A stretch of DNA of 61,201 bases, the filler included. It is 4 parts of 4 records of this genome, joined end to end, with 100 filler letters (N's around TTAATTAATTAA, not from the genome) between each part and the next. Parts side by side here need not be neighbours in the genome. Positions count along the whole stretch, not along the records: positions 1 to 21,255 come from DRR378314_1371; 3 more parts are not named here. One strand, 5' to 3'. Numbering within the stretch: the first letter of the stretch is position 1; each line of letters starts with the position of its first letter. The position numbers and the translations under genes were made by a program. The notes below the pieces were generated by a model. It was given only the letters and a program-made list of their open reading frames with translations, was not told the DNA's origin and ran no database searches. Positions 1 to 61,201 of the stretch are shown in pieces.

Positions 1-30
1 AAAAGGCTTGTCATCACGACAAGCCTTTTT
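1..30 (+). terminator. Intrinsic terminator hairpin just upstream of trpE (probable trp attenuator terminator)
   Basis: AAAAGGCTTGTC-ATCAC-GACAAGCCTTTTT perfect stem with T-tail, 16 nt before the trpE ATG; any leader peptide would lie outside the window. Confidence 0.7.
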
Positions 31-46
31 CATTTTTAGGACTAAT

Positions 47-1444
47 ATGAAATACGAATTACAGACACATTACAAAAAAATACTTGCGGACACTATTACG
101 CCCGTGAGCGTCTACCTGAAGATCAGGGATAAGTTTCCCAATAGTATTCTTTTGGAAAGTAGCGATTACCACGCCAACGACAACAGCTTTTCGTACATCT
201 GCTGCAATCCCATTGCATCCATAAAGGTAGCTGACGAGACCATTACACGAAAGTTCCCCGATGGCACCAAAGAAGTCACGGAAATCAAACCTGAAACAGA
301 TGTCACCGAGGCAATTCACAACTTTAGCAAGCAATTCAAAACATCGCAAAACGGTTTTAAATTTATTTACAACGGCCTGTTCGGGTACATGGCCTACGAT
401 GCCGTTCGCTATTTTGAGGACGTAGCGATATCGAAAAAGGATGATTCCGCCGATATTCCCGACATCTATTATGCGGTGTACCAGAACATCATTGCCATCA
501 ATCATTTTAAGAACGAAGCTTATTTGTTTGCACATTGTTACGATACCGAAAGTAATGTGGAGGAAATGGAACAGCTTTTCAATGTACGTACCTTTTCATC
601 CTACAATTTCAACAAGGAAGGAAAACCAGAATCCAACCTTAAGGATGAAGATTACAAGGAACAAGTAGAATTGGCCAAAAAGCATTGTCAACGTGGCGAT
701 GTGTTCCAGTTGGTACTCTCCAGAAGGTTCAAACAAAAATTCAAAGGGGATGAATTCAATGTGTACCGGGCGCTTCGCTCCATCAACCCCTCCCCTTACC
801 TTTTTTATTTTGATTATGGGGACTTTAAAATATTCGGAAGCTCTCCCGAAGCCCAGCTTATTGTAAAAGAAGGAAAAGCCGAGATACATCCCATAGCCGG
901 CACCTATAAACGTACCGGTAACGATGAAAAAGATGCCGAACTGGCGAAAAAATTGGCAGAGGACGAAAAAGAGAACAGCGAGCACGTAATGTTGGTCGAC
1001 CTTGCCCGAAATGACCTCAGCCGCAACGGAAATACCGTAAAAGTGGAAACTTATCGAGAAGTACAGTATTTCTCCCACGTCATCCATTTGGTGTCCAAAG
1101 TAACCGGGCAAAAGAAAAAGGACAGCACCACCATGAAGGTGGTCGCCGACACCTTCCCGGCCGGGACCTTGAGTGGAGCGCCAAAACATATGGCCATGCA
1201 GCTCATTGAAAAATACGAAAAAACGAGTCGTTCTTATTATGGTGGGGCCATCGGGTTTATGGATTTTGAAGGCAATTTTAACCACGCCATTATGATTCGA
1301 ACCTTTTTGAGCAAAAATCACGAGTTGTACTACCAAGCAGGAGCAGGTTTGGTAGCAGCTTCTAACCCAGATGACGAACTCCAAGAAACCTACAATAAAT
1401 TGGGCGCATTGACCAAAGCGCTGGAAATTGCCGAAACAATCTAA
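47..1444 (+). CDS. trpE: Anthranilate synthase component I
   Basis: LLES, SPYLFY, SSPE, PIAGT, EHVMLVDLARND, FPAGTLSGAPK motifs; ATG at 47 preferred over TTG at 8. Confidence 0.96.
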   Translation: MKYELQTHYKKILADTITPVSVYLKIRDKFPNSILLESSDYHANDNSFSYICCNPIASIKVADETITRKFPDGTKEVTEIKPETDVTEAIHNFSKQFKTSQNGFKFIYNGLFGYMAYDAVRYFEDVAISKKDDSADIPDIYYAVYQNIIAINHFKNEAYLFAHCYDTESNVEEMEQLFNVRTFSSYNFNKEGKPESNLKDEDYKEQVELAKKHCQRGDVFQLVLSRRFKQKFKGDEFNVYRALRSINPSPYLFYFDYGDFKIFGSSPEAQLIVKEGKAEIHPIAGTYKRTGNDEKDAELAKKLAEDEKENSEHVMLVDLARNDLSRNGNTVKVETYREVQYFSHVIHLVSKVTGQKKKDSTTMKVVADTFPAGTLSGAPKHMAMQLIEKYEKTSRSYYGGAIGFMDFEGNFNHAIMIRTFLSKNHELYYQAGAGLVAASNPDDELQETYNKLGALTKALEIAETI

Positions 1445-1446
1445 AC

Positions 1447-2013
1447 ATGGGAAGAAAGATTTTAATGATAGACAATTATGATAGCTTCACCTACAACTTG
1501 GTGCACTATCTGGAGGATTTGGATTGTGAGGTTACCGTAAAACGGAACGATCAACTCACCTTGGACGAAGTTGAACCCTTTGAACATATAGTTTTATCGC
1601 CTGGACCAGGAATTCCCGATGAAGCCGGACTTTTAAAAGACATCATCAAAAAATATGCATCGACCAAACGTATTTTTGGAGTGTGCTTGGGGCTACAAGC
1701 CATTGGAGAAGTATTTGGAGGCACCTTGATCAATTTGGACCAAGTATACCACGGAGTGGACACCACAATAACCATCACTAAAGAAGATCCTATTTACAAG
1801 GATATGCCCAAAACGCTTCAGGTAGGCAGATACCATTCTTGGGTGGTCGACCCCAATTTACCCAATGTTTTGGAAACCACCTCAGTGGACGAAAATGGAC
1901 AAGTAATGTCACTTCGACATAAAGAATACGACGTTACAGCAGTACAGTTCCACCCTGAATCCGTATTAACGCCCGAAGGGAAACAAATGTTGAAAAATTG
2001 GTTGGAAAGCTAG
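1447..2013 (+). CDS. trpG: Anthranilate synthase component II (glutamine amidotransferase)
   Basis: IDNYDSFTYNL, SPGPG, GVCLG, QFHPES. Confidence 0.96.
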   Translation: MGRKILMIDNYDSFTYNLVHYLEDLDCEVTVKRNDQLTLDEVEPFEHIVLSPGPGIPDEAGLLKDIIKKYASTKRIFGVCLGLQAIGEVFGGTLINLDQVYHGVDTTITITKEDPIYKDMPKTLQVGRYHSWVVDPNLPNVLETTSVDENGQVMSLRHKEYDVTAVQFHPESVLTPEGKQMLKNWLES

Positions 2014-2017
2014 AAAA

Positions 2018-2108
2018 TGTCATTCCTGCGAAGGCAGGAATCGAAAACAATAACAAACAGATTCCTGCTGGAGATTAAGCTGAGCATAGCCGAAGTGCAG
2101 GAATGACA
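2018..2108. repeat. TGTCA...TGACA palindromic REP/MITE-like element (two arms; right arm has an expanded loop)
   Basis: Left TGTCATTCCTGCGAAGGCAGGAATC (2018-2042); right GATTCCTGC-28 nt-GCAGGAATGACA (2060-2108). Confidence 0.85.
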
Positions 2109-2118
2109 AAGAAGAACA

Positions 2119-3111
2119 ATGAAAGAGACCTTAAATAAACTGATCAATCACGAAATTCTTCCCAAGGAAGAAGCTAAGCAAGTTTTGGTAAACATTGCCA
2201 ATGGAGAATACAATACCTCACAAATAGCTGCTTTTTTAACCGTTTACATGATGCGCAGCGTGACCCTTGAAGAACTGGAAGGATTCAGGGACGCCCTTTT
2301 GGAACTTTGCTTGGCCGTTGACCTTGCCGAATACGACCCGATTGACCTTTGCGGAACGGGCGGAGACGGTAAAGATACCTTTAACATTTCCACCTTGGCC
2401 TCCTTTGTTACGGCAGGAGCGGGAATCCACGTGACCAAACACGGAAACTATGGAGTTTCTTCCAAATGTGGGAGTAGTAATGTGATGGAGTTTTTGGGCA
2501 TCAAATTCAGTAATGATGCAGATTTTCTAAAGAAAACTATCGAGGAAGCCGGTATTTGTGTGCTGCACGCACCTTTGTTTCACCCTGCGATGAAAAATGT
2601 GGCCCCCATTAGAAGGGAATTGGCGGTAAAAACATTTTTCAATATGTTGGGGCCTATGGTGAATCCAGCGTTTCCGAAGAACCAAATGGTGGGGGTTTTT
2701 AATTTGGAATTGGCCAGAATGTATGGATACCTCTATCAAAACACAGATAAAAAATTCACCATCTTAAATGCGTTGGATGGGTATGACGAAATCTCTTTGA
2801 CAGGGGACACCAAAACCATTTCCAACAACACCGAAGCCATATTAAGACCTACTGATTTTGGTGTGGAAAAAGTTTCACAGCAAGAAATCGTTGGTGGTGA
2901 AGACGTAGCAGCATCAGCCCGGATATTCATGAATATTTTACAAGGAAAAGGGACCGAGGCCCAAAACAACGTGGTCTGTGCCAATGCTGGGGTCGCTATT
3001 GCCACGGTGCAAAGCATCACGCCCAAGGAGGGATTTGAAAAAGCTAAAGAATCATTACTCAGTGGTAAAGGGCTGGCATCACTCAAAAAATTGCAATCTT
3101 TATCCAACTAA
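2119..3111 (+). CDS. trpD: Anthranilate phosphoribosyltransferase
   Basis: DLCGTGGDG, FNIST, KHGN, GYDE motifs. Confidence 0.96.
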   Translation: MKETLNKLINHEILPKEEAKQVLVNIANGEYNTSQIAAFLTVYMMRSVTLEELEGFRDALLELCLAVDLAEYDPIDLCGTGGDGKDTFNISTLASFVTAGAGIHVTKHGNYGVSSKCGSSNVMEFLGIKFSNDADFLKKTIEEAGICVLHAPLFHPAMKNVAPIRRELAVKTFFNMLGPMVNPAFPKNQMVGVFNLELARMYGYLYQNTDKKFTILNALDGYDEISLTGDTKTISNNTEAILRPTDFGVEKVSQQEIVGGEDVAASARIFMNILQGKGTEAQNNVVCANAGVAIATVQSITPKEGFEKAKESLLSGKGLASLKKLQSLSN

Positions 3112-3144
3112 AGTCAGGAGTCGGGAGACTGAAGTCCGAAGTTT
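3112..3144 (+). repeat. Heptamer tandem array, left arm of a stem flanking the four-helix-bundle gene
   Basis: AGTCAGG AGTCGGG AGACTGA AGTCCGA AGTTT starting directly after the trpD stop. Confidence 0.85.
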
Positions 3145-3176
3145 AATGAGACTAGAAAAAATCAACAGTGATGATA

Positions 3177-3533
3177 ATGTCAAAATTCAAGTTTGAAAAG
3201 ATAATTGTCTGGCAAAGGGCCATGGATTTTGGAGAAGCCATAAATAACATAACGAAACACTTCCCAAAAAACGAGGCCTACAATCTCAGCTCACAAATAA
3301 GACGAGCCGTGGATTCAATAGCATTAAACATTTCAGAAGGCTCTACCGGACAGACAAATCCTGAATTTAAAAAATTCATTGGTTATGCAATTAGGTCTTT
3401 AAGCGAAGTTGTTACCTGCTTACACAAAGCGAATAGAAGAAATTATATTCCAAGCGAAACATTTGATGAGCTTTATAATGAAGCTTTCAATTTAATGAAC
3501 ATGCTGGTCGCTTTTAGAAAAAACATCAAATAA
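3177..3533 (+). CDS. Four helix bundle protein (23S rRNA IVP / TIGR02436-like, Avd-related fold)
   Basis: FEKIIVWQRAM, FPKNEAYNLSSQIRRAVDSIALNISEG, F..FI.YAIRSL.EV signature; ~118 aa (alternative starts 3168/3171). Confidence 0.9.
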   Translation: MSKFKFEKIIVWQRAMDFGEAINNITKHFPKNEAYNLSSQIRRAVDSIALNISEGSTGQTNPEFKKFIGYAIRSLSEVVTCLHKANRRNYIPSETFDELYNEAFNLMNMLVAFRKNIK

Positions 3534-3541
3534 TTATAAAA

Positions 3542-3576
3542 AAACTCCCGACTTCGGACTACCGACTTCGGGCTTT
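3542..3576 (+). repeat. Heptamer tandem array, right arm (inverted relative to 3112-3144)
   Basis: AAACT CCCGACT TCGGACT ACCGACT TCGGGCT; reverse complement AGCCCGA AGTCGGT AGTCCGA AGTCGGG AGTTT. Confidence 0.85.
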
Positions 3577-3586
3577 CAAATTAAAT

Positions 3587-4372
3587 ATGAACATACTAGA
3601 CAAAATAGTAGCCGATAAACGTAAAGAAGTCGATTTAAAAAAATCGCTTATCACCCTGCCCCAATTGGAAGCCTCGGTGATGATGGAGCGCACCTCCGTT
3701 TCTTTGGCAGAGGTATTGCGAAAAAGCAATTCGGGCATCATCGCGGAGCACAAACGCCGTTCGCCATCCAAGTCGGTTATCAACCAAAGTTTAAGCGTGC
3801 AGGATGTGGCCAAAGGCTATACCGATGCAGGTGCCTGTGGCATGTCCGTCCTTACCGATGGTAAATATTTTGGAGGCTCTTTGGACGATTTGGTGCTCGC
3901 AAGGGCTTCCACCAATATTCCCCTTTTACGAAAGGAGTTCATCATAGATGAATATCAAATCGTGGAGGCCAAAGCCTATGGTGCCGATGTCATATTGTTG
4001 ATTGCTGCCATTCTGACCAGGGAAGAAATCAAAACCTTATCTGAATTGGCGAAAGGACTTGGATTGGATGTATTGTTGGAAGTGCACAACGAGGAGGAAC
4101 TGGAAAAATCCCTAATGCCCAGCTTGGATATGTTGGGGGTGAACAATCGTAATCTTAAATCTTTTGAGGTTGATTTGGAAATCAGCAAGTCGCTATCCAA
4201 AAAAATACCCGATGATTTTGTGAAGGTATCCGAAAGCGGCATTAGTTCCGTGGAAGCTATTCGCGATTTAAAGGAATTTGACTATCAGGGATTTTTGATC
4301 GGGGAAAATTTTATGAAGACGGACGAACCCGGTAAAAGTGCAAAAGAGTTTATTAACAAGATAATCGCATAA
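3587..4372 (+). CDS. trpC: Indole-3-glycerol phosphate synthase
   Basis: IIAEHKRRSPSK, SVLTD, LRKEFI, GVNNRNL, VSESGI. Confidence 0.96.
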   Translation: MNILDKIVADKRKEVDLKKSLITLPQLEASVMMERTSVSLAEVLRKSNSGIIAEHKRRSPSKSVINQSLSVQDVAKGYTDAGACGMSVLTDGKYFGGSLDDLVLARASTNIPLLRKEFIIDEYQIVEAKAYGADVILLIAAILTREEIKTLSELAKGLGLDVLLEVHNEEELEKSLMPSLDMLGVNNRNLKSFEVDLEISKSLSKKIPDDFVKVSESGISSVEAIRDLKEFDYQGFLIGENFMKTDEPGKSAKEFINKIIA

Positions 4373-4466
4373 TGTCATTTCGAGTGATTTACCGAAGGAA
4401 AATTATATCGAGAAATAAGTGGTCTCGATACGTTTTGAAACAATTTTCAAAACACTCGACTTGACA
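4373..4466. repeat. TGTCA...TGACA palindromic element, long-arm variant
   Basis: Left TGTCATTTCGAGTG-...-TATCGAGA; right TCTCGATA-...-CACTCGACTTGACA; each arm has an internal hairpin. Confidence 0.85.
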
Positions 4467-4477
4467 AAAAACAAACT

Positions 4478-5179
4478 ATGAAGCTAAAGATCTGCGGCAT
4501 GAACCATAACCCAACCGAGGTTGCTGAATTGCAACCGGATTATCTAGGGTTTATTTTTTGGGAGCCTTCTTCCAGATATTTTTCGGGAGATATGCCCAAA
4601 TTGTCCAGTTCTATCAAAAAAGTGGGTGTTTTTGTGGATGCACCTTTGGAAGAAGTTTTGGAAAAAGTCGAGCAATATCAATTAAACGCGGTTCAACTCC
4701 ACGGAAAGGAAAGTGCTGAGTATTGCAAAGCATTAAAAGAAGGCTTTCTGTCATTTCGAGCGCAGTCGAGAAATCAGGGAAATTTTCACCAAAAAGAGGT
4801 CTCGACTGCGCTCGACCTGACAACGCTAGAAATCATCAAAGTATTCTCCATCAAAGATGATTTTGATTTTGATGTCCTGAAAGATTATGAAGAAGTCTGT
4901 GATTATTTTCTTTTTGACACGAAAGGAAAATTGCCAGGTGGCAACGGCTATACTTTTGATTGGGATGTTTTGAAAAAGTATCCATCCAACAAGCCCTACT
5001 TTTTAAGTGGCGGCATTGGATTGGACTCCGAAGAGAAATTAAAAGAATTTTTAAACAGTCCCGCTTCCAAAAACTGTTTTGCCATAGATGTGAACAGTAA
5101 ATTTGAAACAGCACCTGGATTAAAAAATATTGAAGACTTAAAAATATTCATCGAATCGCTAGAGAGCGGTCACAACTAA
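4478..5179 (+). CDS. trpF: Phosphoribosylanthranilate isomerase with a ~25-aa repeat-derived in-frame insertion
   Basis: KICGM, GFIF, VGVFVD, QLHG, LFDT, GGNG..FDW, LSGGI, DVNS.FE; insert at 4749-4822. Confidence 0.93.
   Translation: MKLKICGMNHNPTEVAELQPDYLGFIFWEPSSRYFSGDMPKLSSSIKKVGVFVDAPLEEVLEKVEQYQLNAVQLHGKESAEYCKALKEGFLSFRAQSRNQGNFHQKEVSTALDLTTLEIIKVFSIKDDFDFDVLKDYEEVCDYFLFDTKGKLPGGNGYTFDWDVLKKYPSNKPYFLSGGIGLDSEEKLKEFLNSPASKNCFAIDVNSKFETAPGLKNIEDLKIFIESLESGHN
4749..4822. repeat. TGTCA...TGACA palindromic element inside the trpF coding sequence
   Basis: TGTCATTTCGAGCGCAGTCGAGA (4749-4771) and TCTCGACTGCGCTCGACCTGACA (4800-4822), 21/23 inverted match. Confidence 0.92.
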
Positions 5180-5191
5180 AAAAAGAAATCT

Positions 5192-6376
5192 ATGAAGAGC
5201 TATCATGCAGATGAACGCGGGTATTATGGTGAGTTCGGCGGGGCATTTATCCCGGAAATGCTGTATCCCAATTGCGAAGAGCTAAGGCAAAACTATCTCA
5301 GTATTATGGAAGAACCTTCGTTCAAAGAAGAGTTCCATCAATTGCTGAAGGATTACGTTGGTAGACCTACGCCCCTTTATTTCGCGAACCGTTTATCAGA
5401 AAAATATAATACAAAAATCTATCTCAAACGGGAAGATTTGTGCCATACCGGTGCTCATAAGGTCAATAATACCATCGGACAGATTTTGATGGCCAAAAAA
5501 TTGGGCAAGAACCGAATCATTGCAGAAACAGGTGCAGGTCAGCACGGAGTGGCCACAGCAACCGTTTGTGCGTTAATGGGAATTGAGTGCATCGTGTACA
5601 TGGGCGAAATTGACATTGCACGCCAAGCCCCAAACGTAGCTCGCATGAAAATGCTGGGTGCAGAGGTAAGACCGGCCAAATCGGGCAGTAAAACATTGAA
5701 AGATGCCACAAACGAGGCAATTCGAGACTGGATCAACAATCCAGTGGACACACATTACATTATTGGTTCTGTTGTTGGCCCCCACCCCTACCCGGATATG
5801 GTGGCCCGTTTTCAATCCGTAATCTCGGAGGAAATCAAAAATCAGCTTCAAGAAAAAGAAGGCCGTGAAAACCCAGATTACGTTGTGGCCTGTGTGGGCG
5901 GCGGAAGTAATGCTGCAGGAGCATACTATCATTATTTGGATGTTCCCGAAGTGGGCATCATTGCAGTGGAAGCTGCGGGAAAAGGCATTCACTCCGGGGA
6001 AAGTGCCGCCACTTCGGCTTTGGGAAAAGTAGGTATTATCCATGGCAGTAAAACCTTGTTGATGCAGACCCAAGATGGGCAAATTACAGAGCCCTACTCG
6101 ATATCAGCAGGACTGGATTACCCGGGTGTTGGTCCGATGCACGCGCATTTATACGCTTCAGGTCGAGGGGAGTTTATTTCCATAACGGATGACGATGCGA
6201 TGCAAGCTGGGTTGGAACTGTCTAAATTGGAAGGCATCATCCCCGCTATCGAAACTTCACATGCCCTGGCCATTTTTGAGGAAAGGAAATTCAACCTGGA
6301 TGATGTGGTGGTGATCAACCTATCGGGACGCGGTGACAAAGATTTACAGAACTATATTGATTATTTTAAATTATAG
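5192..6376 (+). CDS. trpB: Tryptophan synthase beta chain
   Basis: [16 protein letters not shown] (PLP lysine), [23 protein letters not shown]. Confidence 0.97.
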
Positions 6377-6437
6377 ATGCCAGATATCAGAGATAAGACC
6401 TCAGTCTCAATTCTCATGTCTCACATCTCAAATCTTG
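6375..6437. repeat. Heptamer-periodic inverted array with no cargo gene
   Basis: AGATGCC AGATATC AGAGATA AGACCTC then AGTCTCA ATTCTCA TGTCTCA CATCTCA AATCTTG; AGA/TCT cores pair every 7 nt. Confidence 0.75.
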
Positions 6438-6441
6438 ATTT

Positions 6442-7203
6442 ATGAACAGAATCAAACAAAAATTACAGGAGGACAAAAAAATCCTTTCCATATACTTTTC
6501 AGCAGGATACCCCAATTTGGACGATACGGTAAAAATCATCGAAGATTTGGAAAAAAACGGGGTGGACCTCATCGAAATAGGACTCCCTTTCAGTGATCCT
6601 TTGGCCGATGGCCCCACGATTCAGGAGAGTTCCACGGCGGCCCTTAAAAATGGGATGAACACGGCCTTGCTCTTTGAGCAATTGAAAGATATCCGCAAAT
6701 CGGTTTCCATTCCTCTTATTTTGATGGGCTATTTTAACCCTGTACTTCAATATGGAGTGGAAGAATTTTGCGCCAAATGTGAACAAGTTGGTATTGACGG
6801 ACTCATTCTACCCGACCTTCCTTTGGATGTTTATACCAAAGAATACGAAGCCATTTTCAAAAAACACGGATTGATCAACGTCTTTTTGATCACCCCACAA
6901 ACCAGTGATGAACGCATCCAAGCCATTGACGATGCTTCCGAAGGGTTTATTTATATGGTGAGTTCGGCGAGCACAACGGGGGCCAAACAAGGTTTTGGAT
7001 CGGAACAGTCAGATTATTTTGAGCGCATTGTCAACATGCAGTTGAAAAACCCACAAATTGTTGGATTTGGTATTAGTAATGCCGAAACGTTTGAGCAGGC
7101 AACCCAAAAGGCCAAAGGAGCCATTATTGGTTCGGCCTTCATCAAACATTTAACAGCAAATGGAGTGGAAGGTATTGGTGACTTTGTGAAGCAAATTCGC
7201 TAA
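6442..7203 (+). CDS. trpA: Tryptophan synthase alpha chain
   Basis: IEIGLPFSDPLADGPTIQ, MGYFNP, PDLP, VGFGIS. Confidence 0.97.
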   Translation: MNRIKQKLQEDKKILSIYFSAGYPNLDDTVKIIEDLEKNGVDLIEIGLPFSDPLADGPTIQESSTAALKNGMNTALLFEQLKDIRKSVSIPLILMGYFNPVLQYGVEEFCAKCEQVGIDGLILPDLPLDVYTKEYEAIFKKHGLINVFLITPQTSDERIQAIDDASEGFIYMVSSASTTGAKQGFGSEQSDYFERIVNMQLKNPQIVGFGISNAETFEQATQKAKGAIIGSAFIKHLTANGVEGIGDFVKQIR

Positions 7204-7237
7204 ATTTCAGTTTTAAAAATCAATATTGATTTGTTAC

Positions 7238-8734
7238 ATGAAAAAAACACTATCCCTCTTATCACTTATCCTGTGTATTTCTCTTTCGGCGCAGGATGAT
7301 GTTGCCATAAAATCACAGGTCGCACATGCCATCAACGAGATTCGTGAATTTATAGCCATTCCCAACGATGCGCTGGATGCCGCTGATATTGACCGAAACA
7401 TTATGTGGCTAAAACGAAAGTTCGGGGAAAGGGGATTTAACACTGCCGTTTTGGATACCGAAGGGCTTCCTTTGTTTTTTGCAGCTACCCCGGTGAGCGG
7501 AGAAAAACCTACGGTGCTTATTTATATGCATTTTGATGGGCAATCCGTTGACCCAACCCAATGGAATCAGCCCAACCCCTATCAAGTGGTTTTAAAAAAG
7601 CCCAATGAAAATGGTTTTGAAACCGTTTCCTTTGATGCACTGGGGGATGACATCAACTATGATTGGCGTTTGTTCGGAAGGTCCACTTCTGATGATAAAT
7701 CACCTATTGTGATGCTCTTGAATGCTATGGATTTGTTGAAGAAAGATGGCAAGGAAATCCCTTTCAATGTGAAGGTGATTTTGGATGGCGAAGAGGAAAA
7801 GAGCAGTAAGCCTTTGCCCGCCGCTGTAAAACAATATCGAGAACTGTTGGAATCCGATTTTTTGATGATCGTTGACGGACCTGTTCACGCTTCGGAAAAA
7901 CCAACTGTCGTTTATGGTTGTCGTGGCATCACCACCTTGACACTTACCACCTATGGCCCCATAAAACCGCAACATAGCGGACATTACGGCAATTATGCTC
8001 CCAACCCAGGATTTCAACTGGCACAATTGCTGGCAGGAATGAAAGATACCGAAGGTAGAGTGATCGTTCCAGGGTATTACGACGGCATTTCCATCAATGA
8101 AAAAACCGATTCCATACTAAAAAGTGTTCCTGATAGCGACGAGGCCATTGCAGAGAAACTTCAGTTTAAAACTGCCGAAAAAGTAGGTGGTTATTATCAA
8201 GAGGCTTTACAATACCCATCCTTGAACATTCGTGGTTTGGGTTCGGGATGGGTCGGTGAGAAAGCACGGACCATTGTTCCCGAAAGTGCAACTGCGGAAC
8301 TGGATTTAAGGTTGGTGGTAGAGAGTGATGGAAACCGTCTCAAAAGCTTGGTGAAGGACCATATCACTAAACAGGGATACAAAGTATTGGACCACATACC
8401 TTCCAAAGAAGAGCGTATGCAATTTGATAAAATCGTAACGGTGGAAGAAGGTAGCGTAACGGATGCGTTCCGAACCGAATTGGACAATCCTTATGGAAAA
8501 TTTATCGTCAATACTTTAAATAAAAGCTTTGGAGAAGAAGTGATTCAGATACGAACCATGGGCGGAACCGTTCCTATTTCCCCTTTTATCAACGAATTAA
8601 AGGTTCCTGCCTTTATTGTACCGGTGGTCAATCCTGATAACAACCAACACAGTCCCAACGAGAATGTCAAGATTGGACAATTGGCCTATGGGATTAAAGC
8701 GTTTTATGGAATTCTTTCCTCGGAAATGAATTAA
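7238..8734 (+). CDS. Secreted M20/M25/M40 family metallo-hydrolase
   Basis: Signal peptide MKKTLSLL...SAQ; HFDGQ, GRSTSDDK, DGEEE, HSGHYG, NQHSPNEN. Confidence 0.85.
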   Translation: MKKTLSLLSLILCISLSAQDDVAIKSQVAHAINEIREFIAIPNDALDAADIDRNIMWLKRKFGERGFNTAVLDTEGLPLFFAATPVSGEKPTVLIYMHFDGQSVDPTQWNQPNPYQVVLKKPNENGFETVSFDALGDDINYDWRLFGRSTSDDKSPIVMLLNAMDLLKKDGKEIPFNVKVILDGEEEKSSKPLPAAVKQYRELLESDFLMIVDGPVHASEKPTVVYGCRGITTLTLTTYGPIKPQHSGHYGNYAPNPGFQLAQLLAGMKDTEGRVIVPGYYDGISINEKTDSILKSVPDSDEAIAEKLQFKTAEKVGGYYQEALQYPSLNIRGLGSGWVGEKARTIVPESATAELDLRLVVESDGNRLKSLVKDHITKQGYKVLDHIPSKEERMQFDKIVTVEEGSVTDAFRTELDNPYGKFIVNTLNKSFGEEVIQIRTMGGTVPISPFINELKVPAFIVPVVNPDNNQHSPNENVKIGQLAYGIKAFYGILSSEMN

Positions 8735-9426
8735 AAAAACTTCCGATACTGCATTACCCTGAAGTCAAGAGTATTGAAATCGGGGTTTTTGTTTTTTAAA
8801 TCTTTATAGGCTTGTAAACTCCCAACAGCACGGTTAGCGGCGCCTGAAGGGGCGGTTAATGAGACGGTTTTAACCGTTCTCGACTGCCCTAGAACTGACA
8901 AGTCAGAATCAAGAGGCAGTTCCAAATGATGGATGCGAGGTACTTCGTTGGAGACAACTTTTAACTTCAGGTCATGTTCTTTCAATTGCCTGCGAAAGAA
9001 ATATTCTGGTCCGTTTTTACTATTTCCTCCGGTGAACAAAAGTGTCCTAATGTTCGGGTATTTCTGTAAGTACCCCACCAAATCCCGGAGCACTACGTTC
9101 TGCATCCCCAAATCGGAAGCATCTATTTTTTCACGTTCGGCACTCTCCACAATATCGCAGACCCCAATTTTATTTTCAATCAGAAAACGCTTGCGTTGCT
9201 CAACAGCTTTATTTGTGGTTTCGTACTTTAATCCCAAGTCAAAGATTTTATCCAAAATGGGCCACAATTGTCCATTGCAACTGCCATAACAGAAATCCAC
9301 GTCTTGTGGCTTTAGTTCTCCCGTGGTAAAACGAGGTGGCGGCAAAGTACCCACAATCAATTTAGTGGCCTCGGGCAACAAAAAAGGTTCGTATGGATGG
9401 GTATGCTTAAAGAGTTTTGAACTCAA
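8731..9426 (-). CDS. Uracil-DNA glycosylase superfamily (MUG/HDG-like) protein
   Basis: LIVGTLPPP, FCYG...GQLW, GVCDI, APSGAAN; TTG start uncertain. Confidence 0.75.
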   Translation of the reverse strand: MSSKLFKHTHPYEPFLLPEATKLIVGTLPPPRFTTGELKPQDVDFCYGSCNGQLWPILDKIFDLGLKYETTNKAVEQRKRFLIENKIGVCDIVESAEREKIDASDLGMQNVVLRDLVGYLQKYPNIRTLLFTGGNSKNGPEYFFRRQLKEHDLKLKVVSNEVPRIHHLELPLDSDLSVLGQSRTVKTVSLTAPSGAANRAVGSLQAYKDLKNKNPDFNTLDFRVMQYRKFF

Positions 9427-9521
9427 AGCTTCAAGTTTTAAGTTTTCTTATCTGAGCACCTATAAATAATCAGCGTAATACTAAATTATAAGCATTACAC
9501 TGATTGAATATAAAAGTTTGT

Positions 9522-9549
9522 GAGACCCTGAGACAAGCTCAGGGTGACG
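9522..9549 (-). repeat. Solo CGTCA-tagged REP-like hairpin downstream of ppc
   Basis: Minus strand CGTCACCCTGAGCTTGTCTCAGGGTCTC; stem ACCCTGAG/CTCAGGGT. Confidence 0.7.
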
Positions 9550-9566
9550 GCAGTATTAATCCGAGA

Positions 9567-12113
9567 TTAAGCGGAGTTCCTACTCGCATTAATGTTTCCG
9601 TAGAGTGAACGGGTCACTATCTTTTCGTATAGTTCTTTATACTTGGAATTTTGGGTGATGTGGTACAAGGCATTTTGCTGAATCACCAACAATGGCAATA
9701 CAATTTTTTCCCTGATTTTTACTGATTCCCTCGAAACAGCTTCATCCTCCATCAAAATCTTAAGTCCAGAAATCTGCAATAACATCTTTTTGGACAACTG
9801 GAATTCATCGTGCAAAATGTTCCAGAAGTCTCCAAACTCAGGGTCATCCTTCATATAACTGGTCAAATCAAAGTTGGATTTGGCCAAGGACATCATACTG
9901 TTCAGCATTAATGCCTTAAAGAAAGGAACCTCTTTGTAGAGTTTTTTCACCTCGTTCAATCGCCCCTCTTCCTTTAACTCCATAATGGCAGAACCCAAAC
10001 CGAAGTAGCCTGGAACATTCTGTTTTAACTGGCTCCAAGAACCTACAAAGGAAATGGCTCGCAGGTCGGAAAGCGTTAACTGTTTTTTGTTGCCACGTTT
10101 ACCCGGTCTACTACCAATATTGGCCTTGGTGTAATATTTTAGGGTACTCCTGTTTTCCAAATAAGGAATGAATTTCTCGTGCTGCTTCAACGCATCATAC
10201 TTTTCAAAACTTAGTTCGGAAAGTTCTTCAATCAATTTACGTTGCGCAGCAGAAATGGTATGCTCCTTGCCAAAAAGATTATTGCTCAAGCCAGCGGTGA
10301 GCATTTGTTCGGAATTGTGAATAAACTGCTCCTTAGTCCCGTAGGTACTGGTAATGGTCTGCCCTTGAATGGTAAGCTGAATCTCGTGATTGGCCACATC
10401 CTTGGTCTGGGCGGCGTAGAACCTGTGGGTCTTACCTCCACCCCTTGCCGGTGGTCCTCCCCTACCATCAAAGAAAATGGCACTGATTCCGTTTTTCTTG
10501 CAGACTTTGCTCAAGGTTTCTTTTGTCTTCAAAATGGACCAGTTGGCTTTTAAATACCCCCCATCTTTGGTACCGTCGGAAAATCCGAGCATTATGGTGT
10601 GAATGTCTCTTCTTCGCTCTAGGTGCCGTCTATATTGTGGTATATCGAACAAGGTTTGCATCACTTCTTCGGAAGCATCCATACCGTTCATGGTCTCGAA
10701 CAATGGAACAATATCAAAAGTGATTTCCTTCTCATCCCAACCGCACCATCTGAACAATCCAAACACGAACAACACGGAAAAAATATCTTCGGAATTACTG
10801 ATGATGTACCGGTTGCATCCATCTTCACCGTTTTTGTCTTGGATTGCTTTTAAATTTTGAATGTTGACAATGGTATCTTTTACAATGTCATCGTCAAAAT
10901 CTTTTGGATTGAGCTTAAAGTCCTTCTTGAGCAACAAATCCACCAACTCCTTTTCCTTGAGCTCATCCAAACTTGTTTTGATGGCCCCTTGCTTTTTCAG
11001 CACGGTTTCCACCACCATTTTATGTTTGCTGTGATCTTGACGGATATCCAAGGTTGCAAAATGTGTTTTAAAGATGTGGACCTTATCTATAAACTGATCC
11101 AACTCATCCAAATATAAGCCGTGATAATGTTCGATCAACTCTTCTCTAACGGCACCTAAATGTTCAATAATTCCCTCGTAGGAAATAGGTGCATCAGGAT
11201 TAAACATGGCCTGGTACATTTTACCGCTCAGCTCATTGAGGTGTCCCTGCATTCCTTTAAAAGTCAACTTTTTTCGAAGGTCCTTCAATTCGTTGTAGTA
11301 GCATTTCATCAAGGTAAGCCTGAGTTCGTCGGCCACATGTTTGGTGATGTCGGCAGTTACAAATGGGTTTCCATCTCGGTCACCTCCAGGCCAAAATCCA
11401 AGCTTCATCAAGTTGTAGTTCTCGAACTTTTCGTCCTTGATATTACTTTTTACATATTGATAAAGCTCTCCAACGGCATCATAATAGGTGTTTCGAAGAA
11501 TGTAGATGATGTTTTTCGCCTCATCCAAGGGCGTAGGTTTTTTTGCATTGATCAAAGAGGTCAATCCCAATTGTTGCAAGGTTACATCAATATCATGGAT
11601 TCTATCTTCATCAATCAACGAACGTAGTTCTGCGATGATATCCAAAACGGCAGGTGTATAGAACTGTGTGGGGTGGGCCGTTAAAACGATGCGTGCACTA
11701 AAGGTGGAAAGTTTTTTGGAAACCTTGTCCCAATTTTTGGTACGGTTTACCAATTCAAAATAATCCTTTATGGTCAACGAACTACTGTACTCTTGCAATT
11801 TTGGGAATGCTGAATCTTCCACACTGTCGTAAAGTACCACTTGACGCTCCACATATTGAACGATTCTGAACATAAAATCCAATCGCTCCCGTTCGTCCTG
11901 AATATCCACAAAGTTGGAAAAGAAGACCTCCAAAATCTCCTGCGGCTCCTTGCCTGCCTTTAGTCCTTTCTCGCATTGATCGAGCAAAAGTGGGATGAGA
12001 ATCCCCACATTTTCCACATTCTTGTAGGGCAAGCTAAGGAAAAGGCTGTTATAGATATTGAACTTATTGGTTACCGATTTTTTAAACTCTTCTAACCGTT
12101 TAGTCTGCTGCAT
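9567..12113 (-). CDS. ppc: Phosphoenolpyruvate carboxylase
   Basis: VLTAHPT, WPGGDRDGNP, VPLFET, MLGFSDGTKDGG, GRGG...RGG, LRAI, C-terminal RNSA. Confidence 0.95.
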   Translation of the reverse strand: MQQTKRLEEFKKSVTNKFNIYNSLFLSLPYKNVENVGILIPLLLDQCEKGLKAGKEPQEILEVFFSNFVDIQDERERLDFMFRIVQYVERQVVLYDSVEDSAFPKLQEYSSSLTIKDYFELVNRTKNWDKVSKKLSTFSARIVLTAHPTQFYTPAVLDIIAELRSLIDEDRIHDIDVTLQQLGLTSLINAKKPTPLDEAKNIIYILRNTYYDAVGELYQYVKSNIKDEKFENYNLMKLGFWPGGDRDGNPFVTADITKHVADELRLTLMKCYYNELKDLRKKLTFKGMQGHLNELSGKMYQAMFNPDAPISYEGIIEHLGAVREELIEHYHGLYLDELDQFIDKVHIFKTHFATLDIRQDHSKHKMVVETVLKKQGAIKTSLDELKEKELVDLLLKKDFKLNPKDFDDDIVKDTIVNIQNLKAIQDKNGEDGCNRYIISNSEDIFSVLFVFGLFRWCGWDEKEITFDIVPLFETMNGMDASEEVMQTLFDIPQYRRHLERRRDIHTIMLGFSDGTKDGGYLKANWSILKTKETLSKVCKKNGISAIFFDGRGGPPARGGGKTHRFYAAQTKDVANHEIQLTIQGQTITSTYGTKEQFIHNSEQMLTAGLSNNLFGKEHTISAAQRKLIEELSELSFEKYDALKQHEKFIPYLENRSTLKYYTKANIGSRPGKRGNKKQLTLSDLRAISFVGSWSQLKQNVPGYFGLGSAIMELKEEGRLNEVKKLYKEVPFFKALMLNSMMSLAKSNFDLTSYMKDDPEFGDFWNILHDEFQLSKKMLLQISGLKILMEDEAVSRESVKIREKIVLPLLVIQQNALYHITQNSKYKELYEKIVTRSLYGNINASRNSA

Positions 12114-12286
12114 AAATATGTTTTATGTTAGTGTTAAAAATAGACAAACACTCAAAGGTCGTGAATAAAGTGTAACCTCTGGGTTAAATTTAAGCGTATC
12201 ACAATTTAAGGTATGCGCACACCTAGCGTAACAACATACCTTGTCGTCTATAACTTAAAGATTACTCTGGATTTTACCAAAGTTTT

Positions 12287-13048
12287 TTATCGGATGAACA
12301 CAGGTTCGTTTTTATTCACCGTGTGCTCTTCGCTATAAAGATAACCATCGTAGTCAAAATTCTTGATGTCATCCAAAGTTTCCGCACCTGAATCCAAGAT
12401 GTAACGAACCATGGAACCACGCGCTTTTTTGGCGTAGAAACTGATGACTTTCAACCTGTCGTTTTTCCAATCTTTAAAGACCGGTGCGATTACCGGAACC
12501 TTCAGGTTTTTATCGTCCACCGCGCTGAAGTATTCGTTGCTCGCCAAGTTCACGAACAATTCATCATCCTTAAGTTCTTTGTTTAAGGATTCTGTGATTT
12601 GGTCCTGCCAAAATTCGTACAAGTTCTTTTTACGACCCACTTTCAATTGTGTTCCCATTTCCAATCGGTACGGCTGCATCAAATCCAAGGGTTTCAGCAC
12701 CCCGTAAAGGCCGGACAAAATTCGCAAGGTATCCTGCAAGCGGTCCAACTTATCTTCGGGGATGGTATAGGCATCCAAACCTTGGTACACATCACCATTG
12801 AATGCATAAACGGCAGGTCTCGCATTCTCCGTGGTAAAGGGAAGTTCAAATTTCTGGTTACGCTCCCAATTTAAATCGGCCAGCTTATCGGAAATGGACA
12901 TCAATTCAGATAAAGCTTTGGGCTTTTTCTTTTTTAGGACGGAATTCAGTTTTTCCGCTTGCTCCAAAAATTGGGGTTCGCTATATTTCGATGTAGGCAA
13001 AGTCGTATCGTAATCCAATGACTTTGCTGGAGATATCACAATTTTCAT
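12287..13048 (-). CDS. yaaA: Peroxide stress protein YaaA (UPF0246)
   Basis: [38 protein letters not shown]. Confidence 0.93.
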
Positions 13049-13136
13049 CTTGTTCTAATTTTTGTAAAAATAACGATGATTTTACTTATTTGGAAGGGTA
13101 TTCCAATGGTGTTTTCAATCTTAAGATTGAAGAAAA

Positions 13137-14171
13137 CTATGATTCGTGATGCTTAGAGTAGCCCCGCCACTTTTCTATTCCATTCACCATATCCTCGGGC
13201 AGTTCGGAATCAAAACGCATAAACTCGCCCGTTACGGGGTGTTCAAAACCAAGGGTTTTGGCGTGCAATGCTTGTCTGGGCAATACCTTAAAAGTATTAT
13301 CCACAAACTGTTTGTACTTGGTAAATGTGGTACCCTTTAAAATTTTGTCGCCCCCATAACGTTCGTCGTTGAACAGCGTATGGCCAATAAATTTCATGTG
13401 TACCCTAATTTGATGCGTTCTGCCCGTTTCCAGTTTACAGGAAACCAAGGTAACATAGCCAAAACGTTCCAACACCTTGTAATGGGTTACTGCTTCTTTG
13501 CCCTCGTCACCTTCAGGAAACACCATCATTTGCAGACGATTTTTAGGGTTTCGGGCAATATGCCCTTCCACGGTCCCTTCGTCTTCTTCCACATTGCCCC
13601 AAACCAAGGCTACGTATTCGCGCTCACTAGTCTTGTCAAAAAATTGTTTGGCCAAATGGGTCATTGCAGATTCTGTTTTGGCAATCACCAATAAGCCCGA
13701 AGTGTCTTTATCAATTCGGTGCACCAGTCCAGGCCTGTCCGAACTATTGTTGGGCAAGTTTTCAAAATGATAGACCAAGGCATTGATCAAAGTGCCTGAA
13801 TAATTTCCATGACCTGGATGCACGACCATGCCTGCGGGTTTGTTCACCACCAAAAGCACATCATCTTCATAAACAATGTCCAGGGGAATGTTCTCGGGGG
13901 TCAACAAAAATTCGTAAGGTGGATGCTCGAACATCACTTTTACCTCATCCCCTGCCTTTACTTTGTAATTTTGCTTAACAATGGAACCGTTCACCCAAAT
14001 ATGGCCTTTTTTGGCGGCTTGCTGAATTTTGTTCCGCGTAGCGTTCTCGATAAAGTTCATCAGGAATTTGTCCACGCGCAATGGATCCTGGCCCTTGGAG
14101 GCCACAAAACCGTGATGCTCATAGAGGTCATCCTGTGAAAGTTCGTCCTGATTATCGGGAGTATCCATCAT
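13137..14171 (-). CDS. rluD: RluA-family pseudouridine synthase with S4 domain (RluD-like)
   Basis: NKPAGMVVHP, HRIDKDTSG catalytic Asp, TGRTHQIRVH, QALHA. Confidence 0.88.
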   Translation of the reverse strand: MMDTPDNQDELSQDDLYEHHGFVASKGQDPLRVDKFLMNFIENATRNKIQQAAKKGHIWVNGSIVKQNYKVKAGDEVKVMFEHPPYEFLLTPENIPLDIVYEDDVLLVVNKPAGMVVHPGHGNYSGTLINALVYHFENLPNNSSDRPGLVHRIDKDTSGLLVIAKTESAMTHLAKQFFDKTSEREYVALVWGNVEEDEGTVEGHIARNPKNRLQMMVFPEGDEGKEAVTHYKVLERFGYVTLVSCKLETGRTHQIRVHMKFIGHTLFNDERYGGDKILKGTTFTKYKQFVDNTFKVLPRQALHAKTLGFEHPVTGEFMRFDSELPEDMVNGIEKWRGYSKHHES

Positions 14172-14758
14172 TAGTTAGAGTCAGCCTGAACCCTAGCGCT
14201 ACCGGTAATGGTACCGTTGCCGCATATCAGCTCCACTTTGGAAGTTTTGGGCAATCGGTCACCGGGACTCAAATATTTCCCCTTATACTTCATTCGGTAT
14301 ACCATATCCTTGCCCAACTCGTCAATATAGGTAACGCGTTCCACATCCAATCCTACGGCCCTCAACATAGAAGTGGCATTCCGTTGGGTTACCTGAATAA
14401 TATCCGGTACGCTTACCTTTTTGTATCCTGATGGGTTTACCGTAAAATAAATTTTACGGTTGGATTTGACTTTGTTGCCTGCTGGCGGATTTTGGTCCAA
14501 TATAGAAAATCGTGGATAGTCCGGATTAAAGTCTGAAGAGTCCAACACTTGGTATCTCAACCCTGCTTCCTCCACTGCTTCGCGCATCTCCATTACCGAC
14601 ATTTTGGAAAAATCGGGTACTTCTACAAATTCACCATGGTTGGTCGTACTCTTGAGCCATTGCAGGGAAAGAAACACCAAAATCAAAACTGCAGCAGCAG
14701 CCAAACCAAGCTGAATTAAAAAAGTCTTGCTTTTTAAAAAGTTGAAAAAATTTTTCAT
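14171..14758 (-). CDS. PASTA domain-containing membrane protein
   Basis: N-terminal TM; VEVPDF, QNPPAG, VSVPDI PASTA-like repeats; alternative GTG start at 14767. Confidence 0.8.
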   Translation of the reverse strand: MKNFFNFLKSKTFLIQLGLAAAAVLILVFLSLQWLKSTTNHGEFVEVPDFSKMSVMEMREAVEEAGLRYQVLDSSDFNPDYPRFSILDQNPPAGNKVKSNRKIYFTVNPSGYKKVSVPDIIQVTQRNATSMLRAVGLDVERVTYIDELGKDMVYRMKYKGKYLSPGDRLPKTSKVELICGNGTITGSARVQADSN

Positions 14759-14777
14759 GTAGTTCACCTTATCGGAA

Positions 14778-14785
14778 CAAAGATA
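14778..14785 (-). promoter_or_regulatory. Bacteroidota -7 promoter element for PASTA-rluD
   Basis: Minus strand TATCTTTG matches TAnnTTTG just upstream of the PASTA gene. Confidence 0.6.
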
Positions 14786-14837
14786 GGAAAGCCAACCCTT
14801 TTTTCTTTATTTTGGCTTTACGATATTTTACAAGTCA

Positions 14838-15812
14838 ATGAAAAAGAACATTGCCATAATAATGGGGGGCTATTCCAGCGAGTACCATATTTCCATAAAA
14901 AGCGGAAATGTGGTTCACAAGTATCTGGACAGGAGCAAATACAATCCGTACCGAATTATAATTACCAAGGACCGCTGGGTTTATTTGGATGAAACCGGGA
15001 ATGAGCATCCCTTGGGAAAATCCGACTTTAGCCTTACCATTGATGGTGACCAGGTACAATTCGACTGTGTTTTCAATGCCATCCACGGAACCCCCGGAGA
15101 AGATGGACTGATGCAGGCATACTTTGAGTTATTGGGCATTCCACAAACCTCCTGTAACCATTACGAAGCTGCGCTCACCTTTAATAAACGGGACTTATTG
15201 AGCACCTTAAAACCTTATGGGATTCCTTGCGCAACTTCTTATTATTTAAACAAGGGACAAAAAGTTGAAGAAGATGCGATTATCAACAAAGTTGGCCTTC
15301 CGTGTTTTGTAAAAGCAAATAGAGCTGGCAGTAGCTACGGCGTTTCCAAGGTACACAAAAAAGAAGATTTGGGCAGCGCCATTGAAAGTGCTTTTAAGGA
15401 AGACACGCAAATTATTATCGAGTCCTTTTTGGACGGCACTGAAGTTTCTGTGGGTGTGATCACCTATCAAAATGAAGTAACTGTGCTCCCAGCGACCGAG
15501 ATTATATCGGAAAACGATTTTTTTGACTTTGAGGCCAAATACATGGGTAAATCAGAAGAGGTTACCCCAGCCAGGATTTCTGAAAAGCAAGAATCCACTG
15601 TAAGGCAATTGGCTGAGTTTATTTACAAAACCCTAGGTTTGAAAGGCTATACTCGAAGTGAATTTATTTTTATTGGGGATGAACCCCATCTACTAGAGAT
15701 CAATACTACCCCGGGGCTTACCGAGGAAAGCCTTCTGCCGCAACAGGCCAGAACGGCAGGAATTTCCCTAGAGGCACTTTTTGATAGTGCGATAGTTGAA
15801 GCTTTGCGATAG
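14838..15812 (+). CDS. ddl: D-alanine--D-alanine ligase
   Basis: GGYSSE, HGTPGEDG, GSSYGV, EINTTPG. Confidence 0.95.
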   Translation: MKKNIAIIMGGYSSEYHISIKSGNVVHKYLDRSKYNPYRIIITKDRWVYLDETGNEHPLGKSDFSLTIDGDQVQFDCVFNAIHGTPGEDGLMQAYFELLGIPQTSCNHYEAALTFNKRDLLSTLKPYGIPCATSYYLNKGQKVEEDAIINKVGLPCFVKANRAGSSYGVSKVHKKEDLGSAIESAFKEDTQIIIESFLDGTEVSVGVITYQNEVTVLPATEIISENDFFDFEAKYMGKSEEVTPARISEKQESTVRQLAEFIYKTLGLKGYTRSEFIFIGDEPHLLEINTTPGLTEESLLPQQARTAGISLEALFDSAIVEALR

Positions 15813-15846
15813 AAACCGTATTTTTAAAAAACTTTTATTCCACAAC

Positions 15847-16302
15847 ATGAGACGTGCATTGTTCCCCGGTTCCTTTGATCCACTCACTTTAGGACATTAC
15901 GATATTATTAAAAGAGGGGTCACCCTTTTTGATGAGTTGGTGATTGCCATCGGAATCAATGCGGACAAAACATATATGTTTTCGTTGGAAGAACGCGTTA
16001 AATTTATTGAGGAAGCGTTTAAAGACGAACCGAAAATCAAGGTGACTACTTACCAAGGAATGACGGTTGACTTCTGCAAAAAAATTGAGGCCACTTTTAT
16101 TTTGAGGGGATTGCGCAATCCAGCGGATTTCGAGTTTGAAAAAGCCATTGCCCATACCAACAGAAAACTTTCAGAAATTGAAACTGTTTTTCTATTGACA
16201 TCCTCTGGTAAATCTTACATTAGTTCTTCCATTGTCCGGGATGTAATTAGAAATGGCGGTGACTATACCGGTTTGGTACCGGAGACCGTTGTGGTAAAAT
16301 AA
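15847..16302 (+). CDS. coaD: Pantetheine-phosphate adenylyltransferase
   Basis: FPGSFDPLTLGH, RGLR, DFEFE, ISSS. Confidence 0.95.
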   Translation: MRRALFPGSFDPLTLGHYDIIKRGVTLFDELVIAIGINADKTYMFSLEERVKFIEEAFKDEPKIKVTTYQGMTVDFCKKIEATFILRGLRNPADFEFEKAIAHTNRKLSEIETVFLLTSSGKSYISSSIVRDVIRNGGDYTGLVPETVVVK

Positions 16303-16486
16303 AATCTTCGGAAAATTAAAGTGTAAGTAATTTCTTTCAGTTACATTTTACGCCAAATGTAGCTTAATCGACCAAATACCACATTAACACGTGTTTTCAC
16401 AACAATAAATCCTTTAATATATTGAATAATCTTACTTTGGTCAGAAATTTCTTAGAGGTAGAACGTTTTTAAAGATCCCCCAAGAT

Positions 16487-18313
16487 TTGAAAGCAATTGA
16501 GAGAGTAGACCAATTTTATTTATTGAAACAATTGCCCAAGGCAACGGCCCTTCTCGACAAGGAAGGCGTTCTTTTGGATGCTTCCTGTTCTTGGTTGGAA
16601 ATTTTCTGTTTACCTCATATAAACAAGAAGCAAAGCATAAAAATCTTCAACTTGCTTCCAGAGGCTGGGAATCTTCAACAAAAGCTCGAAGAAAATAAAT
16701 CTTTCAATTTACAACATAAGGTAACCCACAACAATGATACCCGCCATTTAAAAAGTTATTTTGCCCCTTGGTTCGATGAAAAAGAAAACGTAATCGGAAC
16801 CATTATCCAAACCGATGATATTACCACTCAAATCGAAAAGGAGCATGAGCTAAGTTGGTTAAAAAACATTCTCGACACCAAAGCCGAAGCCTCCAAAACG
16901 GGTTGGTGGGAATATGAAGTTGAAACGGAAAAACTTACTTGGTGTAAAGAAACCAAAAGAATACACCAAGTTCCCCATTTTTACGAACCTACCGCAATAG
17001 AGGCGATTGAGTTTTACAAGAACGGACATAGCCGAAATAAAGTTGCGATGGTTTTCCACAAAGCAATAGCAAACCATCAACCCTATGATGTTAAAATAAT
17101 CATCGTGACCTTTAATGGTGACGAACGATGGGTTAGAATAACAGGAAGACCAATCATATGCAATGGGAAAGCCGTAAAGATCTTTGGAACCATAAAAGAC
17201 ATTCACGACCAGGAAATGGCCGAGACCAAAATAAAGGAGAACCAACAACTGCTCACAACCTTGGTCGACAGTCTTCCCTTGAATGTTTATGTAAAAGATT
17301 TGGAATCCAAAAAAGTGTTGGTAAATAAAGGGGAGTGCAATTATCTCAACAAAAGTGAGGATCAGATTATAGGTAAAAGCGACTTCGACCTGTACGATGA
17401 GGAAATGGCCAAAGTTTCCAGAGAAGAGGATTTGCAAGTCATGAAGCACCTTACTCCCATAATAGGCAAAGAGACCTCCATAACCCTTAATGGCAAGACC
17501 ACACATTTTTTGACCTCCAAAATCCCATATTTTGATTTGGACGGCAAGGTTAGTGGCCTGATTGGTATGAGTTTGGACATATCGGCCATGAAAAACAAAC
17601 AAAGGGAACTCTGCAACTTGATTAAAATAACCTCTAGTCAAAACCAAAAGCTTATCAGTTTTGCACATATCGTTTCACACAATTTACGATCCCATTCTGC
17701 CAATTTTTCCATGCTTTTAGGTTTTTTGAATTCAGAGAAAGACCAGAACGAACGGGAACGCATCATAAAAATGCTTAGGCAGGCCTCGGACAACCAATTG
17801 GAAACCTTGGAAAACCTTAACCAAGTGGTTGACATCAATACCAAGGAGTCTGAAACCAAAAAACCGCTTAACCTAAAGAACAATATTGTTAGGGTATTGC
17901 AAGACCTTTCCGCTGTTCTGGAGAAGAATGATGCCCAAATCGTCAACAACGTAGCAGATACTATTGAGGTGAACTGTGCCCCGGCCTATTTGGACAGTAT
18001 TATTTTAAACCTAATTTCCAATGCGGTCAAATACAAAAGTCCCGACAGATTACCTTTGATTACAATAAATGCCGTAAAATCCAACGAGGGTGTATTGTTA
18101 AGCATTTCCGATAATGGGTTGGGAATAGATTTGGACAGATATGGTGACAAAATTTTTGGAATGTACAAAACATTCCACAACAGAAAAGATGCCAAAGGCT
18201 TTGGTCTTTACTTGATAAAGAACCAAATTGAAGCTATGGGCGGAAGTATAACAGTGCAGAGCGTAATTGACAAAGGCACTACATTTAATGTGTATTTTAA
18301 TGAAGAAAGTTAG
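16487..18313 (+). CDS. Cytoplasmic multi-PAS sensor histidine kinase
   Basis: PAS repeats; H-box VSHNLRSH, N-box NLISNAVKY, DNGLGID, GFGLYL; no TM segment evident. Confidence 0.9.
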   Translation: MKAIERVDQFYLLKQLPKATALLDKEGVLLDASCSWLEIFCLPHINKKQSIKIFNLLPEAGNLQQKLEENKSFNLQHKVTHNNDTRHLKSYFAPWFDEKENVIGTIIQTDDITTQIEKEHELSWLKNILDTKAEASKTGWWEYEVETEKLTWCKETKRIHQVPHFYEPTAIEAIEFYKNGHSRNKVAMVFHKAIANHQPYDVKIIIVTFNGDERWVRITGRPIICNGKAVKIFGTIKDIHDQEMAETKIKENQQLLTTLVDSLPLNVYVKDLESKKVLVNKGECNYLNKSEDQIIGKSDFDLYDEEMAKVSREEDLQVMKHLTPIIGKETSITLNGKTTHFLTSKIPYFDLDGKVSGLIGMSLDISAMKNKQRELCNLIKITSSQNQKLISFAHIVSHNLRSHSANFSMLLGFLNSEKDQNERERIIKMLRQASDNQLETLENLNQVVDINTKESETKKPLNLKNNIVRVLQDLSAVLEKNDAQIVNNVADTIEVNCAPAYLDSIILNLISNAVKYKSPDRLPLITINAVKSNEGVLLSISDNGLGIDLDRYGDKIFGMYKTFHNRKDAKGFGLYLIKNQIEAMGGSITVQSVIDKGTTFNVYFNEES

Positions 18314-18713
18314 TTGTATTTTTATTGTGGACGATGACCCCATTACCGTATTTGGTATCAAAAAAATGTTGAAATCCGTAGTTAGTTGCAATGATCTACA
18401 AATTTTTCAAAATGGCTATGAAGCCTTCGAGGCCATAAAATATAGACAGGCAAATGGGAAAGCTATTCCCGAAGTAATTTTCTTGGATATCAACATGCCC
18501 ATTATGGACGGTTGGGATTTTTTGGATGAATTGATCGCACTAGATGTAAAGGAACAGATCATCATCAACATGATTACTTCTTCCATAGACCCGCTGGATT
18601 ACGAAAAATGGAACTGCGTTAAGGAACGGTGCCCGCATCTACTCAGCTTTAAGAACAAGCCCATTTTTAAAATTGAAGCCAACGATCTTGGTTTTATGGA
18701 CATAGCTTCTTAA
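18300..18713 (+). CDS. Single-domain response regulator
   Basis: IVDDD, FLDINMPIMDGW, KP; overlaps the kinase end. Confidence 0.9.
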   Translation: MKKVSCIFIVDDDPITVFGIKKMLKSVVSCNDLQIFQNGYEAFEAIKYRQANGKAIPEVIFLDINMPIMDGWDFLDELIALDVKEQIIINMITSSIDPLDYEKWNCVKERCPHLLSFKNKPIFKIEANDLGFMDIAS

Positions 18714-18727
18714 ATTATTATATTCTG

Positions 18728-18735
18728 TATTTTTG
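18728..18735 (+). promoter_or_regulatory. Bacteroidota -7 promoter element for the M14 peptidase
   Basis: TATTTTTG matches TAnnTTTG; argues for the TTG start at 18784 rather than 18733. Confidence 0.5.
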
Positions 18736-18783
18736 GGGCTGCCAAGCACAGGTTTTTGTGCGAACCAAAGTTCCCGTAATATT

Positions 18784-20556
18784 TTGAAGTATATATTTTT
18801 TTTAACGGCCCTTTTTCTTTTGACTTCCTGCGAATCTGAAACGCAGGATGAGAAATCCTCGTATCCAACTCATTTTGAATCATCGGATGGAAAAGAAACC
18901 GCGACCTATCAACAGACTATTGATTATTATATTGCGCTTGCCCGCGAATTTCCCGAGATAAACATTCATACCACTGGCAGTACGGACAGTGGCTATCCGC
19001 TGCATACAGTGACCTTTAATCCTGATGGGGATTTTAATTATGAAAACATACGAAAGGAAAAATCCATTATTTTGATCAACAATGGTATACACCCTGGGGA
19101 AAGCGATGGCATTGACGCCACCATGATGCTCTACAGGGACTTGGCCACAGGTCGATTGGAAATGCCAAAGAACACGGTATTGGTCACCATCCCCATTTAT
19201 AACGTAGGTGGATCCCTAAACCGGAATTCCACCACAAGGACCAACCAAAATGGACCTGCCGAATATGGTTTTAGAGGAAATGCCCGTAATTACGACCTCA
19301 ATCGGGATTTTATCAAAATGGATACCCAAAACGCCAAGACCTTTGCTCAAATATTCCACAGGGTAAAACCTGATGTTTTTATCGATAACCATGTGAGCAA
19401 TGGGGCGGATTACCAATATACCCTGACCCATCTTTTTACCCAACATAATAAATTGGGCGGTAAAATGGGAGAATACCTGCACGATAGCCTGATGCCTAAT
19501 CTTGAAAATTCCTTGGCCGAAAAAGAATGGGACATCACGCCTTACGTCAATGTTTTTAATGTTCCGCCAGAAATGGGTTTCAGCCAATTTATGGACCACC
19601 CCAGATATTCCACGGGATACACCACACTTTGGAGCACCTTGGGCCTAATGGTGGAGACACATATGCTAAAACCATACAAACAACGGGTCGAAGGAACATA
19701 TGCCCTGATGCAGAGCTTAATTGAGGTGGTCGAGGCAGAACACGAGAACATAAAATCGCTTCGCAAGGAGACCTTGGAAAGCAACATGGCCCTTTCCGAG
19801 TATTACTTCAACTGGCAGGTGGACACCACACAAAGTTCCAAACTTAATTTTAAGGGGTACGAAGCCGAACAATTGACCAGTGAGGTAACCGGACTTCCCA
19901 GATTAAAATACAACAGGGACAAACCGTTTACCAAAGAGACCATCTATCAAGATTATTTTTATCCCGCTGACACCGTTCACGTTCCTGACGCCTATATTGT
20001 AAAGAAAAGCTGGAAACAAGTAATAGAACGGTTGGATGCCAATAAAATTCAATATTCCCCTTTAAAAAAGGACACCACGCTTACAATAGAGGCATACCAC
20101 ATCGTGGATTACGATACCCGAAACGCACCCTACGAAGGTCACTATTTGCATTACAACACCCAAGTGGGAAAAAGTACCAAGACAGTGCAGTTTAGGGAAG
20201 GGGACCTATTGATACCGACACGCCAACCCGGTATCAGATATATTTTGGAGACCTTGGAACCACAAGGAGCCGATTCATTCTTCAACTGGAACTTTTTTGA
20301 TACCGTATTGCAGCGAAAAGAAGGATTTTCACCCTATGTTTTTGAAGATGTCGCGTTGGAAATGTTGCAAAAGGATTCTTTGTTGTTGCAGGAGTTTAAT
20401 ACAAAAAAAGAAGGTGATTTAAATTTTGCCAACAATTGGTACGCGCAATTAAATTGGATTTTTGAACGTTCCGAACATTTTGAAGAAGCCTACCTCTCCT
20501 ACCCTATTTACAGAGTGGCAAAAAACAGCGATGCATCAGGATTGCTTCCTAATTAA
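18784..20556 (+). CDS. M14 family zinc carboxypeptidase-like lipoprotein
   Basis: Lipobox LTSC; GIHPGE, NRD, DNH zinc/substrate motifs. Confidence 0.82.
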   Translation: MKYIFFLTALFLLTSCESETQDEKSSYPTHFESSDGKETATYQQTIDYYIALAREFPEINIHTTGSTDSGYPLHTVTFNPDGDFNYENIRKEKSIILINNGIHPGESDGIDATMMLYRDLATGRLEMPKNTVLVTIPIYNVGGSLNRNSTTRTNQNGPAEYGFRGNARNYDLNRDFIKMDTQNAKTFAQIFHRVKPDVFIDNHVSNGADYQYTLTHLFTQHNKLGGKMGEYLHDSLMPNLENSLAEKEWDITPYVNVFNVPPEMGFSQFMDHPRYSTGYTTLWSTLGLMVETHMLKPYKQRVEGTYALMQSLIEVVEAEHENIKSLRKETLESNMALSEYYFNWQVDTTQSSKLNFKGYEAEQLTSEVTGLPRLKYNRDKPFTKETIYQDYFYPADTVHVPDAYIVKKSWKQVIERLDANKIQYSPLKKDTTLTIEAYHIVDYDTRNAPYEGHYLHYNTQVGKSTKTVQFREGDLLIPTRQPGIRYILETLEPQGADSFFNWNFFDTVLQRKEGFSPYVFEDVALEMLQKDSLLLQEFNTKKEGDLNFANNWYAQLNWIFERSEHFEEAYLSYPIYRVAKNSDASGLLPN

Positions 20557-21148
20557 AAGGCCAATCCTCAAACAGCACCTTAATGTTATGGTAAGAATTT
20601 TTTAAAGCCTTTTTGGTCTTTCTGGCGCCTTTCCATTTCACTTTTTTAATACCCTCGGATTTTTCCGGGACCAATTTACCGGTGTAATCGGTGGACATGA
20701 TAAACCAATGCGTCTGTTTCAATCGGTACTCTCCGTTTCTTTTAAAGATGTGAAATGTGGTATGTAGAAACCTTTCGATCTCCAGGTTTTTCACTCCCGT
20801 TTCTTCCTCTACTTCCCTAACGGCAGCACTTTCTATGGATTCCCCTTTATCCACTTTCCCCTTGGGCAAGTCCCACTTGCCATTTCGGAAAATAAACAGG
20901 ACCTTACCTTTTTTATTGATTACAAAACCGCCGCCGGCAACCACTACCGGTATTTTGAGCATAAAAAGTTTGAGTATTTTCTTGTCATCAGGATGGTAGA
21001 GATAGGCTTTTTTCAACTTCTTTTTGGACAAAAGTCGAATAGCCTCAACAATGGAATCACCGTCCAACGAAAATAAATTACCATTGGAATCTTGGGGGCG
21101 CTCGTTTGTTAAAATCAGTGGAGCCTCATTAACAAAAACTTCATACAT
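20549..21148 (-). CDS. NUDIX hydrolase
   Basis: Nudix box PKGKVDKGESIESAAVREVEEETG. Confidence 0.9.
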   Translation of the reverse strand: MYEVFVNEAPLILTNERPQDSNGNLFSLDGDSIVEAIRLLSKKKLKKAYLYHPDDKKILKLFMLKIPVVVAGGGFVINKKGKVLFIFRNGKWDLPKGKVDKGESIESAAVREVEEETGVKNLEIERFLHTTFHIFKRNGEYRLKQTHWFIMSTDYTGKLVPEKSEGIKKVKWKGARKTKKALKNSYHNIKVLFEDWPFN

Positions 21149-21155
21149 TTGCGCA

Positions 21156-21255
21156 ATGGTTTTAGATAAGGGAATCGCAAAAAAAACAGCCGAGCTGTTA
21201 TTACAAATTAATGCAATTAAGTTGGAACCTGAAAATCCTTTTACATGGGCTTCAG
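21156..21255 (+). CDS. pyrE: Orotate phosphoribosyltransferase, 5' fragment (contig end)
   Basis: MVLDKGIAKKTAELLLQINAIKLEPENPFTWAS matches the PyrE N-terminus. Confidence 0.85.
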
Positions 21256-21355
21256 NNNNNNNNNNNNNNNNNNNNNNNNNNNNNNNNNNNNNNNNNNNNT
21301 TAATTAATTAANNNNNNNNNNNNNNNNNNNNNNNNNNNNNNNNNNNNNNNNNNNN
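21256..21355. other. Artificial contig spacer
   Basis: N-run + TTAATTAATTAA (stops in all six frames) + N-run, 100 nt. Confidence 0.99.
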
Positions 21356-23110
21356 CACCAGATCCGCGCCCTGCACACGGGCCTCAAGCGTGCCCCAGAT
21401 CATCACGCCCGGATGCGGTGCATCACGGTCGCGCACTTCTTCGGCAGAAAGCAGCGCCCCGACCAGATCGTTGTAATCCGCGGCTGACATTTCGCCACCA
21501 TGTTCCGCGTGTTCCGCCAAGGCATCAACGGTTTCGCGGGCCTTGCGACCTGCCTTTTTCTGCCAAAGCTCGTGTTTGTCCTCACCGGGCTGACCGGCTG
21601 CGATCCTCTCTGCCAAGGCAAGATGCGCAGCAACCCAATCAGACAGCGATTGTTCGGAGCTAATTGGGTGACCACAAAATGTTTCGCCAACCCATGCGAG
21701 CCACGCCATAAATGCGGCATGGCTTTCGCGGTTTTCGATCTTGCCTGCGGCCAGGGTTCCGACCCGTATCAGCCCCTCAGCATCAGGATAAGGCAGCCCT
21801 TCACGCCGGATGCGCATTTCCAGAAGTTGCGTGTTCAACTGATGTTGGTTGCGCCCTTCGCCACTGTGGGTCAGCGGGTGTTTCAGCAAAACCAACAGCG
21901 CCTCTGCATCCAGTTTGCGCAGGAAAAGCGCGGAAACATGGCGCAGAAACCGGCCCGGTGGGGAAAGGTGCAGCGGCGTGCCGGCGCTGTCATCCGGCAG
22001 GATATTCCAGCGGTCCAATGCGGCGGTGACCTGTCTTGTCAGCATCCGATCCGGTGTGATCAGGGCCGCCTTTTGCCCATCCTCAACGGCTTTGCGCAGA
22101 CGCATCGCAATGCTAAGCGCCTCCTCACGTGGCGTGGCGGCCTCGACCAGCGTGATGTTTTGCGTGGCCAGATCAATATCCTTTAGATCCGGGCCCTCGC
22201 TTAACCATGTATCTGTCACCGGTGCTGGCCGCAGCGACAGCGAGATCAGCGCATTACGCGCGGCAGACGGCGGCGGCGTGGGGGCCCAGCTTTCAATCGG
22301 CGGGTCGATGTTCAGCTGCTGCATCAGATCATGAAAACGGTATTGCGGGTGATCTTCTGGTGGGGTCTTGCCGCTAAGTACCGGCCATTGCGAAAGGGGC
22401 ATTGCAAAATCGTACCCTGGCAGGATCAACGCCCCTTGTGGCAATCTGGCGACCGCCTGCATCAGCAGGGAGGTTGTACCGCGCGACCCTGTTGATCCTG
22501 CAACAATAACGGCGTTTTGCGGCTGGTGCTCCTGCCAATGGGCAACAATCATCTGGGTCAATTTGCGCTGGCGGGCCTGGGCGTCAGGCGCTGCGTCCAT
22601 CCCGTCCAGATATTTCGTGGCGATGCCCAGAAACTGCTGGGCGCGTTCCCAATGGCCGGATTGATCCGTAACATCCAGTTTTGCGATATCGTCCGGGCTT
22701 ACCCCTTCGCCCTGCATTTCATCGATCAAGGAGGCAAGGCTGTCAGACAGGGCATAAAGCGAGGCGCGCGGCGCAATGGTCGGATCGGTTGCAATCAACT
22801 GCGAAACCAGTTGGATTAACTCCAGTCGTCGGCGCAAAGCAGGCGTTGCGGGCGGCAGGGTCAGGCCGGGGACCAGTGTCTCAAGGTCGCCAAGCAGCCG
22901 GATATTGGGCAGGAAACCGGCAGGCCCTGCATCAAAAATCTCGCGCAGACGCCGCGCCATGCGTCGGGTGTTCACAATCAGATCAACCCGTGCAATGGCT
23001 TCTGGCGGCTGGCCTGCCAACTTGTGACGCAACCCGTCGATCAAGGCTTGTGGAAAATTGACACCGGGGCTGACGCCGAAAATGCGGGGCTTTTCGGAGG
23101 GCTCAAACAT
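21356..23110 (-). CDS. addB: Double-strand break repair protein AddB, 3'-truncated by contig end
   Basis: MFEPSEKPRIF, AGSTGS, EDHPQY, ALITPDR.L.R.V, DDSAG.PL, IWGTLEARVQ; follows murU as in Alphaproteobacteria. Confidence 0.92.
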
Positions 23111-23795
23111 TGGCTGTTTCCAGCATGTTTTCGGCAAGGGTGATCCCATCGGGATGGCCCACATCGCACCATTTGCCCGGATAGGACAGGCCGAACAGGC
23201 GCTTATCTTCCAACATCCTGTTCCACACCAGATTAAGCGAAAACTTATCCTCCGCGATCTTGTGCAGCAGGTTGGTTTTCATGATCTGGATGCCGCCATA
23301 CACCGTGCCGGGGCCCCGTTCGATTCTACCAGTTTCTGACAGAGTAAAATCGCCTGATCCCGCGTGACCAATGGCCGAACCTGTGGGAACGCAAATCAAC
23401 AGCGCGTCCATCTTTTCAGGGTCCCACGCTTTACACAGCATTTCGATGGGATTTGGCCCTGCCCAGATTGCATCGGTGTTCTGAGTGATCACCGGGCCAG
23501 CGCCCAATAGCGGCAAGGCATTGCGCAACCCGCCCCCGGTCTCAAGGATATCAGGCATCTCGACAATCGTATGCACACCCTTTGGGCGCAGATGTGCGTC
23601 CAGAATATCCGCCTTGTAATGCAGGTTGGCCACGATGGGCGACGCCCCGGCGTCCTTGGCAAGGTCCAGTGCGTGATCAATCAGCGGTTTGCCCGCCACC
23701 TCGATCATCGGCTTGGGTTTCTTTTTTGTCAGTTCTTTCATCCGCGTGCCAAAGCCTGCGGCGAACAGCATCAGGGGATAGGTTTGTGCGGGCAT
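23103..23795 (-). CDS. murU: Nucleotidyltransferase (MurNAc-1-P uridylyltransferase-like)
   Basis: FAAGFGTRM..LT...PKPM, LETGGG, WCDVG; synteny with amgK and tsaE. Confidence 0.8.
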   Translation of the reverse strand: MPAQTYPLMLFAAGFGTRMKELTKKKPKPMIEVAGKPLIDHALDLAKDAGASPIVANLHYKADILDAHLRPKGVHTIVEMPDILETGGGLRNALPLLGAGPVITQNTDAIWAGPNPIEMLCKAWDPEKMDALLICVPTGSAIGHAGSGDFTLSETGRIERGPGTVYGGIQIMKTNLLHKIAEDKFSLNLVWNRMLEDKRLFGLSYPGKWCDVGHPDGITLAENMLETANV

Positions 23796-24781
23796 TGGCG
23801 TTTCATGCGCTCCAGAAATATCGGGGTTGGTTCGGGCAGCAGGGCCGTCAGCAGGGCAGAAAGTTCTTCCAGTTCAGGGTGCGCCAGATTGCGCCACACA
23901 TACCCCCAGACGCGCGGGATCATATCGACATAATGTGCCTTGCCATCGCGCAGACAAAGACGGGCAAAGATGCCCAGAATGCGCAGGTTCCTTTGCAGGC
24001 CAAGAATGGCATAGGTGGCTCTAAAGCGCGCCGCATCCTCTTTTGTCTGCGTCAGCATATAGGTGATGATGCTCTCCTCGACCTTGGCGCTGACATCACG
24101 TCGGGCATCTTGCAGGATAGATACAAGATCATAGGCTGTTGGCCCAAGCAAAGCATCCTGGAAATCAAGCAGACCCACCTGCTCCACCCCTGTACGATCG
24201 GGTAACAACAACAGGTTTTGGGCGTGGTAGTCACGCAGGATCAGTACCTGATCGCCGGCCGTCGCCCGCTCTGCAAAAGATCGAAACTGTGTGGTAAATG
24301 CGGCCTGAGCTGCGGCATCTGCATCCTGTGCGTACCATTCAAACAAGGGCGCAACCATTTCGACCAGCCATGTCGCATCGCAGACAGGTAGCTGCGGTTT
24401 TGGCGTTGTTCGCAGGTGAATCAACACATCCGCCGCCGCCTGATACAGTGGGATCTCGCGCGCTGGATCATCGGCAATCAAATCGGCAAACAAGGCATCG
24501 CCAAAGTCTTCGATCAACAGCAACCCGGCATCTGCATCTTGATGAAGTATTAACGGTGCAGCTAATCCGACCACACGCAAGTGGTCCGCAATGGCGACAA
24601 ACGGGCGCACGTCCTCACCTGTTTCAGGCGGTGAGTCCATCAGGATGGCGGTGGTACCATCCGCAAGGCTTAGCCTGTCATATTTGCGCGCAGAGGCATC
24701 ACCGGCGACCGGCCTGCGCATCGCTTTATCCCATCCGGCACGTTCAAGGAATTGCGCAATCTCAAAGGCACGTGCCGTCAT
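23771..24781 (-). CDS. amgK: Aminoglycoside phosphotransferase family, anomeric MurNAc/GlcNAc kinase-like
   Basis: GDASARKY.R, EDFGD, RDYHAQNL, LDFQDA; ATGA overlap with the tsaE stop. Confidence 0.8.
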   Translation of the reverse strand: MTARAFEIAQFLERAGWDKAMRRPVAGDASARKYDRLSLADGTTAILMDSPPETGEDVRPFVAIADHLRVVGLAAPLILHQDADAGLLLIEDFGDALFADLIADDPAREIPLYQAAADVLIHLRTTPKPQLPVCDATWLVEMVAPLFEWYAQDADAAAQAAFTTQFRSFAERATAGDQVLILRDYHAQNLLLLPDRTGVEQVGLLDFQDALLGPTAYDLVSILQDARRDVSAKVEESIITYMLTQTKEDAARFRATYAILGLQRNLRILGIFARLCLRDGKAHYVDMIPRVWGYVWRNLAHPELEELSALLTALLPEPTPIFLERMKRQCPHKPIP

Positions 24782-25251
24782 ATGTTCCATCGGCTGACCT
24801 TGTTGTCCCATTTTACGTCCGTCCAGCTGGCGTTGATCATCCGTGCCTCATCTGTCGCGCTTGTTCTGATCGTGAGGGTCAAGGCATGCGCCGGTGCCAG
24901 CTGCCCCAACCTGTCGGGCCATTCCACAAGGCAGATATCGGTTTCAAAGGCATCCACAAGGCCAAGTTCCTCAACCTCTTGAATCGACGTCAGCCGGTAA
25001 AGATCAGCATGCCAGATATCGCAGACCGGGGCGGGATAGGTCTGAACCAACGTAAAGGTTGGAGAAGGCACATCCTCGGCCACACCCAGAACCGACTGGA
25101 TCAGCGCACGTGCAAAATGTGTCTTGCCCGCGCCGACATCCCCCTGAAGCAAAATCACGTCACCAGACACCAAAGCGGGTGCCAGTACCGCGGCAAGCTC
25201 TGCCGTCTGGTCAGCAGAGGCTGACGCGATCAAATGAGTTTTTTCGTTCAT
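24778..25251 (-). CDS. tsaE: tRNA t6A biosynthesis ATPase
   Basis: GDVGAGKT, SPTFTLVQ.Y, HADLYRL, VEWP. Confidence 0.94.
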   Translation of the reverse strand: MNEKTHLIASASADQTAELAAVLAPALVSGDVILLQGDVGAGKTHFARALIQSVLGVAEDVPSPTFTLVQTYPAPVCDIWHADLYRLTSIQEVEELGLVDAFETDICLVEWPDRLGQLAPAHALTLTIRTSATDEARMINASWTDVKWDNKVSRWNI

Positions 25252-25323
25252 GCCACATGGTGACAACCGGCCCAATCCTGCGCAAGTCGAAAGCGGTTGG
25301 TGTGGGCATTTCTGTGGGTGATC

Positions 25324-26820
25324 CTAAGCGGGTGTGGTGATGGAAGCCGTGTCAGCCGTGGCAGGTTTTGCGACATGAGAAAACCTGAGCATCATCGCAT
25401 CACCCGAAAGCGCACGTAGCCTGCAGCAAAGCCTCTCCCCCCCAACAAGATCAAGGGTGCAGCTTTGATCAGGGCGCGATCCGATGGTTGTGCCAAAGTG
25501 GGACAGTTCAGATAAGACCGCTGCATTTGCCACTCTTGGCGCCCATAGCTTAAGCGCATCATGGAGTGTCATATCGGCGAAACTGGCCTCAGGGGCGTGG
25601 CCCCACATCCCGCGATATGCGGCATTGCAAAATGTCAGAACTCCAGTGGCAGAGAAAACAACCAGCGCATCATCGACACTGTCCAGAAGCGCCTCGAATT
25701 GTTCTACCTCGGCGCGGTAACTGCGCGACAATGTGACCTCGGCACTGATGTCTTCGATCAGGAATGCGGTTGTTCCGTCAGGATGCTGGCGGCTTTGTAC
25801 GGTATAGGTCCGCCCATCTTCCAGCGACCATGTCTCGTGATATTGTCCGTCTGATGCAGCGGCGATGACATCGGTAATGTCCTGTCGCCATGACCGGTAG
25901 TTTTTCGGCTCCGGCATCCGGCGGTTTTCGCGCAGCGCATCAAAGAAACCCAACATCGTCGGGTGTGTCGCAAGAAAACTGGCCTGTAACCCGGAGAGGT
26001 CAACCAAGGCCGGATTAAAAATGCCCAGTTGACCGCGGTTGTCGAAAATGGCCAGGCCAATAGGAAGATGCGCAAAGGTTTTGGCAAGGGTTTGGACAAA
26101 GCTGCGCTGCGCCTCTTCTGCCCGGACCAAAGCAGTAACCGGGGTGGCGTGATGGATTCCGCCCCGTGCCACCGCATGGGTCTCAACCTCAAACCACTCA
26201 TTTTCATCACCTGACCCCATCAGCAAGCATCGTTGCTTCTGTTTGGTTGGATCCAGTGCAAATAAGGTGCCATTCTGAGCCGCCCCAATATCGCTGACGA
26301 GCCTGTTATAGGCGTCGTTTTTCCAGACCAGCCTGCCCGTTTCATCGGTTTCCCAAGCGGGATGCGGCATGGTCCTGATGCAGTGTTCCGATGGCCCCGC
26401 ATCTTGCGTCATGCGACCCGCTGCACGGTCATCACCCACGGGTTCATACATGTGAACCCAACACAGCCCATCACGCCAGTTCATCTCAATTTCGGACCTG
26501 TCGCCTATGTCTTTTGGACGAATCCTTATGCTGCCGGCTGCACCGGATTGGGGAAGCTCCGGAAAATCGGGAAACCGCTCTATCAGAATATCGCGCAGAT
26601 CGTCCCAAACATGCGTGCTGGGGGCAAAAGCAAAGCGTTTCAGCGCATCGGTATTGCCATGATGCAAGATGCCGTCATCAAATAAGAGCGCCAGGGGTTC
26701 CGATGATACATCAGGCAGGCAGGGCGCGGAGGAAGGTGGTGAAATCAGGAAAGACCGCGCGATCAATGCGGTGGTCGCGGCAATGGTCGTGACAAAAATG
26801 AGTTCGGAAACAGCCAACAT
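25324..26820 (-). CDS. divL: Membrane-anchored multi-PAS protein, Rhodobacterales DivL-like (no kinase domain)
   Basis: N-terminal TM, PAS repeats, LRENRRMPEPKNY.SW motif; position between regB and tsaE; upstream CtrA box. Confidence 0.65.
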   Translation of the reverse strand: MLAVSELIFVTTIAATTALIARSFLISPPSSAPCLPDVSSEPLALLFDDGILHHGNTDALKRFAFAPSTHVWDDLRDILIERFPDFPELPQSGAAGSIRIRPKDIGDRSEIEMNWRDGLCWVHMYEPVGDDRAAGRMTQDAGPSEHCIRTMPHPAWETDETGRLVWKNDAYNRLVSDIGAAQNGTLFALDPTKQKQRCLLMGSGDENEWFEVETHAVARGGIHHATPVTALVRAEEAQRSFVQTLAKTFAHLPIGLAIFDNRGQLGIFNPALVDLSGLQASFLATHPTMLGFFDALRENRRMPEPKNYRSWRQDITDVIAAASDGQYHETWSLEDGRTYTVQSRQHPDGTTAFLIEDISAEVTLSRSYRAEVEQFEALLDSVDDALVVFSATGVLTFCNAAYRGMWGHAPEASFADMTLHDALKLWAPRVANAAVLSELSHFGTTIGSRPDQSCTLDLVGGERLCCRLRALSGDAMMLRFSHVAKPATADTASITTPA

Positions 26821-26871
26821 TTGCGTGCCTCATTACGGCGGAACGCCAACCTTAACCTTATGCTCTTCTTG

Positions 26872-26888
26872 GTTAATTATTGATTAAC
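26872..26888. promoter_or_regulatory. CtrA binding site
   Basis: GTTAA-TTATTGA-TTAAC fits TTAA-N7-TTAAC on both strands; extra TTAACC half site at 26852. Confidence 0.8.
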
Positions 26889-26958
26889 CTAATGGATGAC
26901 TACCATTCCTGTACAAACGGATCATTCGTTTAGGTTTTCCCGGTTGGGGCAGGCCACC

Positions 26959-28344
26959 TTACGGCGTTATTTTCTGGTTCAGCCCCATCGGCTCCGCCTC
27001 GCTTTGAGGTGCCGTTTCCAATTTGGCACGTGGCCAGAACACTTCTACAACGGCACCTTTTTTGGTCGCCTCGGCGGTTCTGTCACCTCCATTGGCGAAC
27101 CTTAGTGTGGCACCGGACCGTTCTAACAGGGTTTTGGCGATGAACAGGCCCAATCCCATTCCTTCATATTCTGGACGGGCGCTGGAGACACGCGACCGCG
27201 ATCTGTCCCGCATGAACGGATCGCCAATACGCCCCAGAATCTGCGCCGGAAACCCGGTTCCATCATCCATGATGCGAATTGAAATGCTGGTTTCGGACCA
27301 ATTGGTTTCAACCCAAACTGTGCTGCCGGCGAAATCAACTGCGTTCTGGATCAGGTTGCGCAGCCCGTGGATGATCTCTGGCTGGCGGGGGATTGTGGGC
27401 TGGTTTCTGCGCTGTCTGTCTTCGGGCAGCTGGGTCAGGATTACCTTTTTGCCCCGGTCCATATGTGGCTCTGCTGATTCAAGCACCACGGCCTCAAGTG
27501 GGGCATGGTGCATGTGCAAATCATCCTTACCGGCCCGGCCCATATTGCGCAGGATGTCGCGGCACCGGTCAGCCTGATCCCGGATCAAAGCAGCATCCTC
27601 GGCCAGTTCCGGGGTGTCTTTCAGATCGTTCAAAAGTTCGGTCGAGGTCAGTTTGATCGTCGCCAGAGGTGTGCCCAGCTCATGCGCGGCGGCGGCGACA
27701 ACACCGCCCAGATCGGTCAGTTTCTGTTCACGGGCCAATGCCATCTGGGTGGCGGCCAAAGCGTCGCCCATCGAATGCACTTCGGTGGTGACCCGGCGTG
27801 AATAAGCACTGGTGAAAACGATGGCGATGACCAATGCGGTCCATTGGCCAAAGATAAACAGACGCGGAATGCGCAGGATATCACCGTCCAGCGTCGTCAG
27901 TGGCAAATGAAACATCGACAACAGTGTCACCAGCACAATTGCGGTTGTGCATAATACCAGTGTGGAACGCAGGCTGAGCGCAGTTGCGGAAATGGTTACG
28001 GGCCCAAGCAACAGCAAGGCGAAAGGGTTGTTCAGCCCGCCAGTCAGGAATAAAAGAAATGCAATTTGTAGCAGATCAAATGTGATCATCCACAGGTTTT
28101 CAAATTCTGACAGGCGTTTGTTTTCAGGGAATATGAATGTGGCGACGAGGTTGGCAATTACCGATGCCCCAACGGCCAGATAACACAGCCCCAGTTCCAG
28201 CTGAATGCCATAGATCAACTGGGCAACGTTGATCGCAATCAACTGACCTGCAATGGCAACCCAGCGCAGCACGATCATCGTGCGCAACCGTATCCAGTTC
28301 GCGCGGGTCCTGCCTGTCAGGGGGCGGATTGTTGCCTGCGTCAT
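26959..28344 (-). CDS. regB: Redox sensor histidine kinase RegB/PrrB
   Basis: LRWVAI.GQ, TGGLNNPF, AAAAHELGTPLATI, DRCR redox Cys, GMGLGLFI. Confidence 0.95.
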   Translation of the reverse strand: MTQATIRPLTGRTRANWIRLRTMIVLRWVAIAGQLIAINVAQLIYGIQLELGLCYLAVGASVIANLVATFIFPENKRLSEFENLWMITFDLLQIAFLLFLTGGLNNPFALLLLGPVTISATALSLRSTLVLCTTAIVLVTLLSMFHLPLTTLDGDILRIPRLFIFGQWTALVIAIVFTSAYSRRVTTEVHSMGDALAATQMALAREQKLTDLGGVVAAAAHELGTPLATIKLTSTELLNDLKDTPELAEDAALIRDQADRCRDILRNMGRAGKDDLHMHHAPLEAVVLESAEPHMDRGKKVILTQLPEDRQRRNQPTIPRQPEIIHGLRNLIQNAVDFAGSTVWVETNWSETSISIRIMDDGTGFPAQILGRIGDPFMRDRSRSRVSSARPEYEGMGLGLFIAKTLLERSGATLRFANGGDRTAEATKKGAVVEVFWPRAKLETAPQSEAEPMGLNQKITP

Positions 28345-28443
28345 CTGCGCACCTTTTGTTTATTCGCCGTTGCGTCTGGGATTTTGTAGCGTAGGTCTGC
28401 ACCAAAGGACGATCAAGAGCGCCAATTGGCACAGGAGGCCGAG

Positions 28444-29058
28444 ATGAACCGTACCATTACATTATCCGCAGTTGGCGTTGCCGCCGCGTTCCTGTTGGGA
28501 ACGGTTTGGATAACGTCACAAAATACCGGCGGCGACAAGTTTGCACAGTGCCGCGACTCAGCGGTTGCCGGTGATCTGGGCGGGCCATTCGAGCTGGTCA
28601 ATGCAGAGGGTAAGACGGTGACCGATGCTGAGGTGCTGACCGAACCTTCGCTGATCTATTTTGGCTATACCTTCTGCCCTGATGTCTGTCCGATGGATGT
28701 GGATCGCAACGCCTCTGTCATCGAAATACTGGAGGAGCGCGGCAAGGTGGTAACACCGGTTTTCATCACCATTGATCCGGCCCGCGATACGCCACAAGTC
28801 GTTGGTGAATTTGCCGAGGTGATGCATCCGCGCATGGTTGGTCTGACGGGTACACCAGAACAGATCAAGGCGGCCAGCCAAGCCTATAAGACCTATTACA
28901 AAGCGCATCCTGCGGTGGATGACGAATATCTTGTTGATCATTCCACCTTTAGCTATCTCGTTCTACCTGAAGAGGGTTTTGTACAATACTTCCGACGCGA
29001 AACCCCGCCGGAAGCTATGGCCGAACAGATTGGGTGCTTTTTGGATAAAAGCACGTAG
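28444..29058 (+). CDS. senC: SCO family protein SenC/PrrC
   Basis: FGYTFCPDVCP, DPARDT, YLVDHS; between regB and regA. Confidence 0.92.
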   Translation: MNRTITLSAVGVAAAFLLGTVWITSQNTGGDKFAQCRDSAVAGDLGGPFELVNAEGKTVTDAEVLTEPSLIYFGYTFCPDVCPMDVDRNASVIEILEERGKVVTPVFITIDPARDTPQVVGEFAEVMHPRMVGLTGTPEQIKAASQAYKTYYKAHPAVDDEYLVDHSTFSYLVLPEEGFVQYFRRETPPEAMAEQIGCFLDKST

Positions 29059-29134
29059 GGGGGCTTCTTAAATTGACGGATTTGCGCCAAGGTCCATATG
29101 GTATCGCAAGTGAAACGGACTTGAGCGCAAGGAA

Positions 29135-29686
29135 GTGAACATGGACCAGATTGATATCGGACCTGACAAAACGCTGCTGCTGGTGGATGATGACGAACCC
29201 TTCCTGCGCCGCCTTGCCAAGGCCATGGAAAAACGTGGTTTTGAGGTCGAGACCGCTGACAGTGTTGCGGGTGGCCGGGCCATTGCAACGGCCCGCCCGC
29301 CGGCCTTTGCGGTGATTGACCTGCGCCTTGGTGATGGCAATGGATTGGATGTGGTTGAGGTGCTGCGCGAGCGGCGGGCGGATGCACGTGTGGTTGTGCT
29401 GACCGGCTATGGCGCGATTGCAACGGCGGTGGCTGCGGTCAAGATTGGCGCTACGGATTACCTGTCTAAACCGGCGGATGCCAATGACATCACCAATGCG
29501 CTGCTCGCGACTGGCGACGACATGCCGCCACCCCCTGAAAACCCGATGAGTGCGGACCGCGTGCGCTGGGAACACATTCAGCGGGTCTATGAATTATGTG
29601 ATCGCAATGTATCGGAAACCGCGCGTCGGTTGAGCATGCATCGACGGACATTGCAGCGGATATTGGCGAAACGGTCACCGCGCTGA
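29135..29686 (+). CDS. regA: Response regulator RegA/PrrA
   Basis: PPPPENPMSADRVRWEHIQRVYE, NVSETARRLSMHRRTLQRILAKRSPR; start 29135 or 29141. Confidence 0.96.
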   Translation: MNMDQIDIGPDKTLLLVDDDEPFLRRLAKAMEKRGFEVETADSVAGGRAIATARPPAFAVIDLRLGDGNGLDVVEVLRERRADARVVVLTGYGAIATAVAAVKIGATDYLSKPADANDITNALLATGDDMPPPPENPMSADRVRWEHIQRVYELCDRNVSETARRLSMHRRTLQRILAKRSPR

Positions 29687-29695
29687 AACAGCGCC

Positions 29696-29725
29696 AAAAA
29701 AGGGGGTGCCATGCGTGCACCCCCT
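29696..29725 (-). terminator. Intrinsic terminator for the HD-GNAT transcript, within a short repeat region
   Basis: AGGGGGTGC/GCACCCCCT stem; A-run 29696-29701 is the T-tail on the minus strand. Confidence 0.6.
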
Positions 29726-29764
29726 GTACACCCCCCATGCACCGGGCGGTGCATCGCTTATCAG

Positions 29765-30250
29765 CTATAGATCGTAACGCTTGAGGCGCTTGTCGACGAG
29801 ATCGCCATTGGCCATCTCAAACCCTTCGATCACGCCATAATCCTGAAACCCGCGGCTTTGGTAATAAATCAACCCGCCCTCGTTATCGGCGCGAATGTTG
29901 GCGTTGATCCAGATATAACCCAAAGCCTTGGCGGCTTGTTTGGTCGCCTCGAACAGGGCCGATCCGATGCCCAGCCCGGTTTGTCCGATTTGCACGAAGG
30001 TTGCGATATCAACGGCGCCCTGCGGCAGATCGTCTTTTGGATTGATCCATTGGAAGCCGACAATGTTCTCCTTGGCATCGACGGCAACATGCCATGCGCT
30101 GCGCTCTGGCGCGAATGCCATCCGTTCGATCAGATCCGCACCTGTCACCGGCCGCGTCAACGCGGTGGTGCCGCCCTCTGCGATAATCTCGTTCAGCAGA
30201 TCTGCCATATTGGCGGCATCGAAGTTGACGGCCCGTCTTACCTTGATCAT
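29765..30250 (-). CDS. GNAT family N-acetyltransferase
   Basis: G.GIGSALF motif A, NIRADN.GGL.YY...GF. Confidence 0.85.
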   Translation of the reverse strand: MIKVRRAVNFDAANMADLLNEIIAEGGTTALTRPVTGADLIERMAFAPERSAWHVAVDAKENIVGFQWINPKDDLPQGAVDIATFVQIGQTGLGIGSALFEATKQAAKALGYIWINANIRADNEGGLIYYQSRGFQDYGVIEGFEMANGDLVDKRLKRYDL

Positions 30251-30843
30251 GTCATGTCCTTTAACAAAGCGTGATGCCGATCTGTGAAGGCATTGCGTGT
30301 CTCGACGGGTGGGCGCAGCATGATCGACAGCCCGTCCATCAGGGTGGAATCCGGGGTGCCAAAGAATTTGGATGCTTCGGTTTCAGAGAAACCGGCAATC
30401 TGCACCGCTTCCATCCAGGCGCTGACCTTATCGGCCTTTTTAATCTGTTTCTTGACCGAAACCGGAATGCTGGCGGGCAGGCCAAAGCGCAGGTGAATGG
30501 CCGCAGTCAGCCGGTCATCCAATGCACCATATCCGGGGCCAACGGCAGCTTTCACCGGCGAGATCATATCGCCGATCACATATTCAGGCGCATCATGCAG
30601 CAAGGCGGCCAAGCGCCATTTTGTAGGGGCCTTGGGGTTGATACGGCCAAAGATCGTTTCGACCAGCAGCGAATGTTCGGCGACGGAATAGGCATAGTCC
30701 CCATTGGTCTGCCCATTCCAGCGCGCAACAAAGGCCAGACCATGTGCGATGTCTTCGATTTCGATATCCACTGGCGTGGGATCCAGCAGGTCCAGCCTGC
30801 GCCCTGATAACATCCGCTGCCATGCTCTGGGTTGTTGCGCCAT
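30247..30843 (-). CDS. HD-domain hydrolase (YfbR-like 5'-deoxynucleotidase family)
   Basis: MAQQPRAWQRMLSGRRLDLLDP, SVAEHS, LLHDAPE, KKAD. Confidence 0.85.
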   Translation of the reverse strand: MAQQPRAWQRMLSGRRLDLLDPTPVDIEIEDIAHGLAFVARWNGQTNGDYAYSVAEHSLLVETIFGRINPKAPTKWRLAALLHDAPEYVIGDMISPVKAAVGPGYGALDDRLTAAIHLRFGLPASIPVSVKKQIKKADKVSAWMEAVQIAGFSETEASKFFGTPDSTLMDGLSIMLRPPVETRNAFTDRHHALLKDMT

Positions 30844-30919
30844 GCGGCCTGCCCCTACGTCATTAGAATTATTGGAACTATTCTTTGCTTGCCATGTTTT
30901 TCTCATGAAGGAGAGACCG

Positions 30920-31222
30920 ATGAAACTGTTTATTTCGACCCTTACACTTGTTCTGGGGACAACGATTGCAACCTCTGCCGCTGCTGATGAGCCGGTATGC
31001 ATGGCGACAGGCGAGATGAAAGCAGCGCTGACCGATTGGTATGGCGAAACACCGGTTGAGCCGAAGTCGGATGCGCGCGAACAGCTGTGGGTTTCAAAGG
31101 AAACCGGCACCTGGACGATGATCAAAAGCTTTTCCGATGGTAACACCTGTGTGGTTGCACAGGGCGACGATTGGATGATGGGCACGGATGAGGATCAGCT
31201 TTTGGCTGAACTGCGGGATTAG
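30920..31222 (+). CDS. Small secreted hypothetical protein
   Basis: RBS AAGGAG; signal peptide ending AAA; two Cys; GTWT...G..C....G..W. Confidence 0.75.
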
Positions 31223-31311
31223 CTGCTTACAGGGGCGTGATATCTGATCTGTTGAGAGATTGCGCCAAAACTGTTAGGCGGCGGTCAAACAACTTTGACC
31301 GAGGTGCCCAA

Positions 31312-32700
31312 ATGGCAGACGACTATATCGTGAAAGACATCAGCCTTGCAGCTTACGGGCGCAAGGAACTGGATATCGCAGAAACAGAAATGCCGGGCCT
31401 GATGGCGCTGCGCACTGAATACGGCGAGAGCAAACCGTTGAAAGGTGCGCGTATTGTCGGATCACTGCACATGACGATCCAGACTGCGGTATTGATTGAA
31501 ACGCTGGTTGAGCTGGGTGCCGATGTGCGCTGGGCCTCCTGCAACATCTTTTCGACGCAGGACCACGCAGCGGCGGCGATTGCCGAAGGCGGCACACCTG
31601 TTTTTGCGATCAAAGGCCAGAGCCTGACAGAGCATTGGGATTATCTTGATCGTTCGTTCATGTTCCCCGAAGGTCCGAACCTGATCTTGGACGATGGTGG
31701 TGATGCGACACTGTACGTCCTGCTGGGCGCGCGCGCCGAGGCGGGCGAAGATGTGATCGCGGTGCCGACCTCTGAAGAAGAGGAAGCCATCAAGGCGCAG
31801 ATCAAAAAGCGGATGGCGGCCAGCCCCGGTTGGTTTACCAAGATGCGCGACCAGATTGTCGGTGTTTCCGAAGAGACAACAACAGGTGTTCACCGTCTTT
31901 ATGAACTGGTGCGCGATGGCCAGCTGCCGTTCCCCGCAATCAACGTGAACGATTCCGTCACCAAGTCGAAGTTTGACAATAAATACGGTTGTAAGGAATC
32001 GCTGGTGGATGGCATCCGTCGCGCCACTGACACGATGATGGCGGGCAAGGTTGCCGTTGTCATGGGCTATGGTGACGTTGGTAAAGGCTGTGCGGCGTCA
32101 CTGGTCGGTGCGGGCGCACGTGTGATCGTGACCGAAGTTGATCCGATCTGCGCGCTGCAAGCGGCGATGGACGGTTTTCAGGTGACAACGCTTGAAGATG
32201 TGGTTGCCACGGCGGATATTTTCGTGACCACCACTGGCAATAAGGATGTGATCCGCATCGAGCATATGCGCGAGATGAAGGACATGGCGATTGTTGGCAA
32301 CATCGGCCACTTTGACAATGAAATTCAGGTGGCCAGCCTGAAGAACCACAAATGGACCAATATCAAGGAACAGGTGGATATGATCGAGATGCCGAATGGC
32401 AACCGGTTGATCCTGCTGTCCGAGGGGCGTTTGTTGAACCTTGGCAATGCGACGGGCCACCCGTCGTTTGTGATGTCCGCATCTTTCACCAATCAGGTGT
32501 TGGCGCAGATCGAGCTGTGGACCAAGGGCGATGAGTACAAGAACGAGGTTTATATCCTGCCCAAGCATCTGGATGAAAAGGTTGCCCGCCTGCATCTGGA
32601 CCGGATCGGTGTGAAACTGTCCACGCTGAATGCGGAACAGGCGGCCTATATTGGCGTTACACCGGAAGGTCCGTTCAAGCCGGAGCATTACCGTTACTAG
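31312..32700 (+). CDS. ahcY: Adenosylhomocysteinase
   Basis: [46 protein letters not shown]-terminal HYRY. Confidence 0.97.
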
Positions 32701-32736
32701 GTTTCGTCGCGGCGATTACGCCGTTTGAGGAATTTG

Positions 32737-32770
32737 AAACGCCGGAGCATTTATGTGTTCCGGCGTTTTT
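32737..32770 (+). terminator. Intrinsic terminator after ahcY
   Basis: AAACGCCGGAGCAT-TTAT-GTGTTCCGGCGTTTTT. Confidence 0.8.
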
Positions 32771-32780
32771 CGTAGTGGGA

Positions 32781-33380
32781 TCAACTGGTAAGGGGGGACA
32801 CAAACCCTTCGCGGATCACGGCGCTGTCATAGGCTTTGCGCGCAAAGACCTCGCGCAGCATTGGCTCGAAATGTGCAAGCGCTTCAGTTTCATATGCCGG
32901 ATCAAAAGACGCCTGATCCCAGCGTTCGCAAAACGCCGCACAGCTGTCGAAACAGGGGTGATCCCTGAATTTATCGCGGGCGTTTTCATCCCAGCCGTAG
33001 TGGTGTGCATAATAGATCATCTGGAAAATACCATGGTGTTCGACCACCCATGCCACATCCCAACGCACATAGGGGCGGATCACTTCGGCCGAGAAACGGT
33101 CGTGGTTCTGCGGGGCAAGCCCGTCGCCAATATCGTGCAATAATGCGCCAACGATCCAATCAATATCAGCCCCATCCCGCTGTGCCCGTGTTGCCGCTTG
33201 CAGACCGTGATCCAAACGGGTGATCTTGTACCCTTCGATCGAGGCCTGACCCTGGCGGCGTAATTCGTCGAGCACACGGTCTGCGGTCAATGCAACATAG
33301 GCATGTTCCGAGTTTGCCAAGAGTTCATAATCGGCCTTGGTGCCGTCCTTCATCTGGGTAAAGCTGACGTTCTGTGCCAT
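32781..33380 (-). CDS. HD-domain protein, PhnZ/TmpB-like diiron type
   Basis: LDHGLQAAT, LLHDIGD, NH, EHH, RWD ligand spacing. Confidence 0.75.
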   Translation of the reverse strand: MAQNVSFTQMKDGTKADYELLANSEHAYVALTADRVLDELRRQGQASIEGYKITRLDHGLQAATRAQRDGADIDWIVGALLHDIGDGLAPQNHDRFSAEVIRPYVRWDVAWVVEHHGIFQMIYYAHHYGWDENARDKFRDHPCFDSCAAFCERWDQASFDPAYETEALAHFEPMLREVFARKAYDSAVIREGFVSPLTS

Positions 33381-33531
33381 GCGCATCCTCCGATTTTGCA
33401 TGTTGTGATCGTGGTTGGTTTTGCGAGGGGGAGCAACAGGGCAATTTCCCCTTTGTCCCTGCAAAATTAACGAATAGTGTCGGTTTTAAGGCCGGAATGG
33501 CCGATCATGTAACCAAAGTTGGGAGAAATTT

Positions 33532-33873
33532 ATGGGCAAACGGGATGAGTGGATCGCAAAATATGCGGACGATCTGAAGAACAAATGCGGCATTACGCCG
33601 GATATGGATCTTTTGACGAAGGTGACGATTGGCTGTGGCCCGTCTATCTATAATGCAGATGCCCAGACTGTTGCCGCCGGTCAGGCAAGCGAGCTTGAGA
33701 CCGTCAAAAACAATTTCCTGATCAAGAAGCTCGGCCTGCCCGATGGTCCGAACCTGATGGAAGAGATCAACAAGGCGATTGAGACTTATGGCAAATCAGA
33801 GCGCAATAAATACCGCGCTGTTGTTTATTACATGCTGACAAAACAGCTAGGTAAAGAAGCCGTCTACGGCTAA
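33532..33873 (+). CDS. DUF2853 family protein
   Basis: KVTIGCGPSIYNADA, VKNNFLIKKLGL, KYRAVVYYML. Confidence 0.8.
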   Translation: MGKRDEWIAKYADDLKNKCGITPDMDLLTKVTIGCGPSIYNADAQTVAAGQASELETVKNNFLIKKLGLPDGPNLMEEINKAIETYGKSERNKYRAVVYYMLTKQLGKEAVYG

Positions 33874-33891
33874 GGCCCATACCGAAGAACA

Positions 33892-33928
33892 GCTAATGCG
33901 CCCGCGGTTTAGACAGCGGGCGTTTAGC
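33892..33928 (+). terminator. Hairpin after the DUF2853 gene
   Basis: GCTAA-TGCGCCCGC...GCGGGCGT-TTAGC stem; weak T-tail. Confidence 0.5.
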
Positions 33929-33992
33929 ATTTGAAAAGTAATTTAGATATCAATTGCTTGGCTTAGACCGGGTGTTTTGCTAGACATTGTTC

Positions 33993-34090
33993 AACGGCTA
34001 GGATGGCCAGAACATATTTCGATACGTGTGTGGGTAGTGGAGCACGCGGGGTGAGAAAGGGTTCTGGTGATCATGCCGGAACCCTTTTTT
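33993..34090 (+). ncRNA. Candidate ~100-nt intergenic small RNA
   Basis: TTGGCT-N17-TAGACA (33958-33986) upstream; strong terminator 34056-34090; no complete ORF between them. Confidence 0.35.
34056..34090 (+). terminator. Strong intrinsic terminator
   Basis: AAAGGGTTCTGG-TGATCATG-CCGGAACCCTTTTTT. Confidence 0.75.
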
Positions 34091-34199
34091 CCGCGCTTCT
34101 AGATCGCCCCTTCTTAAACATAAACGCTTGTTCGCGACCTCTCTCTTTGATCGAACGCGAAAAGCGATGTTTGCTGCTTCAGGTTAAAGGTGGAACGCC

Positions 34200-34592
34200 T
34201 TAGAACAGGGTCAGGACCAGACCCATAAGCGCGCAGCCGAATGTTGCATAGCCGCCGTCAATCAGGGTCAGCCGGAAAGGTCGGCCACCATAGCCATTGT
34301 TGATCATGATCCAAGGGCTGATGAAAAACAGGCCGATGCCCAGACCGGAAATCAGCCCTTTACCGGCAGTATCAATTTGCAACAGGGCAAATGTGTGGCG
34401 CATCATGCCGGCGACAAGAACCATCGCAACAGCGGCCATGATGAAGGGCAACGGTGATTTATCCACGGGCTTTCCATCTGCATCGACCTGAATACCGGTC
34501 GCTGCAACCCATGGTTTGGCAAGCATCATATACCAGATGGCCCCAAACCCAAACCCGGCCGCTGCGGCGACGATGACTGCTACAAGTTCCAT
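34200..34592 (-). CDS. DUF1761 family membrane protein
   Basis: FGAIWY...KPW, four hydrophobic helices, LIDGGY. Confidence 0.75.
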   Translation of the reverse strand: MELVAVIVAAAAGFGFGAIWYMMLAKPWVAATGIQVDADGKPVDKSPLPFIMAAVAMVLVAGMMRHTFALLQIDTAGKGLISGLGIGLFFISPWIMINNGYGGRPFRLTLIDGGYATFGCALMGLVLTLF

Positions 34593-34646
34593 ATCAACCT
34601 CCGACATTTGTGTACGGGGTAGTATGCGCAGGCTTGGCGCATTTGG

Positions 34647-35066
34647 CTATGGTTTCGTCTGGCCCATGGTGCAAACCAACTGCCATTCAGCATCGGTGAC
34701 AGGTTGAACTGACAGGCGGGAGTTGCGCACAAGGACCATATCGGCAAGCCGTTCCTCGGCTTTGATCTGATCCAGCGTGACGGGTTTGACAAAGGGGCGC
34801 ACGGCCTGAATATCGACGCATTCCCAACGCGGATCATCGGTTGTGCTGTCAGGATGTGCCTCTGCAATGACCTTGACGATGCCGACCACGGATTTCTCTT
34901 TCATCGAATGATAAAAGAACCCCAGATCGCCGATTTTCATCTCGCGCATGAAATTGCGGGCCTGATAGTTGCGCACGCCATCCCATTCCTCGCCAGCTTC
35001 TCCTTTGGCCAGCTGATCGTCCCAACCCCATGTGTTAGGCTCTGATTTGAACAGCCAATAGGCCAT
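34647..35066 (-). CDS. EVE domain protein
   Basis: MAYWLFKSEP, WDGVRNYQARN, FFYHS, RLSVQPV. Confidence 0.92.
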   Translation of the reverse strand: MAYWLFKSEPNTWGWDDQLAKGEAGEEWDGVRNYQARNFMREMKIGDLGFFYHSMKEKSVVGIVKVIAEAHPDSTTDDPRWECVDIQAVRPFVKPVTLDQIKAEERLADMVLVRNSRLSVQPVTDAEWQLVCTMGQTKP

Positions 35067-35338
35067 TATCCCACCACCTTGACCCATTCGCGCAGGGTCA
35101 CGCTCTGGAACAATCCGGCTTTTGCGTAGGGGTCATTTGCGGCCCAGCTTTCAGCGGCAGCAAGATCAGGCACATCCAGCACGATCATGGAGCCGCACAT
35201 TTCGCCCTGAGTGTCTTTCATCGGCCCGGCGAGGGTCACGCATCCGGTGGATTCAATATAGGCAAGATGCGCCTCGCGGTTTTCCTTGCGCACCGGCAGG
35301 GCACCGGATTTGTCATGAGCCATCAAACAGACAAGCAT
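35066..35338 (-). CDS. YciI family protein
   Basis: R.AHLAY, AGP, GSMIV, DPYAKAGLF. Confidence 0.88.
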   Translation of the reverse strand: MLVCLMAHDKSGALPVRKENREAHLAYIESTGCVTLAGPMKDTQGEMCGSMIVLDVPDLAAAESWAANDPYAKAGLFQSVTLREWVKVVG

Positions 35339-35339
35339 T

Positions 35340-36293
35340 TCATTCTTCCTTTAACGGGCGCGCCAAGAGGCCACGCATTGCGGTTGCTACATCTAGCCTG
35401 TTCTCAAGCAAGCCTGCAACGGCTGCAGTGATCGGCAGATCAAGTGCGTTGTCCTGTGCCAGCTGATGCACAGCCTGCGCGGTGGCGGCCCCTTCGACGG
35501 TGGTACTTGGGTCAAATGGGGTGCCCTGGCCCATAGACATGCCAAGACTGTAGTTGCGCGACTGCTGGGATGTACAGGTCAGGGTCAGATCGCCAAAACC
35601 GGACAGGCCAGCCAGGGTTTGCGGGTCAGCGCGCAAATGGGCCGCCAGTCGCTGCATCTCGGCAAAGCCACGTGTCATCAATGCGGCACGTGCGCTTTCA
35701 CCCAGACCAGCCCCCATCGCGGTGCCACAGGCAATTGCGATGACGTTTTTCAACGCGCCGCCCAGTTCGGCGCCGCTGGTGTCGGTGGTGCGATAGAGCC
35801 GCAGATTTGCCGTGCTTAGTCTCTGCTGAAGGTGTTTTCCGATCTCATCATCGGTGCAGGCAAGGGTAAGGGCGGTTGGCAGCCCCCGTGCAATGTCACG
35901 TGCAAAGCTGGGACCGGTCAGAATGGCGGGCACGGCGGTTGGGATCACGTCAGCGATGACGGAAACCGGGCCGGTGCCGGTGGAGATTTCGATGCCCTTG
36001 CAACAGGCCACAAGAGATTTTCCGGCCAGTGCTGTTGCATTGGCACTGAGAAACCCACGCAGTTTCTGGGTAGGTACAGCGATCAACAGAGTGTCGGCGG
36101 TGGTGGCATATGCCAGATCATCCGTTAAGAACAGCGCATCGGGGAAAGGGCAGCCCGCCAGCCGCGCAGTATTTTCACGCTGTTTGGCCATGTGGCCCGC
36201 GTCACGCGCCCAAAGGGTGACGGGACCGTTTCGAGACAGTGAAATTGCCAGCGCCGTGCCAAAGGCCCCTGCGCCCAGAACCGCGACACTCAT
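35340..36293 (-). CDS. gpsA: NAD(P)H-dependent glycerol-3-phosphate dehydrogenase
   Basis: [34 protein letters not shown]...SRN. Confidence 0.94.
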
Positions 36294-37381
36294 GCTTTGG
36301 CCCCCTTTTTGCCACTGCCCAACATGCCGGGCTGTGAGGTATCCAAGGGCCAGCGCGGACGGGCGGACAGGGTCAGGTCGTCATATGGGCGATGGCGCGA
36401 TTGCTCTGCACCGGCATAGGCGATCATGGCGGCATTATCGGTGCAAAGGGCAAGGGGTGGGGCGATAAAGCTTGTTTCAAATTCCGCTGAAACAGTCTCT
36501 AACTCGGCGCGAATGGCCTGATTTGCGGCAACGCCACCAGCAACGCACAGGGTACGGGAGGCACCATCAGGATAGGTTGCCAATGCGCGGCGGGTCTTTT
36601 CCGCAAGCACGTCAACCACTGCCGCTTGAAAGCCAGCGGCAAGGTCGGCCTGATCCTGCGGGGTCAGCCCGCCCTTGTCGGCAACCACAGCATCACGGGC
36701 GCGCAGCACTGCGGTTTTTAACCCGGAGAAAGACATGTCGCAGCCGGGACGATCCAACAGCGGGCGGGGCAGGGCAAAGCGTTTGGGGTCACCGGATTTG
36801 GCTGCGGTTTCGATCGAGGGGCCGCCGGGTTGGGGCAGGCTGATCAGGCGGGCGACCTTGTCAAACGCCTCGCCCGGGGCGTCGTCGATTGTCCCGCCCA
36901 GGCGTTTGAAGTCATCCGGCCCATGGACCATCAGGAACTGGCAATGCCCGCCAGAGACCAGCAACATCAGATAGGGGTAGGGCACATCATCGGTCAGGCG
37001 CGGTGTTAGGGCATGACCGGCAAGATGGTTCACACCGAACAGCGGTTTACCCGTGGCAAGGGACAGGCCCTTGGCGCACATCACGCCGGACACCACACCA
37101 CCGATCAGGCCGGGACCTGCGGTGACGGCGATCAAATCAATCTCTGCCAAGGTGGTTTTGGCCTGTGTTAGAGCCTGTTCTACACAGAAATCCAGTTTCT
37201 CTGCATGGGCGCGGGCGGCGATCTCTGGCACGACACCACCAAAGGCGGCATGCAGATCGACCTGTCCGTCTACAACAGAAGAAAGCACCGTTGCGCGGCC
37301 CGAGGCAGGCAGGTGTACAACAGCGGCTGCGGTATCGTCGCAGCTGCTTTCCAATCCCAGAACTGTAAGTGCGGTTGGCAT
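36290..37381 (-). CDS. tsaD: tRNA N6-adenosine threonylcarbamoyltransferase
   Basis: [45 protein letters not shown]. Confidence 0.96.
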
Positions 37382-37440
37382 GGCGGCTTTCCGTTGCAAG
37401 GGGGGTATCCCGCAGGTATCACCACAGGGGATGGCAAACA

Positions 37441-38160
37441 ATGCTTGGACCTCAAATGTATAAGCGCGCGCTGCTTTTGACGCGGCCGGATGACAGTGCC
37501 GCGCGGTTTGTCGCGCGGCTGTCTGACTGTGCCATGCAGAGTGTGACCACCTGCTTTTCCCCTTTGTTAGAGATTGTTTCGACGGGAGAAACCGCTGATC
37601 TGACGCAGGTTGACGCTGTGATCTTCACCTCTGCGCGGGCAGTGGAATTCGTGCCGGCTGTATCACAGTTTGCCGCATTTTGCGTTGGTGTGCAGACAGC
37701 CGAAGCGGCGCGGTCAAACGGTTGGGATGTGAAACTGGTGGCGCAGACGGCGGATGCTTTGGTTGCATCCATGCGCGCCGCAAAAGTCAAAGGGCGGTTG
37801 CTGCATCTGGCGGGGGTGCATCGGCGGGGACAAATCGCCGCACGCCTGGGCGAAACCGGCAGTTTGGTGGAGGTGGTGCCCCTGTATGAGCAACGGTTGT
37901 TGCCGCTGTCGGATGCGGCGAAAGACCTGTTTTCGGGGGAAATCCCCGTTGTTGTTCCCCTATTTTCCCCGCGTACAGCTGCGCAATTTGTGGATCAGGC
38001 ACCTGAACTGGGGCGCGTTGTTGTAGCGGCGATCAGCCCCGCCGTAGCGCAGGTTTTTGAAAGCGGTTCAGTCAAAGCGATGCATATTGCAGAGGCACCA
38101 ACCGGAGATGATATGGCCCGATTGGTTGAAATGCTTTTATGCCACGATAGGTTACCTTGA
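37441..38160 (+). CDS. hemD: Uroporphyrinogen-III synthase
   Basis: LLTRP, FTSA.AV, VG..TA, FSPRTA; upstream of COG4223-hemY; start 37441 or 37456. Confidence 0.82.
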
Positions 38161-38231
38161 AGCGGGATAGTGTTGGCGGCTAAGGTATCAGAGTTCATCT
38201 GGTGCGAGCCAGAATCAGAAGGGTATGCAGT

Positions 38232-39626
38232 GTGGCGAAAGCAAAAAAACCGACCCCGAGCAGTAAAAGCACATCGGGTGCACCGAAAGATTTAGGCGGC
38301 ACGGCAGACAGCAAAGCGAAAACCGCAGCGCCGTCGAGCCAACCCGCGAAAGCCGATGGTGCAAAGACGACCGCCGCGAAGACAGTTGCTGCAAAGACTG
38401 GCACCCCGAAAAAAGCGCCTGCGCCAAAGGCTGACAAGGTAACGTCGGATAATGTGGCTACTACGCCAGCGAAAGCCGCTGAGGCGGGGAAAACCGCCAC
38501 TGCGACCACGACAAGTTCCGTGCCAAAGACACCCAAACCGGAAGCGGATCAAAAGACAGGGCCCTCGGTTGACGTGAAAAAGCCCGATGAACCTGCCAAG
38601 GCGGAAGGCAAACCCGCCGAGCCAGCTAAAAACGTTGAAAAACCGCAGGCGGTGAAAGAACATACGTCCGCCGCGTCCCCGCAGCAAGATGTGCAAGAGC
38701 CAAAAGGCAGCGTGTTCTGGCCGCTGGTGTTTGGGGGATTGGTTGCGGGCGGCATCGGGTTCTTTGCGGCGGAGATGGATGTTTTTAACCTTCGCGGTGA
38801 AAACGACAGTGTTACAGAGGCGCTGAACGCGCAGGCGGCGCGGATTGCGACGCTTGAAAATGCTGAAGCCCGGGATGCGACTCCTGTGGAACTACCGGAA
38901 TTGGACGCCATTGAAAGCAGCATCGCCGCCCTTTCCGATGGGGTCACTGCCCTTGAGGCGCGTCTGGCAGAGCTGGAAAGCCGCCCTGCCTCAACGGTGG
39001 CGCCTGCGGGTCCTTCGCCGGAGTTTGAAGAGGGCCTTGCGGCCCTTCAGGCCTCTGTTGAGGCGCAGCAGAACGAGATTTCACGGCTGTTGGAAAACGC
39101 GCAAAGCGTTGAGGAAGCTACCGCAGATGCGGCGCGCAGGGCACAGGCAGAAAGAGCGTTGAGCACGATTACCGTGGCGCTGGGCAGTGGGGCCGGGTTT
39201 GAAACGGCCTTGCAAGATCTGACCGCCAGCGGCGTTGAGGATATTCCGGCTGCCTTGAGCGAGAATGCAGAGGGGATTGTCCCATTGCTGCGGCTACAGA
39301 CGAGTTTCCCTGATACGGCACGCGCGGCCCTGTCTGTGGCCCGGACCACCGGTGGTGGGCAAAATGAAACCGGCGTTGGCGGGTTTCTGAAACGACAGTT
39401 GAGTGCAAGGTCCGTGGCCCCGCGCGAAGGAGATGACCCTGACGCGGTGCTGTCACGCGCAGAGGCCGCGGTGCGCGATGGCCGCGTGGCGGATGCGTTG
39501 ACGGAAATCGAAACGCTTCCCGCGCCGGTGCAGGACGCCATGGCCGACTGGCTGGCATCTGCACGCGCGCGCGCCGCAACAGAAGCTGCGGTGCAGGATC
39601 TGTCCCAACGCCTGACGGCAAACTGA
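38232..39626 (+). CDS. COG4223 / alphaproteobacterial Mic60 (mitofilin-like) protein
   Basis: A/K/P/T-rich N-terminus, TM (PLVFGGLVAGGIGF), coiled coil, ARSV.PREG.DPDAVLSRAEAA; hemD-X-hemY synteny. Confidence 0.8.
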   Translation: MAKAKKPTPSSKSTSGAPKDLGGTADSKAKTAAPSSQPAKADGAKTTAAKTVAAKTGTPKKAPAPKADKVTSDNVATTPAKAAEAGKTATATTTSSVPKTPKPEADQKTGPSVDVKKPDEPAKAEGKPAEPAKNVEKPQAVKEHTSAASPQQDVQEPKGSVFWPLVFGGLVAGGIGFFAAEMDVFNLRGENDSVTEALNAQAARIATLENAEARDATPVELPELDAIESSIAALSDGVTALEARLAELESRPASTVAPAGPSPEFEEGLAALQASVEAQQNEISRLLENAQSVEEATADAARRAQAERALSTITVALGSGAGFETALQDLTASGVEDIPAALSENAEGIVPLLRLQTSFPDTARAALSVARTTGGGQNETGVGGFLKRQLSARSVAPREGDDPDAVLSRAEAAVRDGRVADALTEIETLPAPVQDAMADWLASARARAATEAAVQDLSQRLTAN

Positions 39627-39639
39627 GAAAGTTGAATTT

Positions 39640-41139
39640 ATGTTGTGGTCATTGATCAAGATTATTGTGTTTGTCGTCGCGGTAGCGGCGCTGGCCTGGG
39701 GTGCGGGATTCTTGTTGGAAAGCGAGGGTGGTATTCAGGTGACCGTCATGGGGACCGAATACAGCTTTGGCCCGTTGCAGTCGGTTATCGGCGTTGTGGT
39801 TCTAATGATCGCGGTTTGGTTGCTGCTGAAGGTGTTTTCTCTGCTGGTGGCCACATGGAAGTTCCTGAACGGGGATGAAACCGCCCTGTCGCGTTATTTC
39901 GATCGCAACCGCGAGCGCAAGGGGTTTGATGCCCTGTCAGAGGGGCTGATGGCGCTGGCCAGTGGTGAGGGCAAGGTGGCGATGGCCAAGGCGGCGAAGG
40001 CTGACAAATATCTGCAAAAGCCGGCGCTGACGAACCTGTTGACCGCACAGGCGGCAGAAATGGCAGGGGATACACGCAAGGCCGAGGAGACCTATCGCAA
40101 GCTGGTAGAGGATGAGGCGACCCGTTTTGTCGGGGTGCGCGGCATCATGAAACAGAAGCTGGCAGAGGGGGATACCGATACGGCGCTGAAGCTGGCCGAG
40201 AAAGCCTTTGCCCTGAAGCCCAAACATGTCGAGACCGGGGATGTTTTGTTGCAGTTGCAGGCCGGTAAGGAAGACTGGACCGGTGCGCGTAAAACCCTGA
40301 GTGCCAAGTTGAAGAACGGCCAGCTGCCCCGTGACGTGCACAAGCGCCGCGATGCGGTGCTGGCTCTGTCCGAGGCCAAGGACATCATCGACGATGGCAA
40401 GGATATCGAAGCCCGTGAGGTGGCGATTGAGGCGAACCGTTTGTCACCCGACCTGATCCCAGCAGCAGTTATGGCCGCGCGGGGGTACATTGAGCAGAAC
40501 AAGCCGCGATATGCAGCACGTGTGCTGACAAAGGCATGGGGTGTGCAACCGCACCCGGATCTGGCCGCCGCTTTTGCCGCGATTGAACCAGACGAGAAAC
40601 CGGCAGCGCGGATCAAGCGTTTTCAGGCGTTGACCAAGGTGCAGCCGGAACATGCGGAAACCAAGATGCTGAAAGCCGAATTGCATATTGCGGATGAGGA
40701 TTTCCCCGCCGCCCGCCGTGCGCTGGGCAAACTGGTGGAAACCGACCCGACCGCGCGCTCGGTGACCTTGATGGCGGCGATTGAACGGGGCGAAGGTGCG
40801 TCGGACACGGTGGTTAAGGGGTGGCTGGCACGGGCATTGACCGTTTCCCGCGGACCGCAGTGGATTTGCGACAATTGCCACAATATCCACAGCGATTGGG
40901 CCCCCATCTGTGGCAACTGCAAGAGCTTTGACACGCTGTCATGGAAGATACCGCCGATGTCCGAGGTTGCCATGCCCGGCGGCGTCTCGATGCTGCCGCT
41001 GATTGTTGGCGCGGCGGAGGATAACTCAGGTGCGGATGGTGCCGGTGCGGTTGTGGTGAGTGATACGATTGAAGATGTCGAGTTGATCACCGACCCGCCA
41101 GAGGCTGACGTAAAGGTGGAAGACCCCGCGAAGCCCTGA
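39640..41139 (+). CDS. hemY: HemY-family membrane TPR protein
   Basis: Two N-terminal TMs, TPR-like helices, PHPDLAAAF, C-terminal CxxC...CxxC. Confidence 0.88.
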   Translation: MLWSLIKIIVFVVAVAALAWGAGFLLESEGGIQVTVMGTEYSFGPLQSVIGVVVLMIAVWLLLKVFSLLVATWKFLNGDETALSRYFDRNRERKGFDALSEGLMALASGEGKVAMAKAAKADKYLQKPALTNLLTAQAAEMAGDTRKAEETYRKLVEDEATRFVGVRGIMKQKLAEGDTDTALKLAEKAFALKPKHVETGDVLLQLQAGKEDWTGARKTLSAKLKNGQLPRDVHKRRDAVLALSEAKDIIDDGKDIEAREVAIEANRLSPDLIPAAVMAARGYIEQNKPRYAARVLTKAWGVQPHPDLAAAFAAIEPDEKPAARIKRFQALTKVQPEHAETKMLKAELHIADEDFPAARRALGKLVETDPTARSVTLMAAIERGEGASDTVVKGWLARALTVSRGPQWICDNCHNIHSDWAPICGNCKSFDTLSWKIPPMSEVAMPGGVSMLPLIVGAAEDNSGADGAGAVVVSDTIEDVELITDPPEADVKVEDPAKP

Positions 41140-41150
41140 GGGGCTGCGGG

Positions 41151-41322
41151 TTATTTGCCTTTCCAGACAGGATCGCGCTTTTCTGCAAAGGCGCGGGCCC
41201 CTTCCATCTGATCTTCTGAGGAATAGAGCAGATCGACCGTCGGCAGTTGCCGTTTGGTGATCCGGTTCATGGCATCCTGAAACTTGGCATCTTCGGCATC
41301 GCGCACGATTTCCTTGATCGCG
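41151..41322 (-). CDS. Enoyl-CoA hydratase family (carnitinyl-CoA dehydratase-like), 3' fragment
   Basis: Manual translation ...AIKEIVRDAE...LYSSEDQMEGARAFAEKRDPVWKGK*; absent from the ORF track. Confidence 0.8.
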
Positions 41323-41422
41323 NNNNNNNNNNNNNNNNNNNNNNNNNNNNNNNNNNNNNNNNNNNNTTAATTAATTAANNNNNNNNNNNNNNNNNNNNNN
41401 NNNNNNNNNNNNNNNNNNNNNN
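41323..41422. other. Artificial contig spacer
   Basis: N-run + TTAATTAATTAA + N-run. Confidence 0.99.
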
Positions 41423-41470
41423 GGGAGATCCGAATTATACGCAAGCGTTTTTAATCAGAAACTTTAAAAA
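41423..41470 (-). promoter_or_regulatory. rRNA-operon P1-type promoter (UP element, -35, 16-bp spacer) cut at contig edge
   Basis: Minus strand: AT-rich tract, TTGCGT, then ATAATTCGGATCTCCC (16 nt ending CTCCC, as in E. coli rrnB P1 before TATAAT). Confidence 0.65.
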
Positions 41471-41599
41471 AGAGCCCGTTAGTTTAAAAAACAAACTAAA
41501 ACATCTAAAAGACGCTATTTAGTGACTAAATTATCAGCAATATCTCTCGAGGGGAATTTAAGTATTGTCTAATTTTTGTATTTATCAAGTTTTAGATAT

Positions 41600-41627
41600 A
41601 AAAAAGCGCCATTAATTAACAGCGCTT
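41600..41627 (-). terminator. Intrinsic terminator after cnoX
   Basis: Minus strand AAGCGC-TGTTAATTAATG-GCGCTTTTTT. Confidence 0.75.
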
Positions 41628-41650
41628 GAGCTTATAATCTATAAAATTGA

Positions 41651-42508
41651 TTAATACAGGATGCTGTAGAGCTTTCTTCTATATTTAGATGCTAAGCTAT
41701 CGCCATCAGGTAATGATGCTATAACTTCAAGAAATGTTGACTTGGCATCTGCAAAGTTTAAATCTTTCTTTAAAATGCTAAACAATGTTTCTAATGCTTC
41801 TTCTTTTCGGCCTGCGGTATTAAGTGCAGCAGCTAACTCTAGCTTAATATCTAAATCATTCGGATATTGCTCTGCTTTTAACTGCAATGCTTTTATCTCT
41901 GGTGAATCTGTCGCTTCAAGAGCTTGTTCGCACTTAGCACGAATATTTGTGTAATACGCATCACGCTCACCTTCTTCAACTGTATCAAGCAGTGCTTGCG
42001 CATCATCTAATTTATGAATTTGAATACAAATATCTGCTAGCACTAATTTAATGCGTGCATTTGTGGTATCTAGTTCGTAAGCCTGCTTCGCATAATTAAA
42101 TGCACTATTTAAGTCTTTTGCAACGAGAGCCTGTTTTGCTTGTTCTAATAACAACTCATGTTGTGCCGGTAAGTGCTTTGATAAAACATCTCTAACTTGT
42201 TGCTCTGTTTGCGCACCAGGCAACATATCTACCGGGGCCGAGTCTTTTAAAAACACTAGTGTTGGTAGTGTTTGCAAACCAATTTGCTGTGCTAGTTGCG
42301 CAGCCAACTGTTGCTCTACATCGCAATCAAGTGTCGCAACAAGTAAATGCTCAGGATATTCACTTGCAATTTTATCTAGGATAGCAGCTTGCGATTGACA
42401 CTCAGGGCTTTGTGCAGAATAGAAACTAAGCAACACAAGTTTCTCTTGTGAGGTTTCACCTAATACTTGCTGAAGGTTTTGTGGATTAACATTTACCATA
42501 TTATTCAT
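41651..42508 (-). CDS. cnoX: Chaperedoxin CnoX/YbbN (thioredoxin + TPR)
   Basis: Thioredoxin fold with SPEC in place of CxxC, LPTLV, TPRs, C-terminal YRRKLYSILY. Confidence 0.88.
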   Translation of the reverse strand: MNNMVNVNPQNLQQVLGETSQEKLVLLSFYSAQSPECQSQAAILDKIASEYPEHLLVATLDCDVEQQLAAQLAQQIGLQTLPTLVFLKDSAPVDMLPGAQTEQQVRDVLSKHLPAQHELLLEQAKQALVAKDLNSAFNYAKQAYELDTTNARIKLVLADICIQIHKLDDAQALLDTVEEGERDAYYTNIRAKCEQALEATDSPEIKALQLKAEQYPNDLDIKLELAAALNTAGRKEEALETLFSILKKDLNFADAKSTFLEVIASLPDGDSLASKYRRKLYSILY

Positions 42509-42593
42509 TGCGATTAATTGCCATATCAGACTATTTAGGGTTTTATATGGTGTCGATAACAATAATTACAAGCCACCAGCCAAAAGGTCTTTT

Positions 42594-43904
42594 ATGAAAT
42601 TTCACAAAATATATGCAGCCTTACTCTTTATTAGCCCGCTCACAAGTGCCACAACCTTAGATCTCAATCTCGATAAAGCCATGCCTGCTATCGAAAAGTT
42701 GTATTTAGATTTACATCAATCTCCCGAACTTTCATATCGAGAACAAAAAACAGGTCAAAAAATTGCGCGGCAATTAAAGCAAATTGGATTCGAAGTTACT
42801 GATAATGTCGGTGGATTTGGTGTAGTTGGTCTTTATAAAAATGGTGATGGCCCAACAGTGATGATCCGCACTGATACCGATGGCCTTCCTATAACAGAAC
42901 AAACGGGTAAGCCATATGCATCAAAAGTTACAGTAGTGAATGACGATGGCGCGAATGTGGGTGTTATGCATGGCTGTGGCCATGATATTCATATGAGTTC
43001 ATTTATTGGCACAGCACAACAACTTGTTAAGCATAAAGATTCGTGGCAAGGAACATTAATGATGGTCGCGCAACCCGCTGAAGAAGTCGGTGGCGGTGCA
43101 AAAGCAATGCTAAAAGAAGGTTTATTCTCTAAGTTCCCTACACCTGATCACGTGATAGCATTACATGTTAGCGCGAGTGTTCCCGCTGGTAAAGTGAGTA
43201 TGAAAAACGAATACACGATGGCCAGTGTTGACTCTGTTGATATTACAGTAAAGGGTAAAGGCGGACACGGTGCTTACCCACACACAACTATTGACCCTGT
43301 TGTTATCGCATCGCGGATTGTATTAGCACTGCAAACCATTACTAGCCGGGAACTTTCCCCGCTAGAGCCTTCAGTTATAACAGTTGGTTCTATTCATGGA
43401 GGTTCGAAGCACAATGTAATCTCTGACGCAGTAAAACTACAACTTACATTACGCAGTTATAATCCGGACGTACGTTTACAGCAAATTGCCGCTATTAAAA
43501 GAATTTCACAAGGAATTGCTTTAAGCGCAGGCTTGGACAAGTCGCTTATGCCAGAAGTATATGTACATGAAGATGAGTCAATTCCATCAACATATAATAA
43601 CCCTGATCAAACAAATATTGTACGCAGTGCTATTAGCTCGGCCATTGGAAAAGATAACGTGCTAGAAACGCAAGCCGTTATGGCTGGCGAGGACTTTGGT
43701 TTATATGGCCGAACCGAACAAAACATTCCTATTACTTTATTTTGGCTTGGTGGTGTAGAGCAATCTCAATATAGTGCAGCACAGGAATCAGGGCAAACTC
43801 TACCGTCATTGCACTCGAGTAAATTCGCCCCAGATTACAAAGTCGCCTTACCCACAGGTATTAAAGCGATGAGTAATGCAGCCGTTGCGCTGTTTAATAA
43901 CTAA
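42594..43904 (+). CDS. Secreted M20D amidohydrolase (hippurate hydrolase-like)
   Basis: Signal peptide; LHQSPELS, RTDTDGLP, MHGCGHD, QPAEE, GGHGA.PH, GEDF, LHSSKF. Confidence 0.88.
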   Translation: MKFHKIYAALLFISPLTSATTLDLNLDKAMPAIEKLYLDLHQSPELSYREQKTGQKIARQLKQIGFEVTDNVGGFGVVGLYKNGDGPTVMIRTDTDGLPITEQTGKPYASKVTVVNDDGANVGVMHGCGHDIHMSSFIGTAQQLVKHKDSWQGTLMMVAQPAEEVGGGAKAMLKEGLFSKFPTPDHVIALHVSASVPAGKVSMKNEYTMASVDSVDITVKGKGGHGAYPHTTIDPVVIASRIVLALQTITSRELSPLEPSVITVGSIHGGSKHNVISDAVKLQLTLRSYNPDVRLQQIAAIKRISQGIALSAGLDKSLMPEVYVHEDESIPSTYNNPDQTNIVRSAISSAIGKDNVLETQAVMAGEDFGLYGRTEQNIPITLFWLGGVEQSQYSAAQESGQTLPSLHSSKFAPDYKVALPTGIKAMSNAAVALFNN

Positions 43905-43917
43905 ATCGACTTTGTAA

Positions 43918-45515
43918 CTAGGCCAACTTTGCTTTTGGTTTAGCCTTTCTTTTAAAACGTCGCTTTTGCGGCGTTTTTGGTAATTGTGCAAAAACTTGGC
44001 TATTACATTGCCCTGCTAGTCCGATGAAATGTGATAAATCGTTTAATAACGGAGTTAAAAACTGTTGGTAGCTCATACGCTGCTCTGCAATATCCCCTAA
44101 TGAGGCTTCCCATTTTGCCGTTAAATCTGGGCTTGCCAAACCTTCAGGTAATACTCCTATAAGTGCTTTTCCTGTTTCAGTGGCTAAAATGGTTTTACCT
44201 TGGCGTTGTAAAAATCGGCGCTTGAATAATAACTCTAAAATACCTGCACGCGTTGCTTCTGTGCCTAAGCCATCAGTATCTTTGAGAATTCTTTTAATAT
44301 CTGGGTTTTTCACATAACGACTTATTCCCGTCATGGCACTCAACAAGGTTGCATCCGTAAAATGTGCAGGCGGAGTCGTCATTTTATCAACCACTTCGCC
44401 ATGGGAACACTCAAGCACTTGCCCCTTAACTAACGGCGGTAAAGTTTGCTGATCTTTTAGCTCTGATTTACCCATTAGTACTTTAAAACCTAAGCTGATC
44501 TCTTGTTTTGCATTCGCTTTAAATAAACCACCAGCAATGGTTACCTCAACCTTTGTTTCATTAAATATATAGTCAGGATAGAACTGAATGAGGTAATGCC
44601 GACATACTAGGCTATATACCTTTGCTTCGTCTGAATTTAAGCTTACCGACTTTAATTGTTTAGCAGTAGGAATGATAGCGTGATGCGCAGCTACCTTTGC
44701 ATCATTAAAGCATTTACTACGCTTACTGGTATCGGCCTGACTACAGTGAATTGCACTTTGCCCCCCATTGCTAGCAATCGCTTTTACAATGCTTGCAGCT
44801 TCCCGGTGGTGATCTTTTGGTAGATAACGATTATCTGAGCGCGGATATGTGATGAGCTTATGGCGTTCATACAAAGTTTGGCAAATATCTAACACTTTTT
44901 GAGCTGGCATCGTAAACGCTTTCGCTGCATCTATTTGCAGGGCTGATAAATTATACGGTAAAGGGGCTTGATGTTTTTTCTGCTTTTGCTCAAGTGCCGT
45001 AACTTCGCCTTTTTGTCCTGCTATTCTTGATGCAACATTCTCTGCAAGACCACGATGTAGTACTCGCCCTTCTTCATCTTGATAAGGCTCACATGCCTTG
45101 CTTGGTTGCCACTTAGCTGTAAATTTTTGTTGCTCCCCCGTATTTAAATGAGCAAACACTTCATAAAATGGTTTTGCTACAAAATTAGTAATTTCATTAT
45201 CACGATTTACCACTAACCCTAAAATAGGTGTTTGTACACGCCCAACAGAAAGCACATTACCAAACCCCGCTTTTTGCCCAGCTAAGGTATATGCACGTGT
45301 TAAATTCATACCAAATAACCAATCGGCGCGAGAGCGCGCCAGTGCAGAAACACTCAATGAAATAAAGTCACGATTACTGCGAATACTTGCCAACGCTTTC
45401 TTTACTGCACTAATATTTAAATCGCTGATTAATAAACGTTGAATTTGTTGTTTTTTGGCTTGGCTAAGTTTTACTTGCTCAATCACCTCATCAACAAGTA
45501 ACTGCCCTTCTCTAT
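43918..45515 (-). pseudogene. topB: DNA topoisomerase III, 3' part; N-terminal TOPRIM half displaced by an inserted element
   Basis: Frame starts ..NREGQLLVDEVI (native DPDREGQ), then SVGRVQTP, ITYPRSD (catalytic Tyr), AHHAIIPT, GLGTEATRA; in-frame TAA at 45526-45528. Confidence 0.88.
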
Positions 45516-45581
45516 TAACATGTAATTAAAGGTATTGACAGTCGACATTTAATTATTAATCTTGACAACATTGGAGGGGAT

Positions 45582-47036
45582 ATGACGTCAAATAAACAAA
45601 ATTTAAAAAAGAAAAATAGAACTAAATTTATCGACGCACTGACAGATTATGATTTAGAAATAAGTAGTAACTCTATTAGCGAAAAAAGTAGAGAGTTCTG
45701 CTTATCTGATGGAAGAAGTTATTTTAAGACTCAAATAAATTATCGACCACTGGATCACGAGCCTTTATTTCATTTTCCTATGTTATTTAATAAAGAAGGT
45801 TCACCTTGGTATGAGGGAAATCAATTTCTCTTGAGTATTGCTTTAGACCACAGTTTTGAGTACACCCCCTTAAAGATAGCTAGAAAGGCATCAGCACTGC
45901 TGGATTACCAGATGTGGTGTGAAGAAAATGATGTACAAATGTTTAACTACAGTGCAAGAAGACCCAAGAATAGACCGTCGTATAGATACTTTTCTTATCT
46001 ACTGAACGAAGGGAAATCAGCAGGAAATCTAAACACAAGAACTAAGCTTGTTTACGACTTTACTTGCTATTTCAGTTCAAAGTACCAGATTGATAAAGAT
46101 AGAATCGACAAGGTAACAGATGTCCAAAAAAATTATTCGTCTAAAACAGGTGAAACCTACAAAAAGAAGCTAAAAAAGCGCTCACAAACTAAAGCTCGCA
46201 ACAATAGCAAACCATCCGTAGACGATAGCTTAGTGCTGGATGACGGTGAATATCTAAAACCATTAGGTGAAGACCAACAAAAAATATTGTTTAAACATAT
46301 AAAGTCATCTTCATTCAATGTTGATGAAAGACAGATTTTTCAATTTGCCGTAGACACAGGTGCGAGAAAGCAATCTATTTTGACACTGCGTCTCAAGCAT
46401 TTAGAGCACTTTAAACCTGAAAACCTGAAAACAGATGGCACGTACGAAATTAATGCAGGTCAAGGGTGTTTGATGGATAGTAAAAATAGCAAAAATATAA
46501 CAATTAAAGTGCCCTCATATTTAGCAGAGAATTTGAAAATATACGCAAACAGTAAAGCTGCAAAAAAGCGCAGGAAGCTATTTATTCAGAAATATGGAAA
46601 CATATTTACCGATCCTAATGAAATATATGTTTTTCTTGGAAAAAGAGGTGACTGTCGATACATGGCTAAGTCTGATCCCAGGTTTAGTAGTACCCGAACA
46701 CCACCCTCTGGAGGATCGATTCAGACCATAGTTAATAGGTTATTCAAAGTATTAGAAAAAGAGAATGAAGGAAACCATATTCCTAGTGACTTTACTTTTC
46801 ATTGGTTGAGGGCGACCTTTGCCTACAACTTGTATTTGCATCTTCTACCTCTTGTAGACGCTAAAAAGATGACATACTCAGATCAAATAGCGTTTATTCA
46901 AAACGCATTAGGCCACGATGATCCTTCAACAACCGAAAACTATTTGAAGCTGTTCACCTCCGAAAATGTATTAGAAGAAATGCAAGAAACTTGGGAAGAG
47001 CGTCTATTCCAAAAGTCTGCTTTTGATCTGGTGTAA
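45582..47036 (+). CDS. Tyrosine recombinase / site-specific integrase
   Basis: TGAR (R), SK (K), FHWLRATF (HxxR), LGH...TTENY (H, Y); RBS GGAGG. Confidence 0.92.
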   Translation: MTSNKQNLKKKNRTKFIDALTDYDLEISSNSISEKSREFCLSDGRSYFKTQINYRPLDHEPLFHFPMLFNKEGSPWYEGNQFLLSIALDHSFEYTPLKIARKASALLDYQMWCEENDVQMFNYSARRPKNRPSYRYFSYLLNEGKSAGNLNTRTKLVYDFTCYFSSKYQIDKDRIDKVTDVQKNYSSKTGETYKKKLKKRSQTKARNNSKPSVDDSLVLDDGEYLKPLGEDQQKILFKHIKSSSFNVDERQIFQFAVDTGARKQSILTLRLKHLEHFKPENLKTDGTYEINAGQGCLMDSKNSKNITIKVPSYLAENLKIYANSKAAKKRRKLFIQKYGNIFTDPNEIYVFLGKRGDCRYMAKSDPRFSSTRTPPSGGSIQTIVNRLFKVLEKENEGNHIPSDFTFHWLRATFAYNLYLHLLPLVDAKKMTYSDQIAFIQNALGHDDPSTTENYLKLFTSENVLEEMQETWEERLFQKSAFDLV

Positions 47037-47038
47037 AT

Positions 47039-48491
47039 ATGTTAGTAGAAAGAAAAACACAGTTGATGTCGATTGAAGAATTCAACGAAGTAGAAGTGAT
47101 GGACTTTACTGCGGTTAGACTAAAACACCCGCTCAAGCCAGAGACAGGCAGGCCAATAGATCTTGGCTCACTGGCTTTTTCTAAAAGACAGAAAACGAAC
47201 GAAATTAACTCAACGTCAGGCAATCGTGCTACTTTAGTTGATTTAAACTCGTTAAGACCTGAGCGCTCGTTTTTTATTTCCAATTTTTCTGGAAATTTAG
47301 GAAAAAGTGCTACAACACAAAAAACAAATCTGAAGGAAATAATGCCAATCTGTGACTGGATGGATTCGAATGGATACGAAAACTACCTAGAAGGTAAGCA
47401 GCAATTACATGATGCATATTTGGCATATACCACTCACCTCAATAACCGCTTAAAAAGTAATGATGATGCAATAAAAATCACATCAAGAGTAGCTAAAGAT
47501 AAGCAATGGATGTGTCGCAAGCTAATTGATATCGCATTCCCTGGTGAGTTAGACGCCATCATTGGTGGAATTAAAACAATCAAAGCAGCTAAAACACCTA
47601 AAGCTATTATCAAGTCTAGCTATGTTGATCATTATTGGGAGTTAAATTTAGAGTTATTCAATAAATTTTCTGCACAATTTATTTCAAATGATGACTTTCC
47701 TCCACATATCAAAACACCAACAATTAACAGCTATTACATGCCTTGCCACTCTAGGCAGCTACCGATATTGATACCAGATATACAGTCAATCAATAAATAC
47801 ACAGCGAATAAAGCACCAATAACTTATTTTGATTATTTCAATGGCAAGCCAGTTAGAGCAACCGATGATCATACTAATCGCGAAAAAGACAAAATTAATG
47901 AATTTACTCAGATATTTACTGAAATAAAAGCTAATAAGCTATCTCAAGATCGTATTAATCTTGCAATGAGGGCCAAATATGCATTTATTCAATGTTTTAG
48001 AATTTTAACCCGAATTAACAACGCTGAATTAATTAAGCTAGCGTATATAGAGGAATATAAAAAAAAGCGGGATGTATTGGCTCAGGGCTTCTATGAAGTA
48101 AAATTTAGAGCTAACGATAGACACGTAAAGTTTCGAATAAAAACACAAGGTTACCTTCTTTTTAAAAAATATTTGGAGTTAAGGAAACTTCTTTTAGACG
48201 GAAAAGAATGTCCATATCTATTTTTTTCACTCGGTGAAAAAAATATTGGTACGCCACAACAATTGAACCGTCAACATACAGATAAACATCATAGTTATCT
48301 CAGAAAAATGGGTTTTTTACATGAGGAATCGAAAGCTTTAAAGGACCAGGAACTTAGAAATCTGAATACTCGATTTTTAAGGAAGTTAGGTTTCTCTGCC
48401 AAGGAGGTTGCTGACAATAACAATCATAATGTGGAAGTAGCAGATGAAATCTATGCTGCTACCCCAGCAGAGGAGCAAGTTGAAGAGTTAG
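47039..48491 (+). CDS. Integrase-partner protein with a degenerate tyrosine-recombinase-like C-terminus (3'-truncated)
   Basis: 2 bp after the integrase; TRINNAEL, VKFRA, YLFF, QELR, NNH......EIY. Confidence 0.6.
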
Positions 48492-48591
48492 NNNNNNNNN
48501 NNNNNNNNNNNNNNNNNNNNNNNNNNNNNNNNNNNTTAATTAATTAANNNNNNNNNNNNNNNNNNNNNNNNNNNNNNNNNNNNNNNNNNNN
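48492..48591. other. Artificial contig spacer
   Basis: N-run + TTAATTAATTAA + N-run. Confidence 0.99.
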
Positions 48592-49420
48592 CGCCATTCG
48601 TGATGACTTGATTGCCAGCCGTGATGAGACGAAAAACGGCGATATCGCCATTAGTGAAACTCAGTCAGCCGCTCCGATAACGCCCTGGGTGCCTCAGCGA
48701 GAGATAAAAATCCAGGATGTGGTCTTCGACTATCCAGGAACGCGGGCCTTGGCGCTTGATCGGCTCACGCTAACGATCCCCGTCAACCAGATGGTGGGGC
48801 TAGTGGGAACCTCTGGTAGTGGCAAGAGCACTGCGGTGGATTTATTACTCGGCTTGATTGAGCCCCAGCAAGGTCAAGTACTGATTGATGGTGTTCCCCT
48901 AACGCATGGGAATTTACGCCAATGGCAGGCGGGGGTGGGGTTTGTGCCTCAGCAGATATTTTTGTCCGATGCCAGCATTCTCGAAAACGTCGCCTTTGCT
49001 ATCGAGCGCAAGGATATTGATGTTGAGAGAGTTAAGGAATCGCTGCGTATGGCGCAACTGGATGATCTGCTTGATAGATTCCCGGAGGGGCTTGAAACAC
49101 GCATAGGCGAGCGCGGTGTTCAGATATCTGGCGGGCAGCGCCAACGCCTGGGAATCGCGCGTGCCCTATATCAGCAAGCTAGAGTGCTGGTGTTTGACGA
49201 GGCGACGAGTGCGCTGGATGGCATTACCGAGCGCCGTGTAATGGAAGACATCCAGCGATTTTCCGGCCAGATGACCGTCATCATGATTGCCCATCGTCTA
49301 GCGACCGTTAAGGGGTGCGACATCATTTATATGCTTGAGAATGGGCAGGTAATTGATGCTGGCACTTACGACGACTTGGCCAGCCGTAACCATACTTTCC
49401 AGATGATGGCGAATCTCTAG
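48592..49420 (+). CDS. ABC exporter ATP-binding domain (MsbA/PglK-like), 5'-truncated
   Basis: GTSGSGKST, ISGGQRQR, VFDEATSALD, IAHRL. Confidence 0.9.
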
Positions 49421-49458
49421 CCAGGCGTCTCTTCCAAGATAGACAAAAGGGTACCGCC

Positions 49459-50598
49459 ATGAACTTAATCGGCGCACTACTACTATTTTTGGGTCTTTCA
49501 TTAAGTAGCCTTTATTTGTTCCCTAGTGGTGGACCGCAGTTGACTGATGTTGTCTTGATAGGTTTCGTCGGCGTGATGCTGGTGATGTCCCTGGGCGACA
49601 AACATCTGAAAGTTTCCCCTTTTGCCATATGTTGGGGAATGATGGTGCTGTGGGTGTTGATGGTTTGCCTTAGCTGGACGCTGGTCTTAGGAACGACCAG
49701 CTTTTTTAGACCCGTTCTGTTTTTCCTGTTTAATTTTCTCGTGGGCATGGCGTTATTACGTTTTCTTAGCGTATATGGCGAACGTGCCACAGGGATTATC
49801 CGTAATGGCGTAGCAATCGCGCTGCTGATCGCGGGTAGTCAGGTGTTATTGCAGTTAGCCATGGGAGTTAACCGCACAACGGGAAGTTTCAATAACCCTA
49901 ACCAGCTCGCTTATTTCTCATTATGCGGCGTGGTGGTGTTATTGATGCTTGATGATTTTCATCCGCGGATGAGACTCTTGGGATTGGCTGGTCTAGCTTC
50001 CGGCGTGTTGGGGGTTCTCGCTGCGTCATCGCTAGCAGCAATGGGGGGAGGTGTCTTAGTCCTGATCGGCTGGGCCTTGGCGAATGCTCGTCAAATTAAG
50101 CATTTTGCACGTTTGCTACTGTTACTTCCGTTGCTACTGTTGGGTGTTTTGTTCGCCAATATCAGCTCGGATGGACAAGTGTTGCGTAACATAGAGGCGC
50201 GCATGGATAGGGCGCCAAGTAAAATAGATAGCGTCTACGAAGAACGCAAATTTGACCGACTAACGAACTTCCCTGAATACGCCATTTTAGGTGCAGGGGA
50301 GGCTGAACGTCAGCGTTTTGCTCCCTACGATGGGCTTGAAATTCACTCCTCTTTCGTCAACATGCTATTTGCCTATGGGCTGCCAGGACTAGGACTTTTC
50401 CTATTGACGATCGTTATCGCGTTACGACGAGCACCGCTGTATGTCTGGGCGGGCGTGGCCGGACCGTTGATCTATTCCACTACCCATAATGGCCTTCGCG
50501 CGACGCTATTTTGGTTGGTGCTAGTGTTGTGTTGGCACCTTTACCGACAAGGGGCATTAGCCGCTTCGCATCATCGGCTGATGCCTGACGTGCACTGA
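49459..50598 (+). CDS. O-antigen polymerase/ligase-like membrane protein
   Basis: Many TM helices; R..GSFNNPNQL and EIHS motifs of Wzy_C-like proteins. Confidence 0.7.
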   Translation: MNLIGALLLFLGLSLSSLYLFPSGGPQLTDVVLIGFVGVMLVMSLGDKHLKVSPFAICWGMMVLWVLMVCLSWTLVLGTTSFFRPVLFFLFNFLVGMALLRFLSVYGERATGIIRNGVAIALLIAGSQVLLQLAMGVNRTTGSFNNPNQLAYFSLCGVVVLLMLDDFHPRMRLLGLAGLASGVLGVLAASSLAAMGGGVLVLIGWALANARQIKHFARLLLLLPLLLLGVLFANISSDGQVLRNIEARMDRAPSKIDSVYEERKFDRLTNFPEYAILGAGEAERQRFAPYDGLEIHSSFVNMLFAYGLPGLGLFLLTIVIALRRAPLYVWAGVAGPLIYSTTHNGLRATLFWLVLVLCWHLYRQGALAASHHRLMPDVH

Positions 50599-50671
50599 AA
50601 TAACACCATTGCCACTCATGTGGCCAGATAACTCGCACGTAACGCCAGCAAAGAATAATAACGGGGGAATC

Positions 50672-52681
50672 ATGGATAGCTTAATGAAATCGTTGTCGGT
50701 GACACCCCGCTGGATAAAACGCAGAGTCCTTGTCTTGCTGGATGGTGTGATTGTAGCGGGTAGTTTACAGCTGGCAACGGTGATTCACGTGGAAAATTTG
50801 CAGCCACTAAGAGATGGCTCCCTGTGGATGACGATTGGCCTGTTAGTGCCAACAAGTTTGTTGCTTTTCCATTGGCTCGGGCTATATCGAATAGTGATTC
50901 GTTATATGAGCCATGTCACTGTACCGACCGTCGCTATGGTCGTCGTGACGTCAGCGCTATTAGTGGTGCCAGTCAGTTATATGGTTGAACACTCTGTCGG
51001 GCTATCCGTCATCGTCATTTATACGCTCCTCCTATTATTAGGTATTGGTAGCCTGCGTTTTTTTATCCGTGAACTGTATCGCTATAGCCAGCGTCGTCAA
51101 CGCAAGCCAGTAGTGATCTATGGGGCAGGAGCCGCTGGCTGTGAATTGGTCGATGCGCTTCGCCATGGTGGTGAGTATGAGCCGGTGGCTTTCGTAGATG
51201 ACTGGCGCGGGCTAGAAGGTGCCATGGTCGAAGGGCTGAGGGTACACCAACCGGTTGCGTTAGCCGCCTTGGTGCAAGAGCATCAGGCTGCCATGGTGCT
51301 GCTGGCAATTCCTAGCGCTCCGCGTTGGCGACGCCGTGAGATATTACACTGGCTTTCCGGTCTGTCGGTTCCTCTAAAAACAATTCCTGGTAGCGCTGAT
51401 GTGATTGCCGGGAGAGCAAAAATTAGCGAGCTTCATGACGTGGCGCTAGAGGACTTATTGGGGAGAGAGGCTGTACCCGCCTTCCCTGAGTTGCTGCAGG
51501 CCAATATTCGCGATAAGGCGGTTATGGTCACCGGCGCTGGGGGGTCAATTGGCAGTGAGCTATGCCGCCAGATCCTTGCTCAGAATCCCATACGCCTGTT
51601 ACTGGTCGACAACTGCGAATTTGCCCTATACGCCATTGAGCAGGAGTTAAGGCAGGTAATAGAAACTACCCATTCACGTTGTGAATTAAAACCACTGCTT
51701 ATTTCGGTTCAGCATGCGGGTAGCCTCAAAGCAGTATTTGAAAGCTTTCAGGTGCATACCGTCTACCATGCAGCCGCTTACAAGCATGTGCCGATGGTTG
51801 AGTTTAATCTTGTCCAGGGGGTCAGTAACAACGTCTTTGGCACCTTAAACCTGGCTCAGGCGGCAATCACAGCCGGTGTCGAAACCTTCGTGGTAATTTC
51901 CACCGATAAGGCAGTTCGCCCCACCAATGCGATGGGTGCTTCCAAGCGATTGACGGAACTTATTTGCCAAGCTTTCGCTCATGCGCAGTCAAATACACGT
52001 TTTTGCATGGTGCGTTTTGGAAATGTGTTGGGATCAAGTGGCTCTGTTGTACCGTTGTTTAGCAAACAGATTGAGCAGGGCGGCCCTATCAAAGTTACCC
52101 ACCCGGAAATCACCCGTTATTTCATGACAATTCCCGAAGCCGCTCAGTTGGTTATCCAGGCTGGCGCCATGGGCGAAGGTGGCGAGGTATTTGTTCTCGA
52201 CATGGGTGAACCGGTCCGTATTCTGGATTTGGCAATGAATATGGTTAGGCTTTCAGGGCTTGAAGTGAGAGATGCCGAACACCCTGAAGGTGATATTGAG
52301 ATTGTTTATTCCGGTTTGCGCCCAGGAGAAAAGTTATACGAAGAGCTGTTAATCGGCGATGACGTCAGGCGGACTCGTCACGACCGCATAATGACCTCAA
52401 AAGAGCGCTTCTGGGAATGGCCAAGGCTTGAAACCTTTTTAAAAGAATTGGAACAGGCTTTTATCGAGACCGACCATTTGCGTATCCGTCAACTTTTACA
52501 GTTGGCCCCATTAGATTATCACCCCTTAGGCGACATAGCGGACTTAGTATGGGCAGCGCGTCAAGCTTCGCCTCTCGAGCCACAGGGCCAACGCTTAACT
52601 ACGAATCCATTCTTAACGTCTATGAACCGACTCGATCCAGTTCTTAACCAAGCGCTTAATCCCGCCACCAAGGAAAGCTAA
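50672..52681 (+). CDS. Membrane-bound UDP-GlcNAc 4,6-dehydratase (PglF/WbpM/CapD family)
   Basis: N-terminal TMs, GAGAAG, TGAGGSIGSE, HAAAYKHVP, STDKAV, RFGNVLGSSGSV. Confidence 0.92.
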   Translation: MDSLMKSLSVTPRWIKRRVLVLLDGVIVAGSLQLATVIHVENLQPLRDGSLWMTIGLLVPTSLLLFHWLGLYRIVIRYMSHVTVPTVAMVVVTSALLVVPVSYMVEHSVGLSVIVIYTLLLLLGIGSLRFFIRELYRYSQRRQRKPVVIYGAGAAGCELVDALRHGGEYEPVAFVDDWRGLEGAMVEGLRVHQPVALAALVQEHQAAMVLLAIPSAPRWRRREILHWLSGLSVPLKTIPGSADVIAGRAKISELHDVALEDLLGREAVPAFPELLQANIRDKAVMVTGAGGSIGSELCRQILAQNPIRLLLVDNCEFALYAIEQELRQVIETTHSRCELKPLLISVQHAGSLKAVFESFQVHTVYHAAAYKHVPMVEFNLVQGVSNNVFGTLNLAQAAITAGVETFVVISTDKAVRPTNAMGASKRLTELICQAFAHAQSNTRFCMVRFGNVLGSSGSVVPLFSKQIEQGGPIKVTHPEITRYFMTIPEAAQLVIQAGAMGEGGEVFVLDMGEPVRILDLAMNMVRLSGLEVRDAEHPEGDIEIVYSGLRPGEKLYEELLIGDDVRRTRHDRIMTSKERFWEWPRLETFLKELEQAFIETDHLRIRQLLQLAPLDYHPLGDIADLVWAARQASPLEPQGQRLTTNPFLTSMNRLDPVLNQALNPATKES

Positions 52682-52682
52682 A

Positions 52683-53531
52683 ATGCTGATCGACTCATTG
52701 TCTATCAAAGTGTGGATGCTCCGAAAGGTCGAAAGTGCGGGATTACACATTCAGTCGATGAAACATGTTCGGCCAGTGGATGCCCGTAGGCATCTGAGTA
52801 ATCCACTTGAGTTAAATTATCTTTATCCTGGTAGAGAGCTGCTCCTTGAGGCGCCTATGGAGTGGGGGTTTGGCTTGTTCAATCTCAGTGGTCATCGGCG
52901 CTTCCTAAATGATGTGATGCAGGAAGCATTTGATAATCCTGGCAGGGAGCGCGACTTGCTCCGTGACGCCCTGCGTGTTTTCTATGCTGACTGGCAGCCA
53001 GCCAATGCAGCCGAATTTCTGGGAGTTTCTTTTGGTCAAGCGAGTGAACTAGTCGATGCACCACCGTGGCAGGCTTATTCGCCATGGGATGCCCACAATG
53101 CAGTAGAAAAAAGCGTCAAACGCCAGCGAACTGAATTGCGTGAAAATACCCGAATATTAGGCAAACGCCTGGACATTAGTGCGGGTTGGAAGTTCTGTGG
53201 GCCCGTCAGCGAAGATAAGCTTGAAGTTGAGGTTGAGCGTTTGGCTCGGGTACTGGAATCGATTCGCCGTCAGGGGATCTGTCGCCATGACGGCACTGAT
53301 GGAGATATCCGGGCGTGCGTTTTGACCCACTCAGATGGGCGCTGGCGCTGGATGGTACATGGTGGCCAGCATCGTTACGCGGTGATCAGTGCGTTAGGGG
53401 CGCCGCGGGCTATTATTCGGGTGGAGCGTTTTATTCGGCGTGAAGACGTCGCCCTTTGGCCTACAGTGACCTTGGGGCTATTTAGCCAAGAAATAGCCCT
53501 TAAAATATTCGATAACTACTTTGCCGATTAA
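52683..53531 (+). CDS. Hypothetical protein with a ParB/sulfiredoxin-like C-terminal motif
   Basis: LESIRRQG...GDI...VHGGQHRYAV. Confidence 0.55.
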   Translation: MLIDSLSIKVWMLRKVESAGLHIQSMKHVRPVDARRHLSNPLELNYLYPGRELLLEAPMEWGFGLFNLSGHRRFLNDVMQEAFDNPGRERDLLRDALRVFYADWQPANAAEFLGVSFGQASELVDAPPWQAYSPWDAHNAVEKSVKRQRTELRENTRILGKRLDISAGWKFCGPVSEDKLEVEVERLARVLESIRRQGICRHDGTDGDIRACVLTHSDGRWRWMVHGGQHRYAVISALGAPRAIIRVERFIRREDVALWPTVTLGLFSQEIALKIFDNYFAD

Positions 53532-53536
53532 TATAT

Positions 53537-53580
53537 AAAAATACCTTTTTAATAAAGTCGCTCTGATTAAGGTGTTTTTT
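53537..53580 (+). terminator. Possible terminator hairpin
   Basis: AAAAATACCTT...AAGGTGTTTTTT just after the stop; long loop. Confidence 0.4.
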
Positions 53581-53720
53581 ATCTCTTGCATAGTTTTTTC
53601 GTTAATCTCTCTCAGTGGTTTTAATTTAAATTATTTTATAAGTCTTTTGTAAGAGAATTTATAACGTCTCTTGTTAGCTTTTTAGGACACTCCCTTTAGT
53701 TTTGAAGGAGAAAGGCTACG

Positions 53721-54914
53721 ATGAATAAACAATATAATATTGAGGAAAATGAGTGGTTAACTGGCGTTGCCGTTTTTCTAATTAGGGAGCGTGGGCTGGC
53801 ATATTTAGATGTCTTACGTAGCCTGCTTGATCGCTACGGTTTCAATATTTTGTGCGAACTAGCTATTCATGAAGATCAGCGGCAAACGTTGGCAAAGTGG
53901 ATTGATAGTAGTGAACAGGAGCCTGTGGATTGGCCTGGTAATGGCGGCCTGCCAGCTTATTTTTTGGTGGTGCACGATGTGCATCCTGTGATGGAACAAC
54001 CTTCTTCAAGGGAGACTCCTGGACGAACCGATAATGTACGGCTGCTTACTGTAGAAACAGTGCTAACTCAAAAGGTCAACGATGGGCGCAGTGGCCAAGA
54101 ACACGTCAGTCCACTGTATTTGTCTTGTAACACCACTCAGACACTTGAATACCTAAAGAAAATAGTTCCACAGCAAATCGGTAAAATACGTGCGACAGCG
54201 CAGCGCTATAACATTGAGTTTCGCACCCCTTATCCAGTGCTAGCCGACGTGAGTAAGCAGGTATGTCGAGCCAAAGTAGAGCTGGTGGATTTTCACGGCA
54301 CTGAAGCAATTTGCAAAACCTTTCGCCCGGGGCGCGAGCGGTATTTAGAGCGTGAAGTAAAAGCCCGTGAGCTAGGCGCTTCATTACCTGAGGTATCGCG
54401 ATTGCTAGAGGTGGGGCCTCATTACCTGGTGTTTGAGCGCTATTCCAATCGTATGGAGCGTATCCTTTCTCCCCGTGCACCGTTCTCACCACATGGGTTA
54501 CTACCTCTCTGGACAATTGAGCGCGTCAGAGCGGTTATCTTGCATTATCGACGTCTTGGCTACGAGTGTATTGATCTCAATCCGCAAGACCTGATTTATG
54601 ACCCTTGCCAAGGCCTCAAAATTATCGATTTCGAATTTCTTCAGCCTGGCACCGACGAGATAGAAAGTTTGAAGGGCAATTATGCTTGGTATGACGTGCC
54701 CTCACGTTTCAAGGGGGATTTGCCAATTTCGGCTCATCAAGGCTCCTATCATGAGCGCTGGTTCCCCTATACCGGGCTACCCCGAACCCTATGTTTGAAC
54801 AAGCTTCCGCGACCGGTACTTACCATGGTGCGCTCGGCGGCACTAGTGCCTTTAACGTTAGACGGTTTAATGCGAGTGAGTTGGCAACATATTCAGCGCC
54901 TGGTGCGTAACTGA
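53721..54914 (+). CDS. Hypothetical protein with a C-terminal protein-kinase-like domain
   Basis: [34 protein letters not shown]. Confidence 0.6.
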
Positions 54915-54967
54915 TCTATTTCCCTTCCTTCCTCTTGCTCACGGTTGTCTCGTCATGGAGTCACTGT

Positions 54968-56050
54968 ATGAAGATTCTAGTAACCGGCCATGCTGGATTC
55001 ATTGGCTTTCACACTGCTAAACGTCTGCTAGAGCGGGGGGATAGTGTTGTCGGGTTTGATAACGTTAATGACTATTACGACCCTGCTATAAAAGAAGCGC
55101 GTCTCAAAATACTTGAACAGACGGCAGCTGAGACAGGAAATAACTACCTCTCAATTCGTGCCAACTTAGCTAACCAGCAAGCGGTGGCAACGTGCTTTGA
55201 AGAGCACTGCTTTGATCGCGTTATTCATCTTGCTGCCCAAGCTGGCGTGCGCTACTCACTGGAAAATCCGCTTAGTTATGTGGAAAGTAACTTAATTGGC
55301 TTTACCAATATATTAGAAGCGTGTCGCTACGCTAAGGTTGCGCACCTGACTTACGCCAGCACCAGCAGCGTTTACGGTGCCAATACGCTAATGCCATTTT
55401 CCGAGCACAAGGGCGCCAATCATCCGTTGCAATTTTATGCGGCCACCAAGAAAGCTAACGAAATGATGGCTCATAGCTATAGTCACCTGTTTGGACTGCC
55501 GACGACTGGCCTACGGTTTTTTACTGTCTATGGGCCGTGGGGTCGCCCAGATATGGCACTTTTTAAATTTACCAAGCACATTCTGGCTGATGAGCCTATT
55601 CAGGTTTTTAATTATGGCCACCATACACGCGACTTTACTTATGTGGATGACATTGTAGAAGGCATTATTCGCGCCAGTGACGACATCGCAACCCCGGCTC
55701 AAGAGTGGAATAGCGATAGCCCCGATCCTGCTACCAGTAATGCACCGTTTCGCCTTTTTAACATAGGTAATAATGATCCGGTAACGATCAGTGTTTATAT
55801 CGAAGCCATTGAAAAGGCGCTAGGTAAAAAAGCCATCAAAGAAATGCTGCCTCTACAGCCGGGAGATGCGCTAGATACGTATGCCGACTCAGGTGAATTA
55901 GAAAGAAGGGTGGGATATAAACCCTCTACACCAATCTTTAAGGGCATTGAAAACTTCATTGCTTGGTATCGCGACTATTACTCATTAAAAAAATATTCAC
56001 CTACTGCCTCCTCTGATGCTGCAAACGAAGTGTCTGGCTTAATTAAGTGA
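54968..56050 (+). CDS. NAD-dependent epimerase (UDP-glucuronate 4-epimerase-like)
   Basis: [40 protein letters not shown]. Confidence 0.92.
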
Positions 56051-56101
56051 TATGAACTCCTTACTTCTCCCTTAGTACACCCAACCCTAGCAGGAACTCC
56101 A

Positions 56102-57484
56102 ATGAACGTTACAGTTTTCGGAACGGGTTATGTTGGCCTGGTTCAAGGTGCAATTTTGTCTGAAGTCGGTCATCACGTTGTTTGCGTAGATGTAGATGCT
56201 CATAAGGTTGAACAGCTTAAGATGGGTATCACGCCTATCTATGAACCTGGTTTGGAGTCGATAGTAAAAGAGAATCACGCTGCTGGAAGGCTCGATTTTA
56301 CTACCGATGCGGTTGCCGCGATTAAACATGGACAGGTTCAATTTGTCGCCGTGGGAACGCCTCCCGATGAAGATGGAAGTGCGGATCTAACCTATGTGCT
56401 CAACGTGGCGACGACTATCGCTGAACACATGGAGCGCGACCAAGTTATCGTTAACAAATCCACTGTGCCAGTAGGTAGCGCCGACAAAGTTCGTGTCGTG
56501 ATGGAAGATGTATTGAAAAGGCGTGGTCGAAGCGATATCAGCTTTGATGTGGTGTCGAATCCTGAGTTTCTAAAGGAAGGTAGTGCCGTCGTAGACTGCC
56601 AAAAGCCAGATCGAATTATTATTGGTACCAGTTGCGATGCAACAATAGAGGTCATGCGAGAATTATATGCGCCTTTCAATCGCAATCACGACAAAGTTAT
56701 CGTGATGGATGTAAAAAGCGCTGAGTTAACAAAGTATGCCGCTAACTGCATGTTAGCAACCAAGATTAGTTTTATGAACGAAATGGCAAACTTAGCCGAG
56801 TTACTGGGAGCCGATATTGAAGCCGTGCGTAAGGGAATTGGTTCGGATCCACGCATTGGCTACCACTTTATTTACCCTGGTGTAGGCTACGGGGGGTCCT
56901 GCTTTCCCAAAGACCTACAGGCGCTTATTCACACTGCAAATAGTATCGACTTTGACGCCAAACTGCTCAAAGCGGTGGAATTACGTAATAAAGAGCAAAA
57001 AACCACGCTTTTCCAGAAAATAAATCAGCACTTCAATGCACAGTTAAAGGGTAAAACCTTTGCTATTTGGGGGCTTTCCTTCAAGCCCAATACAGACGAT
57101 ATGCGTGATGCGCCCAGCCGAGTGCTTATGGAGGCTCTATGGGCGGCAGGTGCAAAGGTGCAGGCTTATGACCCGGAAGCTATGGAAGAAGCGCAGCGAA
57201 TCTATGGAAATCGTGAGCATTTAACCCTTTGTGGAACCAAAGAAGCCGCGTTAAAAAATAGTGATGCGTTAATTATCATTACCGAGTGGCAAAACTTCCG
57301 AGCGCCTGATTTTGAGCTTATCAAAGCTCAGTTATCGGAACCGACTATCTTTGATGGTCGCAATCTTTATGAGCCACACAGAATGGCAGATAAAGGGTTT
57401 AACTACTACTCGGTAGGTAGAGCCAAACCAACGCTGTCAATAACAGCTCCACCTGAGCTGCATGTAGTCACTGCCAGTCATTAA
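56102..57484 (+). CDS. ugd: UDP-glucose 6-dehydrogenase
   Basis: [32 protein letters not shown]. Confidence 0.94.
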
Positions 57485-57565
57485 AGTCGATATCTAATAT
57501 GGATGTTTTTGGTCATTTAGTTATTGTGGCTGGCTTTATGTTGTATTTTTAAAGGTAGGTGGCTC

Positions 57566-58189
57566 ATGTTAAAGCGCCAAGTTGATATTACTGTTTCAGT
57601 AATAGGGTTAGTGTTGCTATCACCTCTGCTAGTTATTATAGCGCTGCTTATTCGCTATAAGCTAGGTACGCCAGTTCTCTTCCGTCAGTATCGCCCAGGG
57701 CTAAACGGTAAGCCATTTGAAATCGTCAAGTTTCGCTCTATGCGAGATGCCTATGATGAGCAAGGCCGAAAATTATCAGAAAAAGAGCGGCTGACTCCTT
57801 TTGGTCGACGTCTGCGTGCTACCAGTCTGGATGAGCTACCTGAACTATGGAATGTACTGAAAGGAGATATGAGCTTGGTCGGCCCCAGGCCTTTATTAAT
57901 GGAATATTTGCCTTATTACAGCGCCCACCAATTTCGTCGGCATGAAGCTCGCCCCGGTGTGACAGGTTGGGCACAAGTAAATGGTCGTAATGGTATCTCT
58001 TGGGAAAAAAAGTTTGATTACGACATTTGGTATGTAGATAACCAGACACTGCTTTTGGATATCAAAATACTACTATTGACAGTGAAAAAAGTTTTTTTCC
58101 GCGAAGGTATCAGTTACTCGGGTGATGTAGCGATGCCAAACTTTAAAGCATCAAAGGTGAAAAACGACAAAGGTGGACAAAATGGCTAA
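57566..58189 (+). CDS. Initiating phosphoglycosyl transferase (PglC-like)
   Basis: KFRSM, SLDELPELWNV..G.MSLVGPRP, PGVTGWAQVNGRN. Confidence 0.92.
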   Translation: MLKRQVDITVSVIGLVLLSPLLVIIALLIRYKLGTPVLFRQYRPGLNGKPFEIVKFRSMRDAYDEQGRKLSEKERLTPFGRRLRATSLDELPELWNVLKGDMSLVGPRPLLMEYLPYYSAHQFRRHEARPGVTGWAQVNGRNGISWEKKFDYDIWYVDNQTLLLDIKILLLTVKKVFFREGISYSGDVAMPNFKASKVKNDKGGQNG

Positions 58190-59258
58190 AAAAATAAATA
58201 TCCTTGTCACTGGCGTCGGTGGGCCAACGCCACGCAGCTTTGTCAGGTCTGTCCTTGACTCTGGAGCTGATAGTTATCGTTTTATTGGTGTTGATGCTAA
58301 CCCATTAGCGATAGGCCTTTATGATAAATCTTCATATGATCATACCTATTTGGTGCCAGGAGCTGATGATGAACGTTACTGGATAGAAATATCAAAAATA
58401 ATTGATCATCACCAGATTCAATTTGCGGTTGTGTTGCCTGAAGTTGAAGTAGTGGCATGGTCGAAGCGGAAAGACCTTGAAGGTTTGCCTTGTAAAGCAT
58501 TTATTTCTTCAAGCCAGCCGACCGAGGCACTGATCGATAAGAAAAAACTGCATGAAATACTGGCGGATAAGCCTTATATACCCCGTTACTGCACGTTTTC
58601 AAACGGCTTGAAAAGCCTTGATTTGACGCTTGATTATCCTTTTTGGGTACGTGGTACTGTTGGATCAAGTGGGTTGGGTTCTTTAAAAGTCACAAGTGAG
58701 AAAGAACTCGATGAATGGATGCAAATAAATCCTCTCATTGAAGAATTTATCGCATCGGAGTTTTTACCGGGAAGAAACCTTGCGTGTAAGGTTATTTATA
58801 TGGACGGTAAGATTATACGCTCTGCTTGTGCCGAGAGAGTAACTTATATCATGTCTAAGGTTGCGCCTTCTGGAATAACTGGCAACACTGCGTTTGGTCG
58901 TATGATTAATGATATTCAGCTTGTGAATATTGCTGATGATGCGATTAGTTCATTTTTTAATCACTATCAATCGAAAGCGAATGGCATATTTACCGTAGAT
59001 TTCAAAGAGGATGTGCAGGGGAATCCAATGATCACCGAAATAAATGTTAGGTTTGTTGCTTTTATTTCGTCTTTGGCTCAAGCAGGCGCTAATCTCCCTC
59101 TAGACTATCTTGAGATGAATCTTAATCCAGACAACTTCTCACACGTATACAAACATTATGAGTTTCCAAAAGGCACCATATTTTTAAGAGATGTGGATGA
59201 AAAGCCAGTTGTCATGAATGAAAAAGATCTATTAGATATGGATCCCCGCCATGCTTAA
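58182..59258 (+). CDS. ATP-grasp family protein
   Basis: ILVTGVGG, GSSGLG, EFLPG, D...D..G.PMITEINVRF. Confidence 0.8.
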   Translation: MAKKINILVTGVGGPTPRSFVRSVLDSGADSYRFIGVDANPLAIGLYDKSSYDHTYLVPGADDERYWIEISKIIDHHQIQFAVVLPEVEVVAWSKRKDLEGLPCKAFISSSQPTEALIDKKKLHEILADKPYIPRYCTFSNGLKSLDLTLDYPFWVRGTVGSSGLGSLKVTSEKELDEWMQINPLIEEFIASEFLPGRNLACKVIYMDGKIIRSACAERVTYIMSKVAPSGITGNTAFGRMINDIQLVNIADDAISSFFNHYQSKANGIFTVDFKEDVQGNPMITEINVRFVAFISSLAQAGANLPLDYLEMNLNPDNFSHVYKHYEFPKGTIFLRDVDEKPVVMNEKDLLDMDPRHA

Positions 59259-60456
59259 CGGACCATTTTCTCCTTGGCCTTCCTTTACTCTGGAAGAGGC
59301 CCAGGCTATTCAGGACGTACTGCTTTCCAACAGAGTGAACTATTGGACAGGCAAGGAGTGCGTTGAATTCGAAAAGGAGTTTGCTCAATTTGCCGAGACT
59401 AAGCATGCCATAGCGTTAGCAAATGGGACTAACGCGCTAGACTTAGCTCTGAAAGGGCTGGGTATTGGCGAAAAAGAGCATGAAGAGGTGATTGTTACCT
59501 CTCGTACTTTCGTGGCTTCTGCATCATGCATTGCCAATGCCGGGGCTGTGCCAATCTTTGCTGATGTTGATCGCGACTCTCAAAATATCACTGCCGCCAC
59601 GGTCGCTGAAAAAATTACCCCGCGCACTCGCGCTATTGTTGCCGTGCATCTAGCAGGATGGCCCTGCGAAATGCAGGAGCTCATGGCGTTGGCAGAGCAA
59701 TATGGGCTTTATGTCATCGAAGATTGCGCTCAGGCTCATGGCGCTCGTTATCAAGGTCGAAGCGTCGGAGGAATAGGTCATGTAGGGTGTTGGTCGTTCT
59801 GTCAGGACAAAATTATGACCACCGGTGGCGAAGGGGGAATGGTCACTACCAATGACATCGCGCTTTGGAAACGAATGTGGGCTTATAAAGATCATGGCAA
59901 GAGCTGGGACGCTGTCTATGTGCAAGAACATCCACCGGGTTTCCGCTGGTTGCATGATACGTTTGGCACCAATTGGCGCATGACTGAAATGCAGGCCGTC
60001 ATTGGTCGTATTCAACTTAAACGGATGCCTGAGTGGAGTGCGATTCGCCAGATGAATGCTCAACATATCTGGCAAGCTGCGTTGGATTGTAAAGGGTTGC
60101 GTGTACCTGATTTTTGTTTAGATATGACCTCTGGATCACGAAGGCAAGATACCAAGCATGCCGCTTATAAATGCTATGTATTCATTGATCCGCGTCAGCT
60201 ACGGGATGGCTGGGATCGCGATCGTATCCTGAGTGATATCAACCTAAGAGGAGTACCCTGTTTTCCAGGCAGTTGCTCTGAAGTATATCTCGAAAAGGCC
60301 TTTTTAAACGCTGGCTGGCAGCCACAAAGCAATTTGCCAGTTGCACAAGAGCTTGGTCAAACCAGTCTGATGTTTTTGTGCCATCCGACACTCTCCCAAG
60401 AAGAAATTGATAAGACATGTCAAGTGCTCAAAGAGGTCATGGCGCTAGCTGTTTAA
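59251..60456 (+). CDS. DegT/DnrJ sugar aminotransferase (PglE-like)
   Basis: NGTNAL, EDCAQAHGA, SFCQDKIMTTGGEGG (PLP Lys), GTNWRM. Confidence 0.93.
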   Translation: MLNGPFSPWPSFTLEEAQAIQDVLLSNRVNYWTGKECVEFEKEFAQFAETKHAIALANGTNALDLALKGLGIGEKEHEEVIVTSRTFVASASCIANAGAVPIFADVDRDSQNITAATVAEKITPRTRAIVAVHLAGWPCEMQELMALAEQYGLYVIEDCAQAHGARYQGRSVGGIGHVGCWSFCQDKIMTTGGEGGMVTTNDIALWKRMWAYKDHGKSWDAVYVQEHPPGFRWLHDTFGTNWRMTEMQAVIGRIQLKRMPEWSAIRQMNAQHIWQAALDCKGLRVPDFCLDMTSGSRRQDTKHAAYKCYVFIDPRQLRDGWDRDRILSDINLRGVPCFPGSCSEVYLEKAFLNAGWQPQSNLPVAQELGQTSLMFLCHPTLSQEEIDKTCQVLKEVMALAV

Positions 60457-60597
60457 TCATTTTTTCAAGCCTTCCAGAATTTAAAAGATCATCTGTCTTT
60501 AAAGCTACCTGCATTTAAAGCTCACTATTTAAAATAGCTAATGTCGGCAAACGAGCCCTCAACCTGTGTGGCTTGGTGTTTCGTTAAGGAGTTTTTT

Positions 60598-61201
60598 ATG
60601 AAGCCTAAGGTTGCTACCTCGAATAAGCGTTTTTTGCTGATATCGGGCACAAGCTATTCATTGGTCAATTTTCGAGGGCCATTGGTTCAAGCCCTGATCA
60701 AGGCTGGATTAGACGTCCATGTAGCTGCTCCAGGGCTTCTTGAAGACATGACTACTCGCCAGAAGCTTGAAGCCTGGGGAGCGGTTGCTCACGACTATCC
60801 GATGCAGAGAAATGGGCTAAACCCGTGGCGCGATGCTTTAACGCTGCACGCACTTTATCGTCTTATGTGCAAAATTCGCCCTGATATGGTGCTTAGCTAC
60901 ACAATCAAGCCAGTTGTCTACGGACTGCTAGCCGCCTGGTTGGCCAGAGTTCCTCGCCGCTATGCATTAGTTACCGGGCTGGGTTACGCATTTGCTAGTC
61001 AGGCCAGCGGCAAGCGTGCTCTGGTCTATCAAGTTGTGCGTAGGTTATATGCCGCGGCACTCAATAGAGCAGACAAGGTGTTTTTTCAGAATCCTGATGA
61101 TAACGCTTTGTTTCGTGAGTTGGGGATACTGCGTGAGAAGGTGCCTTCGCAGGTTCTCAATGGATCAGGGGTAGACATGAGTCATTTTACGGTAGCTCCT
61201 A
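60598..61201 (+). CDS. Glycosyltransferase family 4, 3'-truncated by window end
   Basis: Manual translation MKPKVATSNKRFLLISGTSYSLVNFRGPL...YTIKPVVYG...TGLG...FFQNPD..NGSGVD; RBS AAGGAG. Confidence 0.88.
   Translation, partial: MKPKVATSNKRFLLISGTSYSLVNFRGPLVQALIKAGLDVHVAAPGLLEDMTTRQKLEAWGAVAHDYPMQRNGLNPWRDALTLHALYRLMCKIRPDMVLSYTIKPVVYGLLAAWLARVPRRYALVTGLGYAFASQASGKRALVYQVVRRLYAAALNRADKVFFQNPDDNALFRELGILREKVPSQVLNGSGVDMSHFTVAP

Follow-up and report, generated by a model that had tools for sequence, protein, structure and literature searches.

The window analysed here, a stretch of 61,201 nucleotides joined from four parts (filler letters included), contains the trp operon of a marine flavobacterium. 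An ORF and domain search placed trpE, trpG, trpF, trpB, and trpA around the trpD/trpC pair, and the trpD-trpC spacer is filled by a 467-nt insert consisting of an arm, an ORF, and an inverted arm (Table 1). The 5' arm begins within the trpD stop codon TAA (3109-3111), and the 3' arm ends 10 nt before the ATG of trpC. On the sense strand, the 5' arm is G-rich and C-poor and the 3' arm is C-rich and G-poor. The cassette has the same orientation as the operon, and the only ORF between its arms matches PF05635 (E 3.8e-34) and TIGR02436 (E 8.9e-34), with a GC content of 34.4% versus 43.6% for trpD and trpC. An earlier, sequence-only reading had described inverted heptamer arrays after the trpD stop and before trpC, and the sequence does read that way. 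Also supported is its proposal that the operon spacer holds a stem-plus-gene cassette whose protein belongs to the 23S rRNA intervening-sequence family.

Table 1. Features of the trpD-trpC region (positions along the window).
Feature	Position	Strand	Details
trpD (anthranilate phosphoribosyltransferase), upstream host gene	2119..3111	+	PF00591 E 9.4e-67; PF02885 E 4.1e-16
5' arm	3110..3144	+	five degenerate heptamer units AGTCNGN: AGTCAGG AGTCGGG AGACTGA AGTCCGA AGTTT
A-rich leader, 5' arm to start codon	3145..3170	+	GC 31%
Four-helix-bundle protein gene	3171..3533	+	PF05635 / TIGR02436; stop TAA 3531-3533
3' arm	3542..3576	+	inverted array AAACT CCCGACT TCGGACT ACCGACT TCGGGCT; internal 14-nt period
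trpC (indole-3-glycerol-phosphate synthase), downstream host gene	3587..4372	+	PF00218 E 2.1e-80

No transposase was found among the ORFs at the locus and no target duplication was detected, the longest word common to both 15-nt outer flanks being 3 nt; on both points the original observation is upheld. Neither Rfam (1-21500, E<=1) nor PADLOC returned a match. A sigma-70-type promoter scan returned 13 sites against 13.6 expected, with a model that does not cover Bacteroidota promoters, so an internal promoter may have escaped it. No terminator-like site was seen between 3111 and 3587. Situated between trpD and trpC, the cassette is not inserted into helix 9, 25, or 45 of 23S rRNA, as the ORF-bearing intervening sequences are. 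Genome G001 was considered as kin of the trp contig and rejected, because it is without PF05635 and its TrpD is only 36% identical; it matches only the GC-rich piece of the window from 21357 on.

The cassette protein scores 117.5 bits against PF05635 (cut-off 33.8) and 116 bits against TIGR02436 (cut-off 24). In an alignment of 10 orthologues, ATG 3171 is a more likely start codon than ATG 3177, its position being common to most orthologues; GTG 3168 is a further alternative. By sequence, the relatives in the PDB are 2GSC (E 4.4e-14) and 2RLD (E 1.9e-6), with five chains in each entry, and the PHROG family 'Avd protein of DGR' gives a weak match (E 2e-4). The median dN/dS of the cassette protein is 0.059 (44 pairs), compared with 0.052 for trpC and 0.027 for trpD. 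Purifying selection on the protein is thus strong and comparable to that on TrpC. Avd is a pentamer that binds reverse transcriptase and nucleic acid, and by analogy with this relative we lean towards a nucleic-acid-binding role for the cassette protein.

In a repeat search, the two arms (35 nt each, 397 nt apart) were 77% Watson-Crick complementary. The stem is closed in both the RNA MFE and the centroid folds of 3100-3590, with 30 of the 35 positions paired, three of them as G-U. The fold of the whole region has a z-score of -3.25, and none of 100 shuffles folds as well; the two arms alone reach -35.5 kcal/mol, as against -16.2 +/- 3.4 for 500 shuffles of the right arm (z -5.6, best -27.6). 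The register, on the other hand, is not unique. The repeat search also returned a second, shifted pairing at 75%, and in 901-nt and 1501-nt contexts most of the pairing between the arms is displaced by 14 nt (12.9 and 9.0 expected pairs, versus 3.3 and 6.4 in the register first proposed). Across three sequence contexts the mean per-base probability of arm-to-arm pairing is 0.44-0.78. Of the in-register stem of about 35 bp put forward by the sequence-only reading, the folding and the 30 paired positions therefore stand, while the register is mainly a different one in the longer contexts. Contigs from four RNA or possible-RNA runs, partly of relatives, cover trpD and trpC only and leave 3059-3568 uncovered, and are uninformative on whether the cassette is hidden in or cut out of the RNA, as the sequence-only reading suggested.

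A sense-strand RNA stem under selection should leave three marks in the sequence, and none of them is seen. Among arm mismatches, 77 are G·U and 115 are A·C, a share of 0.40 versus 0.457 in non-cognate alignments (p=0.13). The sense duplex is the more stable one in 43 cassettes and the antisense duplex in another 43 (Wilcoxon p=0.75). When the order of the heptamer units was shuffled, the arm score showed a modest drop from 15.4 to 13.3; this excess is read as weak, because the tested segment had been chosen on the real order, which the shuffle thereby favours. In this cassette and three orthologues, the proportions of permutations scoring at least as high as the real order were 0.11, 0.33, 0.30, and 0.74, so the order is not special. 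Arm changes among close orthologues are mostly one-sided, and the unit number ranges between 4 and 6 in 10 orthologues. Complementarity resides mostly in the unit and not in single positions, and the arms are better seen as inverted copies of a common repeat unit than as a helix co-evolving position by position.

To see the cassette in its family, 136 domain hits were reduced to 121 full-length and 115 non-redundant copies, all from Flavobacteriaceae; overlapping-locus duplicates and copies too near a locus end were left out. Inverted flanks were compared by an ungapped Watson-Crick score, which replaced RNAduplex on 105-nt flanks because the latter was dominated by background (non-cognate median -26 kcal/mol). 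The median score was 11 for cognate flanks (n=115) and 7 for 1500 non-cognate pairs (Mann-Whitney p=4e-47). Cognate flanks exceeded the 95th percentile in 72 of the 115 cassettes (14 of the first 26) and the 99th in 32. Self-identity at lag 7 was 0.43 in the upstream and 0.45 in the downstream flank, compared with 0.28-0.34 at neighbouring lags and 0.28 in coding sequence; the best lag was 7 in 71 upstream and 74 downstream flanks out of 115, and 8 in 24 and 15, respectively. Inverted 7-periodic arrays are thus strongly enriched around family members, as had been anticipated.

Heptamer arrays also occur without the gene. Many gene-less arrays of diverse units fill the intergenic DNA of these genomes, and AGTCNGN arrays are present in 70 of 101 genomes of the genus (1220 hits, versus 490 for a reversed control pattern). 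Together with the published over-representation of heptamer repeats in bacteria (PMC4692102, consulted in part), this would suit an incidental arrangement, in which generic slippage repeats merely happen to flank a small gene. We regard this as highly improbable. It is already disfavoured by the excess of cognate over non-cognate flank scores, and the same unit is kept inverted on both sides of the gene across orthologues near synonymous saturation (dS about 1.4).

The cassettes share further features. Coding-sequence GC is below that of the surroundings in 115/115 (31.9% vs 40.7%). Long ORFs on both sides are co-oriented with the gene in 105 of 115 cassettes, four have an opposite-strand neighbour on one side, and none of the 115 is antiparallel to both neighbours. 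In the 90 cassettes with clear arms, the median distances are 3 nt from host stop to arm, 18 nt from arm to start codon, 11 nt from cassette stop to arm, and 10 nt from arm to downstream ATG, with 390 nt between the arms; the host stop-to-arm and arm-to-ATG distances in the trp cassette are 0 and 10 nt. Family members were present in 47 of 61 Flavobacteriaceae genomes sampled (0-12 copies per genome); their host operons include trp, suf, atp, fatty-acid, and other housekeeping ones. The arm sequence is not conserved family-wide but differs between cassettes. Arms consist of 3-5 units in 72 of 90 cassettes (full range 2-9), which lends only weak colour to the earlier idea that 4-5 repeats might match an oligomer.

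These unit counts bear on a different explanation, namely that the arrays are binding sites, in duplex DNA or RNA, of the cassette's own oligomeric protein and that the RNA stem is a by-product. Each lineage would then read its own unit, and the arms would serve autoregulation, array maintenance, or mobilisation. The five chains in each of 2GSC and 2RLD, the predominance of 3-5-unit arms, the weak Avd match, and the missing sense-strand signature are all consistent with this. Moreover, although units vary between cassettes, the two arms of any one cassette retain a common unit over long divergence. The unit drifts stepwise with the clade, being GAAGTCN in the trp clade and in a 65%-identical relative (L040), GATGACT in relatives of 68-69% identity, and GATGCTN/GGTGCTT in those of 60-63%. 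Cassettes with more similar proteins also share more arm 6-mers (overlap 0.034 rising to 0.059, rho 0.13; different genomic contexts), although the pairs behind this trend are not independent, and co-inheritance of gene and arms accounts for the association between protein and unit without any binding.

The distribution of AGTCNGN arrays can be read in the same two ways. Genomes with the trp-site gene have a median of 34.5 hits versus 4 in those without (p=5.5e-5, genus), and within the clade the figures are 34.5 and 11 (p=0.013), as would be expected if the protein acted on the arrays. However, in three pairs of sister genomes, one member with the gene and one lacking it, the array counts are equal (5/5, 43/41, and 37/40), and the link between AGTCNGN abundance and the gene is therefore largely phylogenetic. 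In addition, 9 of 80 genus genomes without a relative at E<=1e-25 still have at least 20 hits, and genome G005 has AGTCAGA arrays and no PF05635 match at all. Taken together, we consider binding by the cassette's own protein unlikely as the explanation of the arms.

The history of the site could be followed in the relatives. Copies at least 83% identical were found in 10 of 101 genus genomes, all 10 between trpD and trpC, and the next relatives are at most 69% identical. All 11 filled rows of a 31-row TrpD+TrpC tree belong to one starred clade of 22; the filled/empty pattern needs seven changes, at least six of them forced by starred branches. The identity ranking of the four-helix-bundle protein follows the same tree. 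We conclude that the cassette entered the site once, in the ancestor of one Flagellimonas/Muricauda subclade, and was then inherited vertically, and that on at least six occasions it disappeared or gave way to other small palindromic elements. The site is thus filled in some relatives and not in others, as the sequence-only reading supposed, but the spread into operon spacers that it pictured is not under way in this lineage, in view of the single location of all 10 close copies and the 69% ceiling for the next relatives. That reading had also named two computable outcomes that would speak against it, a lack of array enrichment around family members and fixed presence of the gene at trpD-trpC; since arrays are enriched and the site is not always filled, neither was observed.

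Where the cassette is missing, the junction takes several forms. Relatives without an insert (L017, L041, L066, L074, L076, L082, L031, L044, and L062) have TAATG or ATGA-type overlaps of trpD and trpC, and the outgroups have the TAATG overlap. There are also trpD-trpC spacers of 50-300 nt without such a stem. The spacer in L026 holds a palindromic element with a GIY-YIG nuclease gene (PF01541 E 1e-17), those of other species hold gene-less palindromic elements, and TAACTGA-type units occur in the spacers of L030 and L037.

Such a hot spot for palindromic elements, combined with the patchy presence of the cassette and its at least six losses, could point to a mobile or recombining element acting at the DNA level, MITE-like with a passenger gene and with no role in RNA. 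Its arms would be terminal inverted repeats for a trans-acting enzyme, or would be kept alike by hairpin-templated gene conversion. The strand symmetry of both the mismatch spectrum and the duplex energies fits this explanation, as does the scatter of the family over many operons at varying copy number, and transposon-remnant and mobile-element hypotheses are listed for rRNA intervening sequences in the part of PMC4990558 consulted. We nevertheless find it unlikely. Target duplication and transposase are both absent, and no pair of cassettes more than 75% identical occurs in different contexts, either among the 115 or in the 101 genus genomes. The family-wide lack of arm conservation means that there is no common recognition end, and purifying selection on the protein is strong. 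The co-orientation of 105/115 cassettes is not expected from random insertion of DNA, though selection among survivors could yield it.

The explanation we prefer, at a probability of roughly 0.5, is that of an old, vertically inherited, promoterless cassette of the intervening-sequence type in the trp spacer, whose arms, as an RNA duplex, would set it apart from the host message. The gene would be transcribed within the trp polycistronic RNA, where the arms would pair over about 30 bp in a register that can slip; at its base, this duplex would bring the trpD stop and the trpC start within about 13 nt. By homology with the rRNA elements, the duplex would likely be the working part, either through RNase III-type processing or as an insulating structure.

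The same proximity of stop and start could instead serve translation. The stem would loop out 430 nt and place the trpD stop next to the trpC start for ribosomes to reinitiate; terminating ribosomes would open the stem, and the coupling that relatives obtain from overlapping TAATG would be restored. The arms do abut host stop and start codons (medians 3 and 10 nt in 89-90 cassettes), insert-less relatives have TAATG or ATGA-type overlaps at the junction, and the co-orientation of 105/115 would be in line with such a role. We consider it quite improbable, however. The tight abutment could reflect mere insertion into a minimal spacer, from which the geometry follows trivially, a strand-specific pairing signature is absent, and ribosomes would also translate the looped four-helix-bundle ORF and open the structure. 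Furthermore, the other 50-300 nt spacers at this site have no such stem.

If cassettes act in mRNA as their relatives do in rRNA, a widespread and unrecognised layer of operon-transcript processing would exist in Bacteroidota. For PF05635/TIGR02436, a large family of 'function unknown' with two solved structures, the cassettes give a candidate nucleic-acid partner, and they tie the family to heptamer repeats that are published and unexplained. The negative results matter in this respect as well: the arms behave as inverted unit arrays, and the sense-RNA signature is absent. One could go further and regard PF05635 proteins and the excess of heptamer repeats as two halves of one system, in which each protein lineage, probably as a five-fold ring, would recognise arrays of its own unit and through them act at gene boundaries, marking or processing DNA or operon transcripts; the intervening sequences of rRNA would be only the special case seen first. 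This wider reading is speculative and we hold it to be doubtful.

Several known systems resemble the cassette in part. MITEs, REP elements, and integron gene cassettes are likewise small intergenic elements with inverted ends, and the integron cassette is also similar in that its ORF lacks a promoter of its own, runs in the direction of an upstream promoter, and comes with an imperfect inverted repeat. Unlike these, the present cassette has no target-site duplication, transposase, integrase, or attC-type site; its arms lie on both sides of the gene in heptamer units that differ between copies, and near-identical copies elsewhere are absent (115 cassettes, 101 genus genomes).

Heptanucleotide repeats are known from Calothrix, too. 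Over-represented heptamers have been described as GGGAATC in Xanthomonas, with 70-75 convergent (inverted) pairs per genome, and as GGGGA(C/T)T in Nostoc (PMC4692102, in part), and TAACTGA repeats in Beggiatoaceae, Cyanobacteria, and Bacteroidetes (PMC4679880). In the portions of this literature consulted, the repeats are intergenic tandem heptamers with conserved and variable positions within the unit, most often in about four units and close to start or stop codons. The trp-site arrays are of the same kind, with head-to-tail intergenic units and an array length that varies between relatives. In contrast to our reading, those papers interpret the repeats as sites that form G-quadruplexes or bind regulators. 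The supplementary table of PMC4692102 lists a 4-unit GGGAATC array that overlaps the start of XCC0516, which is the PF05635 protein of PDB 2GSC. The terms 'four-helix', 'S23', and 'intervening' have no occurrence in the main text of PMC4692102, nor has 'four helix bundle protein' in the main text of PMC4679880. The papers searched, none of them from subscription journals, contain no description of PF05635/TIGR02436 genes with inverted heptamer arms in mRNA operons.

With Avd of diversity-generating retroelements, the cassette protein has in common a related four-helix-bundle fold and family; PF05635 resembles Avd, and structures 4DWL and 2GSC align (PMC10053308, in part). The surroundings differ, as no reverse transcriptase, template, or variable repeat adjoins the cassette, whose neighbours are trpD and trpC.

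Among known systems, the ORF-bearing intervening sequence of 23S rRNA, as in Coxiella, comes closest to the cassette. Our comparison draws on part of PMC4990558 and covers Leptospira and helix 45 of Coxiella burnetii. The host there is 23S rRNA and here an mRNA operon spacer, and the present stem has more mismatches (30/35 paired, G-U included) and a register that can shift. RNase III cleavage has been shown for the rRNA element, in the middle of its 28-bp terminal stem (PMC4990558), whereas for the present cassette it would be a prediction. According to PMC4990558, the ORF of Coxiella is in decay and is not expressed, whereas the ORF here has a dN/dS of 0.06, and with such strong conservation the analogy may not carry over. 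The likenesses are nevertheless extensive in the part of PMC4990558 compared. Both elements belong with a common protein family (S23p = PF05635), are of similar size (428 nt there, 467 nt here), and have terminal inverted repeats that enclose the ORF in a stem of about 28-35 bp. Both have variable-number tandem heptamers in the arm upstream of the ORF, GACAGAT in Coxiella, and both combine a GC content below that of the host with horizontal acquisition followed by vertical maintenance.

Re-reading of the sequence found the heptamers next to the trpD stop and the trpC start exactly as the sequence-only reading had described them. The operon runs in the order trpE, trpG, trpD, small ORF, trpC, trpF, trpB, trpA. 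The two arms that flank the small ORF are each 35 nt long, lie 397 nt apart and are 77% Watson-Crick complementary. Both the MFE and the centroid folds of positions 3100-3590 closed the arm stem, with 30 of 35 positions paired (z −3.25), and the two arms alone reached −35.5 kcal/mol vs −16.2 ± 3.4 kcal/mol for shuffles. The arms thus pair as had been proposed, but the register is not unique: in folding contexts of 901 and 1501 nt they still paired mutually, mostly slid by 14 nt. The small ORF matched PF05635 (E-value 3.8 × 10−34) and TIGR02436 (E-value 8.9 × 10−34), and the relatives of its protein with solved structures are 2GSC and 2RLD. Its GC content is 34% vs 44% for the host genes, and no target duplication was found at the trpD-trpC cassette. 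The heptamers, the pairing and folding of the arms, their energy, the family matches, the GC content and the lack of a target duplication together confirm that the observed cassette is real.

Features of the trp region in the window
Feature	Position	Description	Evidence
gene-less element	2018-2108	trpG-trpD spacer	
trpD	2119-3111	upstream host gene, separated from trpC by the small ORF	ORF list and profile matches
5' arm	3110-3144	AGTCNGN heptamers	
small ORF	3171-3533	four-helix-bundle protein	profile matches
3' arm	3542-3576	inverted heptamers	
trpC	3587-4372	downstream host gene	ORF list and profile matches
trpF	4478-5179	host gene	
palindromic element	~4745-4812	in frame inside trpF	

A TrpC search (best match 97% identical) placed the cassette-bearing first piece of the window in Flagellimonas/Muricauda (Flavobacteriaceae). 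The GC content of the window is 39-45% over the first ~21.3 kb, 53-60% between 22 and 40 kb, and different again beyond that; unrelated DNA is joined near 21300-21360, and the remainder, starting at 21357, is 99% identical to the genome G001. This genome lacks a PF05635 gene, its TrpD is only 36% identical, and it is not kin of the flavobacterial trp contig. All cassette comparisons were made against relatives.

Family members were drawn from five genomes reached via trp loci and from 61 Flavobacteriaceae genomes, 47 of which carry the family (0-12 copies each), and 60 further places were added. The first set was used to build an HMM, which gave 136 domain hits, 121 of them full-length, and 115 members were kept after removal of overlapping-locus duplicates and of copies too near a locus end. 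The 90 nt upstream of each start were compared with the 90 nt from each stop, in cognate pairs and in pairs from different cassettes. The expectation that inverted arrays of period 7 surround the family in general was borne out, with a median inverted-flank score of 11 vs 7 for non-cognate pairs (p = 4 × 10−47) and 72 of the 115 cassettes above the non-cognate 95th percentile. Flank self-identity peaked at lag 7 (0.43-0.45) and was also raised at lag 14 (0.40-0.41) and lag 21 (0.36-0.37), against ~0.29 for the remaining lags; coding sequence gave 0.28. The best lag was 7 in 71 of the 115 flanks on one side and in 74 on the other, and 8 in 24 and 15. The unit sequence itself varies between cassettes. 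Nearly all cassettes (105/115) run in the same direction as the long ORFs to their left and right, the arms starting a median of 3 nt past the host stop and ending a median of 10 nt ahead of the host start, with a median of 390 nt between them; such cassettes would be co-transcribed with their hosts. The GC content of the coding sequence is below that of the surroundings in all 115. Host neighbourhoods, as read off flanking translations only, include suf, atp, thiolase/acyl-CoA dehydrogenase, ffh-folD, his and tpiA. On contig C1 of genome G004 (47-51 kb), three members with their own arms (L086, L090 and L099) occupy three successive gaps of a putative suf (Fe-S assembly) operon, whose genes were named by eye from flanking translations.

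The sequence-only reading proposed that the cassette is hidden or cut out at the RNA level, or that its protein binds the stem. The idea of an RNA stem was examined in 90 cassettes with clear arms, in which the arm mismatches comprised 77 G·U, 115 A·C and 323 of transversion type. No excess of G·U over A·C was found in this set (share 0.40 vs 0.457 in non-cognate alignments, p = 0.13), and of the sense and antisense duplexes each was the more stable one in 43 cassettes (p = 0.75). The 5' arm has a polarity, with G>C in 72/90 and G<C in 11/90. In 59 cassettes, permuting the heptamer order of one arm lowered the score only from 15.4 to 13.3, in a test biased toward the real order, and the real order was unremarkable in the window and three orthologues (0.11, 0.33, 0.30 and 0.74). 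The 14-nt slip of the register bears on the same question. Thus, the complementarity is real and long kept even as the unit drifts, but its carrier is a shared inverted unit, and nothing in these results points to the sense RNA as the strand under selection. This weakens the RNA-level reading, which may still hold. A transcript-level life is best supported by the orientation bias together with homology to elements shown to be cut by RNase III (available part of PMC4990558); on that reading the arms could form a duplex in vivo that is processed by RNase III or insulates the gene.

The unit of the trp-site arms also occurs without a gene. AGTCNGN arrays are found at ~10-20 sites per genome in G002, G003 and G004, and at 2 sites in G005, a genome without any PF05635 match. 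Some of the gene-less arrays sit directly past stop codons or ahead of start codons; one lies in the ffh-folD spacer, where another species has a family member with different arms. Across the genus, 70/101 genomes carry such arrays (1220 hits vs 490 for the reversed control pattern), with a median of 34.5 hits in trp-site carriers vs 4 elsewhere (p = 5.5 × 10−5). Within the clade, the gap shrinks to 34.5 vs 11 (p = 0.013), and array counts were equal within three pairs of sister genomes of which only one has the trp-site gene (5/5, 43/41 and 37/40). Overlap of arm 6-mers rises modestly with protein identity in different contexts, from 0.034 to 0.059, and the units change step by step along the clade of the protein. 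The protein may bind nucleic acid, and recognition of the unit could account for this association; co-inheritance accounts for it equally well. In L226 and L229 (G003 and G004), long intergenic tracts string together several different heptamer arrays, such as (AGTCAGG)5 followed by CAGTGGG/CAGTTGG, AACAATT/ACCAATA and CCCCAAA/CCCTAAA units.

Among 80 TrpC loci, the trpD-trpC junction ranges from a TAATG overlap to a spacer of >500 nt. In line with the proposed entry into operon spacers, the site is occupied in some relatives and not in others, with a close relative of the cassette in L003, L007 and L015. The spacer of L052 (Aquimarina) holds an unrelated family member (30% identity) with different 7-periodic arms, many further spacers contain either heptamer arrays alone or palindromic elements of other kinds, and L040, L041 and L058 have family members between trpG and trpD. 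Ten of 101 genus genomes have a copy 83-100% identical, in 10/10 between trpD and trpC; the next relatives in the genus (59-69% identical) have other sites and other units. L206 (G092), one of the ten, is a decayed allele that matches residues 1-108 only: its left arm is intact, the 3' end of the gene and the right arm are lost, and TAA immediately precedes the trpC ATG. In a TrpD+TrpC tree of 31 rows, from which L018 was omitted because its TrpD is partial, all 11 filled rows fall inside one well-supported clade of 22, mixed with 11 empty rows. Seven changes are needed, and supported branches force at least 6. Because the ranking of protein identity (100, 93, 92, 90, 85 and 83%) follows this tree, we read the distribution as one probable gain and then repeated loss or replacement. 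The gene is under purifying selection, with a median dN/dS of 0.059 (44 pairs of 10 sequences, L206 omitted) beside 0.052 for trpC and 0.027 for trpD, ratios that are rough because dS is ~1.4-1.8, near saturation. The cassette is old: its arms are recognisable in 10/10 orthologues despite the near-saturated dS, with 4-6 left-arm units.

Other elements occupy the same operon. The palindromic element in trpF (TGTCATTTCGAGCGCAGTCGAGA...TCTCGACTGCGCTCGACCTGACA) adds ~25 residues to TrpF (LSFRAQSRNQGNFHQKEVSTALDLTT) and is whole, halved or absent in relatives; in other species, elements of this family occupy the trpD-trpC spacer. The trpG-trpD element has the ends TGTCATTCCTGCGAAGGCAGGAAT ... GCAGGAATGACA, and like ends surround a 109-aa GIY-YIG nuclease gene (PF01541, E-value 1 × 10−17) in the trpD-trpC spacer of L026 (100-500). 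Hairpin-ended small genes of the GIY-YIG type are a second class competing for the same gaps. Across L003-L082, the trpD-trpC junction is a hot spot where many different heptamer units stand in bare tandem arrays: CTGATTA x6 (L019), CAACTGA (L030/L037), GAAGTTT x8 (L050), ACACTGA (L051/L056), AAGCAGT x10 (L060) and AGAAGTT (L077), besides an 8-mer array (L053). Just 5' of trpC, L049, L050, L060, L077 and L079, of several genera, share a conserved motif of ~40 nt that ends in ...TTGATTTTTTGGTTCGTTTTG(C/T)ATCAAG(G/A)CAAAATGAACA and could be a further repeat element or a small RNA.

The available part of PMC4990558 describes the 23S rRNA intervening sequence (IVS) of Coxiella as 428 nt long, with a 28-bp terminal stem cut mid-stem by RNase III in vitro, tandem GACAGAT heptamers in strain-variable number and an S23p ORF that it regards as decaying. 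PF05635 resembles Avd, the accessory variability determinant of diversity-generating retroelements (PMC10053308, in part). Heptamer repeats, mostly of four units, are over-represented in bacteria, with 70-75 convergent pairs per Xanthomonas genome (PMC4692102, in part). In the supplementary table of that paper, an array of four units overlaps the start of XCC0516, the PF05635 protein solved as 2GSC; the family goes unmentioned in the main text. TAACTGA repeats lie just 5' of start codons in Beggiatoaceae, Cyanobacteria and five Bacteroidetes (PMC4679880, in part). In the literature covered, with most subscription journals outside its scope, family genes with inverted heptamer arms in mRNA operons were not found. 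The cassette is non-random and a member of a recurrent class, whose nearest described relative is the ORF-bearing rRNA intervening sequence, whereas the host here is an mRNA operon.

What the first reader, a model, noticed from the sequence alone, without database searches (positions are those of the whole stretch)
43918..45581. topB split exactly at the TOPRIM DxD motif by an integrative element
Seen: the TopB frame reads stop-L-H-V-N-R-E-G-Q-L-L-V-D-E-V-I, where intact TopB has D-P-D-R-E-G-Q. Homology ends within the codon for the second Asp (~45515), and an integrase starts ~66 bp away. The remaining ~530 codons, including the catalytic Tyr, are uninterrupted, and no replacement 5' end is supplied. 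Known: the DxD acids bind catalytic metal, and some elements use conserved coding motifs as attB and restore the gene on excision (e.g. comK, sigK, mutL). Inference: topoisomerase III is off while the element is integrated and could be restored by excision. I do not know topB as a described target. A recent one-off insertion is the alternative.
Basis: partly seen in the sequence, partly recalled or inferred. Interest (0 to 1): 0.8.

Follow-up and report, generated by a model that had tools for sequence, protein, structure and literature searches.

The report
Integrative element that replaces topB
A tyrosine-recombinase mobile element has cut a Pseudoalteromonas topoisomerase III gene inside its metal-binding motif, a site that such elements hit repeatedly while carrying their own full topB copy, so this looks like gene replacement and not an on/off switch.

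Summary
topB homology stops inside the second Asp codon of DPDREG, at 45515/45514. An integrase gene starts 66 bp away, and 531 codons of topB remain open.

The window is four unrelated contigs joined by N spacers. The topB contig is only 41423-48491 and ends inside the element's second gene, so the element's far end is unseen.

[quoted passage not shown] Relatives with 49-62% identical IntA (L051, L048, G733) sit at the same 6 bp in the same orientation. A second, divergent SE-like lineage (G504, G498, G750) uses the same 6 bp in the opposite orientation. Of the 120 best short TopB N-terminal fragments in the protein collection, 57 break right after GDPD, and 48 of these have conserved element-derived tails.

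Every element seen far enough carries a full-length second topB, about 54% identical to the host's. In the window's lineage it lies a few bases to about 120 bp behind the truncated 5' fragment, downstream of the host promoter.

Published SEs do not leave an empty site. Site-specific targeting is therefore supported. "TopoIII off, restored by excision" is not supported.

This is a new member of a known kind. The precedent is SE-6283, which disrupts bcp and carries a bcp homolog.

The parts
43918..45515 (-). Promoterless 3' remnant of host topB. It runs from the last two bases of the second Asp codon of DPDREG to the stop codon: 531 intact codons including the TYPRSD catalytic-Tyr motif.
   Evidence: PF01131, E 6e-110. 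(98% aa identity to L006). (junction alignment). (98.6% nt identity to L006, no frameshift or stop).
45510..45515 (.). Inferred 6-bp crossover. It reads ATAGAG in the topB sense and CTCTAT on the + strand, and spans Asp codon positions 2-3, the Arg codon and Glu codon position 1. These are host-derived bases next to the element's intA-proximal terminus.
   Evidence: The 6 bp are identical to intact L006/L007. In G733 the host homology at the two junctions overlaps by exactly these 6 positions: ATCGCG at attR and ACCGTG at attL. The same window of bases applies in L051 (ACCGAG) and L048 (ACAGAG). The exact boundaries in the window itself are an inference.
45516..45546 (+). Left terminal repeat of the element (equivalent to motif C): TAACATGTAATT...ATTGACAGTCGAC.
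   Evidence: Conserved in L051, L048 and G733. [quoted passage not shown]
45516..45581 (+). Non-coding left arm between the terminus and intA. It holds two TTGACA-type repeats, at about 45537 and 45563.
   Evidence: The same repeats occur in L051, L048 and G733, and several more copies sit at the right ends of G733 and G839. That they bind the recombinases is inferred. The sigma-70 scan gave no promoter here.
45582..47036 (+). intA: a 484-aa tyrosine recombinase.
   Evidence: PF00589, E 1e-12. R262, H407, R410, H445 and Y454 are invariant in 12 relatives. It is 37-40% identical to the first gene of four-gene modules on Vibrio and Pseudomonas plasmids. Closer relatives at 99/87/83/62% exist in the protein collection.
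47039..48491 (+). tfp-like second core gene: the first 484 of about 641 codons, cut by the contig end.
   Evidence: The frame runs into the N spacer. No Pfam hit. It is 62% identical to the 641-aa second gene of L051 and 22-24% identical to the second gene of plasmid modules.
41323..41422 (.). Artificial spacer marking the left end of the topB contig.
48492..48591 (.). Artificial spacer marking the right end of the topB contig. The rest of the element and the topB 5' part lie elsewhere.

Best explanation
[quoted passage not shown] The window shows only the intA-proximal junction (attL). The 531-codon piece beside it is a recently orphaned, promoterless remnant. By analogy with the element's relatives, the other end (attR) leaves the first 105 codons of topB behind the host promoter and places a complete, divergent, element-borne topB directly after them. 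Topoisomerase III is then replaced, not switched off. The element gains a target that is nearly invariant across Gammaproteobacteria without paying the cost of knocking the gene out. Shown here: the junction, the core genes, recurrence at the same 6 bp, and the replacement gene in relatives. Inferred: the replacement gene in this particular copy, its expression from the host promoter, and copy-out behaviour without an empty site.
For: The junction is precise against intact orthologues. The first two genes are homologous to genes 1 and 2 of four-gene modules, and the 62% relative L051 has all four genes in SE order (484/641/673/131 aa). Three DNA-level relatives have the same attL and orientation: L051, L048 and G733. 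The terminal inverted repeats TAAC...GTTA carry shared ATTGACAGTSGAC boxes. In G733 (IntA 49%), topB codons 1-106 plus a foreign tail are followed 5 nt later by a 639-640-aa topB on the same strand, while the C-fragment sits beside intA on another contig. G839 has the same right end, whose tail RATTNCQVID... is the tail type of the P. aurantia fragment P0179, followed by a full topB. It has no recombinase genes and only a decayed C-remnant, so it looks like a fossil of a completed replacement. A census of short TopB N-fragments examined the best 120 of 564 hits. Of these, 57 break right after GDPD: 33 have R[AV]LL tails, 13 have [RKL][AV]T-x5-[LFIV]D tails (the window's lineage), 2 have R[EQ]YCYT tails and 9 have other tails, some of which are probably artefacts. 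All cargo TopB copies keep the AEKPS, DxD and TYPRSD motifs. The same species without the element exists (L006, 98.6-99.5% nt identity in three genes). In print, SEs target a few selected sites, show no empty attB, and have a 6-bp spacer; SE-6283 inserts in bcp and carries a 54.8%-identical bcp homolog (PMC10214605 Background and sections 10-12; PMC9345347 and PMC5991714 passages).
Against: The window's own right end, intB, srap and cargo are not in the window, and its assembly is not held. The replacement topB is therefore not shown for this copy. In L051 and L048 no second topB lies in the 11.6 kb and 14.2 kb that I could read, although the far ends were out of reach. The top 120 relatives of the cargo TopB did not include a P. 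aurantia protein on the 28465-base contig. Homology to the experimentally studied SE-6283 and SE-6945 proteins could not be tested because those records are not in the collections. No experiment exists on this lineage, so the lack of an empty site is extrapolated. G750 holds a topB-inserted element and also a separate intact topB, so disruption and replacement are not always the cell's only topB state.
Confidence: 0.75

Rival explanations
1. The element silences topoisomerase III while integrated, and regulated excision rebuilds the gene, as with skin/sigK or the comK and mutL elements.
For: The insertion is site-specific in a coding motif. The remnant is still intact. In G733 both 6-bp variants (ACCGTG and ATCGCG) would re-encode D-R-E, so a clean excision could restore the frame. 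Logan contigs of runs X2 and X4 start about 30 nt before the junction. A k-mer graph does this when the topB-side sequence continues in two ways in the sample, which would fit coexisting forms but has other explanations.
Against: Relatives bring a complete topB placed behind the host promoter. The fossil in G839 shows permanent replacement. No excisionase-like gene was seen in the L051 core. The tested SEs give no empty site (PMC10214605, PMC9345347). In G504, G498 and G750 the junction spacers differ, and retaining the attR spacer would give DPDEEG, DPDA-stop or DPDAEG.
Confidence: 0.05
2. This is an SE insertion without compensation. This particular copy lacks or has lost a cargo topB, so the strain is simply a topB null. 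topB is dispensable in E. coli (recalled, not from a call).
For: The cargo of this copy is unseen. No second topB lies in the readable parts of L051 and L048. SE cargo is variable in print (PMC10214605 section 10).
Against: All 7 topB-inserted elements or remnants seen far enough carry one. In the window's lineage the gene sits at the conserved right end, next to the terminal repeat and not in the variable cargo. The right-end tail type is conserved in 13 database fragments.
Confidence: 0.15
3. This is an assembly artefact: a chimeric join of a topB read-set and an unrelated integrase contig at 45515.
For: The record is a mixed, concatenated assembly of short contigs. No laid contig has 31 or more letters on both sides of the junction.
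Against: The same junction architecture occurs in independent assemblies: L051, L048 and G733. Contigs from runs X2, X4 and X17 of other studies carry the element at 97.5-98.8% identity together with 14-28 topB-side letters. The break falls exactly at the 6 bp used by all relatives.
Confidence: 0.02

Closest known systems
SE-6283 (Tn6283) and other strand-biased circularizing integrative elements (Nonaka 2018 PMC5991714; Nonaka 2022 PMC9345347; Idola 2023 PMC10214605)
   Same: It has a four-gene core at one end in the order tyrosine recombinase, non-catalytic fold protein, large recombinase, small protein. It has imperfect terminal inverted repeats and a 6-bp spacer. Hosts are marine Gammaproteobacteria. 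It inserts into a specific site inside a conserved housekeeping gene, and the element carries a roughly 54% identical homolog of the gene it disrupts (bcp for SE-6283).
   Different: The target is topB at the DPDREG codons, not bcp. I found no mention of topB as a target in the main texts, and the supplements with the 35 new SE insertion sites were closed. The replacement gene sits at the terminus, directly behind the truncated host 5' part. Direct sequence comparison with SE-6283 and SE-6945 proteins could not be done.
[quoted passage not shown]
   Same: They have a four-gene recombination operon at one end and site-specific insertion at gene ends. Unrelated GInts share targets such as ssb. 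Some leave no empty site.
   Different: The gene order differs: ginA and ginB are both catalytic and the non-catalytic ginC is third. Here the second gene is the one without an integrase-family match. The paper reports insertion at gene ends without full inactivation and no replacement gene.
recA mobile elements (RME) of Vibrio cholerae (known to me only from a passage in PMC5991714)
   Same: They disrupt a housekeeping DNA-metabolism gene and bring their own copy.
   Different: They are described there as a family of ICEs, with different recombination machinery and a different target.
Excision-restored gene switches
   Same: The element interrupts a coding sequence at a defined site.
   Different: Those elements carry no replacement gene and rely on precise, regulated excision. 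Here a replacement is carried by relatives, and the family is reported not to regenerate attB.
Tn554 (as described in PMC10214605 Background)
   Same: It has two tyrosine recombinases plus a small protein, target specificity and a 6-bp footprint.
   Different: It has no counterpart of the second (tfp) gene and its hosts are Firmicutes.

Membership tests
Strand-biased circularizing integrative elements (SE) | Core genes intA-tfp-intB-srap, co-oriented, at the left end | tested here: met
   The window holds intA and 484 codons of the second gene before the contig ends. The 62% relative L051 has all four genes (481/641/673/131 aa), as do L048 and the plasmid modules L001 and L002. For the window itself only the first two genes are seen.
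Strand-biased circularizing integrative elements (SE) | IntA (and IntB) are tyrosine recombinases with the RHRY residues; Tfp lacks them | tested here: inconclusive
   IntA matches PF00589, and R262, H407, R410 and Y454 are invariant in 12 sequences. My assignment of these residues to RHRY rests on recalled motif positions. The second gene has no Pfam hit in the window or in L051, which is consistent, but its fold was not modelled. IntB of L051 also gave no Pfam hit. The third genes of G498 and G512 gave weak to moderate PF00589 hits.
Strand-biased circularizing integrative elements (SE) | Tfp and Srap fall in the published SE sequence clusters (PSI-BLAST from SE-6283 and SE-6945) | tested here: inconclusive
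   I could show only BLAST links to uncharacterised four-gene modules on Vibrio, Pseudomonas and Stenotrophomonas plasmids. The reference records were not in the collections.
Strand-biased circularizing integrative elements (SE) | Imperfect terminal inverted repeats of 13-19 bp, split attB kept in attL and attR, and a 6-bp spacer | tested here: met
   In G733 both junctions were read, the host homology overlaps by 6 bp, and the termini are TAAC...GTTA. The window's left end pairs with the G839 right end (9 of 12 terminal bases plus the ATTGACAGTSGAC box). The window's own right end is unseen.
Strand-biased circularizing integrative elements (SE) | attL x attR recombination gives a circle from one strand and no empty attB | not testable with these tools
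   This needs PCR or deep sequencing of attS and attB. The contig data cannot show it.
Strand-biased circularizing integrative elements (SE) | Host range within Gammaproteobacteria | tested here: met
   The host is Pseudoalteromonas. Named relatives are Pseudoalteromonas, Shewanella, Vibrio and Colwellia.
GInt | Gene order ginA (catalytic), ginB (catalytic), ginC (non-catalytic), ginD | tested here: not met
   The second gene has no integrase-family match, and the third gene is the large recombinase homolog (L002_g3 hits at 35% in L051).
Excision-restored gene switch (skin-like) | No functional copy of the gene while integrated, and precise excision restores the ORF | tested here: not met
   Relatives carry an intact second topB. 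Junction spacers differ in G504, G498 and G750. Not shown for the window's own copy.

The most novel reading that the evidence does not exclude
topB is a general landing pad for several independent lineages of multi-recombinase elements in marine Gammaproteobacteria. Each lineage is aimed at the DNA encoding one invariant catalytic motif: DPDREG in two orientations, SVGRVQTP, and ITYPRSD. Each carries a divergent topB. The element-borne topoisomerase III may be more than compensation. It could be part of the transposition chemistry, for example by unlinking or processing the nicked or single-strand-bridged copy-out intermediates. Through decay of the element it repeatedly causes in-place xenologous replacement of the host topB, with G839 as a fossil of that process.
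Probability: 0.2. Interest if true: 0.75.

Novelty: new member of a known kind. Interest (0 to 1): 0.55.

Why it matters
The finding adds a widely used target to a young and little-studied class of mobile elements. The target lies in the codons of the TOPRIM metal-binding motif of topoisomerase III. The 'disrupt a conserved gene and bring your own copy' strategy, noted once for bcp, now appears to be systematic. Two divergent lineages use the same 6 bp in opposite orientations. Other elements use the codons of two further invariant TopB motifs. All of them carry topB.

This explains the many truncated 'toprim domain' or 'DNA topoisomerase III' ORFs of about 110-150 aa in marine genome annotations. 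It offers a natural route for in-place replacement of a housekeeping gene. It also gives experimenters clean, conserved attB sequences for testing SE integration.

For annotation, a split topB next to an integrase should not be scored as loss of topoisomerase III.

Tried and rejected
The window's own assembly is not held, so the topB 5' contig could not be looked for.

Scans with the window IntA alone found nothing in genome contigs or metagenome contigs. Only the alignment-based scan worked.

IntA searches in 401 genomes of the order, 140 of the genus and 401 of the family gave best identities of 41%, 40% and 49%. None of the 13 loci holding 25-44% relatives (two plasmid loci, L001 and L002, and L028-L038) has topB in the flank I held. 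Those elements have other targets or their ends were out of reach.

L049 (49%) and L050 (46%) have short left flanks without topB. L049's upstream sequence matches the interior of L048, so its end lies beyond the contig. These two are not evaluable.

Searching the metagenome records behind L048-L051 for topB was not possible because the records are not held. The far ends of L051 and L048 therefore stay unread.

The search with the cargo TopB did not reveal a P. aurantia copy among the 120 listed. In the family sample, 22 of 401 genomes have a TopB at least 61% identical to the cargo type. Of 5 that I checked, 3 (G648, G681, G649) hold it as their only, native topB. Identity to the cargo type alone therefore does not mark an element.

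Two accessions recalled for pSEA1 and pAQU1 are not in the plasmid collection.

Read laying used contigs only. No record has 31 or more letters on both sides of 45515, so there is no formal bridge and no verdict on empty sites.

The promoter and terminator scan around the junction gave nothing above shuffles.

dN/dS of the remnant against L006 is 0.18 (9 nonsynonymous and 14 synonymous differences), compared with 0.10 and 0 for the two neighbouring genes. The counts are too few to show relaxed selection.

Earlier findings of this scan held nothing relevant.

Literature searches for topB as an attachment site of SE, GInt or other integrative elements returned no relevant paper. 'topB' does not occur in the main texts of PMC10214605, PMC5385486 or PMC10121019. 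The supplementary tables of SE insertion sites could not be read.
Full report
**What the window is.** The 61-kb window is not one piece of genome. Three spacers of N44-TTAATTAATTAA-N44 lie at 21256-21355, 41323-41422 and 48492-48591 and divide it into four contigs with different G+C content. Contig 21356-41322 (about 57% GC) is 99% identical to the held genome G001. The topB contig has no match there at all. The other two contigs match neither G001 nor the Pseudoalteromonas genome G002 beyond short conserved stretches. The finding therefore lives on a 7,069-base contig, 41423-48491, of a mixed assembly that is not held. 'The genome' cannot be searched for the missing topB part.

**The observation.** The minus strand reads TAA TTA CAT GTT AAT AGA GAA GGG CAG, which is stop-L-H-V-N-R-E-G-Q. 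The topB fragment is 98% identical in protein to Pseudoalteromonas sp. 3D05 (L006). Nineteen Pseudoalteromonas loci were retrieved with it. All 11 that I printed read GGN GAY CCN GAY|MGN GAR GGN through the site. The window's identity to them starts at the 'AT' of the second Asp codon, 45515/45514. The remnant is open for 531 codons, has the Topoisom_bac domain and keeps TYPRSD. Against L006 the remnant and its two neighbour genes are 98.6-99.5% identical in DNA, so the same species exists with and without the insertion. dN/dS of the remnant (0.18, 23 differences) is not informative.

**What the inserted DNA is.** The gene at 45582-47036 is a 484-aa tyrosine recombinase (PF00589). R262, H407, R410, H445 and Y454 are invariant among 12 relatives. 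The next frame, 47039 onward, has no Pfam match and runs into the spacer after 484 codons. On plasmids of Vibrio, Pseudomonas and Stenotrophomonas, the homologs of these two proteins are genes 1 and 2 of a co-oriented four-gene module of about 480, 640, 690 and 135 aa. IntA is 37-40% identical and the second protein 22-24%. [quoted passage not shown] The order differs from GInts, where the second gene is catalytic and the third is not (same paper; PMC5385486 passages). A metagenome contig, L051, carries a 62%-identical IntA and a 62%-identical second protein. It shows the whole core: 481, 641, 673 and 131 aa.

**Is the site a one-off?** It is not. Close relatives of IntA are rare in the species-representative genomes, with best identities of 40% in 140 Pseudoalteromonas, 41% in 401 genomes of the order and 49% in 401 of the family. 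They do exist in the large protein collection. A 99% cluster has 12 members, and there are relatives at 87% in P. aurantia, 83% in P. gelatinilytica and 62%. Three relatives could be read as DNA.
- L051 (62%): TTGCCCTTCTCGG|TTAACGTCTAATTACAGGGGTTGACAGTTGAC, with TopB residues from 103 on in the flank.
- L048 (52%): CTGACCTTCTCTG|TTAACATGAGATA...TATTGACAG, again reading H-V-N-R-E-G-Q. Here two cargo genes, one SIR2-like, lie between the end and intA.
- G733 (49%)...CATGTTA-ACCGTG-AAGGACAA.

The window reads CTGCCCTTCTCTA|TTAACATGTAATTAAAGGTATTGACAGTCGAC. In all four the element end TAAC... abuts the same bases of the Asp-Arg-Glu codons, with intA pointing away from the topB remnant. More distant relatives (25-44%, plus L049 and L050) showed no topB in the flanks I held. 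Target choice therefore follows the IntA sublineage.

**The other junction and the replacement gene.** In G733 the 5' part of topB lies on another contig. Codons 1-106 run on into element DNA: GAT CCT G-ATCGCG-TAACAATC..., giving the tail RVTINHHKFD.... They end at a TAA. Five bases later a complete 639-640-aa topB starts on the same strand. Host homology at the two junctions overlaps by exactly 6 bp (ATCGCG versus ACCGTG). This defines the crossover and shows the two copies differ at two positions, as expected for the SE 'footprint' (PMC10214605 Background).

G839 has the same kind of right end: CAACAACTAATTGTCAAGTGATTGACAGTGAC..., with tail RATTNCQVIDSDYF.... A 646-aa topB follows about 120 bp later, with its ATG taken at 11494. 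G839 has no recombinase genes nearby, and only a decayed piece of the host C-terminus (residues about 415-624, with a stop) lies 0.9 kb further on. It is a fossil in which the element-borne gene has taken the host gene's place.

That right end is an imperfect inverted repeat of the window's left end. The terminal YAACAWSTAATT matches at 9 of 12 bases, and the ATTGACAGTSGAC box is shared. Its tail is the type found in the P. aurantia fragment P0179. P0179 shares organism name and contig length (28465) with the 87% IntA. I therefore infer, and have not shown, that the window's element ends the same way.

**A second lineage at the same 6 bp.** The genus census with full-length TopB listed split genes in at least 4 of 140 Pseudoalteromonas genomes. 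The match listing was cut, and a fifth genome, G516, holds an N-terminal piece of 136 residues that I did not examine. G504 and G498, and G750 from the family sample, carry a 14-24 kb element at the same place but in the opposite orientation. The N-fragment runs into GATCCCG-ATAGAG-CACTGTTACGATATTTT (tail RALLRYFNE...). It is followed on the same strand by an operon of a 440-aa recombinase, proteins of 600, 633 and 154 aa, and a 640-646-aa topB whose start overlaps the preceding stop. The far end reads ...CTTGTAACATTG-ATGAAG-AAGGGCAG. These proteins are only 25-29% identical to the window's lineage and to the plasmid modules, but follow the same gene order. The 6 bp at the far junction (ATGAAG, ATGCCT, ATGCTG) differ from the near one (ATAGAG, ACCGTG, ACCGCG). 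A conservative excision keeping them would give DPDEEG, DPDA-stop or DPDAEG.

**How common it is.** I searched the first 105 residues of TopB against proteins of 57-184 aa. This gave 564 hits, of which the best 120 were listed. Of these 120:
- 57 break right after GDPD;
- 56 continue into REGQ or RVGQ (contig ends, frameshifts or other breaks);
- 7 lack the motif.

Of the 57:
- 33 have the R[AV]LL tail of the second lineage. Named examples are from Vibrio anguillarum, Photobacterium damselae, Marinobacterium lutimaris and an Alteromonadaceae bacterium.
- 13 have the [RKL][AV]T-x5-[LFIV]D tail of the window's lineage.
- 2 share R[EQ]YCYT.
- 9 have other tails, some of which are probably artefacts.

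The tails of P0186 and P0227 are those read in G733 and G839.

**The replacement gene.** Every topB-inserted element or remnant that I could read far enough has a full-length second topB: G504, G498, G750, G512, G528, G733 and G839, which is 7 of 7. It is 54-55% identical to the host type and 60-94% identical among the cargo copies. All have AEKPS, a DxD motif and TYPRSD. Three of the five cargo copies that I inspected differ in protein at or beside the target (GDPDRVG in G498 and G528, GDVDREG in G733). This might protect them from being targeted, but that is speculation. L051 and L048 show no second topB in their first 11.6 and 14.2 kb. In this lineage the gene sits at the far end, which I could not fetch. 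G750 also has a separate, unrelated intact topB.

**Mechanism proposed.**
- Shown: the site, the orientation, the terminal repeats, the 6-bp overlap, the core genes and the replacement gene in relatives.
- Established in print for other SEs: circles form by attL x attR exchange of one strand, no empty attB appears, the 6 bp beside the intA-proximal end travel with the circle, and few target sites are used (PMC10214605 Background, sections 5, 6 and 11 as read in passages; PMC9345347 passages).
- Inferred for this element: it integrated into the crossover ATAGAG at 45510-45515. The remnant at 43918-45515 is a recent pseudogene. Topoisomerase III is supplied by an element-borne gene read from the host topB promoter at the other junction.

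The precedent is explicit. Tn6283 (SE-6283) inserts into bcp and encodes a 54.8%-identical thiol peroxidase, which the authors suggest compensates for the disruption. They compare this with recA mobile elements (PMC5991714 Discussion passage; PMC9345347 passage).

**Rivals.** A reversible switch is unlikely, for the reasons above, although it cannot be excluded without PCR. An uncompensated knockout remains possible for this copy, because its cargo is unseen. A misassembly is very unlikely. Independent assemblies share the architecture. Contigs from three runs of other studies carry the element at 97.5-98.8% identity together with 14-28 letters of the topB side. None of these is a formal bridge of 31 letters or more.

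**Novelty.** I found no paper naming topB as an attachment site of SEs, GInts or other integrative elements (searches; within-paper finds). The supplementary tables listing the insertion sites of 35 SEs could not be read. One validated SE is from V. anguillarum, a species in which truncated TopB fragments of this kind occur. The target may therefore already sit in a supplement. The element is a new member of a known kind. The pattern around it is the more interesting part: two lineages use one 6-bp site, other elements use two further TopB motifs, and all carry topB.

Noticed in passing
G512:C15 (L044/L045), junctions near 26145 and 3600: Another SE-like element (532/630/655/163-aa core, about 22.5 kb, carrying a type I restriction-modification-like cargo and a 646-aa topB) splits Pseudoalteromonas topB at K-L-I-T|Y-P-R-S-D. 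That is inside the codons of the catalytic-tyrosine motif.
   Followed up: partly
G528:C1 1835311-1855109 (L046/L047): A third element splits topB at S-V-G-R-V-Q|T-P (about residue 200). Its module is different: 774, 761 and 173 aa with no Pfam hit, then a 465-aa tyrosine recombinase. It has no BLAST similarity to the SE-like cores, yet it carries a topB 93% identical to that of G498 and G504.
   Followed up: partly
G839:C59 8030-12023 (L083): This looks like a fossil of a completed replacement. It holds host topB codons 1-107, an element right end with TTGACA repeats, a full-length foreign-type topB, and then a decayed host C-terminal piece (residues about 415-624, one stop). No recombinase genes lie within 16 kb.
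   Followed up: partly
window 1-61201: The window joins four contigs of at least three different organisms through N44-TTAATTAATTAA-N44 linkers. 21356-41322 is 99% identical to G001, and the others are unrelated to G001 and to the Pseudoalteromonas genome G002. Adjacency across the spacers means nothing.
   Followed up: yes
window 45486-45488 (read laying, runs X2 and X4): Logan contigs that carry the element begin two letters before 45488, about 30 nt before the junction, in two runs of different studies. A k=31 graph breaks there if the topB-side 30-mer continues in two ways in the sample. This could mean that occupied and unoccupied, or otherwise different, topB copies coexist. The cause was not resolved.
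   Followed up: no
window 41423 and the orthologous contig ends in L006-L024: In most Pseudoalteromonas draft assemblies the contig ends 2.5-3 kb beyond the topB stop, as it does in the window. This suggests a repeat, perhaps an rRNA operon, just past the thioredoxin/TPR gene.
   Followed up: no
proteins P0133, P0140, P0180, P0189: Several short TopB fragments from long contigs end near residues 125-130, around KKQQ. This may be a further recurrent break point, or they may be frameshifts.
   Followed up: no
G504, G498, G512, G528, G750 element cargo; L048 461-1762: Cargo of these elements includes defence-like genes: a SIR2-like protein, a HipA-like kinase, and a type I R-M-like set inferred from gene sizes. 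A conserved 176-202-aa ORF (MTK.IKLNE.IY.LL.EK...) recurs near the int-distal end in five elements.
   Followed up: no
G549 (family sample): No TopB-type match was found in this 5.1-Mb genome with the Pseudoalteromonas TopB query. The only hit was a 28%-identical, 892-aa TopA-like frame.
   Followed up: no
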